Notes: generated by a model from the letters alone, not told the origin. A stretch of DNA of 43,732 nt from Candidatus Woesearchaeota archaeon (GCA_964502435.1 CAZCWL010000002.1:1-43732), one strand, 5' to 3'. Counted from the stretch's first letter, positions 1-43,732 are shown. Translations and numbers: made by a program.

Positions 1-1
1 A

Positions 2-202
2 AAAGGTCATGGTGCTAGTGTATCAAATGTTCGTAGACACCTACGCAGGTTAGTCAAGATAGGATTAATAAAAAAATACTACATTCATGAGCCATTATAC
101 TTATCAGTCTCAGAGTATTTAACCAAAGAGTTGGTGGCGTGTAAAATTCGGTTGAAGAAGTGTGCGGAGATAATAGATTCACTTCTTTCTGATAATGGCT
201 AG
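2..202 (+). CDS. partial winged-helix DNA-binding protein (N-terminus lies outside the window)
   Basis: Frame 2 is open from the window edge to TAG at 200-202. The translation ...GASVSNVRRHLRRLVKIGLIKKYYIHEPLYL... resembles the recognition helix plus wing of a wHTH regulator. It is absent from the ORF track because no start codon lies in the window. Confidence 0.4.
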   Translation, partial: KGHGASVSNVRRHLRRLVKIGLIKKYYIHEPLYLSVSEYLTKELVACKIRLKKCAEIIDSLLSDNG

Positions 203-469
203 AGCTTTTCTTAGATACTCAGCCAGCTCTTTTCCATCCTTTGTCAGCTTGACGAGTTTTAATCTACCTTGCTTTTTAAACTCGACTAAGCCAGCCTCCA
301 TGAGTTTTTGGAGTGTTTTTACAGTATGAGAATAAGTACAGTCAACTTCCTTTGCGATAATGGATACATACTTGGCAGATTTTTTATCGTGGAGTAATCC
401 CACTAACATCCTAACGGGTTTTGTCCTCAGGAGAATTCTTTCCAGACTTTTTTCCTTAGTAGCTCTCAT
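179..469 (-). CDS. small winged-helix (MarR/ArsR-like) transcriptional regulator
   Basis: 96 aa. The segment YVSIIAKEVDCTYSHTVKTLQKLMEAGLVEFKKQGRLKLVKLTKDG fits HTH plus beta-wing. It converges on and overlaps the previous partial ORF by 24 nt. Confidence 0.6.
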   Translation of the reverse strand: MRATKEKSLERILLRTKPVRMLVGLLHDKKSAKYVSIIAKEVDCTYSHTVKTLQKLMEAGLVEFKKQGRLKLVKLTKDGKELAEYLRKALAIIRKK

Positions 470-516
470 GTGTGTTAGGATAGTTATATTCCTTTATATA
501 GTTTTTGAGTTAGAAG

Positions 517-588
517 CGCCTGGGGACGGATTCGAACCGTCGACCTGCCGGTTAACAGCCGGCCGCTCCACCACTAAGCTACCCAGGC
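517..588 (-). tRNA. tRNA-Asn (anticodon GTT), no encoded CCA
   Basis: The reverse complement folds as a 72-nt cloverleaf: acceptor GCCTGGG/CCCAGGC, D stem GCTT/GAGC, anticodon stem GCCGG/CCGGC with loop CTGTTAA, T arm GACGG-TTCGAAT-CCGTC, discriminator G. Confidence 0.9.
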
Positions 589-621
589 ATGAAATGCATT
601 AAACGCTACGGTTTAAAAATT

Positions 622-1719
622 TTACTCAATGAAGTCTTTGTTTTTTATTTTCTTTGGTAGGTACTCTTTTGCCATGAACTCTAGTCCTTTTCCAACAAGT
701 GCATCTTGTTCTATTTTGTATTTAAATTTAATGAGGTTGTCTATCTCTTTTTGCCACTCTTTTGATTGGAACCATGGGTAAGTTTTCAATTCCTTTGCTC
801 TTTTTATATCCCACTCACTCTGTCTTTCCCAGTAATTTCTTCCTATACCAAACTCTTTTATGTCCTTTGTCATGAATCCAATAAATTTAGCTGTTGGAAC
901 TGCTGACTTCTCCGAGAAGAAAGCCAGATTCATTGATCCATACTTGTAAACAGAGTATATGTAGTAACCTGCTGCATCTAAGTCTGTGAATATGTATATC
1001 GGTAGTTTAAGTTCTGTAGCGAATCTGCTTAACAGTCTTCTCTCTGCTCTTGCTGCTTGACCTTTTCCTGTCATGAGAATGCAATTATTCTCCTTCCAGA
1101 ACCTATACTCATTGAGAAGGTTCCAAGTTGCAAACTTCTCAACGACCAGAACATACTTTGCCTTTACACGCTTGAATTTAAACACGTCTGGCTCTACTTT
1201 TGCTGGTATTGCTCCACCAGCAGCTCCCATTTTGGAATAGTCAAGTACATCTCCTGTTGTTGTGTCCTCGACTTGTATGTCACCTGCTAGTACACCGTTT
1301 GGTGTTGGGATTAGGTTTAATTTCTCTCTTAATGCATCTAGTACAACCTCTAGATCTTCAATAACTGAGTCTGTCTCCTTTTGATTGTCAACTGCACTTT
1401 CTTTGAGTCCTGGTATCTCATGCCTATTTAGGTAGAACATCTGTCTGGTGCTTATTGTTTTATTCTCTATCAACAGTTTTTTTATCTTCTCAGCTACAAG
1501 AAGCGTTTGCATGAAGCTTCTTGCTGTTGCTGAGTTTAAGAAGTATCTATCTAACTTTTTGTCTCCTAACAGTATCATCTTCTTTTGTTCGTCATACCAT
1601 ACGTTTGACCTGTTACGTATAGGCACTCTTATGCTAGGATTCTTCATCTCTTCAAGAGCGTCTATTATATCCCTTCCAAGTTTTTCTAGTTTTTTTATTA
1701 TGATCTCCCTTTCTTTCAT
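622..1719 (-). CDS. top6A: DNA topoisomerase VI subunit A (Spo11-like)
   Basis: 365 aa with overall Top6A/Spo11 layout, including a Toprim-like segment (LVVEKFATWNLL ... IFTDLDAAGYYIYSVYKYGS). Its ATG immediately follows the top6B stop codon. Confidence 0.92.
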   Translation of the reverse strand: MKEREIIIKKLEKLGRDIIDALEEMKNPSIRVPIRNRSNVWYDEQKKMILLGDKKLDRYFLNSATARSFMQTLLVAEKIKKLLIENKTISTRQMFYLNRHEIPGLKESAVDNQKETDSVIEDLEVVLDALREKLNLIPTPNGVLAGDIQVEDTTTGDVLDYSKMGAAGGAIPAKVEPDVFKFKRVKAKYVLVVEKFATWNLLNEYRFWKENNCILMTGKGQAARAERRLLSRFATELKLPIYIFTDLDAAGYYIYSVYKYGSMNLAFFSEKSAVPTAKFIGFMTKDIKEFGIGRNYWERQSEWDIKRAKELKTYPWFQSKEWQKEIDNLIKFKYKIEQDALVGKGLEFMAKEYLPKKIKNKDFIE

Positions 1720-3492
1720 TTATTCCACCTTTGCTTTATACTTTGATTCTATCAATTTTTTAATAGCTTTTATTATTTTTTCTTGCGGTACCCCTGTTAA
1801 GTTTGATAATGCATACGCAACCTCTTCTCCATACGCTACAAATCTAGCTGCTCTTTCCTTTTTCATGATCTCTCTATGTTTACCGCTTAGATACCTTTTA
1901 AGTCCTCTTGCAGCGTCTTGCAGCGCAAGCTTTATTTCCTTTATTATTACAGGGTAGTTGGCTATTGCTGATTTGCCCTCTGATGTGTATGGTACCCACA
2001 CACTTGCAAGGTGAACTAGTACAACTAGTGGTGCTTGGGGCAGTCCGCTTTGTGACTCCTGAATGTTATACCTTTTCCACCCAACCTGGTTTACAGCTTT
2101 TACTATAGCTCCTGATGATTGATCGTACTGAAGGGGTATCTTGTTTGCATATCTCAAAAGTTGGAATTGTTTTATCTCTCCTCCATATGCTAACCCTACT
2201 TCTACTTGGAATGGTATTCCCCTGTAGACTGTTGGAGGCCTTGTGAGTGTGATAGCGAATTCAGCGCCAGTGTCCTTCCTTAAACTTTTTTCCAGTAACT
2301 CTGCACCAATTGGTGATAAGCAGTTTGTGGGGGGTTTTAACAATTTCTCTCTTTGCAGGGCTTTTAGTATTCTCTCCGCTTCATCTCTTGTTATGTCTGA
2401 TGGTCTTTTATTGTCTATACCAGCTTTTTCTAAAACCCTTTTAGCAACTGCTTCACTCACTCTTGAAAGTTCTTTGCTCAGGAACTCTTGAACACTCCTT
2501 CTCTTTGTGTACTTGAGCATTTTTATAAGCATTCCTAACTCAAGACCGTAGGGGTGGGGTTTTATCTCCATTGGTTCCTTTGGAAAAACGTCTGTTGTCC
2601 TCTTAAATACAAACTTGTTACTACTTGGGTCAATGAAGGTTATTGTTGCGTGAGGATTCACTATGGCTGTTCTTCTTATATACTCGTAAACAGATTTTTC
2701 ACCTTTAGATAAATAAATCCCTTCTAGTTCTATTTCTATCTGTGTTCCGTGCTCATTGCTAAACTCAACTTCTTTCGTGCTTATGATCTCTGGCTTGTTT
2801 TTTGACGTGTCAATCATAACCTCAACACGATACGCCTTTTTTCCTTTGATCTTTGAGGTTATCACTGCAGGTCTCCCTGTTGTTATCTGGCCGTAAAGAA
2901 CTGCGGCTGTTATACCAATGCCTTGTTGTCCTCTTGATTGTTTTAACCTATGAAATTTGCTTCCGTATAATAACTTTCCGAATATATTTGGTATGTTCTC
3001 TTTAGATATGCCTGGGCCATTGTCCCTAACTGTTACCCTGTATTTAGATGAGTTCAGTTTGGTATCATATATTTTATTATCCACGTAAACAGACATCCTT
3101 TCATTGTTTGTTACTATCTTTATTTTATGCCCATCGACTTCAAAGTTATGTCCAGCATACTTACTTCTGAAGCTTGCTCTCATTCCCTCAAATATTATGC
3201 TGTAGTTATCTCCCCTCTTTACGACTTCACCCACTGCAATGTTGTTTTTTATGATGTGATAAACATCTTCTGTTTTTTCAACCTTTACTAATATGTCTGG
3301 AGTGGGTGCCTTTCCTTTTGATATGTAGTAGTATTCTTCACACGCGTCAAGTGCATTGTCAACTGCCTCTTTTACCGTAGTAAGCAGTGCTTTTATTCTA
3401 GAATCAAATCCGAGGAGGTGTCTATTTTTTTCAAAGAATTCTGATATAGATATCTCTCTTAAGTTCTTTGCAAGATCATCAACCGTGCTCAT
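1720..3492 (-). CDS. top6B: DNA topoisomerase VI subunit B (GHKL ATPase)
   Basis: 590 aa. Bergerat-fold motifs are present: N-box EAVDNALDA, G1 DNGPGI, G2 GQQGIGITAAVLY. YANKIPL and HLASVWVPYTSEGK are typical of the transducer domain. It sits in an operon with top6A. Confidence 0.92.
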   Translation of the reverse strand: MSTVDDLAKNLREISISEFFEKNRHLLGFDSRIKALLTTVKEAVDNALDACEEYYYISKGKAPTPDILVKVEKTEDVYHIIKNNIAVGEVVKRGDNYSIIFEGMRASFRSKYAGHNFEVDGHKIKIVTNNERMSVYVDNKIYDTKLNSSKYRVTVRDNGPGISKENIPNIFGKLLYGSKFHRLKQSRGQQGIGITAAVLYGQITTGRPAVITSKIKGKKAYRVEVMIDTSKNKPEIISTKEVEFSNEHGTQIEIELEGIYLSKGEKSVYEYIRRTAIVNPHATITFIDPSSNKFVFKRTTDVFPKEPMEIKPHPYGLELGMLIKMLKYTKRRSVQEFLSKELSRVSEAVAKRVLEKAGIDNKRPSDITRDEAERILKALQREKLLKPPTNCLSPIGAELLEKSLRKDTGAEFAITLTRPPTVYRGIPFQVEVGLAYGGEIKQFQLLRYANKIPLQYDQSSGAIVKAVNQVGWKRYNIQESQSGLPQAPLVVLVHLASVWVPYTSEGKSAIANYPVIIKEIKLALQDAARGLKRYLSGKHREIMKKERAARFVAYGEEVAYALSNLTGVPQEKIIKAIKKLIESKYKAKVE

Positions 3493-3991
3493 CTTTCTTT
3501 AACCTCCTATCTAAGTACTTGTATACAGTCCCATGCTGTGCACCTCTGAGAAGCATGTCCACAGCACTTTTTGCACTTCCTATATCCTTTTCATCGCCTA
3601 TTATACTTATAGTTTTCCCAAATACTTCGATGTCACACTTAGTTTTCTCTTCTATTTTCCTTCTACTCTTTCCTTCTCTGCCTATAACTCTACCTCTTAA
3701 TCGAATGAAATCATTATCTGTTGAGCCATAATCCCTTAATTCCACTATGTCTAACATTGTTGTGTCATTAAATAGTTTCACGGCCTTTTCTGGTGAGAAC
3801 CCTCTCCCTATTGCTTTAACAACTTGCACTGCTTTGTAGAACAGGAATGGTTCTTCTCCTTGCACTGTTACAATGTTGTCTTTTATTCCGAGTTTAACCT
3901 TACCTCTTCTTTCTATCTCTCTCTTTGTTTCCCCTTTTTTTCCTATCAGTACAGCAACCCGTTGATGCGGTATTTTTATTGTTTGCTCCAT
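3479..3991 (-). CDS. KH-domain RNA-binding protein (archaeal Dim2/Pno1-like)
   Basis: 170 aa with two KH-like GxxG segments (IGKKGETKREIE, IGREGKSRRKIE). It occupies the conserved archaeal aIF1A-Rio1-KH gene order. Confidence 0.8.
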   Translation of the reverse strand: MEQTIKIPHQRVAVLIGKKGETKREIERRGKVKLGIKDNIVTVQGEEPFLFYKAVQVVKAIGRGFSPEKAVKLFNDTTMLDIVELRDYGSTDNDFIRLRGRVIGREGKSRRKIEEKTKCDIEVFGKTISIIGDEKDIGSAKSAVDMLLRGAQHGTVYKYLDRRLKKDEHG

Positions 3992-4650
3992 TTTACATCA
4001 CTTTCTACCTTAACACCTAACTTTTTGAAGTAGTTATTTATATTTGTTATGTCTCTTTCTAGCATGGTTCTAGCAAGCGGATGATCCAATGGCACTGCTT
4101 GTGAGACATCTATCACAACTGGTTTCCCGTTGTTTAGTATGTTAAACTCGTTTAGGTCTCCGTGCACTAGTCCTTTCTTTCTGTAAAGATCTTTAATAAA
4201 ATTTATTATCGCATCGTACCACTCTTTTGGATTTTCTGGTGGTTTATCTTTTATACTTGGTGCTGGTACTCCATTATTGCCTATGAATTCCATTATTAGT
4301 ACATTGTTTCTCTGTGCTATGGGTTTTGGAGTCATACCTAAGTCATACATCTCTAAAAGGTTTCTGTACTCTTTCTTGCACCAGTTAAGTATGATATCCC
4401 TTTTGCTTTGCTTTATGTTTTCAAATCTTCTATCACCTATAATGTACTTTCTCATCGTGTTAAACTCAGATGTGTTCATGAAGTATATCTTTATTGCTAC
4501 CCACTCTTTATTTCTACCAGAGATGACGAGCCCTTCTTTACCAGAACTTACAGTTGACCATAGCGTGTCAAAGTAACCATCATTTGACAGCTTGTACAAT
4601 GTTTTTAGCGTGTAGGTATCAAATACCAAGTTCTCTGTTTTGTCCTTCAT
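3976..4650 (-). CDS. rio1: RIO-type serine/threonine protein kinase (Rio1-like, no N-terminal wHTH)
   Basis: 224 aa. Motifs: SSGKEGLV (P-loop-like), VAIKIY, LVHGDLNEFNIL (catalytic loop), VIDVSQAV (metal-binding loop). Confidence 0.85.
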   Translation of the reverse strand: MKDKTENLVFDTYTLKTLYKLSNDGYFDTLWSTVSSGKEGLVISGRNKEWVAIKIYFMNTSEFNTMRKYIIGDRRFENIKQSKRDIILNWCKKEYRNLLEMYDLGMTPKPIAQRNNVLIMEFIGNNGVPAPSIKDKPPENPKEWYDAIINFIKDLYRKKGLVHGDLNEFNILNNGKPVVIDVSQAVPLDHPLARTMLERDITNINNYFKKLGVKVESDVKWSKQ

Positions 4651-4931
4651 AGATTGTTTAAGAATCCCTTACTTCTTAAATATTCTGTCTGGGTTTTGTT
4701 GTAGCGGTACACAATGTCTCCTCTTTCATCACCTTGCAAATCCCATTTTTTAACGAGTACAACATTACCTTGTTTTATCCACAACCTTCGTCTTAACTTT
4801 CCTGGAACACGACATATCCTTTCCTTTCCATCTGAGCATTTAACCTTGAATCTAGCTCCACCTAACAATTGATCTACTACTCCAAATAGTTCTCCTTCTC
4901 TTGGCATTCTAACTCTTATTGGTTCGTCCAT
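4647..4931 (-). CDS. eif1a: translation initiation factor aIF-1A
   Basis: 94 aa. The S1/OB segment GELFGVVDQLLGGARFKVKCSDGKERICRVPGKLRRRLWIKQGNVVLV is typical of aIF1A. Confidence 0.9.
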   Translation of the reverse strand: MDEPIRVRMPREGELFGVVDQLLGGARFKVKCSDGKERICRVPGKLRRRLWIKQGNVVLVKKWDLQGDERGDIVYRYNKTQTEYLRSKGFLNNL

Positions 4932-5203
4932 ACTTTCACCATCTGTGCATGTGGTTCATTTTCTATGTATGTAATACTGTTTCTGTCTATAAAATTGTTT
5001 TGTATCAGAAACTCCACAGTTTCTTTTCCGATTGCGTTTATTATTGTTGCACTTTTTAGTGTAGCTAGCACTTCTTCTGCTGATGTCTTCTTTCCATTGT
5101 AAAATCTTCCCACTTTGAATGTTCCTAACTTCTTTCCGAGAAGTTTATCATCGCATAGAGCTACGATTATCTCTCCGTTGACTTCATGAATTTTCATGAT
5201 CAT
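4916..5203 (-). CDS. DUF424-family protein
   Basis: 95 aa. The N-terminus MKIHEVNGEIIVALCDDKLLGKK and its position next to aIF2-beta match the archaeal DUF424 family as I remember it. Confidence 0.55.
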   Translation of the reverse strand: MIMKIHEVNGEIIVALCDDKLLGKKLGTFKVGRFYNGKKTSAEEVLATLKSATIINAIGKETVEFLIQNNFIDRNSITYIENEPHAQMVKVWTNQ

Positions 5204-5613
5204 TTAATGCTCACCACCGGTGTTCTTGCTCCGCATGCTAGACATCTCTTAAACGTTATTCTCCCTTCTTTTTCCAACACCGTGTCAGCGTGCTTGCATT
5301 CTTTACACAACACATACTCTTCTACATACTGTTCAAGTTTGTGTTGTACTCTTTCTTTTTGTATTCTTGATAGAATCCTAACTTGATTTCCCTTCTCCTC
5401 TAATGGTGCTGCCAACTCTCGTGTTAAGAACTTTATAATATGCTTTGGGTCTCGGTTTAAGTACTTTGCAACATTGTAGAAGTTTTTGAGTATGGTTACC
5501 CTGCCTTGGTAACTTATATCAAACTTAGGCATGGAAAACCTTTCAACCGTAACTTTAACTAGCTTAGCATCCTTCCTTGCCATGTCTAATAATTTTTTAT
5601 AGTCATAATCCAT
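5200..5613 (-). CDS. eif2b: translation initiation factor aIF-2 beta subunit
   Basis: C-terminal zinc ribbon CKECKHADT...CLACGA. The N-terminus YDYKKLLDMARK is typical. The track start at 5616 is TTG, and an ATG at 5613 overlaps the upstream stop codon. Confidence 0.88.
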   Translation of the reverse strand: MDYDYKKLLDMARKDAKLVKVTVERFSMPKFDISYQGRVTILKNFYNVAKYLNRDPKHIIKFLTRELAAPLEEKGNQVRILSRIQKERVQHKLEQYVEEYVLCKECKHADTVLEKEGRITFKRCLACGARTPVVSIK

Positions 5614-6182
5614 CAAATCACCTTGTAAACACCTTTCTCTGGCTCGTATATCTCACCGTTAACCATCAATTCGTTTATTATATCCTTTACATTTACGTCT
5701 TTAAAAACCTTCTCAAGCTCTTCTAACTTTACACCATTACTACTTTTTATAGTGTTTAGTATCTCCTTTCTGTAATCTTTTTTCTTACTCATGTGCATTT
5801 TGTCCTTGTTCTTTAGGTAGTTAATCTTGTGTAGCATCTCGCTATGGAAGTCTACCTTTCTGACAATGTCTGCTGCAATGTGTAGTTCGTTATTAAAGTA
5901 TCCGATTCTTCCGAGTATGTTCACAATATCCCCTTCAGATATGTGTTTTATTTGATTTACTGTGTCTTTGAAGAATTTTGCTCTTATGGTTTCTGTGCTG
6001 TCATCTATGACCAGCACACCATAGTTCTCATACTCATTTTTTCTTACTACTACACCTGTTATGTCCACACGTTCTACAGGAGTGTTATTTATTATGATCT
6101 TTGGCCTCTCATCTGTATTTAACTCCCCATTTATTATTTCTTTTATCACCAGTCTGTAGGATACGGGCCTATTTGTAAACAT
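5613..6182 (-). CDS. RPA32/Stn1-like OB-fold protein with C-terminal winged helix
   Basis: 189 aa. OB-fold signature VERVDITGVVVRKNEYENYGVLVIDDSTETIRAKFF...GDIVNILGRIGYFNNELHI. The C-terminal 50 aa look like a wH domain (LEELEKVF...NGEIYEPEKGVYKVI). It lies directly downstream of mcm. Confidence 0.6.
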   Translation of the reverse strand: MFTNRPVSYRLVIKEIINGELNTDERPKIIINNTPVERVDITGVVVRKNEYENYGVLVIDDSTETIRAKFFKDTVNQIKHISEGDIVNILGRIGYFNNELHIAADIVRKVDFHSEMLHKINYLKNKDKMHMSKKKDYRKEILNTIKSSNGVKLEELEKVFKDVNVKDIINELMVNGEIYEPEKGVYKVI

Positions 6183-6190
6183 CTAATCAC

Positions 6191-8215
6191 CTAAAATGAT
6201 TTCTTTATGTAACCTGGTTTAGGTTCATATATCTCCCCTACTCTTGCTAGCTCATTTAGGATTTTCTCTGTGTCCTTTGGATCAACTCCCATTTCTTGTG
6301 CTGTTTCTATTATCATTCTTACAGACACCCCGTCCTTGTATGTGGCTGTTAGAGAGTTTATCACGTCTCTTACCTTGTACGTCTTGCTTCTTTTTTCTGC
6401 GGAATGACCTGTTACTCTGTCAATGTCAAACTCTCCAGTCTCATCCATTGCTACTTCTTTTAATGATTCACTTAGTAGTCTTATTGCTCTTTCTGCGTCT
6501 TCAGCTGTTACCTCTTCGCTTAATCTTATTCTGGCGCTTGCTTCAGCCATTCTTATAAGTGCTTCTAACTGTCTTGGAGATATGGGGATCTTTCTTATCT
6601 CTTCTTCTACATTTACTCGTCTGTTCCTTAACTTTACAAAGTACTCAACTATCTTGTCCTCTGCTGCCTTTGTAAGTTTTGGTTGAACATGAGTTTTGGC
6701 ATAGGCTATGTACTTTCTAAGTGTGTCTTTGTCTATTGCAGGCTCTACTGCTTCAGGGTTCTCATGTATACTGAGTACATACCTTGCTAACTTTTCATCT
6801 GATGTCTTGCTTGGAACATCTCTTATTGTGTATATCAAGTCAAATCTGTTTATTAGTGGGGGTGGTAGGTCTATCTGGTCAGCGAGTGGTTCTCTTGGAT
6901 CAAATCTTCCTAGTCTTGGATTTGCAGCGGCCAAGACTGTTGTTTCACACCTTAGAGTAGCATGAACATTAGCTTTTGCAATAGAGATGGTTTGTTGTTC
7001 CATTGCTTCGTGCATAGCAACAGTGTCATGTTTTTCCATTTTGTCGATCTCATCAACACATACTATTCCTTTATTTGTTAATGGTAATGCACCAGCTTCT
7101 AGTATCCATCCTCCACCAGCAAAATCATCTTTTGTTACAGTGGCTGTTAGTCCTGCACCTGATGCACCTTTACCTGATACGTATCTTGCTTTTGGAGCAA
7201 TGTTTGATACGTACCTTAACAGTTGTGATTTTGCTGTTCCTGGATCTCCGACCAACAGGATGTGAATATCCCCTCTTGTCCATGTGCCGTCTGGTCTTTT
7301 CTTTCTTACGCCTCCAAAGAGTTGTAGCACGATCGATTCTTTTATTTCATCGTATCCGTATATTGTTGGAGCAACAGAGTTTATCAGCTTCGTGTTTAAG
7401 TCTTTATCCTTTGAGAGCTCTCTTATCTTCTTTTCATCCTCTTTTGTGATCTCTATCTCCTCAAACTCTCTTTCTATTGGAGTGACGTTGTTTGCTTCTA
7501 TGAAGAGATCAAATCTAGTAGATTCTCCGCCACGCACGTATGTAGGCGTTTCTTTTACTACGCCTACTAATTCTATTTTTGAACCAGGAGTTATGCTTTT
7601 TTGCATTTTTGGATGGACTAGATCCTCCTTGAGGAATGCATCAATCCTTTTAGGCTGCTCACCACCCTCTAGTGCTTCTGGACTCTCTTCAATTGTGATT
7701 TTCTGCGTGTCAACAAATTCCTTTTTGACGATTTTAAATCTGCCTCTCTTACCACACGATGGACACAGTTCTGGTTTTTTCAGTTTTACATCGTCTTGTG
7801 GCACATCTATTAGTGTTCCACACGACGGGCACTGAAACGTTCCAACTACTAATGTTGGTCTAACATCTGTTGCCATTCTTATTATCCCAGATATAACTAT
7901 CAGTTTCCCGATGTGATTACTCCTTATGTTGCTGATCTTAACCTTGCTTGTCTCTGGCAGGTTTGTGAATCTGACTTTTGGTGGTTGGCCTTCTTCTAGT
8001 ATCTCTGTCTCTTCAACAGCTGCATTAAATCCTTCTATCACTCTTTCTGCATCGTCTAGAAGCAGCTCTGCTAGCTCTGGATCAAACTTGTCTAGCTTTT
8101 CAAAGTCAATAACGAGGGAGAACTTCTCATCAGACATAGCTACCTCTGATAATTCCTTTAAGTAATTCTGTTCTATGAACTCTACAGCTCTTCTAATTAT
8201 CTCTTCCTTTTCCAA
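6191..8215 (-). CDS. mcm: MCM replicative helicase
   Basis: 674 aa. C4 zinc finger CPSCG...CPSCG, Walker A GDPGTAKS, Walker B CVDEIDKM, arginine-finger region NRFDLIY, C-terminal wH domain. The start codon is TTG, preceded by an SD-like GGGGGTG 5 nt upstream. Confidence 0.95.
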   Translation of the reverse strand: MEKEEIIRRAVEFIEQNYLKELSEVAMSDEKFSLVIDFEKLDKFDPELAELLLDDAERVIEGFNAAVEETEILEEGQPPKVRFTNLPETSKVKISNIRSNHIGKLIVISGIIRMATDVRPTLVVGTFQCPSCGTLIDVPQDDVKLKKPELCPSCGKRGRFKIVKKEFVDTQKITIEESPEALEGGEQPKRIDAFLKEDLVHPKMQKSITPGSKIELVGVVKETPTYVRGGESTRFDLFIEANNVTPIEREFEEIEITKEDEKKIRELSKDKDLNTKLINSVAPTIYGYDEIKESIVLQLFGGVRKKRPDGTWTRGDIHILLVGDPGTAKSQLLRYVSNIAPKARYVSGKGASGAGLTATVTKDDFAGGGWILEAGALPLTNKGIVCVDEIDKMEKHDTVAMHEAMEQQTISIAKANVHATLRCETTVLAAANPRLGRFDPREPLADQIDLPPPLINRFDLIYTIRDVPSKTSDEKLARYVLSIHENPEAVEPAIDKDTLRKYIAYAKTHVQPKLTKAAEDKIVEYFVKLRNRRVNVEEEIRKIPISPRQLEALIRMAEASARIRLSEEVTAEDAERAIRLLSESLKEVAMDETGEFDIDRVTGHSAEKRSKTYKVRDVINSLTATYKDGVSVRMIIETAQEMGVDPKDTEKILNELARVGEIYEPKPGYIKKSF

Positions 8216-8260
8216 CCCAACACCCCCATTTTCCGTGGTACTGCTGATTTATGTTGTTTT

Positions 8261-8803
8261 CTATTGCAGCTTTTCCAACTTTTTTTTCAGCTCGCGTACT
8301 GCCTTCTTGATCTGTGACTCCTTTTTTCCACCTGTACACACTATCTTCCCTGTGCCAAACAGAAGGAATGTTATTGTTGAATTTGGAACATGGTAAACCA
8401 TGCCTGGAAACTGCTCTGGTTCGTACTCTGCGGTCTCTAGCTTAAATGCCAGTTTGTTAAGATTCAATTTCATTCCTAGACTTCCTGACGCTACCATGTT
8501 TTCTACTCTCCATGTTGGCCTCTTCGTAATTTTTATTCCTATCTTTTTTAATTCCTTTACTACCATGTTAACTGCTTTTTGTACCTCGTCTTCACTTTTT
8601 GTACCCGTTAACACTATGTTCCCGGATGCAAAGATTAACGCTGTTACTCTCTCACCTTTCTTCTCATTAAGTCTTAGTACTAATCCAGGAAACTGCTCTG
8701 GATTGTACTCTGTGTTTGGTAATCTCCTTGCCGCTTTCTCCAGAGGTATTTCTTTGTGTAAAGAAGCGCTTATTACAATGTTTTCTATTTTAGTGCTTGC
8801 CAT
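8261..8803 (-). CDS. tbp: TATA-box binding protein
   Basis: Two direct TBP repeats (IENIVISASL... and VENMVASGSL...). The track start at 8809 is TTG. An ATG at 8803 is preceded by AGGTGGGGG, and the gene overlaps the ileS 3' end. Confidence 0.93.
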   Translation of the reverse strand: MASTKIENIVISASLHKEIPLEKAARRLPNTEYNPEQFPGLVLRLNEKKGERVTALIFASGNIVLTGTKSEDEVQKAVNMVVKELKKIGIKITKRPTWRVENMVASGSLGMKLNLNKLAFKLETAEYEPEQFPGMVYHVPNSTITFLLFGTGKIVCTGGKKESQIKKAVRELKKKLEKLQ

Positions 8804-11800
8804 CGACAACCCCCACCTTTACAATTTTATCTCTTATTTTGTATTCTTTCATGTCTTTTACATTCGCTATTATGATCTCAGAGTTTGTTCTCTTTTCGAT
8901 CATGGACTTAAACTTTCTTACAACAGTGTTTACGTCTGATTGTATTCCAACTGTAATATGCTCATCTTTTCTTAATCCTTTTTCTTTTCTAAGGTCCTGT
9001 ATCCTTCTTACAATCTCTCTAGCATAACCTTCATTTAGTAAATTATCATTTAGTTCTGTGTTTAGTAGTAGTGTGTAATCTTTTGTGCTTAGTGATAACC
9101 AACCTTTTGGAGCCTTGCTTTCTATTATTATATCACTTTTATTTATTACAAACTCATTTCCTTCCTCATTGATCCTTATCTCTCCTTTCTCGATTTCTCT
9201 TATTATTGACTCAGGGCTTATTTCTATTATCTTTCTTGCAACGATTGGGAATTTCTCACCGAATTTTTTGCCTGCTATCTTATAGTCTAACTTAACTTCT
9301 TTTGTTACAAAGTCTGGCTCTTCTTCAGACAGTACAACTGATTTTACATTAGTTTGTTCTGCTACGATGTCAGCGAGCTCGCTGACAGCAGATTTTATGT
9401 GTTTATTAGTTGTTATGATCATGACTTGAGGCATAGGCCATCTTAAGTTGTAATCTGTTTTTTCTCTTAAGGATAGTATGTCCTGAATAAGCTTTCTAGC
9501 CACGGTCATGTTCTCCTCGAGTTCTGTATCTATTTCCTCTGGTTTTACCCAGTCTAACATGTGTACACTCAGCTTCTTTTCTCCAATACATTTCTTTAGT
9601 AGTTGATAACTTGACTCTGAAGTTATTGGAAGGAATGGAGACATCAGAACTAATGCCTTTTTAATTACGTAATCAAGTATGGATAGTACTTCTTGTTTTT
9701 CGTTTTTGTCTCCAATGTAGAGTCTGTCTTTAATAAGTTTCATGTAGAACCTACTGAGGTCCTCAACAAGGAAGTTTATTATCTCCCTACCTGCTTTTGA
9801 TAGGAGATAATTCTCCATGTAATTTGTCATTTTGTCTGCCACATTGTTTATTCTTGACATAATCCATTTATCTTCTGGCCTTCTTGGCTTTGGTTTCTTA
9901 TGCTTATAGTTTTCTATTTCCATGTTCTCAGCTATGAACTTTACAGCATTCTTTATTATTGTTAATAGTCTATGAGCATTTCTTATTTCCTTGTCAACGA
10001 ACTTTATGTCTTCACCTGGTGACTCTTTTATGATGTAATACATTCTTAACGTGTCTGCTGAGTACTTGTTTATTATCTCTTCAGGAGGTATTCCATTGCC
10101 TGAGCTTTTACTCATGCCTCTCCCTTTCTCATCAAGTGTAAATCCATGTGAGTAGACAGTGTCATAAGCTCTTTTTCCATGCGTTATGACAGATAAAGCC
10201 ATTAGTGAGTAGAACCAACCTCTTATCTGATCTTTTCCTTCTATAATTATATCATAAGGTAGTTTGTACTGTTTGTTTGTAGCCCATGGAGCTACACCTG
10301 AGTCTATCCAAACATCCAGTACGTCTGGGATCCTTGTCATTAATTTTCCGCACTTTTCACACTTGACCTTTATTTTGTCTATCTCTGGCTTGTGCGGTTC
10401 TATGCGTTTTTTTGTCGCTTTTTTTAGTTCATTTATACTTCCAAATACTTTTACGTTTCCACATTCACAAGTCCAGATAGGTAAAGGAGTTCCCCAATAC
10501 CTTTGTCTTGATATACACCAATCCTCTATGTTCTGCAACCAGTTTTTGAACCACACTTTTGTTGTACTTGGTATCCACTTGACCTTTTCATTCTCTTTTA
10601 ACATCTCTTCTTTGTACTTTTTTACTTTGAGGAACCATTGTTCAGTTGCTCTGAATATTATTGGAGACTTGCACCGTTCACAGAACGGATAATCATGTTT
10701 AACAGGATTTTCCATTAGTAGGGCATTGTGTTTCTTTAGGTCAGATATAATTAGATTCTCTGTTTCTTCTGATTTTGTGTACATGCCTGTGTACTTTCCG
10801 GCATCTATTTCGTATCTCCCATCTGCTGATATTGGTGAAAAGATAGGTAGTTTTTCCTTTTTTCCTACTGTGAAGTCTTCTGGCCCACATCCAGGCGCGC
10901 AGTGGACTAAACCTGTTCCTGCGTCCAGAGACACATACTCTTTAGAGAGTACTATTCTATGAGCGTTTTTGAATTCTGTTTGCTTTGGAACCTCTTCTAA
11001 TAGAGGGAATATGTACTCTTTACCTTCTAGTTCTTTTCCTGTGAATTTTTCCACAATTTCAAATGACTTCCCAACCAAACCCATTACTGCTCCAACCAAA
11101 CCTTCAGCAATTATGTAATACTCATCTCCTACCTTTGCCTTTACATACGTTAGATCTGGATTTACCATTATTGCTTCGTTTAGTGGTATGGTCCACGGTG
11201 TTGTTGTCCATACTATGTAGTATGTGTTAGGATCCTCTTTTGATCTCATCTTCACGAATATTGAATTTTCTTCTATTTCTTTGTAGAATATGTTACTCTT
11301 AGCCAGTGCTGTACCACAGACAGGGCACCATTCTATAACCTTTAAGTCCTTGTATAGTAATTTTTTATCATAAACATTTTTTACCATCCACCATACTCCA
11401 TCTATGTACTCATCTGAGAATGTGTAGTATGGGTTTTCCCAGTCCATCCATACTCCAAGTCTTTTGAAGTCCTCTGTCATTGATTTTATGTTCTCTTTTG
11501 CTAATTTTTTACACTCAGAGATGAATTTCTCTGCTCCGTATTCTTCTATTTCTCTTTTGTTTTTGATACCTAACTTCTTTTCAGTTGCTTTTTCTATTGG
11601 TAGCCCATGCGTGTCAAATCCAGGGCGATCGTTTACGTTGAAGCCATTCATTCTTTTGTACCTTAGAACTATGTCTTTGAATGTCCTATTCCAGGCATGC
11701 CCTAGGTGTATTTTACCATTGGCGTATGGAGGACCATCTAAGAATGTGAACTGTTTCTTATTTTTTAACGAATTTTTCACTTTTTTGTATACTTTTTTCT

Positions 11801-11837
11801 TGTCCCAGAACTCTAAAACTTGTTCTTCAGATAGCAT
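8790..11837 (-). CDS. ileS: isoleucyl-tRNA synthetase
   Basis: 1015 aa class I aaRS. PPYANGKIHLGHAWN (HIGH region), GMSKSSGN (KMSKS-like), Cys-pair zinc motifs, CP1 editing insertion. The length and N-terminal motif fit archaeal IleRS rather than ValRS or LeuRS. Confidence 0.9.
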   Translation of the reverse strand: MLSEEQVLEFWDKKKVYKKVKNSLKNKKQFTFLDGPPYANGKIHLGHAWNRTFKDIVLRYKRMNGFNVNDRPGFDTHGLPIEKATEKKLGIKNKREIEEYGAEKFISECKKLAKENIKSMTEDFKRLGVWMDWENPYYTFSDEYIDGVWWMVKNVYDKKLLYKDLKVIEWCPVCGTALAKSNIFYKEIEENSIFVKMRSKEDPNTYYIVWTTTPWTIPLNEAIMVNPDLTYVKAKVGDEYYIIAEGLVGAVMGLVGKSFEIVEKFTGKELEGKEYIFPLLEEVPKQTEFKNAHRIVLSKEYVSLDAGTGLVHCAPGCGPEDFTVGKKEKLPIFSPISADGRYEIDAGKYTGMYTKSEETENLIISDLKKHNALLMENPVKHDYPFCERCKSPIIFRATEQWFLKVKKYKEEMLKENEKVKWIPSTTKVWFKNWLQNIEDWCISRQRYWGTPLPIWTCECGNVKVFGSINELKKATKKRIEPHKPEIDKIKVKCEKCGKLMTRIPDVLDVWIDSGVAPWATNKQYKLPYDIIIEGKDQIRGWFYSLMALSVITHGKRAYDTVYSHGFTLDEKGRGMSKSSGNGIPPEEIINKYSADTLRMYYIIKESPGEDIKFVDKEIRNAHRLLTIIKNAVKFIAENMEIENYKHKKPKPRRPEDKWIMSRINNVADKMTNYMENYLLSKAGREIINFLVEDLSRFYMKLIKDRLYIGDKNEKQEVLSILDYVIKKALVLMSPFLPITSESSYQLLKKCIGEKKLSVHMLDWVKPEEIDTELEENMTVARKLIQDILSLREKTDYNLRWPMPQVMIITTNKHIKSAVSELADIVAEQTNVKSVVLSEEEPDFVTKEVKLDYKIAGKKFGEKFPIVARKIIEISPESIIREIEKGEIRINEEGNEFVINKSDIIIESKAPKGWLSLSTKDYTLLLNTELNDNLLNEGYAREIVRRIQDLRKEKGLRKDEHITVGIQSDVNTVVRKFKSMIEKRTNSEIIIANVKDMKEYKIRDKIVKVGVVDGKH

Positions 11838-11858
11838 AATCCCTTTATAAAGGGTCTA

Positions 11859-11866
11859 TTTATAAA
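11859..11866 (-). promoter_or_regulatory. candidate TATA box (TTTATAAA) for a leaderless ileS transcript
   Basis: A palindromic TTTATAAA is centred about 26 nt upstream of the ileS ATG (11837). A second copy lies inside the perfect 14-nt palindrome CCCTTTATAAAGGG at 11841-11854. Confidence 0.4.
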
Positions 11867-11921
11867 TGTTTTGGTTTAATTCGTTCATAAAGGATAAAAA
11901 CATTGTTGTTTTTGGTTTGGT

Positions 11922-12473
11922 ATGGATATTGAGTCTAGGCTTAGGAGTTTTAAACGTAGTGATCCAGTACTTGAATTCGTTTTTTGCTTACTTACTCCGC
12001 AATCTAAAGCAAAAGTATGTTGGAATGCTGTACTAGCATTAAAAAAACATAATCTCATATACAAGGGTTCTGCGTCACAGGTTGTTAGATACTTATCTGG
12101 TGTAAGGTTTAAGCATAGAAAAGCTAAATATATTGTAGAGGCTAGGAAACATTTTGATTACGTTAAGAACATACGACGCAAGGATCCTTTTATTGCAAGG
12201 GAATGGCTTGTAAAACATGTTAAGGGCATGGGATACAAGGAGGCTAGTCACTTCCTAAGGAATGTTGGATTTAAGGGATTAGCCATACTTGATAGGCATA
12301 TCCTCAACACTCTTGTTGAGTTAGGTGTTATTAGTGAGATACCTAGTTTAACAAGAAAGAATTATTTGCTTATAGAACAGAAGTTTAAAGACTATGCGAA
12401 GAAGAACAACACAACAATTGATTATTTGGATCTCTTGTTCTGGAGCAGAAAGACTGGTTATGTGTTCAAGTAG
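11922..12473 (+). CDS. ogg: N-glycosylase/DNA lyase, Ogg2-type 8-oxoguanine glycosylase (HhH-GPD)
   Basis: 183 aa. The segment GMGYKEASHFLRNVGFKGLAILDRHIL is the HhH plus catalytic K...D region I associate with archaeal Ogg2 (MJ0724-like). Confidence 0.7.
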   Translation: MDIESRLRSFKRSDPVLEFVFCLLTPQSKAKVCWNAVLALKKHNLIYKGSASQVVRYLSGVRFKHRKAKYIVEARKHFDYVKNIRRKDPFIAREWLVKHVKGMGYKEASHFLRNVGFKGLAILDRHILNTLVELGVISEIPSLTRKNYLLIEQKFKDYAKKNNTTIDYLDLLFWSRKTGYVFK

Positions 12474-12513
12474 AATCGAAACATTAATAATCTACGCATG
12501 CAAATAACAACGC

Positions 12514-13458
12514 ATGGAAGTGTGGACTGAGAAATACAGGCCAAAAAAGTTAAGTGAGGTTATTGGCCAGAAGCATGTTACTTCAGTTTTAAAGAAATTT
12601 GTTAAAGAGGGAACTATACCTCATTTGCTTTTCTCTGGTCCTGCAGGGGTTGGTAAGACAACCTGTGCTTTAGCATTGGCGCATGAGTTATTTGGAAAGA
12701 ACTGGAAACAGAACTTTCTCGAGCTAAACGCATCTGATGATAGAGGCATAGACACGATACGAAGCAAGGTTAAGGATTTTGCCAGGACAAGGCCTATTGG
12801 TGCAGGGTTTAAGATTATCCTGTTAGATGAGGCTGATGCTTTAACCAGAGATGCTCAGCAAGCTTTGAGAAGGACCATGGAAAACTATTCTGAGACGTGT
12901 AGGTTTATTCTGGACTGCAACTACGTTTCAAAGATTATTGACCCTATTCAGTCCAGATGTGCTATACTGAGGTTTAAGCCATTAGAAAAGGAAGATGTGG
13001 TTGAGTATTTGCGTGAGATAGCAAAGAAGGAGAAGTTAAAGGTAGAAAAGAATGCCTTAGAAGCTATATACGATGTTACAAAAGGAGATATGCGTAGGGC
13101 TATTAATATCCTACAAGCATGCTCTGTTGATAAAGAAGTTACTATAAAGAGAGTTTACAGTTTGGCAGCCCTTGTTGATCCTAAGGAATTAGAGAAAGTT
13201 ATAAAGGACGCTCTTGGTTTTAAAATTGTTCAAGCTAGGGATCGGTTATTTGACTTGATGGTTAAACATGGTCTATCTGGTTTTGATGTGGTTAAGCAGA
13301 TGGTTCAAGTGATATGGAACATGGAGATAGATGATGTTAAAAAGGTGAGTATGATTGATGCTGTTGGAGAGTTTGAGTTTAGAATGGTTGAAGGCTCTGA
13401 TGAATATCTCCAGCTTGAAGCATTACTTGCAAGGTTTGCTAAGATAGGTGGGGAGTGA
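12514..13458 (+). CDS. rfcS: replication factor C small subunit
   Basis: 314 aa. WTEKYRP N-terminus, Walker A GPAGVGKTT, LDEADAL, SRC motif QSRCAILRF. No intein. Confidence 0.93.
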   Translation: MEVWTEKYRPKKLSEVIGQKHVTSVLKKFVKEGTIPHLLFSGPAGVGKTTCALALAHELFGKNWKQNFLELNASDDRGIDTIRSKVKDFARTRPIGAGFKIILLDEADALTRDAQQALRRTMENYSETCRFILDCNYVSKIIDPIQSRCAILRFKPLEKEDVVEYLREIAKKEKLKVEKNALEAIYDVTKGDMRRAINILQACSVDKEVTIKRVYSLAALVDPKELEKVIKDALGFKIVQARDRLFDLMVKHGLSGFDVVKQMVQVIWNMEIDDVKKVSMIDAVGEFEFRMVEGSDEYLQLEALLARFAKIGGE

Positions 13459-14591
13459 TGCTCCTTCTTAAGTACAGGCCAAGAACAGTGAAGGACATAG
13501 TTGGTCAACAGTCTGCTGTTAGTAAGTTAGTGTTTGCAGTGAGGCATCATAAGCCAGGTAAAGGAATATTCCTTTACGGCCCTACTGGTGTGGGGAAGAC
13601 TTCTAGTGTTTATGCCCTTGCTAATGACTTAGGTTATGAGGTTGTTAACATGGATGCTTCGGACTTGAGAAGTGCTGATCAGATAAATAAGATTATTGGA
13701 TCTTCGTCTAGACAGGCTAGTCTTTTTGGGAAAGGGAAGATATTACTCATAGACGAGTTGGAAGGCTTCTCTAGGAATGATAGAGGTGGAATAAGTGCTG
13801 TTGTTAAGGTTATTAAGCAGTCCAGATTTCCTGTTGTGGTTATAGCGAATGATGTGTGGAATAGGAAGTTTTATCCTCTTAAGCAAGTTTGCACTACTAT
13901 CGAGTTTAGGAGATTGAACAAATTAACAGTGAAGGCTTTTCTATCACGAGTTGTTAAACGTGAGAGGTTAAATGTTAGTGCTGAGCAGATAGAAAAGATT
14001 TCAGAGTCGTGCAATGGTGATTTAAGGGCTGCACTTCTTGATTTGGATTTAATTGCTAGAGGTTACAAGGAGGACATTATCAGATTAACAGAGCGTTCTG
14101 TCTTTGATGCATTGAAGAATGTCTTCCGTGCTGAGAATCCTTTTGATGCTAAAGTAGCGTTTGATCGCATATCTTTAGATTACTCTCAGATGTTATTGTG
14201 GGTTGGAGACAATGTTCCTATTGAGTATAGTGACATAGAAGAGGTTAGTACTGCAATGAACTTTGTCTCAAGGGCTGATGTGTTCTTAGGAAGGGTTGTG
14301 AGGCGTCAGTATTGGAGGTTTTTGGACTATGTTTATCTTTTAGGTCTGGTTGGGGTTGCTGCGTCTAGAGCTAGAGTGCATAAAGGTTTTAGAAGGTATG
14401 TAAGACCAGTTAAACTAGTTAAGCTTGGGTCTACTAGATTTAGTAGAGCTGCTGATAAGGAGATTGCTGAGAGGTTTGCTAAGTTCTGCCATACATCTGT
14501 TAGGCATGCTATGTCTTATGTTTATATGTATAATCATATAAAATCCAAGAGTAAGAAGAAGGCTGAGGAGCTACTAAGGAACATCTCCTGA
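13458..14591 (+). CDS. rfcL: replication factor C large subunit (short form)
   Basis: KYRP N-terminus, Walker A GPTGVGKTS, IDELEG box. The ATG at 13458 overlaps the rfcS TGA. About 377 aa, shorter than the archaeal RfcL proteins I remember. Confidence 0.85.
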   Translation: MLLLKYRPRTVKDIVGQQSAVSKLVFAVRHHKPGKGIFLYGPTGVGKTSSVYALANDLGYEVVNMDASDLRSADQINKIIGSSSRQASLFGKGKILLIDELEGFSRNDRGGISAVVKVIKQSRFPVVVIANDVWNRKFYPLKQVCTTIEFRRLNKLTVKAFLSRVVKRERLNVSAEQIEKISESCNGDLRAALLDLDLIARGYKEDIIRLTERSVFDALKNVFRAENPFDAKVAFDRISLDYSQMLLWVGDNVPIEYSDIEEVSTAMNFVSRADVFLGRVVRRQYWRFLDYVYLLGLVGVAASRARVHKGFRRYVRPVKLVKLGSTRFSRAADKEIAERFAKFCHTSVRHAMSYVYMYNHIKSKSKKKAEELLRNIS

Positions 14592-17500
14592 TACGTAGTA
14601 GTTTGCTGAGGCAAGTGTGAATTTTGCTTTTGGAGTTCTGTATGATATGTCTGGATCTATGGCTAAGTTCCAATCATCTCCTACGTAGAGCCATACTGGT
14701 CCAGAACCATTATAGTACATGTAATACTTTGATAGTTCGTATTCGTTGAGATTGTGCGTTCTTGATATCATTTCTGCTACATACTTTTCGTTTCTTTTTC
14801 CTGCATAGGTATAGTCATAGTCTGACCATAGCTGTGTTTTGTTTAGTGTCCATGTTTTTATTCGGATTGGGAAGATGCTTATTAATCCTTCTGATTCGTT
14901 TTCTGCTGTTCCATGGCCTTTCCAGTACGTTTCACTGTAACCTTCGCATTCTACTTTCCATAATGGCCCAAATTTTGTTACGTTGTTTGGCTCGATTTTT
15001 ATTACTGGAGAATAAGCGTAGACAGTTATGTTGTAATAAGCAGGGCCTGCTGTTGCGTTTATTACTGCTTTTAGTGTGTGGTTTTCTATCACTGTTACGT
15101 TATCAAACTGGTAGTACTGTGTTCCATTTGGTATCTCTGTTAACCACCACCATCCTATGTCGAATCCAAATATGCTTAGTAAAGAGTACCAGTTGTGGTT
15201 ACATCCTGTTGGGGAGAAGTAAGGCAAGTCATCTCCTTCACCAAGATACCATGTGTAGTATGAGTTTGTTATGTTTCTTGCTGTTGTGTTAACGTAGAGG
15301 TCTGTTTCAAGTGTTTTGTTTGTGGTGGTGTTAACATTGAAGTAAAGGTACAGAGTTGCTGTTTCTTTTCCAGCGATTGTGTCTATGAATAGTATCTCAG
15401 ACTTGTTCCCATATTGATTTAGCACTTCTACAGGTATGTTGTATCCTTTGTACAATAGGACAGTTGAGTTTGGATCTACATACGTATCTGTTGTGACATT
15501 TACTTCAACTGGCCACAAGTAAACAAACTCCGTGTTTCTTAGGATCAGTTTTGTTCTGTACTGTCTGGCAGGTATGTTTCCTAGGTACTTTTCTTCGTAG
15601 CTTAATTCTGCGGTTGGGTCGTCATTTGCTACTATAACATTGTACACTCCACTCATGTTTCTTAGTACTCCATTGTATAGTTCTCTTACCTCTTCATCTG
15701 TTAAGCTTCTATTGAAGATGTAAACTTCGTCTATCTCTCCGTCAAATGGACGCGAGGATGGGTTAGCGTCTCCGATGCGTAGAGCTGTTGTTGTATCCTG
15801 TATCCCATTCCACACTTTTGTATGTTCTGTAATCATTACTCCATTTTTGTAAATTTTTAACTTGTTGCCTGATGTGTCTATTACCACAGCGAAGTTGTTC
15901 CACTCACTCTGATTTAAACTACCGCTTGGTGCTCCTATCCCATGTTGAGTTGACCCATCATATGTTAGTGTAGAAATTGTGTCTATGTTTCCTTGCCCTT
16001 CATCTGCAAATCCTCCAACTTCTTCATCTCTCCATATTATTAATGGTTGACTGGTACCATGAGAGCCTTTTGTTATGATGTCTAAATCCTTAGTGAGGTT
16101 GTTTACATTTATCCAAAATACAAAAGATGCGTTTCCTAACTCAATGCTGTTTATGTCAGTTGTTTCTACATAGTTGTTGACTCCATTGAATCTTAGGGAT
16201 TTTCCAAATACTCCCTCTGTCCAAGTTGCACCGTATATTGTCCCGTCATTTTGGTTTGGGCTGCTGTCGTGTAAGGTATCTCCCTCTCCTTCATCAAAAC
16301 TCCATAGAGCAGCTATCCCTGTCACATTGAATAACTTAAACACTTGAGAACCGTTTGATTCTGAAGCGATGTTAGGATTGCCATTGGTGTATAGTTCTCT
16401 TACCTCTTCATCTGTTAGGCTTCTATTGAAGATGTAAACTTCGTCTATTGTGCCGTTAAATCTGTCATAGTTTCCATAGTAACTTTCACTGCTTATGTAC
16501 ACGTACCTATTTAATATTGGTGCTACATCGTATGATGAGGTTTCGTAGTAAAGTTCACCATTTACATAGATCTTGATGCTGTCATTGAACTTATGCACTA
16601 CTACAACATGAGTCCATCTGTTGTTAAGGTTTAAGCTAGACGGCCCTGTTATGTATTTTCTTCCACCTGTTATGTCTGTGTATTCGTACCTTAGTGAGGA
16701 AAAGTCGTTTAGGTACAACATTGCAACTCCACTGGATTGAGAACCAGAGGTTGGACCAATCCTTATCAAACCATTGTCATCCCATATGCTGTCTGGGTAG
16801 AACCACACAGACAGTGTTAACCCATTGGTTATGTTTACTGGACCAGACTTTGCGTATCCAGATGATCCGTTAAAGTGTATACCATACTTTATCTTTCCGT
16901 ATACAAATTCTCCTCCATAGTTTGTTGCATCATAGTTTCCTTCACTGTCCTCTGTGTTGTTATCAAATCTGTAGTGGATTATTGGATGCATTTCTGGTAA
17001 ACTTCCATGGTAGATGTAGAATGTGTTTTCTCCTGCTGATAAGTTTGCCTTGAACCACACAATACTTTCTCCAGAAGAGTTCCACTTCTCTATCCAGTAT
17101 GGCAATTCAGACTTTCCATAATAAAATCGTATGTCTGATCCATCTATCTTAGCGTGGTTGTAGTCAAAGTTTGTGTTGTTTAGTGTTAACTTTACTTGGT
17201 AATTATCCACGCTCTGAGCTGATCTAACATTTATTTTTGTGCGATAGTAAGTGTGGTAATAATACCAATCTTCTTGGTTGTTGAATTTTTCTACATTTAT
17301 CTTCTGGCCATAGTCGTATGTTTCTATTCTGCAGTTTTTTTCTTCAGCAAATAATTTTACTGCTTTTTCTCTTGCTTTTATGTAGTCTGCTAACCATTCT
17401 ATTCTGTATTCTTTTAGCAGATTGTGATCTGTGCCTGGTGTTATAGTGTAGTTTTTCTTTTCGTATATGCTATACCCCTCTTTGCTAAAATAGATGTAGT

Positions 17501-17915
17501 AATTGGTAGTACTGTCTGCTTTTATGTAGTCATTAAACTGAATTATCATTCTTCTGTTACTCATATCTTCCCATCCGTATGAGAAGGGTATCTCTTTTGT
17601 ACCTTTGTACAATCTTATGGAGTTTATATCTGTGTTATCAGGTAGGTCTATGGTGTCTGTGACAAAACAGTTGTAACAGTCTTCTCCTTCATTTTCTTTT
17701 ACAGTAAAGACTACTCTTGCTTCGTAGTCTGTTTGCCATGTAGGGTCATTATAAACACTTTCTAAGTACGATAACACAGACATCACGTTATCGTACTGGG
17801 ACTCCTCTAGATCCAGATTTATGGTTAGTTCAGAAGGTATGCTCAAATAACCGATTATGGCTATTACTACAGCTACGAGAATTATTCCAGACACGATGAA
17901 AAATTGGCCTTTCAT
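14574..17915 (-). CDS. giant prepilin-signal surface protein with DUF2341-like modules and two LamG (concanavalin A-like lectin) domains
   Basis: The track start at 17927 is GTG. An ATG at 17915 overlaps the upstream TGA and gives MKG|QFFIVSGIILVAVVIAIIGYL, a class III signal. DUF2341-like: YRTKINV...NYQVKLTL...DGSDIRFYYGKSELPYWIEKWN...IVWFKANLSAGENTFYIYHG. Two LamG_3-like domains each end in F(N/D)G(T/E)IDEVYIFNRSLTDEEVRELY. There are many N-x-S/T sequons. Confidence 0.8.
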   Translation of the reverse strand: MKGQFFIVSGIILVAVVIAIIGYLSIPSELTINLDLEESQYDNVMSVLSYLESVYNDPTWQTDYEARVVFTVKENEGEDCYNCFVTDTIDLPDNTDINSIRLYKGTKEIPFSYGWEDMSNRRMIIQFNDYIKADSTTNYYIYFSKEGYSIYEKKNYTITPGTDHNLLKEYRIEWLADYIKAREKAVKLFAEEKNCRIETYDYGQKINVEKFNNQEDWYYYHTYYRTKINVRSAQSVDNYQVKLTLNNTNFDYNHAKIDGSDIRFYYGKSELPYWIEKWNSSGESIVWFKANLSAGENTFYIYHGSLPEMHPIIHYRFDNNTEDSEGNYDATNYGGEFVYGKIKYGIHFNGSSGYAKSGPVNITNGLTLSVWFYPDSIWDDNGLIRIGPTSGSQSSGVAMLYLNDFSSLRYEYTDITGGRKYITGPSSLNLNNRWTHVVVVHKFNDSIKIYVNGELYYETSSYDVAPILNRYVYISSESYYGNYDRFNGTIDEVYIFNRSLTDEEVRELYTNGNPNIASESNGSQVFKLFNVTGIAALWSFDEGEGDTLHDSSPNQNDGTIYGATWTEGVFGKSLRFNGVNNYVETTDINSIELGNASFVFWINVNNLTKDLDIITKGSHGTSQPLIIWRDEEVGGFADEGQGNIDTISTLTYDGSTQHGIGAPSGSLNQSEWNNFAVVIDTSGNKLKIYKNGVMITEHTKVWNGIQDTTTALRIGDANPSSRPFDGEIDEVYIFNRSLTDEEVRELYNGVLRNMSGVYNVIVANDDPTAELSYEEKYLGNIPARQYRTKLILRNTEFVYLWPVEVNVTTDTYVDPNSTVLLYKGYNIPVEVLNQYGNKSEILFIDTIAGKETATLYLYFNVNTTTNKTLETDLYVNTTARNITNSYYTWYLGEGDDLPYFSPTGCNHNWYSLLSIFGFDIGWWWLTEIPNGTQYYQFDNVTVIENHTLKAVINATAGPAYYNITVYAYSPVIKIEPNNVTKFGPLWKVECEGYSETYWKGHGTAENESEGLISIFPIRIKTWTLNKTQLWSDYDYTYAGKRNEKYVAEMISRTHNLNEYELSKYYMYYNGSGPVWLYVGDDWNLAIDPDISYRTPKAKFTLASANYYVSGDVP
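15675..15734. repeat. 60-nt intragenic direct repeat, copy 1 (C-terminal LamG domain)
   Basis: gtatagttctcttacctcttcatctgttaagcttctattgaagatgtaaacttcgtctat matches 16389-16448 at 59 of 60 positions, and the one difference is synonymous (TTA/CTA Leu). The copies are 714 nt apart, which keeps the reading frame. Confidence 0.9.
16389..16448. repeat. 60-nt intragenic direct repeat, copy 2 (N-terminal LamG domain)
   Basis: See copy 1. The flanking sequence on both sides diverges immediately. Confidence 0.9.
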
Positions 17916-19783
17916 ATTAATCTCCACGTGTACAAGTTTATCTCACACATTCCTTCATCTAGTGGAATAACTTTTGTAGCTAGTTTAGCATTTGGGGGAA
18001 TTATTCTTGTCATGCTTGGGGATCTGCCCTCCTTCTCTTTATCTTCTGCTGGTGTCACGATCTCACCAGACATTAACGAACTATTGTAGCTGCTTTTGTA
18101 CAATGTTCCAATGCTGTACACTAGCACAGCATTGTTTGTTCCACCAGGCACGTAGAATATAACATCTGCTCTCGTTGTTTTCTCAGGGTTTATCTTCTGG
18201 ATTGTGACACTGTCTACGTCTCTGTGGATGTTCACATAGTTCGCTGTGTGGTTTGTATCATTTGATGCGTAGTAAATATCTATTGTGTATCCTTTATTAG
18301 CTATCATTGTTGTTTTTATTGTTAAGTCTACGTCTGTTTTGTTTCCATTCGTAGAATAACTTTCTAGGTCAACTGGTACTTTATCCCCGTCAACAAAAAC
18401 AGTTATGGAGTTTATATCCACTGTTTTTCCTTCTTCTACCTCTAATGTTGCAGACAATCCAATACCACTGTCTATTATGTCATAACTTGATCTTGCAGTC
18501 ATTCTTACTCTGTACCAGTCAAATATGACATTTCTACTTGCCATACCTTTGTCAGTTTTTACTAGTATTGAGTTTTTGTCTACATTGGATGGGAAGTTGT
18601 AAGCTAGCATGAACGTTTCTGTTCTATTTGTTATATTCTCTTGACTTCCCACACTCGCACTTATCCCTGCTTTACACAACTCCATTTGGTCCACATAAAT
18701 GTGATCTCCACCATCCCCTAGATCTGTTGCGAATGTTATGGTGTCTAACGTGCTGTAACCAAGAGAGGATAGATTGTACGTGTAGAAGTACCATCCATCT
18801 TCAATTGATAGTACATTCTGTGCACTCTGGTATGTGTCACAATCACTACTGTTAGCTTTTGCTATTACTCTTTTGTCGAGAGATACACCGTTTGTCACGT
18901 ATGCTACAATGCATGTGTCAGCTTTATCATCCTTTTTTAATTTCAGTTTAAGTATTGGATACTCTTCTATACTAACATTTAGTATGCTTGCGTTATGGTT
19001 TATACACACTTCTTGCGTTCCGTTTTTTGTGCCTGCTTTTAGGTGTTCTGGCTGGGCATCGTCTGTTTGCATCGAGTAACCCATACCTTTAACCACAAGG
19101 GATGGAGAGTTATCGCAGTCATCAAAGTAATCCCATTTGTTTCCATTGGTCCCGAAGATCTGCACGCATGAAGAGTGTGCAATCTCGAAATCATACTGTG
19201 GTTCTTCTGCTTCTGGATTATTATAGTACAGATAATACTCCTTTTCTTCATACGGGCTTAAGCTTGTGAAGAAGCTTATGTATGCACTGTTACATCCGTT
19301 GTTGTATGTGGTATTGAAAACATGTATTGGTACTAGTTCTCCCTTTCTGACTAGTCTTAGCTCTTTTGTACAGTTAGTTGTGTTTTCTACTTCGACTTTA
19401 ACAGTAACTACTTCATTGTCTCGTTCGTATCCTTGGTCTTCCCTCACGATAATTTTTTTCCTCTTTAGCCAATCTCCATACCATGCTTCTTCGTCAATTA
19501 TTATTGGTACTTGGTATGTCATGGTAACTTTTGATCCCACATACTCTTCAGATAGTTCACTAGACATCATACTCTCAAGTGCTGCTAGGTCATAGTTGTT
19601 TGCAGCACTAGAGATAAAGTTTTCACTTACACTATCTAAGTATGACTTTCCAATGTCCATTTCTATCTTTGGTTTGTATTGTGAGTAGACATTTGTGTTC
19701 AGATAGACGAATATCCAACTTATTGCTACCACGAGCAGTACAACTTCTGTTACTCTTACAAACGCTTTCAAATCCACCACCAA
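17912..19783 (-). CDS. large prepilin-signal surface protein with DUF2341-like beta modules
   Basis: The track start is TTG at 19783. A TTG at 19771 overlaps the upstream TGA (TTGA) and would give MKA|FVRVTEVVLLVVAISWIFVYL. Modules such as KKIIVREDQGYERDNEVVTVKVEVEN...GELVPIHVFN...KEYYLYYNNPEAE resemble the DUF2341 pattern. Rich in N-x-S/T sequons. Confidence 0.65.
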   Translation of the reverse strand: MVVDLKAFVRVTEVVLLVVAISWIFVYLNTNVYSQYKPKIEMDIGKSYLDSVSENFISSAANNYDLAALESMMSSELSEEYVGSKVTMTYQVPIIIDEEAWYGDWLKRKKIIVREDQGYERDNEVVTVKVEVENTTNCTKELRLVRKGELVPIHVFNTTYNNGCNSAYISFFTSLSPYEEKEYYLYYNNPEAEEPQYDFEIAHSSCVQIFGTNGNKWDYFDDCDNSPSLVVKGMGYSMQTDDAQPEHLKAGTKNGTQEVCINHNASILNVSIEEYPILKLKLKKDDKADTCIVAYVTNGVSLDKRVIAKANSSDCDTYQSAQNVLSIEDGWYFYTYNLSSLGYSTLDTITFATDLGDGGDHIYVDQMELCKAGISASVGSQENITNRTETFMLAYNFPSNVDKNSILVKTDKGMASRNVIFDWYRVRMTARSSYDIIDSGIGLSATLEVEEGKTVDINSITVFVDGDKVPVDLESYSTNGNKTDVDLTIKTTMIANKGYTIDIYYASNDTNHTANYVNIHRDVDSVTIQKINPEKTTRADVIFYVPGGTNNAVLVYSIGTLYKSSYNSSLMSGEIVTPAEDKEKEGRSPSMTRIIPPNAKLATKVIPLDEGMCEINLYTWRLI

Positions 19784-20529
19784 GTTTCTATCTTCAGCAA
19801 TAGTAAGTACTCACTGCTGTTGAATACTTCTTTTTTGTACACGTCTCTTGTGAAGGAGGTGGTTGAAGTACCATCTTCACCATATGAGTTCGTTAATGGA
19901 ATGCAACCAACTTTAAAGTAATTGTACCCTGTAGCATTTGTTCTCATGCAGTTTGCACCTTTACATACGTTTAGTATGCTAACGTAGAAATCATGGGGTG
20001 AGTATGTGATTATCTTTGCGCTTGTGTTTGGGTAGATTGTTATGACCTTGTTTCCGTAACTGTCTGTGCTAATGTTTGTTATCAATGTGTAATTTCCTGT
20101 TGTTCTGTTGATGAAGGAGTACGCTACTCCTACCTCTGAAGGGATCTTTATCTTCACTTGCTCCTCATTTGTTGTGATATTTATTACATTGTTCTCTCTC
20201 CAGATATGGCCTTTGCATACGTCGTAGTCTGGCATGTGTAAACCCACTACTTTGTACGTTACTTTTACTGCCTCTACACCTTGCTCTTTGATGTAAGGTA
20301 TCTTATCAAGATCAGTGTTTGCAATCTTTCTGAACAGTATGCTATTTCTGATGTATGAGACTGTTGAGCTCACTGTGCTTGTGAATGGATCAAACATTCC
20401 AATGAGCTTTATGACAATAATAGTTACCACAATAGCAAACAGAGCATACCCTACCATGAAGTCTATGTCTATTACCTGGCCTCTAGACGATAGTGATGCT
20501 GAACTTTGATTTCGCCGAATACGCATCAT
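19768..20529 (-). CDS. prepilin-signal (pilin-like) protein
   Basis: 253 aa. Basic N-terminus ...SSRG|QVIDIDFMVGYALFAIVVTIIVIKLIG. A perfect SD (GGAGGT) lies 6 nt upstream of the ATG, inside the 3' end of the preceding gene. Confidence 0.6.
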   Translation of the reverse strand: MMRIRRNQSSASLSSRGQVIDIDFMVGYALFAIVVTIIVIKLIGMFDPFTSTVSSTVSYIRNSILFRKIANTDLDKIPYIKEQGVEAVKVTYKVVGLHMPDYDVCKGHIWRENNVINITTNEEQVKIKIPSEVGVAYSFINRTTGNYTLITNISTDSYGNKVITIYPNTSAKIITYSPHDFYVSILNVCKGANCMRTNATGYNYFKVGCIPLTNSYGEDGTSTTSFTRDVYKKEVFNSSEYLLLLKIETWWWI

Positions 20530-21583
20530 AGCTTACCTCCACATAGCATGTGTTGTCTCCTTTTGTTTTTGGAGCGTTGACATTGACCCTAAAGAACCCG
20601 TCTGCGTCTGTTTTTCCTGTTCCTTTGTTATTTTCACATATAACTGTTACGTCTGCACCTCCTAGTGGTTTACTCTCGATTGTAGCTTTACCTTGTACCT
20701 CTATTAACTGTCCTGGTACGTACCTTGTGTAGGTTAGAGGGGTTAAATCTATGTATATCTTCTCAGGGAATATGTAAACAGCGAATACCACCAGTGCTAC
20801 TACTACAAGTATTAGGCTTGTTCTAAGGCCAGCTGTCACTTTTCCATCCGTTACTACTCCAGATAGAACTCCTGTTGCTATTGCTTGGATCACTGTAGCA
20901 GCAAAGAATAAGACTTTGTAGAACATTAAGTCCACTGGTTGCGTTGCTCCTCCTGTTAAAGCTTGTGTGTTTACACTTGTGATTGGTATCATGATGTTAT
21001 ACAGTGCAATTATTATTGCTATGAATACAAAGAATATGATATATATGACAAGTGTCTGCTCTTTCATTGCTGATCTTCTCTCTCTTTCCATATTCAGGAT
21101 AGATCTAGCTGCTTCAGCTATGTAATCAAGTGTTTCGTCTAGTTTACCTCCAGATCTATACGCGTCAGTAACTATAGCTATCATTCGAGTTAGGTGAACA
21201 GAATCAGAGTACTTATTTTTTAAGTCATTCATCACCTCTATAAACGGAACACCCCAGGATATTTTTATAGCCATTTTCTTTATTTCTTCACTTAAAGGCC
21301 CGTAATTTGCTTTGCTTGCTAGCTTTATTGCTCCTGTTAGTGGCATTCCTGCTCTTATTGACTCAGACAGGTCATTTAGGAAGTTTGGAAACGCTTTTTC
21401 GATTTCATTCAGTAACCTTAATCTCATGTATTTGATAATGGAGTATGGTCCAATAGAAATTATTATAGCTATCACAGCACCGATTGCCAAGTCTGTTATG
21501 TTATTGTAGGAAATTAGAAAGTATGCGTACACAATTATGCCTATTATAATACTACTTATCAGTACAAGTGTTTGTTTTCTCAT
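20483..21583 (-). CDS. T2SSF-domain pilus platform protein (TadC/PilC-like half) with C-terminal Ig-like beta-sandwich domain
   Basis: 366 aa. One T2SSF-type cytoplasmic domain (FPNFLNDLSESIRAGMPLTGAIK...AYRSGGKLDETLDYIA) is flanked by TM helices. The last ~93 aa (GGADVTVICENNKGTGKTDADGFFRVNV...) resemble a carboxypeptidase-regulatory-like fold. Confidence 0.78.
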   Translation of the reverse strand: MRKQTLVLISSIIIGIIVYAYFLISYNNITDLAIGAVIAIIISIGPYSIIKYMRLRLLNEIEKAFPNFLNDLSESIRAGMPLTGAIKLASKANYGPLSEEIKKMAIKISWGVPFIEVMNDLKNKYSDSVHLTRMIAIVTDAYRSGGKLDETLDYIAEAARSILNMERERRSAMKEQTLVIYIIFFVFIAIIIALYNIMIPITSVNTQALTGGATQPVDLMFYKVLFFAATVIQAIATGVLSGVVTDGKVTAGLRTSLILVVVALVVFAVYIFPEKIYIDLTPLTYTRYVPGQLIEVQGKATIESKPLGGADVTVICENNKGTGKTDADGFFRVNVNAPKTKGDNTCYVEVSYDAYSAKSKFSITIV

Positions 21584-22444
21584 TTAACCACCTGTTGGCG
21601 ACGCTGCTTTTATCATCACCACAAAAGCAGCTGTTAACACAGGTAAGCCAACAAATATGAGGAATGTTTGTAATTGTGTTACCCACGCTCCCCCCATGCC
21701 AAAGATTCCCATGATTGATGACATGACTAGAGCAAATATCGTGCCAACTATGACTACTGTTATGTAAATCTCAAGGTAGACACTTAATGAGTCTGTGAAT
21801 GATTTTATCCTATTTTTGTAGTTTTCCAGGGCAGCATTGGCTTTCTCTGTTATGTACTTTCCAAGATCCCCACCCGTTGTTATGGTTGATCGCATACCAA
21901 CTAGTAATTCTCTGAACTCATCTGAAGGGATTTTTGCTGCTTCTACTTCTATTGCTTCAACTGTTTCTAAATTCAGTATGTGTATGTCATCAACTATGCG
22001 TTGACATATCTTTGCAATCTCTTTGAAATCCTTAAACTTTGCAATGGTTTCGAATATTCTGTAAGGTGGCAATCCTATGCTTGCCATAGCTGCCATGTAG
22101 ATAGCTACATAGTACAGTGAGTTTTCAATGTTCTTTTTAATGGCACTTGCGTTCTGTTTTGGCCAGAGGTACAGCACAAAGAATGCTATACCTGCTACCA
22201 CTACTGAGACAAGTAGTGCAATTGCTATCCCAAGCATGCCAATTAGTGAGTAGAACAGTATGGACATCACGATAGAGAACATTAGGAATACTAATCCAGA
22301 GATAAGTATCATCATTGCAACGTACTCTTCTAAGCTGTATGGTAAGTGTGACTTTTTTAGAGGGTCTTCTATCTCCTTGAAGTACTTTACTTTATCTTTT
22401 ATTACGTTCCTTAGCAGCCTGTAAGAGTACTCTCCAAAGTTCAT
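21584..22444 (-). CDS. T2SSF-domain pilus platform protein (TadB/PilC-like half)
   Basis: 286 aa. N-terminal and C-terminal TM helices surround one T2SSF-like domain (...ELLVGMRSTITTGGDLGKYITEKA...). Its ATG overlaps the ATPase TGA. Confidence 0.78.
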   Translation of the reverse strand: MNFGEYSYRLLRNVIKDKVKYFKEIEDPLKKSHLPYSLEEYVAMMILISGLVFLMFSIVMSILFYSLIGMLGIAIALLVSVVVAGIAFFVLYLWPKQNASAIKKNIENSLYYVAIYMAAMASIGLPPYRIFETIAKFKDFKEIAKICQRIVDDIHILNLETVEAIEVEAAKIPSDEFRELLVGMRSTITTGGDLGKYITEKANAALENYKNRIKSFTDSLSVYLEIYITVVIVGTIFALVMSSIMGIFGMGGAWVTQLQTFLIFVGLPVLTAAFVVMIKAASPTGG

Positions 22445-24534
22445 GCTACACCACGTTTCATGTAGAAGTAAGGATTTGTGTAGAATGATTGGATGTTGTA
22501 GGCTACCTGATCAAACTCCACTATCTTGTGTGTTGCCATCCAGTTGAGAAAATTAGCTCTGTTCATTAGATCATGCCTCAACTCTTCTATGTTATAGCCC
22601 ATTGATTTTGCTAGTTTGTCAAGCATAACGCTCTTTTGGGCTATGAATCTGTCGTTTTTAGCGTCCCACACGTAGGATGTGTTTGTTATTATGTTATCTG
22701 TTTTGTAGTCGTACGCAACTATCTCTATGATCTCTCTGATTCTTCTTATAGTCTTACCTGCTCTTTTAACACGTGTTAGGAATACCACTATGTCAAGATT
22801 TTCCAGCATAGCTTTAGCTAGCTCTATTGGAGGGCTTGTTAGTCTGTTCACAAGGGCTGCAAAATTATCAGCATGCAGTGTTCCCATTGCAGGATGTCCT
22901 GTTGCTATGCCTTGGAACATAACATAAGCTTCTTTACCTCTGATCTCACCAACTATTAGGTAATCTGGTCTTTGCCTCATTGCTGCTTTTAGAAGATCGA
23001 ACATGCTTACTTCTCCTTGTGCACTCTTTCCGAATCCAGGTCTTGCCACCTCTGGAATCCAGTTCACATGTGGTAGTCTAAGTTCTGCTGTGTCTTCTAT
23101 TGATATGATCTTTGAGTTTGGAGGTATGAACATGGATAGAACATTTAGCATTGTTGTTTTACCTGTTGCTGTAGTACCTGCTACAAGTATTGATGAGCCA
23201 TTCTCTATTGCTAGCCATAAGTAAGCAAGTATCTTTGCGTCTGCTGTGCCAAAGTACATTATGTGTATAGGTGTTATTGGTTTTGTAGTGAATTTTCTTA
23301 TTGTGAAGTTTGATCCGTGTCTAGCAATGTCTGTTCCGTACGTTGCTTGGATTCTTGAACCATCAGGCAGTGCAGCGTCAAGTAACGGTTGTGAGACACT
23401 CAAAGCTTTTCCAGCTTTTTGTGCTAACCTGAGTACAAAGTTGTCTAGTTCCTCTCTGCTTCTGAACACGATGTTTGTCTCGATCTGTCCGTACAAAGGA
23501 TTTCTATGGTAAACAAATACAGGTATGTTTACACCATCGCATGATATATCTTCGATGTTTACATCGTTCATTAACGGCTCGATCGGACCTAACCCTACAA
23601 AGTCTCTGTAGATGTAGTAGTATATCTTTAATTTTTGTGTTGGACTTAGTTTAACTTTTATGAGCTTTATTATCTCATTTACTTTCTTTGTGAGGTAGGC
23701 AAAGGCTTTGTTTTTGTTTCTTATCCTGTCAAATGGTATATCCACTTTTTCTTTCAACATCTTCTTTATCTCTTCTAGTATCTCTTTTTCTTGTTTACTT
23801 AGAACAGGCTCAATTACATCGTACTTAAGGGATCTTCGCCTTGGGTCCCAGTAGATGTGACCCATTGCTACAGGGATCCTTCTCTTCCTTATTGGAAGTT
23901 CTACAAGCGGGAATTGCTCGTTTGTGCGTTGTAGTTCTTTTATTACTCTGAGTTTTGGAGTTTCTATAGCCTCTACTCCAAGCTCAACTGCTTTGTATTG
24001 CGGTTTTATTCTACTTTTTGCCTCGTACGTTGATACGTATCCAGGCGGTTGAGCAGGTGGTGTTGTGGCAGCTTCTACTGCTTTTGCTGCTAGATTAACA
24101 AAAAGATCTGGAGGAAGCTTAACAGATGGGATTTCAACGGATGGGGACTTTAATTCTATTGCAGGAGTTTTCATTTCTACTGTTGGTTGGACAAATTCTA
24201 CTTTCTCTGCTTTTATTGGGTGGGAGACTGCCTTTTTTTCTATCTCTTTTATCTTCTCTTCTATCATCCTTTGTAGCTCTTTCCACTTTTCTTCATCTTC
24301 TTTTGATAGCTTTGGCTTGGTAGGTTTTTCTACTTTGGGCGGTGCTTGCTCTGCTTTTTGAGACGGTTTTGGTGCTTGTGGCTTGGTTTCAATTGCTTCT
24401 TCTTGTTTTGGTTTAGTTACTTGTTCTTCAAGCTTTGTTGTTTTTTGTTCTTTAGCTGGTTTGGACGTAGTTTCCTCTAGCTTTGGTTTTACCTTGTTTA
24501 TTCTTTTTACAGCCGTTGTGAGGTTTAGCATCAT
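22441..24534 (-). CDS. type II/IV secretion family ATPase (FlaI/PilB/TadA-like) with long low-complexity N-terminal extension
   Basis: 697 aa. Walker A AGTTATGKTT, Asp box IISIEDTAEL, Walker B RPDYLIVGEIRG, His box GHPAMGTLHADN. The first ~200 aa are rich in K, P, E, Q and T. Confidence 0.9.
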   Translation of the reverse strand: MMLNLTTAVKRINKVKPKLEETTSKPAKEQKTTKLEEQVTKPKQEEAIETKPQAPKPSQKAEQAPPKVEKPTKPKLSKEDEEKWKELQRMIEEKIKEIEKKAVSHPIKAEKVEFVQPTVEMKTPAIELKSPSVEIPSVKLPPDLFVNLAAKAVEAATTPPAQPPGYVSTYEAKSRIKPQYKAVELGVEAIETPKLRVIKELQRTNEQFPLVELPIRKRRIPVAMGHIYWDPRRRSLKYDVIEPVLSKQEKEILEEIKKMLKEKVDIPFDRIRNKNKAFAYLTKKVNEIIKLIKVKLSPTQKLKIYYYIYRDFVGLGPIEPLMNDVNIEDISCDGVNIPVFVYHRNPLYGQIETNIVFRSREELDNFVLRLAQKAGKALSVSQPLLDAALPDGSRIQATYGTDIARHGSNFTIRKFTTKPITPIHIMYFGTADAKILAYLWLAIENGSSILVAGTTATGKTTMLNVLSMFIPPNSKIISIEDTAELRLPHVNWIPEVARPGFGKSAQGEVSMFDLLKAAMRQRPDYLIVGEIRGKEAYVMFQGIATGHPAMGTLHADNFAALVNRLTSPPIELAKAMLENLDIVVFLTRVKRAGKTIRRIREIIEIVAYDYKTDNIITNTSYVWDAKNDRFIAQKSVMLDKLAKSMGYNIEELRHDLMNRANFLNWMATHKIVEFDQVAYNIQSFYTNPYFYMKRGVA

Positions 24535-25475
24535 TATCTTGTTTCTATTTCTATTTTTATATGGTTTATAACAGAGTCAGATGTTTCTTCTCTACCTAAT
24601 GGAATGGCTTTTATCCTGTACTTTCCATCGGATACACTACATCTGTCTTTACATGTGATGTTTATGTAATAATCTTTTCCTGTTATATCATCTCTTAGGT
24701 GAGTGTGATATATCCTTATGAAATTATCACTTGCTTCTTGGGTTATTATAGCCTTTGCCACTATTATACTTTGATCATCTATACCTAGTATACCTTTGTC
24801 CCAGACGTAGTCTCCTCCTATATACACTAATCCATCTGTTGAGTATTCAACAACGTATTCTTTGTTATCTTTGTTTATCTTGTCATAAAGGCAAGCACAG
24901 TCAGATTGACATTGGATTGGAGATGACTCGTTTAAACATACGTAGATGTATCCTGGATCAACGTCTTGGGTGCAGTAAGATGTATTTGTGATGTTAAATA
25001 CCCACACTGTGTACGTGTGTCCGTACATTGTTAGTGTGGCGTTTTGTGTGTTGTAAGTGTCTGGGCAGCCTTCCCCTAAGTCAAGGTTTGGTACATCAAT
25101 TGTGTCGTTTGAGAATGTTTCTCTTTTAAATGGTAGTTTGTAGCCTTCTAGTGGGACCCATTCCACAGCAGATATGACAGGAACTGCTGTCATTGCTCTT
25201 ATTTCTACTATTCCTTGCCCCCCTACAACGTCATCATTTTTTATAGACAGAGTTGTGTCTTTTAAGCTTATGTCAACTGTTTTTACTGTGCCTGACTCTG
25301 CTGCTGATAAGATTGTTTGGTCGATTGATTTTGCCTGTTCTATCAAGGTGTTTATTTTGCTTCTGTCAAAGCTTTTTTGTATTAAAGGTCGTCCCCATAG
25401 GTATGCAGCGAATACTATTATCAAGATTATGCCAACTAACAGTATTGTAGTTAGTATCTCCTGCTGGCCTTTCAT
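24534..25475 (-). CDS. prepilin-signal (pilin-like) protein with Cys-rich C-terminal domain
   Basis: 313 aa. MKG|QQEILTTILLVGIILIIVFAAYLW. It has its own candidate TATA box upstream and overlaps the ATPase start by 1 nt. Confidence 0.65.
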   Translation of the reverse strand: MKGQQEILTTILLVGIILIIVFAAYLWGRPLIQKSFDRSKINTLIEQAKSIDQTILSAAESGTVKTVDISLKDTTLSIKNDDVVGGQGIVEIRAMTAVPVISAVEWVPLEGYKLPFKRETFSNDTIDVPNLDLGEGCPDTYNTQNATLTMYGHTYTVWVFNITNTSYCTQDVDPGYIYVCLNESSPIQCQSDCACLYDKINKDNKEYVVEYSTDGLVYIGGDYVWDKGILGIDDQSIIVAKAIITQEASDNFIRIYHTHLRDDITGKDYYINITCKDRCSVSDGKYRIKAIPLGREETSDSVINHIKIEIETR

Positions 25476-25496
25476 AACTATAAGTAGAAATTCTGT

Positions 25497-25510
25497 GTAT
25501 AAATAATTTT
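25497..25510 (-). promoter_or_regulatory. candidate BRE/TATA for the assembly-gene part of the pilus operon
   Basis: The minus strand reads AAAATTATTTATAC, with the TATA-like part centred about 26 nt upstream of the ATG at 25475. This implies a leaderless or near-leaderless transcript. Confidence 0.35.
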
Positions 25511-25512
25511 GG

Positions 25513-25529
25513 AAACAAAAAATAAAATC
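25513..25529 (-). terminator. oligo-T terminator after pilin gene 25530-25970
   Basis: The minus strand reads GATTTTATTTTTTGTTT immediately after the TAA. Oligo-T tracts are the usual archaeal terminator signal. Confidence 0.45.
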
Positions 25530-25970
25530 TTAACTTGCTGTGCAGGTTGCGGACTGCTCTCCTCCACCCGGAGCATTTACTCTTATTGAGTACGTGTGAC
25601 TTGACTCCATACCACTTACCGTGAAGTATATCAGTTTTATGCCTCCTGTTTCGATGGTTCCAACTGCTGAAGCGTTTGTTGCTGTAGCGAGTGTTGTTCC
25701 GTTTGTGTACATCGCTGTTAGGACCCATGTCCCAGCACTTATTGCATCACCCTGATTCCTAACATAAAAGCTTATATTATTCGAACTTGAATCGCAGACG
25801 AGACCTGTTATTTGAAACTGTATGTTTGCTCCAGTACTTGTTATCCTTCCTGAAACTTGCTGCTGAATCCTACCTTGTGTGGAGGTAAACCACAAGTAAG
25901 CTGTTCCTGCAGCTGCTACTGTCATAAGTAGCAACAGAACAATTGCAATTATTGGCGTTATCCCTTTCAT
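25530..25970 (-). CDS. archaeal type IV pilin (Pilin_N type), paralog 1
   Basis: 146 aa. MKG|ITPIIAIVLLLLMTVAAAGTAYLW is a textbook class III signal plus hydrophobic helix. Two Cys residues. SD AGGTGA lies upstream. Confidence 0.85.
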   Translation of the reverse strand: MKGITPIIAIVLLLLMTVAAAGTAYLWFTSTQGRIQQQVSGRITSTGANIQFQITGLVCDSSSNNISFYVRNQGDAISAGTWVLTAMYTNGTTLATATNASAVGTIETGGIKLIYFTVSGMESSHTYSIRVNAPGGGEQSATCTAS

Positions 25971-25983
25971 GATGATTCACCTA
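25816..25983. repeat. 168-bp block identical between the two pilin genes (5' UTR/RBS plus codons 1-52), copy 1
   Basis: Identical by eye to 26366-26533, with no synonymous differences. Confidence 0.9.
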
Positions 25984-26004
25984 TTTTATTCTTAGATTCA
26001 GAGC

Positions 26005-26017
26005 TATATAAATTTTT
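26005..26017 (-). promoter_or_regulatory. BRE/TATA promoter of pilin paralog 1
   Basis: The minus strand reads AAAAATTTATATA, followed 30-35 nt later by the ATG, with AGGTGA in between. Confidence 0.5.
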
Positions 26018-26029
26018 GGATAAGGAATT

Positions 26030-26040
26030 AAAAAACAAAA
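26030..26040 (-). terminator. oligo-T terminator after pilin gene 26047-26520
   Basis: The minus strand reads TTTTGTTTTTT a few nt after the TAA. Confidence 0.45.
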
Positions 26041-26046
26041 GAAGGC

Positions 26047-26520
26047 TTAGCTTGCTGTGCAGGTTGCGGACTGCTCTCCTCCACCCGGAGCATTTAGTCT
26101 TATGGTGTAGCTTTTAGTAGATTCTATCAGTGAGCCATTTATTTGTACTGTTGTTAGGTCTGATATATCTCCTGTTACTAGTGTTCCATCACCTTCACTA
26201 ACGTTGAAAGTTCCTACATAAGTTGTGCTGTCAGTGGCAGAGTCGATTACTGTTATGATCCAGCTCGTGTTCGTTATACTATCTCCTTGGTTTCTTATGT
26301 AGAATGATATGTTGTCATTTGCGCTAGCATCTGCTGTACCAGTACATTGTAAACCTACTATCTGGAACTGTATGTTTGCTCCAGTACTTGTTATCCTTCC
26401 TGAAACTTGCTGCTGAATCCTACCTTGTGTGGAGGTAAACCACAAGTAAGCTGTTCCTGCAGCTGCTACTGTCATAAGTAGCAACAGAACAATTGCAATT
26501 ATTGGCGTTATCCCTTTCAT
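26047..26520 (-). CDS. archaeal type IV pilin (Pilin_N type), paralog 2
   Basis: 157 aa. The N-terminal 54 aa and the C-terminal NAPGGGEQSATCTAS are identical to paralog 1. The central ~85 aa are divergent. Confidence 0.85.
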   Translation of the reverse strand: MKGITPIIAIVLLLLMTVAAAGTAYLWFTSTQGRIQQQVSGRITSTGANIQFQIVGLQCTGTADASANDNISFYIRNQGDSITNTSWIITVIDSATDSTTYVGTFNVSEGDGTLVTGDISDLTTVQINGSLIESTKSYTIRLNAPGGGEQSATCTAS

Positions 26521-26533
26521 GATGATTCACCTA
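26366..26533. repeat. 168-bp block identical between the two pilin genes, copy 2
   Basis: See 25816-25983. A second shared block of 57 nt with 2 mismatches covers the 3' ends (25530-25586 and 26047-26103). Confidence 0.9.
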
Positions 26534-26554
26534 AATTAATATTAAAAACAGTAG

Positions 26555-26569
26555 TATATAAAGTTTTTT
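26555..26569 (-). promoter_or_regulatory. BRE/TATA promoter of pilin paralog 2
   Basis: The minus strand reads AAAAAACTTTATATA, then 34 nt including AGGTGA before the ATG at 26520. Confidence 0.5.
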
Positions 26570-26960
26570 AGAGGTTTAGAAACGACTCTTTGTTTTGGTG
26601 AAGAGCATTCCTCACTAGGTTTGTAGTGTCTGATGGTGGAACATAGTTATACTTGCTTGCTCTGATCTCATTAACTATAGCATTTACACCATCTTTTATC
26701 GCTTTGACCACGTCTTCATTAGGATTATCCACTTCACTAGCTAACTCAAGCAATTTTATCATCCGATCAGCTCTCTCTGTAAAATTCTCTAACTTCACAG
26801 ACAGCTCTGTTAATTTTGAGACAAGATTAATTTGCATTGCAGAAAGCTTTGCCATCTGTTCTGACAGCTCATCTGTTTTCTTCTTTATTTTTCCTATCTC
26901 CTCATCAATTTCACTTATCTCTCTCTTAACACTTAGCTTCTCTACATCTCTCTTTACCAT
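26568..26960 (-). CDS. hypothetical coiled-coil protein
   Basis: 130 aa. Heptad-like charged and hydrophobic pattern over residues ~1-75. It lies 22 nt downstream of flpA on the same strand. I recognise no family. Confidence 0.45.
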   Translation of the reverse strand: MVKRDVEKLSVKREISEIDEEIGKIKKKTDELSEQMAKLSAMQINLVSKLTELSVKLENFTERADRMIKLLELASEVDNPNEDVVKAIKDGVNAIVNEIRASKYNYVPPSDTTNLVRNALHQNKESFLNL

Positions 26961-26982
26961 AACAAATATTAGACGTGGCTGT

Positions 26983-27591
26983 TTATATGTTTTTCACTAA
27001 GAAGGCCATGTGGTCCTTTTCGTAAGGTTCTAGTCTTTTCTGGTCTTCAATCTTGAAAATCAACTCTTTCGCCACATGCTTAAACACATCCCTTGGATCA
27101 GCTTTTACGTCTATGCTCCTTGCCTTAACCATTAGTAACCCTTCAGGAGCATTGAAATACTTCATATTTCTAACAAATATCTCTACCTGGTTTGGCTGTG
27201 CTATGTCTTGGTAAACAAAGTCTGGTTTGTCTATGTCCTTGTACAGTTCTGGCTTAGAAGCGTCTGCCAGGATTGGCATCAAATTTTTCCTTGTCTTGGC
27301 TAAAAGTATTAAGTCTCTCATTGGTCTGTAAGCAAATTCTACTGCATAGACCTTCTTAACAATGTCTGATACGTGCGATACTGTTGTACCTGAGGCAGCT
27401 CCAAGGTACAAAACTGTCATATTCTTGTTAAGATTAACTTTCATACCTTTTAGTATGGCAGCAGCAAGTTTACTTCGATAAGGGTTCCATTCTCTATACT
27501 CTACTCCATTTATTCTAACGAGTTTCTCACCGTAAACTCTTTGTCCTGGAACAAGGTTCGGAGTGTAAAGTCTATTTCCTTTTCTTATCAT
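26983..27591 (-). CDS. flpA: fibrillarin-like rRNA/tRNA 2'-O-methyltransferase
   Basis: 202 aa. YREWNPYRSKLAAAIL, SAM motif VLYLGAASGTTVSHVSDI, DIAQPNQ. Overlaps nop5 by 20 nt. Confidence 0.93.
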   Translation of the reverse strand: MIRKGNRLYTPNLVPGQRVYGEKLVRINGVEYREWNPYRSKLAAAILKGMKVNLNKNMTVLYLGAASGTTVSHVSDIVKKVYAVEFAYRPMRDLILLAKTRKNLMPILADASKPELYKDIDKPDFVYQDIAQPNQVEIFVRNMKYFNAPEGLLMVKARSIDVKADPRDVFKHVAKELIFKIEDQKRLEPYEKDHMAFLVKNI

Positions 27592-28243
27592 GCTCTACTC
27601 GCTCCTCTATCCTTTTCAAGAATTTCTCAGCTACCAGTTCTCCTTTGTATGCATCTACTCTTGCGCATACAGCTATTGCAGAGGCAAGACTCCTTGCAAT
27701 CCTGCCTTTGTTTTTAGCCTTTGCCACAAGCCTGTGTTGGTAAAGCACTCCATACTTCGGTGGCTTTGCTCCTGTTTTCAGGTGTCTAAATAATGATTTC
27801 TCTGCTCCAAGAACCTGTATGGTTGACGAAGGAAGCTTAGCTAGTTTGTCAATTCCTCCTGCAAGTGCTATCAGCCTAGCACCTACTAAAGGACCTGCTA
27901 TGGTCTTCAGGTTAGGGAAGCAATCCATCTTCTTCTTTATGTAGTTTTCAATGTTTTTCTTTAATGACTCTAGTTGCTTGACGTGTTCATGTAATTCTTT
28001 TATTGGTTTTAAATCTGTTTCATCGAGGTCAAAACCTATGCTTGTGTCTGGACGATCAAACGTTGGTTTTCTTGCTTCAGGATGGTACAATCCATACCAT
28101 TCCATTAGCTTCTCGTTTAGTAAGTTTATGCTCTTTTCGATGCTGTCTAAAGTGCTAACTGCACTTATCACTAGTTTGTCATCAACCCTTTGTTTTTTTA
28201 TCGATTCAATTACTTTTTTCATGTACATACCATGCTCATCCAT
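27572..28243 (-). CDS. nop5: Nop5 (Nop56/58) C/D-box RNP core protein, short form with coiled-coil and Nop domain only
   Basis: 223 aa. ...LNEKLMEWYGLYHPE..., PNLKTIAGPLVGARLIALAGGIDKLAKLPSSTIQVLGAEKSLFRHLKTG...PKYGVLYQH is the Nop domain. No sequence corresponds to the N-terminal fibrillarin-binding domain. Confidence 0.85.
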   Translation of the reverse strand: MDEHGMYMKKVIESIKKQRVDDKLVISAVSTLDSIEKSINLLNEKLMEWYGLYHPEARKPTFDRPDTSIGFDLDETDLKPIKELHEHVKQLESLKKNIENYIKKKMDCFPNLKTIAGPLVGARLIALAGGIDKLAKLPSSTIQVLGAEKSLFRHLKTGAKPPKYGVLYQHRLVAKAKNKGRIARSLASAIAVCARVDAYKGELVAEKFLKRIEERVEHDKKRK

Positions 28244-28294
28244 GTCTATTTAGAAATGGTAAGCTTTAAAAAAGTTTTATGTATATAATTTGGC

Positions 28295-28558
28295 ATGAAT
28301 GTTAAGATAGTTGAGAAGACAAAGGACATGGTCAAGCTCGATATTAGTGGGGAAGTTCACATACTTGGTAATCTGCTTAGGGAGGAGTTATTTAATGACA
28401 AGAACGTGACATTTGCTGGGTATTCAAAAGAACACCCAGAACTTGACAATGCTCTGTTCGTTGTGAAGGTTAAATCTGGTGATCCTTTAACTGCTGTTAA
28501 AGACGCTGTGAAGCGAATCAATTCCAATTTTAAGGAATTAAGGAAGCTTTTGAAATGA
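28295..28558 (+). CDS. rpoL: DNA-directed RNA polymerase subunit L (Rpo11)
   Basis: 87 aa. LDISGEVHILGNLLREEL...VTFAGYSKEHPELD matches the GEDHTLGN-type RpoL/Rpb11 motif. Confidence 0.85.
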   Translation: MNVKIVEKTKDMVKLDISGEVHILGNLLREELFNDKNVTFAGYSKEHPELDNALFVVKVKSGDPLTAVKDAVKRINSNFKELRKLLK

Positions 28559-29082
28559 AAGAACTACTAAAAAAATTTTGGAAGTTATTTTGGAAGGACG
28601 AGAGTTTGTTAGGATACATTGTTTTTCTTGCTGTGACTTATCTTGTTCTTAAATTCGTCATTATGCCATTATTCATGTATGTTTTTGGTATAGCAGATAT
28701 AACAGGGATTGTTACAGAGAGTATGGTTCACTACGATGAGACTAACTATCGTGGTTGGCTTATTGAGTATAATCTCTCAGACGAAAATTGGCCATTTAAA
28801 AACGGAATCTACCCTGGTGATGCTGTTGTGGTAAAGAAATGTAGTTTTGATGACATACATGTAGGTGATGTTATATCCTACAATGCTCCTATTGGTATAA
28901 AGATAGTTCACAGGGTTGTTTATAAGGGAGATAGTTATGTTGTGACAAAAGGGGATGCTAACCCCGAGCCTTTGTACTTTGAGTACAATGTAACTTCAGA
29001 TATGATAAACGGTAAGGCTGTTTATAGAATTCCTTACATAGCGTATCCACGGATTATGATAACAAGACTGTTTGGGGTGTGA
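28555..29082 (+). CDS. signal peptidase I, archaeal/ER (Sec11) type
   Basis: 175 aa. N-terminal TM helix, then TESM (Ser box), PGDAVVV, IVHRVV (His box) and TKGDANPEP (GDxN box). Confidence 0.7.
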   Translation: MKELLKKFWKLFWKDESLLGYIVFLAVTYLVLKFVIMPLFMYVFGIADITGIVTESMVHYDETNYRGWLIEYNLSDENWPFKNGIYPGDAVVVKKCSFDDIHVGDVISYNAPIGIKIVHRVVYKGDSYVVTKGDANPEPLYFEYNVTSDMINGKAVYRIPYIAYPRIMITRLFGV

Positions 29083-29378
29083 TGGAGATGTTTTGCGATG
29101 AGTGTGGAGGGTTGTTGGTTAATGAGGACGGAGTACTTAAGTGTAGCTCGTGTGGTAAAGTGTTTTCAAAGGATGTTAAGCTGTCTGCTGAGGTGAAGAC
29201 AAAGAGCAAGATCTTAAAGGATGCAGAGTCTCCAATGGAAATAGTTGATGCAAAGTGTAAAAAATGTGGTAATGACAAGGCTTATGTGTGGGTTGTGCAG
29301 ACTAGGTCTGCAGACGAAGCTCCTACTCGCTTCTATAGATGTACAAAGTGTGGGCATACGTGGAGAGATTATAGTTAG
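29082..29378 (+). CDS. tfs: transcription factor S (TFS) / RpoM-like
   Basis: N-terminal zinc ribbon CDECG...CSSCG. C-terminal ribbon CKKCG...QTRSADEAPTRFYRCTKCGHTW with the acidic hairpin. The track start at 29079 is GTG, and an ATG at 29082 overlaps the upstream TGA. Confidence 0.88.
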   Translation: MEMFCDECGGLLVNEDGVLKCSSCGKVFSKDVKLSAEVKTKSKILKDAESPMEIVDAKCKKCGNDKAYVWVVQTRSADEAPTRFYRCTKCGHTWRDYS

Positions 29379-29409
29379 GTATTTAAATTAAAGGCTTGTT
29401 GATTTGGCT

Positions 29410-29748
29410 ATGGAAGAGGTAGAGTTCAAAAGAAGAGTTCCTTCAAAATTGAAGTTTATAAAGGAGATCTCAAAAGACGATGTTAGAGTAAGGTTTTTTG
29501 GCGTGGTTACTAGTATGGATGACACAGGGGTTATGACAGTTGATGATGGCAGCCAGATAACTGTTATTGCTATGGACGCTGAGAATATAAAAGTAGGAGA
29601 CACTGTTATGGTTGTTGGCATTGTTATGCCTTATGAAGAGGGTGTTGAGATTAGAGGGGAAATAGTTAAAAAGGTCAAACTTAATATGCAACTGTATAAA
29701 AAGTTCATGGAAATATGGGGTGAGGCTGATGTTAAAGATAGTAACTAA
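29410..29748 (+). CDS. small OB-fold protein (RPA14/Ten1-like?)
   Basis: About 112 aa from the ATG at 29410. VRVRFFGVVTSMDDTGVMTVDDGSQITVIAMDAENIKVGDTVMVVGIV is an OB-fold pattern. Lies upstream of and overlapping pcna. Confidence 0.5.
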   Translation: MEEVEFKRRVPSKLKFIKEISKDDVRVRFFGVVTSMDDTGVMTVDDGSQITVIAMDAENIKVGDTVMVVGIVMPYEEGVEIRGEIVKKVKLNMQLYKKFMEIWGEADVKDSN

Positions 29749-30448
29749 GGACATATCTGATTTTAGGGACACGTTAGATGCTATATCTTCTCTGATAACA
29801 GAAGCAATATTCAAGATCAATTCCAATGGTATTGGTCTTGTTGCAATTGATCCTGCTTCTGTTGGTATGGTTGTGTACAACATGTTTGCTTCAGCTTTTG
29901 ACACATTCAAGGTTGAGAAAGAGATGTCTCTTGGATTGAATGTTGGTCAGTTGGTATCTGTGTTAAAGAGAGCAAGTGCTGGGGATGAGGTTGAGTTCAC
30001 TTCTGATGGTGAGAAATTTACTGTTGTGATCAAAGGGAAGTCAAAGAAGAAATTTGTTATGCCTATAATTGATATGAGAGAAAATGAACAAAAGGTTCCA
30101 AATCTTGAGTTTTTTGTCACTGTTGATACTAATGTTTCCTACCTTAAAGACGCGATAAAAGACGTTAACATGGTTTCTGACTGTGCTATGTTTGTTTCTA
30201 AGGGTGGGAAATTTATTATTAAAGCTGAAGGTGATGGTTCTGAGGTTGAGATAGAGATCCCAGAAGCAAAGGTTAATGGTGAAGGCACTGCTAAGTATGC
30301 TACAGATTACTTAGAGAAGATGATACTGAAAGGCGGGAATGATGTAAGAATCAGATACTCTGATGACTATCCTGTTGAGTTTGAGTACGTGGTGAAGGAC
30401 AAGTACAAGCTTCAGTTTATACTTGCACCACGAGTAGATACAGCTTAA
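29729..30448 (+). CDS. pcn: DNA polymerase sliding clamp PCNA
   Basis: About 239 aa from the ATG at 29729 (MLKIVTKDISDFRDTLDAISSLI...). C-terminus FILAPRVD. Two-domain clamp length. Confidence 0.9.
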   Translation: MLKIVTKDISDFRDTLDAISSLITEAIFKINSNGIGLVAIDPASVGMVVYNMFASAFDTFKVEKEMSLGLNVGQLVSVLKRASAGDEVEFTSDGEKFTVVIKGKSKKKFVMPIIDMRENEQKVPNLEFFVTVDTNVSYLKDAIKDVNMVSDCAMFVSKGGKFIIKAEGDGSEVEIEIPEAKVNGEGTAKYATDYLEKMILKGGNDVRIRYSDDYPVEFEYVVKDKYKLQFILAPRVDTA

Positions 30449-30478
30449 TTTTAAATACGATGAAGTTCTATTATTTTT

Positions 30479-31609
30479 ATGGACGTGTTTTTGTTTTTAG
30501 GCATTGTGTTTTTAGCAACCTTTGTTGTAGGCAAGGTTCTAGAGAGGTTTAGCATCCCTTGGATCTTTGCTGCTCTGATTATTGGGGTGTTTTTAGCTGA
30601 TTTTCCAGTCCAGCAAGAAACGTTCAATTTCCTTGCTAATTTAGGTATGTATCTGCTTTTATTTATAATAGGCTTTCAGATTGATCTGACCAAGCTTGCT
30701 AAGAGTAGCAAATTTATTGTGAAGAGTACATTCTTTATAATCTTGTTTGAAGCGTTTTTTGGGTCTTTGATTATCCACTTCCTGTTTGGGTATAACTGGA
30801 TCTTGTCAGTTATTGTCTCACTATCATTTGCTACTGTTGGTGAGGCAATACTCTTGCCAATACTGGATGAGTTTAATATTGTTAACACGAAGTTAGGGCA
30901 CAGTATAATAGGTGTTGGAACATTGGATGATGTAATAGAGGTCATAGCTCTTATAGCTGTTATGGTTCTAGTTGGATCGTCTACCAATCTCATTTATGTG
31001 GGTACATCACTAGCTATCTTGTTTATCATGGCATTTGGACTGACAAAGCTTAGAGAGGAGGTAAGATACTTTAAATTCTTGGATTTGGATGAGTTATTTC
31101 TGTTTTCCTTGTTTGTGATCTTCTTGTTTATAGGGTTAGGGAACATAGCTGATGCTGCACCAATCGGTGCTATACTAGCTGGAATTGCACTGAAGACGTT
31201 TATACCTGATAAGAGGCTGGAGAAAGTTGAGACGCTGTTTAAAACAGTCTGTTATGGTTTGTTTGCTCCAATATTCTTCCTTTGGGTTGGTATGAGTGTT
31301 GATGTTAAATACATCTTAGCATATCCTCTGTTAGTTTTGATTGTCTCTTTGGTTTCTATTGTTGCAAAGCTTGTTGCCAGTTGGATATCTGGACATAATG
31401 TGCTAGGATTTAAATCCTCCTTACTGTTTGGTGTTGGTCTATCTGTGAGGTTCAGTACAAGCCTTGTGATTGTAAAAATACTTTTGGATAATAATCTTAT
31501 TACAACTGGACTGTACTCTGTTATTGTAGCATCTAGTGTGATATTTACCTTCATAATACCGTTTACTTTTTCTTATCTGGTTAAGCATTGGAGAGCAGAT
31601 ATTCACTAG
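30479..31609 (+). CDS. cation:proton antiporter (CPA/Kef-type Na+/H+ exchanger family)
   Basis: 376 aa with about 11-12 hydrophobic helices. The layout is typical of Na_H_Exchanger membrane domains, and there is no soluble domain. Confidence 0.75.
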   Translation: MDVFLFLGIVFLATFVVGKVLERFSIPWIFAALIIGVFLADFPVQQETFNFLANLGMYLLLFIIGFQIDLTKLAKSSKFIVKSTFFIILFEAFFGSLIIHFLFGYNWILSVIVSLSFATVGEAILLPILDEFNIVNTKLGHSIIGVGTLDDVIEVIALIAVMVLVGSSTNLIYVGTSLAILFIMAFGLTKLREEVRYFKFLDLDELFLFSLFVIFLFIGLGNIADAAPIGAILAGIALKTFIPDKRLEKVETLFKTVCYGLFAPIFFLWVGMSVDVKYILAYPLLVLIVSLVSIVAKLVASWISGHNVLGFKSSLLFGVGLSVRFSTSLVIVKILLDNNLITTGLYSVIVASSVIFTFIIPFTFSYLVKHWRADIH

Positions 31610-31639
31610 TTTTAAATATAAGCTGTTTTTTGTTTTTTC

Positions 31640-32770
31640 ATGAAACTGCTACTGATCCACTGTGATGAAATTCGTGTTGAACCGATTAAGAAAGCTATAG
31701 ACGTAGCAGATAAACCGGTTAGTTTGGAAGCAAGCAATGCACTTGTTGTGTTCACAGCGGTTGAGAAACATGATTTTGCTGGCATGTTGCCCGAGATAGC
31801 TCATGATGTTCAGAGTGTTGCAGAAAGGGTTAAAGCCAGCCAGATTGTTGTTTACCCTTTTGTTCATTTGACAAATAATCCTGCTAGACCAGAGATCGCT
31901 AGGGCTATCTCTAGTACTTTAGCCTCTCTTTTGGGAGCAAAGCAGGCTCCTTTTGGATGGTATAAGCGATTAACCATCAGAAAGAAAGCTCATCCTTTGT
32001 CTGAGCTGAGTAGAACATACCCAAGAACCAAGAGTGTGGAATTTGATCAGTATGAGTTCGTTGTTAAATCCCTGCTTGATAAGTACATATTCAATTACAC
32101 TATTGATACATCTGTTGTTAGGAAGATGAATTTCAGTTACAAGAGGATCCCGTTTATTTCTACTGGTGGTGTTGTTGGTCTGGACGGGATTAGGATGGTT
32201 ATATCCAGAGTTAGAAGTCTTGTGGACGTTGATCTTTTTGTTGGTGAAGAGCTTTGTTCAAAATTCAGTGATGCAAAGTGTCTACCAACCAATACAATCG
32301 AGCTAAGATTTAAATCTAGGACTCTTGCAAGTTTCCATGTAGACAGTGTAAAGTACTTTGATAAGCGTGGAAAGTCTGTAAAGGATTATTTTTTTGTTCC
32401 TGTTGTTGATTATGATCTCTTGACAAAGGTTGTGAAGAGGGATTTCTGGTTAAAGCCTGTTCAGGTTTTAGTGTGTAGTGTTAGCAAGAACTATGTTGGT
32501 AAATCAGTAGAGGTAGCAGAGCAAATCTGTGCTCGGACGCTTGTAGATGATAGGAACCTAAGGTTGGAGAGAAAGGTTTATGAGGCAGAATCCAAAGGTA
32601 TTCCAATTATAATCGCTGTTGGAGACTACATTGGTGTTAGAATTGATGGTAAGGTTAGAAAATGGTCTGTAGAGCAGGTAAATAATTATGTAAAAGAAAA
32701 AATGAACAGTTATCCTTATGTACCAAGGAACTGGCCTTTACTGCTAACTAAACACCCTAGGATTTCTTGA
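31640..32770 (+). CDS. free-standing ThrRS editing protein (ThrRS-ed-like): archaeal editing domain, degenerate core and anticodon-binding domain
   Basis: 376 aa. The N-terminus [11 protein letters not shown]...VVYPFVHLT...APFGWYKRL...AHPLSELSR matches the archaeal tRNA-Thr editing domain. The C-terminus [15 protein letters not shown]...[28 protein letters not shown] matches an HGTP-type anticodon-binding domain. The ~135-aa middle part lacks class II motifs 2 and 3. Confidence 0.72.
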
Positions 32771-34862
32771 TCTCTTTTAATGCCTTCTCAAAGTGCTTCA
32801 TGCTTATCTCTTCAATCTTGTCCTTGTTTTTGTCTATTGCTTCTTTTATAGCAATTAATCCTGCTCTTTTACACACAGCAGCTATGTCTGCTCCACTCAT
32901 ACCTCCTGTTTTTGCAGCAAGCTTCTTCAAGTCTACATTCTTTAATGGCATGTTCTTAGTGTGTACTTTGAGTATCTCCTCTCTCTCGTCCTGTGTTGGT
33001 AGACTTATCTCTATGATCTCTTCAAATCTCCCAGGACGAAGCAAAGCTGGATCTATCAAATCTGGCCTGTTTGTAGCACCAATCACAACAACCTTACTTA
33101 GTTTTTCTATTCCATCCATTTCTGATAGTAATTGGTTAACAACGGTCTCAAGTACCTTTGTTCCTGTTTCTGTTCCTCTTCTTTGCGCTATTGAGTCAAA
33201 CTCATCGAAGAATATTATACATGGTGCTGCCATCCTTGCCCTTTTGAAGATTTTTCTTATGCCTTTCTCTGACTCTCCAACCCATTTTGATAGCAATTCT
33301 GGCCCTTTTACACTTATAAAGTTGGCTTCAGATTCAGTTGCCACAGCTTTGGCTAGTAATGTTTTTCCTGTTCCTGGAGGCCCGGTTAATAATATACCTT
33401 TTGGTGGCTCTACTCCTGCTTGCTTGAACAACTCTGGATACTTTAGCGGCCATTCCACTGCTTCCTTTAACTTCTGTTTTGCATGCTTCAATCCACCTAT
33501 GTCTTCCCAATGAACGTTTGGCACTTCTACTACTGCCTCTCTCATTGCTGATGGTTCCATCTCCCTGAAAGCCTCCATGAAGTCCTCCATTGTGATCTTT
33601 AGGTCTTTTATCTTGTCTAGTACTCCTTTTTCTTCGTTTTCTTTTGAGCTTACAAGCTCAGGTATAACTCTTCTTAGCGCTTTCATTGCTGCTTCCTTAC
33701 AAAGCATCTCTAGGTCTGCTCCAACGTACCCGTGTGTAATCTCTGCAATCTTCTTTAGGTCTACGTTGTCTAATGGCATGCCCCTTGTGTGAATTTGAAG
33801 TATTTCATACCTTCCTTGTTTATCAGGAACACCTATCTCTATCTCCCTGTCGAACCTTCCAGGCCTCCTTAATGCAGGGTCTATAGCGTCTGGCCTGTTT
33901 GTAGCACCTATTACTACTACTTTACCTCTTGATTTTAAACCATCCATTAATGTTAATAGTTGAGACACAACTCTTTTTTCTACATCGCCTTGGGATTCTT
34001 CTCTTTTTGGGGCAATAGCATCTATTTCGTCAATGAATATTATTGCTGGTGCGTTCTTCTCTGCCTCCTCGAATATCTTTCTTAAGTTTTCTTCTGATTG
34101 GCCGTAGTATTTACTCATGATCTCTGGTCCGTTTATCGAAGTGAAGTATGCGTTTATTTCATTTGCTAGAGCTTTGGCTAGTAATGTTTTTCCTGTTCCT
34201 GGAGGGCCATATAGTAGAACACCCTTTGGTGGAGATACTCCTAGCTTGTTGAATATCTCTGGGTACTTCATTGGCACCTCTACCATCTCTCTTATCTTTT
34301 TTATCTCTTCATTTAGCCCACCTATGTCTTCGTATGTCACATCAGGCACTTCTTTCTCAAGTTTGGCAGGCTTTTCCGAGAATATGACTTCAGTATCTCC
34401 TGTTACTATTACTGGGCCATCTGGGTTTGTTCTTGTTACAACCAATGGAATTTCAGCATCTAGCACGTCAAGTATAAGTATGTCACCTTTAACAAATGGT
34501 TTATCTATTGTGCGAGCATGAATATAACCAGCAACATCGCCTCGGAAACTTACCTCTTCAACAGGAGCAAATGTTATTGTTTTTGCAGGCTTAACATTTG
34601 CTCTTCTTACTTTTACCTTATCTCCTAATGTTACACCAGCATTTCTTCTTATTATTCCATCCATTCGTATGATCCGTTTTCCTTGGTCATCGAATCTTAA
34701 TCGCATTGCTCTTGCCACTGTCTTTTTCTCTCCTTCTATTTCTACGATGTCTCCTGTTTCTATGTTTAATCTATGCATTAGAAAAGAAGGTACTCTAACA
34801 ATGTTCCTGCCAACGTCACCGTACTCTCCTTCAGCTACTATCAGTTCTATGTCACTGCTCAT
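32757..34862 (-). CDS. cdc48: CDC48/VCP-type AAA+ ATPase
   Basis: 701 aa. N-terminal double-psi barrel domain, then two AAA modules each with [13 protein letters not shown], with DEID or DEFD Walker B motifs. Confidence 0.95.
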
Positions 34863-35238
34863 CTATCCTCACCTTCTTTTTCTTTACTGTCTTCTTTGGC
34901 ACTGTTATCTCTAGTATGCCATTCTTGTACGTTGCTTTTACGTTGTCAGCGTCTATCTCTTCTGGCAGTCTGACAACCTTGTGGTAGCTTAATGATTCTT
35001 TTGAGTATCTGTTTTTTGCGTAGTCTTTTACTTCTCTCTTTGCTGTTACTTCTATTGTGTTGTCGTAAATGTTCAGGTCAATGTCATCCTTTGTTACTCC
35101 TGGCAACTCAAATGTAACTATGTATTTATCTTCATGGTCATGTACATCTGTTCTTGGAGATATGCTTTCATCAAACGTGAAAAAGTCGTCTTTAAATATT
35201 CTATCCATCTCCCTGAAAAAGTCGAATATGTCTCTCAT
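34852..35238 (-). CDS. hsp20: small heat-shock protein Hsp20 (alpha-crystallin domain)
   Basis: 128 aa. ...[27 protein letters not shown]...[14 protein letters not shown]. Overlaps the cdc48 start by 11 nt. Confidence 0.92.
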
Positions 35239-35249
35239 GTTATCACCCC

Positions 35250-35271
35250 CTAACTTGAGGTTAACTTAACC
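35250..35271. promoter_or_regulatory. candidate operator: CTAAC-N5-GTTAA overlapping the palindrome GGTTAA-c-TTAACC
   Basis: Read directly from the sequence: CTAAC (35250-54), ttgag, GTTAAC (35260-65), TTAACC (35266-71). It lies between the shared TATA box and the predicted hsp20 transcription start. Confidence 0.5.
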
Positions 35272-35276
35272 ACAAG

Positions 35277-35284
35277 TTATATAA
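35277..35284. promoter_or_regulatory. palindromic TATA box TTATATAA, potentially bidirectional (hsp20-cdc48 and the regulator)
   Basis: It is the only strong TATA-like element in the 48-nt divergent intergenic region. It lies ~26 nt from the second ATG (35308) of the regulator, and ~40 nt from the hsp20 ATG, which has GGGGGTGA as SD. Confidence 0.45.
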
Positions 35285-35286
35285 AT

Positions 35287-35592
35287 ATGTTTCTATTTAT
35301 AAAGTTTATGGATATTTGGGATCTATTGGGTTGTGAGACAAGGAGGAGAATCATCAAGATTGTGATAAATGGACCTAAGTATAAAACAGAGATAGCTAGA
35401 ATTCTTGACATTGGACAGAAAGCCATTAATGAACATCTTGAGTTGCTGAAAAAGTTTGGATTTCTGTCTGAGTTTGTTGAGAGGCAAGATAGAGGTAGGC
35501 CGAGAATATATTATACAATACCTGACGAGATAAAGTCAATTATAGAAGACATGGAGAGAATGATAAAGAAACTTAACCGAACAAGGATTTGA
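35287..35592 (+). CDS. ArsR-family wHTH transcriptional regulator (HSR1/Phr-like heat-shock regulator candidate)
   Basis: 101 aa, or 94 aa if the leaderless start at the ATG 35308 (MDIWDLLGCETRRRII...) is used. ETRRRIIKIV..PKYKTEIARILDIGQKAINEHLELLKKFGFL is an ArsR-type HTH. Divergent from hsp20-cdc48. Confidence 0.72.
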   Translation: MFLFIKFMDIWDLLGCETRRRIIKIVINGPKYKTEIARILDIGQKAINEHLELLKKFGFLSEFVERQDRGRPRIYYTIPDEIKSIIEDMERMIKKLNRTRI

Positions 35593-36736
35593 TCCATTCG
35601 ATTATGGAGATTATAATCTCTTTGATTCTATTTATTATGTCTGATACTCCTGTTGCTCTTCCTGTTATTGGTGGGACATTTGTTTCGTTTGGTTTTTCTT
35701 CAGTGACGTTGCTAACAGGTTTAGCTGTCTGGTTTTCTTTTGGCTGTTCTTTGTGCTGTGGTTGTTCTTTTGCTTCATTTTTGGTAGCATCACTTGCTGT
35801 TGAATTCACTTGATCTCTTTCCACATTAATGCTGTTGTCGTTCCCATAGATGTAAACAGCATCTTCATCTGTACGACAGGTTATACAGTTCACAGCATTA
35901 TCAATAGTATTTATTACACTACCGTCACTACTAATTTCTATAGCATCTCTATAACCAGTGACGTTATTATTCTTTAAGTCCAGCCTGCTGTTTTCAGTTA
36001 TTATCTTAATGCCGTGGCTTTCGCTGAAAATTGTGTTATTCTCTAGGCTAACAGTAATATTGTCGCTCCATAGTCCAACAGCCCATTGGTTACTACCAGT
36101 ACAGTTTATTCTGTTGTTTATGATGGTGAAATGATTGTAATCACCACTAGATGATATTGCGTATCCGTACGTTGTTATGTTATTGTTTTCCACGCTAATT
36201 ATGCCATTACTTAATGGAATATATACACCCTCCCAATAGTTACTGATGTTGTTCTCTTTTATAGTTGCATTCAAGTAATCTCCATTCAGCCAAATGCTAG
36301 TAGAGTAATAGTCCTGGTTTCCTTTCATTGTGTTGCCTATAATTTCGACGGTTACAGTGCCAGAATAAGTTTTGATACCATCAAAATCGCTTAAAATAGT
36401 ATTGTTTATGATTTTTATAGTGTTTGAGTGATTGCCAGTGTATATAGTGTCTACGAGGATAGGTACTTCTCCACTGATGTTACAATTCTTTACAGTTACG
36501 TTCACTCCTTTAATGTAAAGTCCGTATGCTGTGTAGTTGTACAGTTTATATCCAGCGCAGTCAAGGACCACATTTGTTCCGTTTATGATTATTCCTTGCG
36601 ATCCATTGCAGTTTAGATCGCCGGTAAGTGTTGTTGAGTTTGTTATAGTTGAGTTACATGTGATAGAGAATGAGAATGAGAAAATGAGCCAGAAAACCCC
36701 CACAAGAAGTAGAGTTTGCAGAGCAATATTCCTCAT
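35573..36736 (-). CDS. secreted right-handed beta-helix (PbH1/NosD-like repeat) protein
   Basis: 387 aa. Signal-like N-terminus MRNIALQTLLLVGVFWLIFSFSFS. Repeated ~22-aa N/I/T/G-rich turns (NNTI.., NNNIT.., NNRIN.., ENNTI.., KNNNVT..). K/E/Q/P-rich linker and an amphipathic C-terminal helix. Confidence 0.68.
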   Translation of the reverse strand: MRNIALQTLLLVGVFWLIFSFSFSITCNSTITNSTTLTGDLNCNGSQGIIINGTNVVLDCAGYKLYNYTAYGLYIKGVNVTVKNCNISGEVPILVDTIYTGNHSNTIKIINNTILSDFDGIKTYSGTVTVEIIGNTMKGNQDYYSTSIWLNGDYLNATIKENNISNYWEGVYIPLSNGIISVENNNITTYGYAISSSGDYNHFTIINNRINCTGSNQWAVGLWSDNITVSLENNTIFSESHGIKIITENSRLDLKNNNVTGYRDAIEISSDGSVINTIDNAVNCITCRTDEDAVYIYGNDNSINVERDQVNSTASDATKNEAKEQPQHKEQPKENQTAKPVSNVTEEKPNETNVPPITGRATGVSDIINRIKEIIISIIEWIKSLFG

Positions 36737-36795
36737 GCCAACCCCCTTGACTTTTCAATATGGTTCGGATTTAAATATTTTTCTTGGTGGTAGAA

Positions 36796-37215
36796 ATGTT
36801 TTTAAATCAGGCTATGAACGTTTTAACTATGAGTGGATTAGATATACCTATAAATAACTTTGTGAAGGAACTGTTAAAGCGAGGTAAGCTAGATGATATT
36901 ATAAGTTATCCTGACGTAGTTAAACAGATGTCTCATGGACTTGCACATTTAATTGAGGATGAAAATTTTGATAATGTAATAGCTTATGGTCCGCTTGCTA
37001 CACCGTTTGCTGCTAATGTAGCTGAATATTTAGACAAACGTTTGCTGATCTTGAGATTAGGTTCTTTGGTTGGTGAGCCAGCAGGAGAAAATTCGATTGT
37101 TATTTATTTTAAAGATGGGGACTTTAAGATTATTCCAGAGCAGATGAATATTGTTGGATATTATTATATTTTCTCAAGGTATCATTCAAAGAAGGCTGTT
37201 TTCTATCTTGAGTAA
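36796..37215 (+). CDS. hypothetical protein (weak resemblance to the N-terminal half of phosphoribosyltransferase-like proteins)
   Basis: The track ORF starts at TTG 36784, and the first ATG is at 36796. NVIAYGPLATPFAANVAEYLDKRLLIL resembles a PRT-fold helix-strand, but I see no PRPP-binding loop. Confidence 0.35.
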   Translation: MFLNQAMNVLTMSGLDIPINNFVKELLKRGKLDDIISYPDVVKQMSHGLAHLIEDENFDNVIAYGPLATPFAANVAEYLDKRLLILRLGSLVGEPAGENSIVIYFKDGDFKIIPEQMNIVGYYYIFSRYHSKKAVFYLE

Positions 37216-37248
37216 GGTTTATAAGATAATAATTAGAACTAATAAATA

Positions 37249-37340
37249 CCCGCGGTAGCTCAACTGGTAGAGCGCCCGGCTGTAGGTTGATTGACCGAGC
37301 GGTCACCGGGAGGTTGCTGGTTCGAGTCCGGCCCGCGGGA
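37249..37340 (+). tRNA. tRNA-Tyr (anticodon GTA) with a 19-nt intron at the canonical 37/38 position
   Basis: Acceptor CCCGCGG/CCGCGGG (the C1-G72 pair typical of archaeal tRNA-Tyr), discriminator A, D arm GCTC-AACTGGTA-GAGC, anticodon stem CCCGG/CCGGG, T arm GCTGG-TTCGAGT-CCGGC. There are 26 nt between the anticodon-stem halves: loop CTGTAG..A plus the intron 37286-37304. A bulge-helix-bulge structure can be drawn: CTGT pairs with GCGG, flanked by the 3-nt bulges AG|G and TC|A. Confidence 0.85.
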
Positions 37341-37598
37341 CTTCTTGATTTTGGAGAGTGCTGAATTAATCCTTTTTATCAGTTCTTTCTTTGGCAGCAC
37401 TCCAACAATTCTGTCGTACTCCTTGTCATTTTTTATTATTATTGTCGGGAACGTTAAAACATCATTTTCTAGTGCTTCCTTTTCATCCCTGACAACTCTT
37501 GTTATGCCAATTTCTTCTTTTATACCCTCTAGCATAGCACATGCTTTTGATCCTTCTTTTGAGAATAATATGACTTCCATAGCATTAATTACCGGCAT
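37260..37598 (-). CDS. thioredoxin/glutaredoxin-fold protein without a CxxC motif; C-terminal 26 codons run antisense through the tRNA-Tyr gene
   Basis: The segment VILFSKEGSKACAML...VLTFPTIII...IVGVLPKKELIKRI has the beta-alpha-beta layout and cis-Pro (TFPT) pattern of the thioredoxin fold. After residue ~86 the composition switches to G/P/R/S/Q, where the frame reads through the tRNA before reaching a stop codon. Confidence 0.55.
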   Translation of the reverse strand: MPVINAMEVILFSKEGSKACAMLEGIKEEIGITRVVRDEKEALENDVLTFPTIIIKNDKEYDRIVGVLPKKELIKRINSALSKIKKSRGPDSNQQPPGDRSVNQPTAGRSTS

Positions 37599-37651
37599 GG
37601 TTTTAAATGCTTATCCATAACCTTAAAATATAATTACTGTAACTTGAAACC

Positions 37652-38890
37652 ATGCTTAAACCTTCAGAGATAATAAAGTATTATACGAATGATGAGGTTA
37701 GGCACAGAATTGTTGAGTTTGCTACGAACAGGGAAGTGGTTGGTAGATACCTTAATGGAAGCTATTCTAAGCGTCCTGGTGTGCTTATGTATGACACTGA
37801 TATTCTGGAGATGGTTAAAAAGGGTGTTTCTTCTTTTCATGCTTCTTTGGAGCGGTGGACTCAACCTCTACTGCTAGCAACTGTGGACAAAAAGGAGTTG
37901 AGTCAAATAAAGTTAGGTTGGGATCTAATCATTGACATAGACTGTCCTATCTTAGATTACTCTCGAGAAGCTGCTTTTCTACTCAAGGAAGCATTAGAGT
38001 TTCATGACATAAAACATTATGGTGTTAAATTCTCAGGCAATACAGGATTCCATTTTATTATCCCTTTTGAATCCTTTCCTGAGATGATTGGAGACGCAGA
38101 AACTCGTTTGCTCTTCCCTGATGCAGCAAGAGTGATCCTTGCTTACTTAAGGGAGATGATGAAGGATCATCTTCGAGAGTACTTACTTGATATTGACTCT
38201 GTTGACTCTATAGCTAAAAATTTACATAAAGATGTTAAGGACATACTAGCTAATGGTGTGTTAGATCCATTTAAAGTTGTGGAGTTTGATCCTGTGGCTA
38301 TCTCCCCTAGGCATCTTGTTAGGATGCCTTATGTGTTCAATGAGAAGTCAGGGTTGATATCCATACCAATTGATCCTTCTAGAATTAAAACATTTTCATT
38401 AGAAGAGGCTAGGCCTGAGAATGTTGATCCAAGCAAATCATTTATGCCAAAGGTTGAGAAGAATGAGGCTAAGGAGTTGTTTCTTCAGGCATTTTCACTT
38501 GATAGAAAAGAACAGGAACCATCTGGTTCTGTGATTAATATAGATAAGGAGATCCCACTTGAGTCGTTTCCACCTTGTATACGGAACATTCTTAATGGTT
38601 TAGAGGATGGACGAAAGAGAGGTTTATTCCTGCTTATAAACTTCCTTCACGCTGTTAAGTGGCCAGAATCAAAAATAAAACAGACAGTCTTAGAGTGGAA
38701 TAAGAAGAATAAGGAACCACTTAGTAACGCTTATATAACCTCTCAGTTGAATTACTATAAAACACATAGTTATATGCCACCTAACTGTGATAATCCAATA
38801 TACAAAAATATAAATGTATGTACCCCTGATGATACTTGTAAGATAATAAAAAACCCTTTAAGTTATGCTGTTAAGAGGCGTAGAAAATGA
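37652..38890 (+). CDS. priS: DNA primase: catalytic PriS domain fused to a PriL C-terminal-domain-like 4-Cys module
   Basis: 412 aa. Catalytic LIIDIDCP (DxD), GVKFSGNTGFHFIIPF, RMPY. C-terminal ~110 aa: SFPPCIRNILNGL..GRKRGLFLLINFL..., then PPNCD, NVCTPDDTC, giving four Cys residues at 309, 379, 390 and 396. Confidence 0.82.
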   Translation: MLKPSEIIKYYTNDEVRHRIVEFATNREVVGRYLNGSYSKRPGVLMYDTDILEMVKKGVSSFHASLERWTQPLLLATVDKKELSQIKLGWDLIIDIDCPILDYSREAAFLLKEALEFHDIKHYGVKFSGNTGFHFIIPFESFPEMIGDAETRLLFPDAARVILAYLREMMKDHLREYLLDIDSVDSIAKNLHKDVKDILANGVLDPFKVVEFDPVAISPRHLVRMPYVFNEKSGLISIPIDPSRIKTFSLEEARPENVDPSKSFMPKVEKNEAKELFLQAFSLDRKEQEPSGSVINIDKEIPLESFPPCIRNILNGLEDGRKRGLFLLINFLHAVKWPESKIKQTVLEWNKKNKEPLSNAYITSQLNYYKTHSYMPPNCDNPIYKNINVCTPDDTCKIIKNPLSYAVKRRRK

Positions 38891-39411
38891 TTACGTATGC
38901 TGATCTTAGGAAGGTAAAGTCAAAGGAGAAGGAGAGTAAATCACTACAGAAGCTTAGCGCTGACTTTTTTGTTAGTGTTAAGCAGTTTCTCGATGAGAAA
39001 GAGAAATTTCTTGAGAAGGTAGCAGACAAGAAAGACAATTTGTTCTCTAGGCAGACAAGGGAAAAAGTCAAAAGGGAAATAGCTAACATAAAAGCCATGA
39101 TTAGGGACATAGTGAGTAAACGTGAGCAGAAAATACTAACTAAGGCTATGCTTGATTCTAGAGTTGAGAGTAAGGATTATAAAAATATGTTAGAGCCAGA
39201 GAGGGAACTTTACGACAAGGTTTATGAAGTTCTGTTGGGTTTCAGGCAAAAGGTAATGAATGGCGATAAGCGCGTCGTATTTTTAGACGATGTTCCAAAA
39301 TTTGTTTGGCAGGATTCTGAGTTTGGCCCATTTAAAAAGGGTGAGCGTGCGTTGCTACCGCTTAAAGTTGCCAAAATACTTATAAATAGTAAAAAAGCTA
39401 AAGAAGAGTAG
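38887..39411 (+). CDS. GINS subunit (Gins51/Gins15-like)
   Basis: 174 aa. N-terminal helical part ITYADLRKV...ESKSLQKLSADFF. C-terminal beta part RVVFLDDVPKFVWQDSEFGPFKKGERALLPLKVAKILI. Its ATG overlaps the primase TGA. A priS-gins15 neighbourhood is known in archaea. Confidence 0.6.
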   Translation: MITYADLRKVKSKEKESKSLQKLSADFFVSVKQFLDEKEKFLEKVADKKDNLFSRQTREKVKREIANIKAMIRDIVSKREQKILTKAMLDSRVESKDYKNMLEPERELYDKVYEVLLGFRQKVMNGDKRVVFLDDVPKFVWQDSEFGPFKKGERALLPLKVAKILINSKKAKEE

Positions 39412-39420
39412 TGATGTTGT

Positions 39421-39708
39421 ATGAAGGTGCCTAAGACAATTAAAACATACTGTAAGCATTGTAAAAAACACACGGAGCATAAAGTTACTCAACTCAAAGG
39501 GTCTAGAAGAGGTGTTTTAGGTAAAGGTAGAAGGAAATTGAAGAAGTTGGAGAAGGGTTATGGCGGTTCACCTTATCCAAAGTATGAGAAAGCTTCGCGT
39601 GTTGGCGTAAAGGTTACGAAGAAGGCAGCTTTCAAACTCACATGTAAAGTATGTGGTAAGTCTGTAACACGCGAAGGTATAAGATTAAAAAAGGTTGAGA
39701 TGGTGTGA
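39421..39708 (+). CDS. rpl44e: 50S ribosomal protein L44e (eL42)
   Basis: 95 aa. MKVPKTIKTYCKHCKKHTEHKV...CKVCGK zinc motif. Confidence 0.93.
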   Translation: MKVPKTIKTYCKHCKKHTEHKVTQLKGSRRGVLGKGRRKLKKLEKGYGGSPYPKYEKASRVGVKVTKKAAFKLTCKVCGKSVTREGIRLKKVEMV

Positions 39709-39890
39709 TTGCAATGATAGAAGCTACTTCAAAATTTTTGAAGGTACGTTGTTCTAAATGTAAAAATGAGCAGTACATATTTGGCAAGGCCTCAACAGTT
39801 GTCAAATGCTTAAAATGTGGGAATGTTCTTGCTGTTCCTCGTGGTGGAAAGGCAAAGATAAAGACGAGAATTCTAGAAGTTTTAGGTTAG
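39705..39890 (+). CDS. rps27e: 30S ribosomal protein S27e
   Basis: C4 ribbon CSKCKNEQYIF...CLKCGNVLAVPRGGKA. The track start is GTG at 39705, and an ATG at 39714 is the alternative start. Confidence 0.92.
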   Translation: MIAMIEATSKFLKVRCSKCKNEQYIFGKASTVVKCLKCGNVLAVPRGGKAKIKTRILEVLG

Positions 39891-39924
39891 AAACGTTTAT
39901 AAGTTTACGTTCTTTTTAGTTCTC

Positions 39925-40656
39925 ATGATTAGGAAAGGTTTGCCTGCAGAAGGGGAATTAGTTGTAGCGAAGGTTAAAAAGGTTACTCCTTACAGTGCTT
40001 TTGCAGATATGTTAGAGTATGATGGGGAGATTATGATACATATTTCTGAAGTTTCTTCGACATGGGTTAAGAACATAAACAAGTTCCTTCATCAGGGAGA
40101 GATTATTGTGGCCAGAATAGTTAAGGTTGATCCAGAGAAAGGGTATGTAGATGCTTCTATACGAAGGGTCTCTAGTGGGGAGAAAAAAAGGAGAATGAAT
40201 CAGTACAAGGTTGATGTTAAAATGGAGAGATTGTTGGAGATGTTAGGCAAGAAGTATAATAAGTCACTTGATCAGATGTACAAAGAGTTAGGCAATGAGA
40301 TTATTAATAAGTACGGGTCTTTTTACGATTTTTATGTTGAGATAAGAGAGAAAGGGGAGGCGGCACTTAAGCCAATTAAGTCACCACTGAAGAAGGAGTT
40401 TTATGACCTAATAAAGGAGCAAGTCAAAACTAACAAGTTAGTTATGAAGAGAACAGTAGAAGTTAAGAGTTATGAGCCGAATGGTGTTGATGTGGTGAAA
40501 AAGGAGTTGTCTAAGCTCAAGTCTAAGTACGGGGCAAAAATATACACAATAGGGCCCCCAAGGTACGTTGTGGAGATCCAAGTTGATAGTTATAAAGAAG
40601 GAGAAAAGATTTTTTCGAAGATGTTTAAGTCTGATATGATAAAGGTGGTTGAATGA
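39925..40656 (+). CDS. eif2a: translation initiation factor aIF-2 alpha subunit
   Basis: 243 aa. N-terminal S1 domain PAEGELVVAKVKKVTPYSAFADMLEY...GEIMIHISEVS. Lies in the conserved L44e-S27e-aIF2alpha-Nop10 gene order. Confidence 0.92.
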   Translation: MIRKGLPAEGELVVAKVKKVTPYSAFADMLEYDGEIMIHISEVSSTWVKNINKFLHQGEIIVARIVKVDPEKGYVDASIRRVSSGEKKRRMNQYKVDVKMERLLEMLGKKYNKSLDQMYKELGNEIINKYGSFYDFYVEIREKGEAALKPIKSPLKKEFYDLIKEQVKTNKLVMKRTVEVKSYEPNGVDVVKKELSKLKSKYGAKIYTIGPPRYVVEIQVDSYKEGEKIFSKMFKSDMIKVVE

Positions 40657-40802
40657 TTAGGAAATGTGTAGTGTGCGGGCAGTATACGTTGTTAGATAAG
40701 CATTGTGGTAGGGACACAAATGTTGTTGATCCTCCAAGGTACTCAGAGAGGGCTGTGTCTATGACAAAGTACCGCTTGAGGTCGAGAGGGTGGTTAGGAT
40801 GA
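40653..40802 (+). CDS. nop10: H/ACA RNP protein Nop10 (49 aa; not in the supplied ORF track)
   Basis: My own translation is MIRKCVVCGQYTLLDKHCGRDTNVVDPPRYSERAVSMTKYRLRSRGWLG, showing a zinc-ribbon CxxC...HC and the PPR(F/Y)S...YR motif. Its ATG overlaps the aIF2alpha TGA, and its TGA overlaps the next ATG. Confidence 0.85.
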   Translation: MIRKCVVCGQYTLLDKHCGRDTNVVDPPRYSERAVSMTKYRLRSRGWLG

Positions 40803-41542
40803 AGTTTATTGAGAAACAAATTAAGAGGGTCACATTGAAGAGTCCTATAATCATTCAAGGCTTACCAGGAATAGGTAATGTTGGTAGACTAGCTGTTGAT
40901 TACCTTATAGACGAGACTGATGCTGTTCTATTTAAGGAGATCTATTCGAGTTCGTTCCCGAACTCTGTTTTTGTTAATGCAGATTCTACAGTGAGTTTAC
41001 CATCACTTAGGTTTTATCATAGGAGAATAAAGTCGAAGGATTATGTATTTATTATGGGGGATGCTCAACCGACTGAGGAAGAGAAGAGTTTTGAGTTGAG
41101 TGAGAAGATAGTTGAGACAGCAAAGAAGTGGGGTGCTAGGCTGATCATCACGATTGGTGGCATTGGATTGAGAGCTGAGCCGTCGAAGCCGAAGGTTCAT
41201 GCTGTGGTTAGTGACCCTAAAATGAAAAAGCAGTTAAAGAATTACGTTATTCTGGATGGAGATAAAACTGTTGGTTTTATAGTTGGTGCTAATGGACTTG
41301 TTGTTGGTTTAGCATCTCTTGCTAAGCTAAAGGCTATTGCTTTACTTTCTGAGACGTTTGCTCATCCTGAGCATTTTGGCATAAATGCTGCTCTATCCGC
41401 TTTGGAGGTAGTCAATAGTATTACTGGGTTGAACATAGAGTTAAATAGGTTAAAGAGTGAGGTTAAGAGCTTGAAAAGGAGAGCTAAGAAGGTAGCTCAA
41501 ATGGAAGAGTCTTCCCCTGAAGAAATGAGTTACATTGGATGA
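40799..41542 (+). CDS. PAC2-family proteasome assembly chaperone (PbaA/DUF75-like)
   Basis: The track start at 40790 is GTG, and there is an ATG at 40799. IIIQGLPGIGNVGRLAVDYLI and GGIG... are typical PAC2 motifs. The position after nop10 is conserved. Confidence 0.72.
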   Translation: MKFIEKQIKRVTLKSPIIIQGLPGIGNVGRLAVDYLIDETDAVLFKEIYSSSFPNSVFVNADSTVSLPSLRFYHRRIKSKDYVFIMGDAQPTEEEKSFELSEKIVETAKKWGARLIITIGGIGLRAEPSKPKVHAVVSDPKMKKQLKNYVILDGDKTVGFIVGANGLVVGLASLAKLKAIALLSETFAHPEHFGINAALSALEVVNSITGLNIELNRLKSEVKSLKRRAKKVAQMEESSPEEMSYIG

Positions 41543-42669
41543 TGATACGTGTTGATCTACATATCCATAGTAAATATTCACGCGCTACATCCCCAAACAT
41601 GGATTTAAAGCATATTGCGTACTATGCTAAGCTGAAAGGTATAGACCTAATTGGAACAGGGGATTTTACGCATCCTAAATGGTTTATTACACTGAAGAAA
41701 AAACTTGTTCGAGAAGGGTTCTATATGTACAATGGCGTACACTTTGTTCCTAGTGTTGAGATTGCAACTATGGGAAAACACAGAGTTCATCATCTAATAA
41801 TTGCTGAGGATTTAGACGCAGCTTACCAGATAACTGAGCTTTTAGTTAAAAAAGGAGTTAATGTCAAATCTGACGGTAGGCCAATGACAGGTATGTCCCC
41901 ACCAGAGCTTGTTGACATTGTTCACAATGTTTCTGAGCGGAATCTTGTGATACCTGCTCATGTCTGGACCCCTTGGTTTGGTTTGTTTGGCTCAAAGTCA
42001 GGATTTGATAGAATAGAAGACTGTTATAAAGACATGACAAGTAAGATAGTTGCGTTGGAGACAGGGTTGTCTTCTGATCCTGCTATGAACTGGATGGTGT
42101 CTTCACTAGATCAGTTCACACTTGTTTCGAATTCTGATGCTCATTCACCCGAGAGTTTAGGTAGAGAAATGAATCTTGTTGAAGCTCATGATTACAAATC
42201 TCTTTACAATGCAATAGTTCATAAGAGGGTAACTACAATTGAAGTTGATCCAGCATTTGGCAAGTATCACTTTGACGGCCACAGGAAATGCAATGTAAGA
42301 GTTCACCCTGGAGAAGGTGTTACATTGTGTCCTGTTTGTGGGAAACCATTGACCATAGGTGTTTTACATAGGGTTTACGATCTTGCAGATAGGGAGTATG
42401 GTTTTAAGCCGGCTGGTGCACAGCCTTATTACAAGCTTATACCTCTTAAACATATACTTTCTGCTGTTCTTGGAGTAGGTGTGAACACAAAAACGGTTGA
42501 TAGAGCGTACACAGACATGATAAGAAGGTATGGAGACGAGTATAGCATTTTACTCAACCCACCTACTACTGGTAATTCTAAGCTTGACAACGTTTTAAAG
42601 GCGAATAGGGAAGGATCTCTGAATGTTGTCCCTGGATATGATGGGGTTTTTGGGAAACTATCCTTGTAA
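41539..42669 (+). CDS. endoQ: PHP-domain endonuclease Q (EndoQ)-like protein
   Basis: 376 aa. DLHIHSKYSRATS, GTGDFTHPKW, HHLII, PAHVWTPWFGLFG, LETGLSSDP, SNSDAHSPESLGRE, GKYHFDGHRKC, zinc motif CPVCGKPLTIGVLHRV, VVPGYDGVFG. This matches my memory of Pyrococcus EndoQ. Confidence 0.72.
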   Translation: MMIRVDLHIHSKYSRATSPNMDLKHIAYYAKLKGIDLIGTGDFTHPKWFITLKKKLVREGFYMYNGVHFVPSVEIATMGKHRVHHLIIAEDLDAAYQITELLVKKGVNVKSDGRPMTGMSPPELVDIVHNVSERNLVIPAHVWTPWFGLFGSKSGFDRIEDCYKDMTSKIVALETGLSSDPAMNWMVSSLDQFTLVSNSDAHSPESLGREMNLVEAHDYKSLYNAIVHKRVTTIEVDPAFGKYHFDGHRKCNVRVHPGEGVTLCPVCGKPLTIGVLHRVYDLADREYGFKPAGAQPYYKLIPLKHILSAVLGVGVNTKTVDRAYTDMIRRYGDEYSILLNPPTTGNSKLDNVLKANREGSLNVVPGYDGVFGKLSL

Positions 42670-43732
42670 TTTTATTGGAATACTTGGTGAGTTTAGGCAG
42701 TATCTGTAATATAGTTTTACTGTAACAGGAATTGTTGTAATGTCTTGTAATTGACTTGTTGTGTTGAATGTTATGTCTATGTAATGTGTGCTCTCATCTG
42801 ATGGAAGACTTAATAATCTAGCCATTGTTGGTATGAGTTCTTTGTCGTAATAAAGCTGTTCTCCCATGTAAACATTAACAGGAGGATAGTGGTATACGTT
42901 TGTTGTGCTGTAGGTGAAGTGTGCTATGCATTCACTTTCAACTTGTGTGTTTGGACACGAAATTCTCAATTTACATTCAACTGGACTAGCATTTCCTAGC
43001 TCATCTACTGTTACAGCCTTGATGAACTTTAGACCTTTCTTACATCTTTTTATTTCCTCTTCTGCTTCATTTAACCTACCAGACCACGTGTGTTCTTCAT
43101 TCTTTACATCCTCTGGTGATTTAACAGAGATTTCAATGTACTTTAGTCTGTTTGATTCTACGTATCCATTTTCGTTGTTTCTTATTGTGAAGTATAACCT
43201 AGCTGTTGTTTCTTCTGTTCCTTGCGGCCATACAACATACTTTGGAGTAGAGAATGTTACATTAATTGGTCCAAGTGACTGGGATTGGTAAGGTTGTAAT
43301 GATTCTTTACCAACGTATGACTGAGGAATAACATTAAGGCTAGTGGTGGCTGTTGTTTCGTAGTCAAAGCACACAGTAGCATGAGTCTCGCAGTCTACAC
43401 TTGACCCAGTTGGGAGTTCTGGGGCACTTAAGGACCATGACATGTACTCTGTTCTTCCAAGTGGTATGCTATCTATCTTGTTAACCTTATCTGACCCTTT
43501 TAATCCGCATGATGAGAGGGTAGCTTCTACATTCTTTGCCTCTGCGCCACCAACATTTTTTATTTTTAAAGATGTATACATGTTCTCCTTGTTTCTTAGT
43601 ACGTAGTAATTATCTTCTAATGGCTTTGATATTTCCCATTGCATATCAAGAACGTAAGGTTTTAATTCTACTGTTGTGTTAGTCTCTTCTTCCACACAGC
43701 CTAAAGTGGCTAAAACAATTAGTCCAATAAAA
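42658..43732 (-). CDS. secreted, lipobox-bearing surface protein (N-terminus beyond the window edge)
   Basis: The track start at 43695 is GTG, but the frame stays open to the window end, giving ...FIGLIVLATLGC|VEEETNTT. That is a hydrophobic signal ending in the lipobox-like LATLGC. The rest is beta-rich with paired Cys residues, and I recognise no family. Confidence 0.5.
   Translation of the reverse strand, partial: FIGLIVLATLGCVEEETNTTVELKPYVLDMQWEISKPLEDNYYVLRNKENMYTSLKIKNVGGAEAKNVEATLSSCGLKGSDKVNKIDSIPLGRTEYMSWSLSAPELPTGSSVDCETHATVCFDYETTATTSLNVIPQSYVGKESLQPYQSQSLGPINVTFSTPKYVVWPQGTEETTARLYFTIRNNENGYVESNRLKYIEISVKSPEDVKNEEHTWSGRLNEAEEEIKRCKKGLKFIKAVTVDELGNASPVECKLRISCPNTQVESECIAHFTYSTTNVYHYPPVNVYMGEQLYYDKELIPTMARLLSLPSDESTHYIDITFNTTSQLQDITTIPVTVKLYYRYCLNSPSIPIKLQG

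Follow-up and report, generated by a model that had tools for sequence, protein, structure and literature searches.

Organization of the Locus

The window analysed here, a 43,732-nt stretch of archaeal DNA, contains a minus-strand run of nine close-set genes between positions 14574 and 26520 (Table 1), and every ORF was found where the preliminary description had placed it. The run encodes two major pilins, a 313-aa minor pilin (p313), a FlaI/GspE-type ATPase, a platform protein divided over two genes, and three proteins, p253, p619, and p1113 (lengths in aa), whose N-termini are class III-like. The packing is as tight as had been claimed, with intergenic gaps of 76 and 54 nt from the pilin genes to p313 and successive overlaps of 1, 4, 0, 47, 4, and 4 nt downstream of it. 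The start codons of p619 (TTG 19771) and p1113 (ATG 17915) are backed by independent gene calls, which uphold the earlier length of 1113 aa for the last protein and correct that of its neighbor from 623 to 619 aa. A [KR][GA] pair followed by a hydrophobic stretch was likewise recovered in six proteins of the locus, and profile-HMM searches detected T2SSE, T2SSF in both platform proteins, TIGR02537 in both pilins, Laminin_G_3, and DUF2341.

Table 1. Coordinates of the genes, promoter-like boxes, and protein modules of the locus (a slash marks the predicted class III processing site)
Feature	Position	Strand	Details
Cytoplasmic coiled-coil protein, 130 aa	26568..26960	-	conserved positional homologues upstream of pilin gene(s)
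BRE/TATA-like box AAAACTTTATATA	26555..26567	-	~35 nt upstream of pilin gene 1; pattern matched exactly
Major pilin 1, 157 aa, MKG/ITPIIAIVLLLLMTVAAAG	26047..26520	-	TIGR02537 6.5e-8, above cut-off
BRE/TATA-like box AAAAATTTATATA	26005..26017	-	upstream of pilin gene 2
Major pilin 2, 146 aa	25530..25970	-	TIGR02537 1.1e-7; mosaic paralogue of pilin 1
p313, 313-aa minor pilin, DUF7289-related, MKG/QQEILTTILLVGIIL	24534..25475	-	AF2 model, hhalign, synteny
Assembly ATPase, 697 aa	22441..24534	-	T2SSE 9.5e-34
Platform protein, N-terminal half, 286 aa	21584..22444	-	one T2SSF, 1.3e-15; ArlJ positions 9-248 of 555
Platform protein, C-terminal half, 366 aa	20483..21583	-	one T2SSF, 8.7e-22; ArlJ 193-461 of 465
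p253, class III-type protein, ...SSRG/QVIDIDFMVGYALF, putative minor pilin	19768..20529	-	
p619, class III-type protein, MKA/FVRVTEVV, putative minor pilin	17912..19771	-	
p1113, class III-type modular protein, MKG/QFFIVSGIIL, putative modular minor pilin/adhesin	14574..17915	-	
p1113 DUF2341 module, residues ~214-305	17001..17276	-	Pfam 1.4e-8
p1113 tandem LamG/ConA-like domains, residues ~330-510 and ~530-750	15666..16928	-	lineage-specific insertion

Within the 43.7 kb of the window, 38 ORFs were scanned against Pfam, and five Pfam-negative ORFs were checked for membrane segments. In agreement with the preliminary description, no A24-family prepilin peptidase (PibD/FlaK/EppA) was present among the screened ORFs, and none of the 38 Pfam-scanned ORFs encodes FlaH/ArlH, FlaF/G, FlaC/D/E, or FlaX. 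With its T2SSE ATPase, T2SSF halves, and TIGR02537 pilins, and with these archaellum accessory genes missing from the window, the locus is a type IV pilus-like (type IV filament, TFF) operon and not an archaellum, as had been concluded. The suggestion that the genome is DPANN-like also holds, for the window carries a fused PriS-PriL primase and the nearest relatives of the ATPase lie in MAGs of Nanobdellota, Woesearchaeota, and Aenigmatarchaeota.

Assembly ATPase and Split Platform

The Walker A (AGTTATGKTT), Asp (SIEDTAEL), Walker B (DYLIVGEIRG), and His (GTLHADN) boxes of a VirB11/GspE/FlaI-family secretion ATPase can all be read in the translation, and the protein also has an N-terminal extension of ~200 aa rich in Lys, Glu, and Pro. 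The protein reaches 436.6 bits against the FlaI equivalog, whose cut-off is 550, and its top relative in the PDB is the euryarchaeal GspE of Archaeoglobus fulgidus (2OAP, 421.7 bits), with FlaI at 322 bits; a match to PilB3_C (E 0.034, 14.7 bits) falls under the cut-off of 27. The two platform genes are adjacent, and their T2SSF halves align to the N- and C-terminal halves of ArlJ/UpsF. The 366-aa half ends in a beta-sandwich-like tail of ~75 aa with weak CarboxypepD_reg/Ig matches at residues 301-363, and a comparable C-terminal tail is seen by eye in the platform homologues of two related loci, L003 and L087.

Major Pilins and the p313 Minor Pilin

Both major pilins exceed the TIGR02537 (archaellin/pilin N-terminus) cut-off of 20 bits, scoring 31.9 and 31.2, and carry a C-terminal beta region; pilin 1 also weakly matches 8fk7, an archaeal filament subunit deposited as "Flagellin". 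The two proteins are 67% identical, and their genes share identical DNA from -13 to about +155 and across the last ~47 nt, around a diverged center. A GGTGA ribosome-binding site lies ahead of pilin 1, and the BRE/TATA-like motif also precedes three other genes of the window, with one mismatch each. That each major pilin gene has its own consensus TATA box and ribosome-binding site suggests that their products are abundant shaft subunits.

The p313 protein is a pilin homologue, and the sole one of the four accessory proteins for which pilin homology is demonstrated. As had been anticipated for a pilin, its AF2 model (pLDDT 92.5, pTM 0.81) is lollipop-shaped, with a helix of ~60 residues (2-61) joined to an all-beta domain, and its profile aligns to the major-pilin family by hhalign at 95.2% (E 2.8e-8). 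The Pfam family DUF7289 is matched by 36 of 70 p313 relatives, and syntenic orthologues occur in L001-L004, L084, and L087. The residues at +2 of p313 (Q) and of p1113 (F) are ones that we take to be atypical for the FlaFind motif.

Three Downstream Class III-Type Proteins

The proteins encoded downstream of the platform genes belong to families with only ~20-25% overall identity among orthologues, in nearly all of which a [KR][GAS]/[QFA] motif nevertheless precedes a hydrophobic N-terminal segment. Profile comparison of the three families with pilins by hhalign gave nothing significant, and the pilin status of p253, p619, and p1113 is putative, based on the conservation of this motif and on genomic context. 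The N-terminus of p253 scores 26 bits against DUF7287 (1.6e-5; cut-off 27), and its orthologues, of 154-261 aa, keep the class III motif. No Pfam family is matched by p619, which contains a lineage-specific insertion of ~290 aa, its orthologues measuring 329-354 aa, or 130-148 aa in L084 and L087. Orthologues of p1113 span 451-1337 aa, and it is the N-terminal ~150 aa and the C-terminal domain that are conserved.

DUF2341 is matched by p1113 in a Pfam scan (8.8e-9). A single DUF2341 module of the locus passes Pfam; a local profile supports two more in p1113 (residues 56-149 and 785-863), and in p619 it supports one or more, with residues 95-185 scoring 27.5 bits where the best shuffle reached 5.2. 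Laminin_G_3 occurs in two copies in p1113 (1.6e-43), whose Foldseek relatives at E ~1e-12 are neurotoxin Hc, neurexin LNS, and trans-sialidase lectin domains. AF2 reached a pLDDT of 73-91 in these LamG blocks only, with a mean of 50 for the protein and values below 60 in the N-terminal region, so that the pilin moiety that had been looked for in p1113 was not confidently modeled. The earlier statement that the largest proteins pair a class III signal with DUF2341-like modules and two LamG domains thus holds in full for p1113 and, for p619, without the LamG part; no LamG domain was detectable in p619 or p253. Describing the accessory pilins as giant lectin-fold proteins is accordingly true of one of the three, LamG being confined to p1113. 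Carbohydrate binding is not universal among LamG domains. No Pfam match to the C-terminal beta-propeller of PilY1/PilC was found on p619 or p1113. The six class III-type proteins carry 1.9-3.2 N-glycosylation sequons per 100 aa, the highest value being that of p253, as against 0-0.64 in the cytoplasmic proteins of the window, and p1113 alone holds 33.

Conservation and Apparent Module Grafting

The operon recurs with the same gene order in other Nanobdellota-type genomes, often between fibrillarin/thermosome and RFC genes: RFC genes adjoin it in L003 and L087, and fibrillarin lies upstream of it in L003, L004, and L087. The synteny comparison proposed earlier thus revealed an order shared with L001-L004 and L087, and a compact version of the operon was found in Aenigmatarchaeota. 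Across genomes the last genes of the locus range from ~150 to >1300 aa, and in other Nanobdellota-type genomes the products of the last three may measure no more than 154, 148, and 451 aa. The large versions in the window result from lineage-specific insertions comprising DUF2341-like modules and, in p1113 only, the LamG tandem. This tandem is missing from the four aligned full-length p1113 orthologues (L001-L004) and, being lineage-specific, does not define the system. In other genomes LamG is carried on a p313-like scaffold, and two further class III giants, P0003 and P0010, bear it as well; the modules look grafted onto conserved scaffolds.

Relationship to Known Systems

Archaeal type IV pilus loci in which two TadC genes accompany two large class III DUF2341 "adhesins", proposed to act at the tip, have been described, with DUF2341 as the sole feature shared with PilY1-type adhesins (Makarova et al. 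2016, PMC4858521). DPANN loci with split platforms and adhesins have been listed by Sivabalasarma and Albers (2026, bioRxiv 10.64898/2026.04.22.720090), and LamG proteins have been linked to DPANN type IV pilus loci, with a proposed role in host interaction (Golyshina et al. 2017, PMC5498576). These precedents weaken the novelty claimed in the preliminary description: the idea of pilus-linked LamG/DUF2341 adhesins in archaea, DPANN included, is already published, and the value of the present locus is that of a well-dissected example, not of a new principle.

Among the archaeal groups, the locus resembles Clade 1/System 1 (Epd-type) in its ATPase with a two-gene platform, its several class III minor pilin-like proteins, and its large class III DUF2341 proteins (of which Epd-type loci have two), and Epd-type systems are reported in some DPANN. 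The Epd major pilin, however, is a headless protein of ~70 aa (arCOG06620), whereas those found here, of 146 and 157 aa, have a globular beta domain, and no EppA peptidase or MinD/FleN gene was found in this locus; the high sequence similarity of the ATPase to afGspE and FlaI would further argue against membership of the deep-branching clade 1. A possible likeness to the euryarchaeal pili of Clade 2/System 2 (Haloferax volcanii PilB3/PilB4-type) lies in the N-terminal extension and faint PilB3_C match of the ATPase, the PilA-like pilins with a globular domain, the ~300-aa all-beta FlaFind-type minor pilin beside the ATPase, and the large adhesin-like proteins. Compared by description, p313 fits arCOG02911 (250-550 aa, FlaFind-positive, all-beta), the signature minor pilin of System 2, and accessory genes downstream of two platform genes are found in subsystem 4A of some DPANN, but the p253/p619/p1113 trio has no named counterpart, DUF7287 and DUF7289 being matched only weakly and at the N-terminus.

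The modular pilins PilB and PilC of Streptococcus sanguinis, of which PilC bears a ConA-like lectin module and whose complex is modeled at the pilus tip (PMC9934059), offer a further parallel, sharing with this locus the class III signal, grafted modules for adhesion with a ConA-like lectin among them, and two near-identical major pilins. The grafted module that marks modular pilins is present here as the two LamG domains inserted relative to the p1113 orthologues. The bacterial system nevertheless shows no sequence homology to this one, in which the proteins are much larger (619 and 1113 aa), DUF2341-like modules are repeated, the pilin moiety is putative, and a tip location would follow only by analogy with the modeled minor-pilin complex. 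In "Ca. Mancarchaeum acidiphilum" Mia14 and other DPANN, LamG jelly-roll proteins adjoin type IV pilus loci, as they do here; Mia14, however, belongs to the Micrarchaeota and has another locus structure, and its LamG proteins are not described as class III/minor-pilin fusions (PMC5498576).

Proposed Function and Alternative Readings

The analysis shows which genes are present, that the core parts are homologous to known machinery, that p313 has a pilin fold and p1113 LamG folds, that synteny is conserved, and that the insertions are lineage-specific. We consider it probable that the locus is a non-archaellar type IV pilus (TFF) operon belonging to a DPANN (Nanobdellota-like) archaeon, and that its minor pilins assemble into a priming or tip complex bearing lectin-type adhesin modules. 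The short basic leaders would be cut by a prepilin peptidase encoded elsewhere, cleavage of p253, p619, and p1113 being presumed from their motif. A hexameric FlaI/GspE-type ATPase would dock on a platform of two half-size T2SSF proteins, and together these would pull pilins from the membrane and polymerize them into a shaft built from the two mosaic major pilins, both presumably expressed at a high level. The 313-, 253-, 619-, and 1113-aa class III-type proteins would make up a set of minor pilins that initiates assembly and comes to sit at the tip; for the last three, known here from their genes, incorporation at the tip is proposed by analogy. Their bulky grafted modules, that is, DUF2341-like beta-sandwiches and the tandem LamG pair of this lineage, would be displayed there as adhesins, their most plausible ligands being glycans carried by a host cell or a surface.

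Several other readings deserve to be weighed against this one. An unlikely one is that the machinery builds no long pilus and instead forms a bindosome-like or pseudopilus structure, a short envelope-spanning stub anchoring the large class III proteins within the cell envelope or just outside it as surface receptors. The Sulfolobus bindosome is an established case of class III signals on surface proteins that form no filament, and such signals are proposed to be widespread (10.64898/2026.04.22.720090); the large proteins lack detectable homology to pilin globular domains, and pilin 2 is weakly similar to BasA (E 0.014); yet the scores against BasE (223.9 bits, cut-off 1000) and BasF (36.5, cut-off 1300) are far too low, no substrate-binding-protein family was found on the nine locus proteins or the other scanned ORFs of the window, and two dedicated major pilin genes with consensus TATA boxes and ribosome-binding sites of their own suggest abundant shaft subunits. 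Rather doubtful, too, is the view that the large downstream proteins are no filament subunits but signal-anchored envelope or S-layer-like proteins, which remodel or prime the wall locally for passage of the pilus or simply belong to the same operon. According to a suggestion by Sivabalasarma and Albers, priming of the cell wall may be a task of the adhesin- and S-layer-like proteins encoded in TFF loci, and the negative hhalign comparisons of the three families and the want of a confident AF2 pilin moiety in p1113 agree with this, but in each of the three families, distant orthologues included, the hydrophobic segment follows a [KR][GAS] pair without a break, the minimal orthologues of 130-163 aa are too small for wall proteins, and the four-member accessory set resembles known minor-pilin sets (PMC9934059).

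A pilus serving mainly for DNA or nutrient uptake (competence-type) rather than adhesion is compatible with the tip-adhesin reading but, as the principal function, improbable. A screen for transformation defects in Methanococcus maripaludis recovered transposon insertions in epd pilus genes, the DUF2341-domain gene included (PMC10133366), and DNA import through pili has been speculated upon in DPANN papers; against this, neither the operon nor the scanned window ORFs offered a DNA-binding or ComEC-like component, there is no retraction ATPase, and the variable modules have lectin-type, receptor-binding folds. A degenerate archaellum, for which one might cite FlaI as the top NCBIfam match of the ATPase and ArlJ as a match of the platform halves, can be dismissed almost entirely: the FlaI and ArlJ scores stay below the equivalog cut-offs, FlaH, FlaF/G, FlaC/D/E, and FlaX are absent from the scanned window ORFs, the ATPase is nearer to afGspE than to FlaI, and pilins of 146 and 157 aa are nearer the UpsA/B type.

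DPANN archaea need physical contact with a host, and few of the molecules that make this contact are known. The locus is a concrete, conserved candidate, contained in one operon at a conserved chromosomal position in Nanobdellota-type genomes, and since the size range of its last genes arises by insertion of binding modules, specific experiments become possible. Should the tip-adhesin reading hold, glycan or host binding by the modules may be expected, and a wider, decidedly tentative possibility is that this operon, spread across Nanobdellota, offers conserved minor-pilin scaffolds into which receptor-binding modules (LamG, DUF2341 repeats, and further inserts) are plugged, to be gained and lost from one lineage to the next. 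The tip might then be the host-recognition organ of an episymbiont, its modules setting host range in the manner of phage tail-fiber swapping, with the mosaic major pilins adding surface variation along the shaft.

A Probable Tenth Gene

The coiled-coil gene at the upstream end, just beyond the range of the preliminary description, is probably the tenth of the locus. Its 130-aa product shows no signal and no TM segment in its sequence and may have a regulatory or scaffold role. Positional homologues with 17-27% identity sit immediately ahead of the pilin gene(s) in L003, L004, L084, and L087.

Operon Layout and Genomic Setting

The nine minus-strand genes of the operon encode two major pilins, p313, an ATPase, two platform proteins, p253, p619, and p1113 (the numbered proteins being named by their length in amino acids), and an ORF check recovered all nine as they had been described from the sequence. 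The genes for pilin 1, pilin 2, and p313 lie 76 and 54 nt apart, and the genes downstream of p313 follow one another with overlaps of 1, 4, 0, 47, 4, and 4 nt; the spacing is operon-like, and ribosome-binding sites of the GGTG/GGAGG type lie upstream of most starts. Three metagenome contigs encode an identical large protein, and independent gene calls on them use the ATG at 17915, which yields 1113 aa; on one, the TTG at 19771, which yields 619 aa, begins the preceding gene. These contigs (L081, L082, and L083) come from separate samples, one in ENA (ERZ27227322) and two in JGI (3300013103 and 3300010332), so the population is either widespread or has been sampled repeatedly. In the p619 cluster, 11 member sequences are near-identical.

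The window is rich in information-processing genes (TopoVI, MCM, TBP, RFC, PCNA, fibrillarin/Nop5, and GINS). The possibility that the genome is DPANN-like is supported: the window is archaeal, it carries a fused PriS-PriL primase, an arrangement known from Nanoarchaeum, and the relatives of the ATPase at 41-56% identity, found in 80 GTDB representative genomes, belong nearly all to DPANN where the record gives a lineage (Aenigmatarchaeota, Nanoarchaeota/Nanobdellota, Woesearchaeota, Pacearchaeota, and Undinarchaeota).

Major Pilins, ATPase, and Platform

Both small pilins pass TIGR02537 (archaellin/type IV pilin N-terminus) and share 67% identity, and each gene is provided with an exact AAAA[AC]TTTATATA box and a T-rich tail of its own. 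The pair is a mosaic at the DNA level, identical at the start and again over the last ~47 nt, with a strongly diverged center, suggesting that the ends have been gene-converted and the exposed middle diversified. In locus L003, from a member of the Nanoarchaeia, two pilins are likewise encoded in tandem, and their N-termini are nearly identical. A sigma-70 promoter scan of the window was discarded as meaningless for an archaeon. The coiled-coil gene directly upstream of the pilins keeps its position in four related loci (L003, L004, L084, and L087); the window copy is without the N-terminal EYELVPINPIKKLEK-type motif found in other copies.

The 697-aa ATPase matches T2SSE (9.5e-34); against the FlaI equivalog, whose cut-off is 550, it reaches 436.6 bits. 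Among solved structures Archaeoglobus GspE is its best relative (2OAP, 421.7 bits), with FlaI (322 bits) and CpaF (157 bits) scoring lower. A look-up by the exact ATPase sequence located no contig. It bears an N-terminal extension of ~200 aa rich in Lys, Glu, and Pro, and a faint PilB3_C match. The two genes that follow contain one T2SSF domain apiece, one product aligning with the N-terminal half of ArlJ/UpsF and the other with the C-terminal half; the platform protein is therefore split. The beta-sandwich-like tail of the second half would be an unusual extra domain for a PilC/FlaJ-type protein; a similar tail was seen by eye in L003 and L087.

Accessory Class III Proteins

Of the four accessory proteins to which the preliminary description assigned a class III-type N-terminus, p313 is the one whose pilin homology is shown. 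Its AF2 model, built on a 25-sequence alignment (pLDDT 92.5, pTM 0.81), shows a helix over residues 2-61 and, beyond it, an all-beta domain, and profile-profile comparison with the major-pilin family gives a probability of 95.2% (E 2.8e-8) over the first ~90 positions; p313 is a genuine pilin paralogue. An exhaustive HMMER search returned 297 relatives, 22 of them full-length at E < 1e-30; Pfam DUF7289 is matched by 36 of 70 relatives and LamG (the Laminin_G-type lectin-like domain) by two. Foldseek against the PDB gave nothing significant for the model (best E 8e-3, TM < 0.15), so that the beta domain is not tied to any solved minor pilin. Word-indexed searches with p313 and with p619 returned almost only self-hits, PDB profile searches based on the family alignments of p1117, p623, and p313 gave nothing beyond a marginal match to the filament subunit 8fk7, deposited as 'Flagellin', and a literature search on DUF7287/7288/7289 found nothing.

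The N-termini of p253, p619, and p1113 each open with a basic leader, followed by G or A and a run of ~20 hydrophobic residues, a class III-type (prepilin) pattern retained in nearly all orthologues despite an overall identity of ~20-25%. Representative forms are RG↓QVIDIDF, KA↓AVIDIDI, and RG↓QIVDVDL in the p253 family, KA↓FVRVTEV, KA↓FIKTIEA, and RG↓FVKMVEV in the p619 family, and KG↓QFFIV, RG↓QFFIA, and RA↓QFFVA in the p1113 family; the p253 N-terminus reaches 26 bits against DUF7287 (threshold 27). N-glycosylation sequons occur at 1.9-3.2 per 100 aa in all six class III-type proteins, compared with 0-0.64 in the cytoplasmic proteins of the window, a density that fits an extracellular location. 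Comparison of the pilin family with the three downstream families by hhalign was not significant, and the usable AF2 model is limited to two central p1113 domains; p253, p619, and p1113 are therefore putative pilins, on the strength of motif conservation and context.

A separate observation concerns the p253 and p619 families (window 20430-20480 and 19720-19771; loci L001-L006 and L084 in other genomes), which have an acidic residue ~4-6 positions past the predicted cleavage site, as in QITIEY, QIDLEF, FVRVTE, and FIKTIE; it recalls bacterial Glu5 and is absent from the major pilins.

Binding Modules

The adhesin idea of the preliminary description stands, as does the operon, but its 'giant lectin-fold pilins' reduce to one protein, p1113, which acquired the fold through a lineage-specific insertion. 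This protein matches Laminin_G_3 in two domains (1.6e-43) and contains a single DUF2341 that is significant in Pfam (8.8e-9). AF2, run on a LamG-dominated alignment, gave a mean pLDDT of 50 and was confident only in the two LamG domains, the N-terminal, DUF2341-like, and C-terminal parts being unusable; the LamG models match ConA-like, receptor-binding jelly-rolls, namely clostridial neurotoxin Hc, neurexin LNS, and trans-sialidase lectin domains (E ~1e-12). A word-indexed search with p1113 matched in the LamG region only. No lectin-fold domain was detectable by Pfam in p619 or p253, and sub-segments of p619 and p1113 yielded a single DUF2341 module and nothing else; in the Cys-rich region of p619 no family was detectable.

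The DUF2341-like modules noticed by eye are real repeats, since a local profile of residues 55-150, the first module conserved in the p1113 family, scores 27.5 bits on p619 residues 95-185, 23.5 bits on p1113 residues 785-863, and 10.2 bits on the Pfam DUF2341 site, all above the best score of 5.2 bits among shuffled control sequences.

Comparative Genomics and Known Systems

The proposed synteny comparison across DPANN showed the full order p313-ATPase-two platform genes-p253-p619-p1113 kept in L001 (unclassified archaeon MAG Bin_444), L002 (Woesearchaeota), L003, and L004 (Ca. Haiyanarchaeum thermophilum, Nanobdellota). L087 mirrors the window neighborhood, reading Nop5, fibrillarin, thermosome, coiled-coil protein, pilin, p313-like, ATPase, two platform genes, three class III genes, and RFC. 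The last two downstream genes encode 329-354 and 940-1337 aa in L001-L004, against 619 and 1113 aa in the window, and the three of L087 encode 154, 148, and 451 aa; in Aenigmatarchaeota the backbone recurs in a compact form, whose class III proteins are 136, 163, and 130 aa long. By alignment, p619 contains an insertion of ~290 aa relative to its orthologues, and the p1113 LamG tandem is an insertion that the orthologues do not have. LamG sits on a p313-like scaffold in another contig, and P0003 and P0010, large LamG proteins from other DPANN, have class III or Pilin_N N-termini. The picture given by these sequences is of a conserved set of minor-pilin scaffolds that have received binding modules by grafting, lineage by lineage.

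The operon is flanked by fibrillarin/Nop5 (with thermosome in some genomes) on one side and convergent RFC large and small subunit genes on the other (window 12514-14591 and 26983-28243; L003, L087); the same chromosomal position across distant Nanobdellota-type genomes implies long-term vertical inheritance.

The locus clearly lies within the catalogued diversity of archaeal type IV pilus (T4P) systems. In clade 1 loci an ATPase is accompanied by two TadC genes, by several minor pilins, and by a pair of large class III proteins with DUF2341 that were proposed as tip adhesins; two tadC genes occur in many clade 2 loci, and some nanoarchaeal ATPases were placed in clades 2 and 4F (Makarova et al. 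2016, PMC4858521). System 1 is reported in DPANN, along with a variant of subsystem 4A whose two platform genes are followed by accessory/adhesin genes (Sivabalasarma & Albers 2026, 10.64898/2026.04.22.720090); in DPANN, too, LamG proteins are expanded, some of them linked to T4P loci, with host interaction proposed (Golyshina et al. 2017, PMC5498576); the Jingweiarchaeales paper lists pilin arCOGs and nothing more. The window locus is without one defining feature of Epd, the short headless major pilin.

Proposed Function and Alternatives

We consider it probable that the operon specifies a non-archaellar type IV pilus whose adhesin modules are borne by a priming or tip complex of accessory class III proteins. 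The ATPase and a heterodimeric platform would polymerize the two abundant major pilins, and the four accessory proteins would assemble into the complex, displaying DUF2341-like and LamG modules as adhesins; that they are cleaved, sit at the tip, and bind a ligand is inferred. Among analogues with an experimental basis S. sanguinis is the closest, with two near-identical major pilins and a minor-pilin complex including modular pilins that is modeled at the pilus tip; its PilC carries a ConA-like lectin that binds host glycans (PMC9934059).

An archaellum is rejected, as had been argued earlier, since none of its accessory genes turned up among the window ORFs screened and the scores do not reach the equivalog cut-offs. 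Membership of the bindosome is rejected on scores far below the cut-off; a less likely rival reading is a bindosome-like anchoring stub in place of a pilus. The large downstream proteins might alternatively be envelope 'priming' or S-layer-like proteins, a reading to be set beside their conserved class III-type N-termini. DNA uptake is a further rival, in favor of which epd and DUF2341 insertions were recovered in a screen for transformation defects in Methanococcus (PMC10133366). Under the pilus reading, the locus is a clean, conserved candidate for the apparatus by which DPANN contact their hosts, and it shows evidence of modular evolution; it introduces no new principle.

Additional Features of the Window

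Coordinates and properties of individual features
Feature	Position	Description
387-aa protein	35573-36736	signal-like N-terminus, N-x-T-rich repeats, charged linker, hydrophobic C-terminal stretch
Fused PriS-PriL primase	37652-38890	single 412-aa ORF with DNA_primase_S and DNA_primase_lrg matches
tRNA-Pro call	37249-37341	93 nt; anticodon reported AGG
Nop5/Nop56 homologue	27572-28243	223 aa only; match limited to C-terminal Nop domain
130-aa coiled-coil protein	26568-26960	directly upstream of pilins; without signal or TM segment
Mosaic pilin gene pair	25530-26567	DNA 100% identical from 13 nt upstream of ATG to ~155 coding nt
Beta-sandwich-like tail of second platform half	20483-20710	C-terminal ~75 aa; weak CarboxypepD_reg, Big_6, bMG3 matches
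p619 Cys-rich region	19200-18620	residues ~195-385, ~190 aa, inside lineage-specific insertion

The tRNA-Pro exceeds standard tRNA length and probably contains an intron; its anticodon is unusual and may be a mis-call. The Nop5/Nop56 homologue appears to be missing its usual N-terminal domain. The 387-aa protein matches no Pfam family, contains 20 sequons and repeat units resembling beta-helix repeats, and is probably another glycosylated surface protein, whose hydrophobic C-terminal stretch may act as a membrane anchor.
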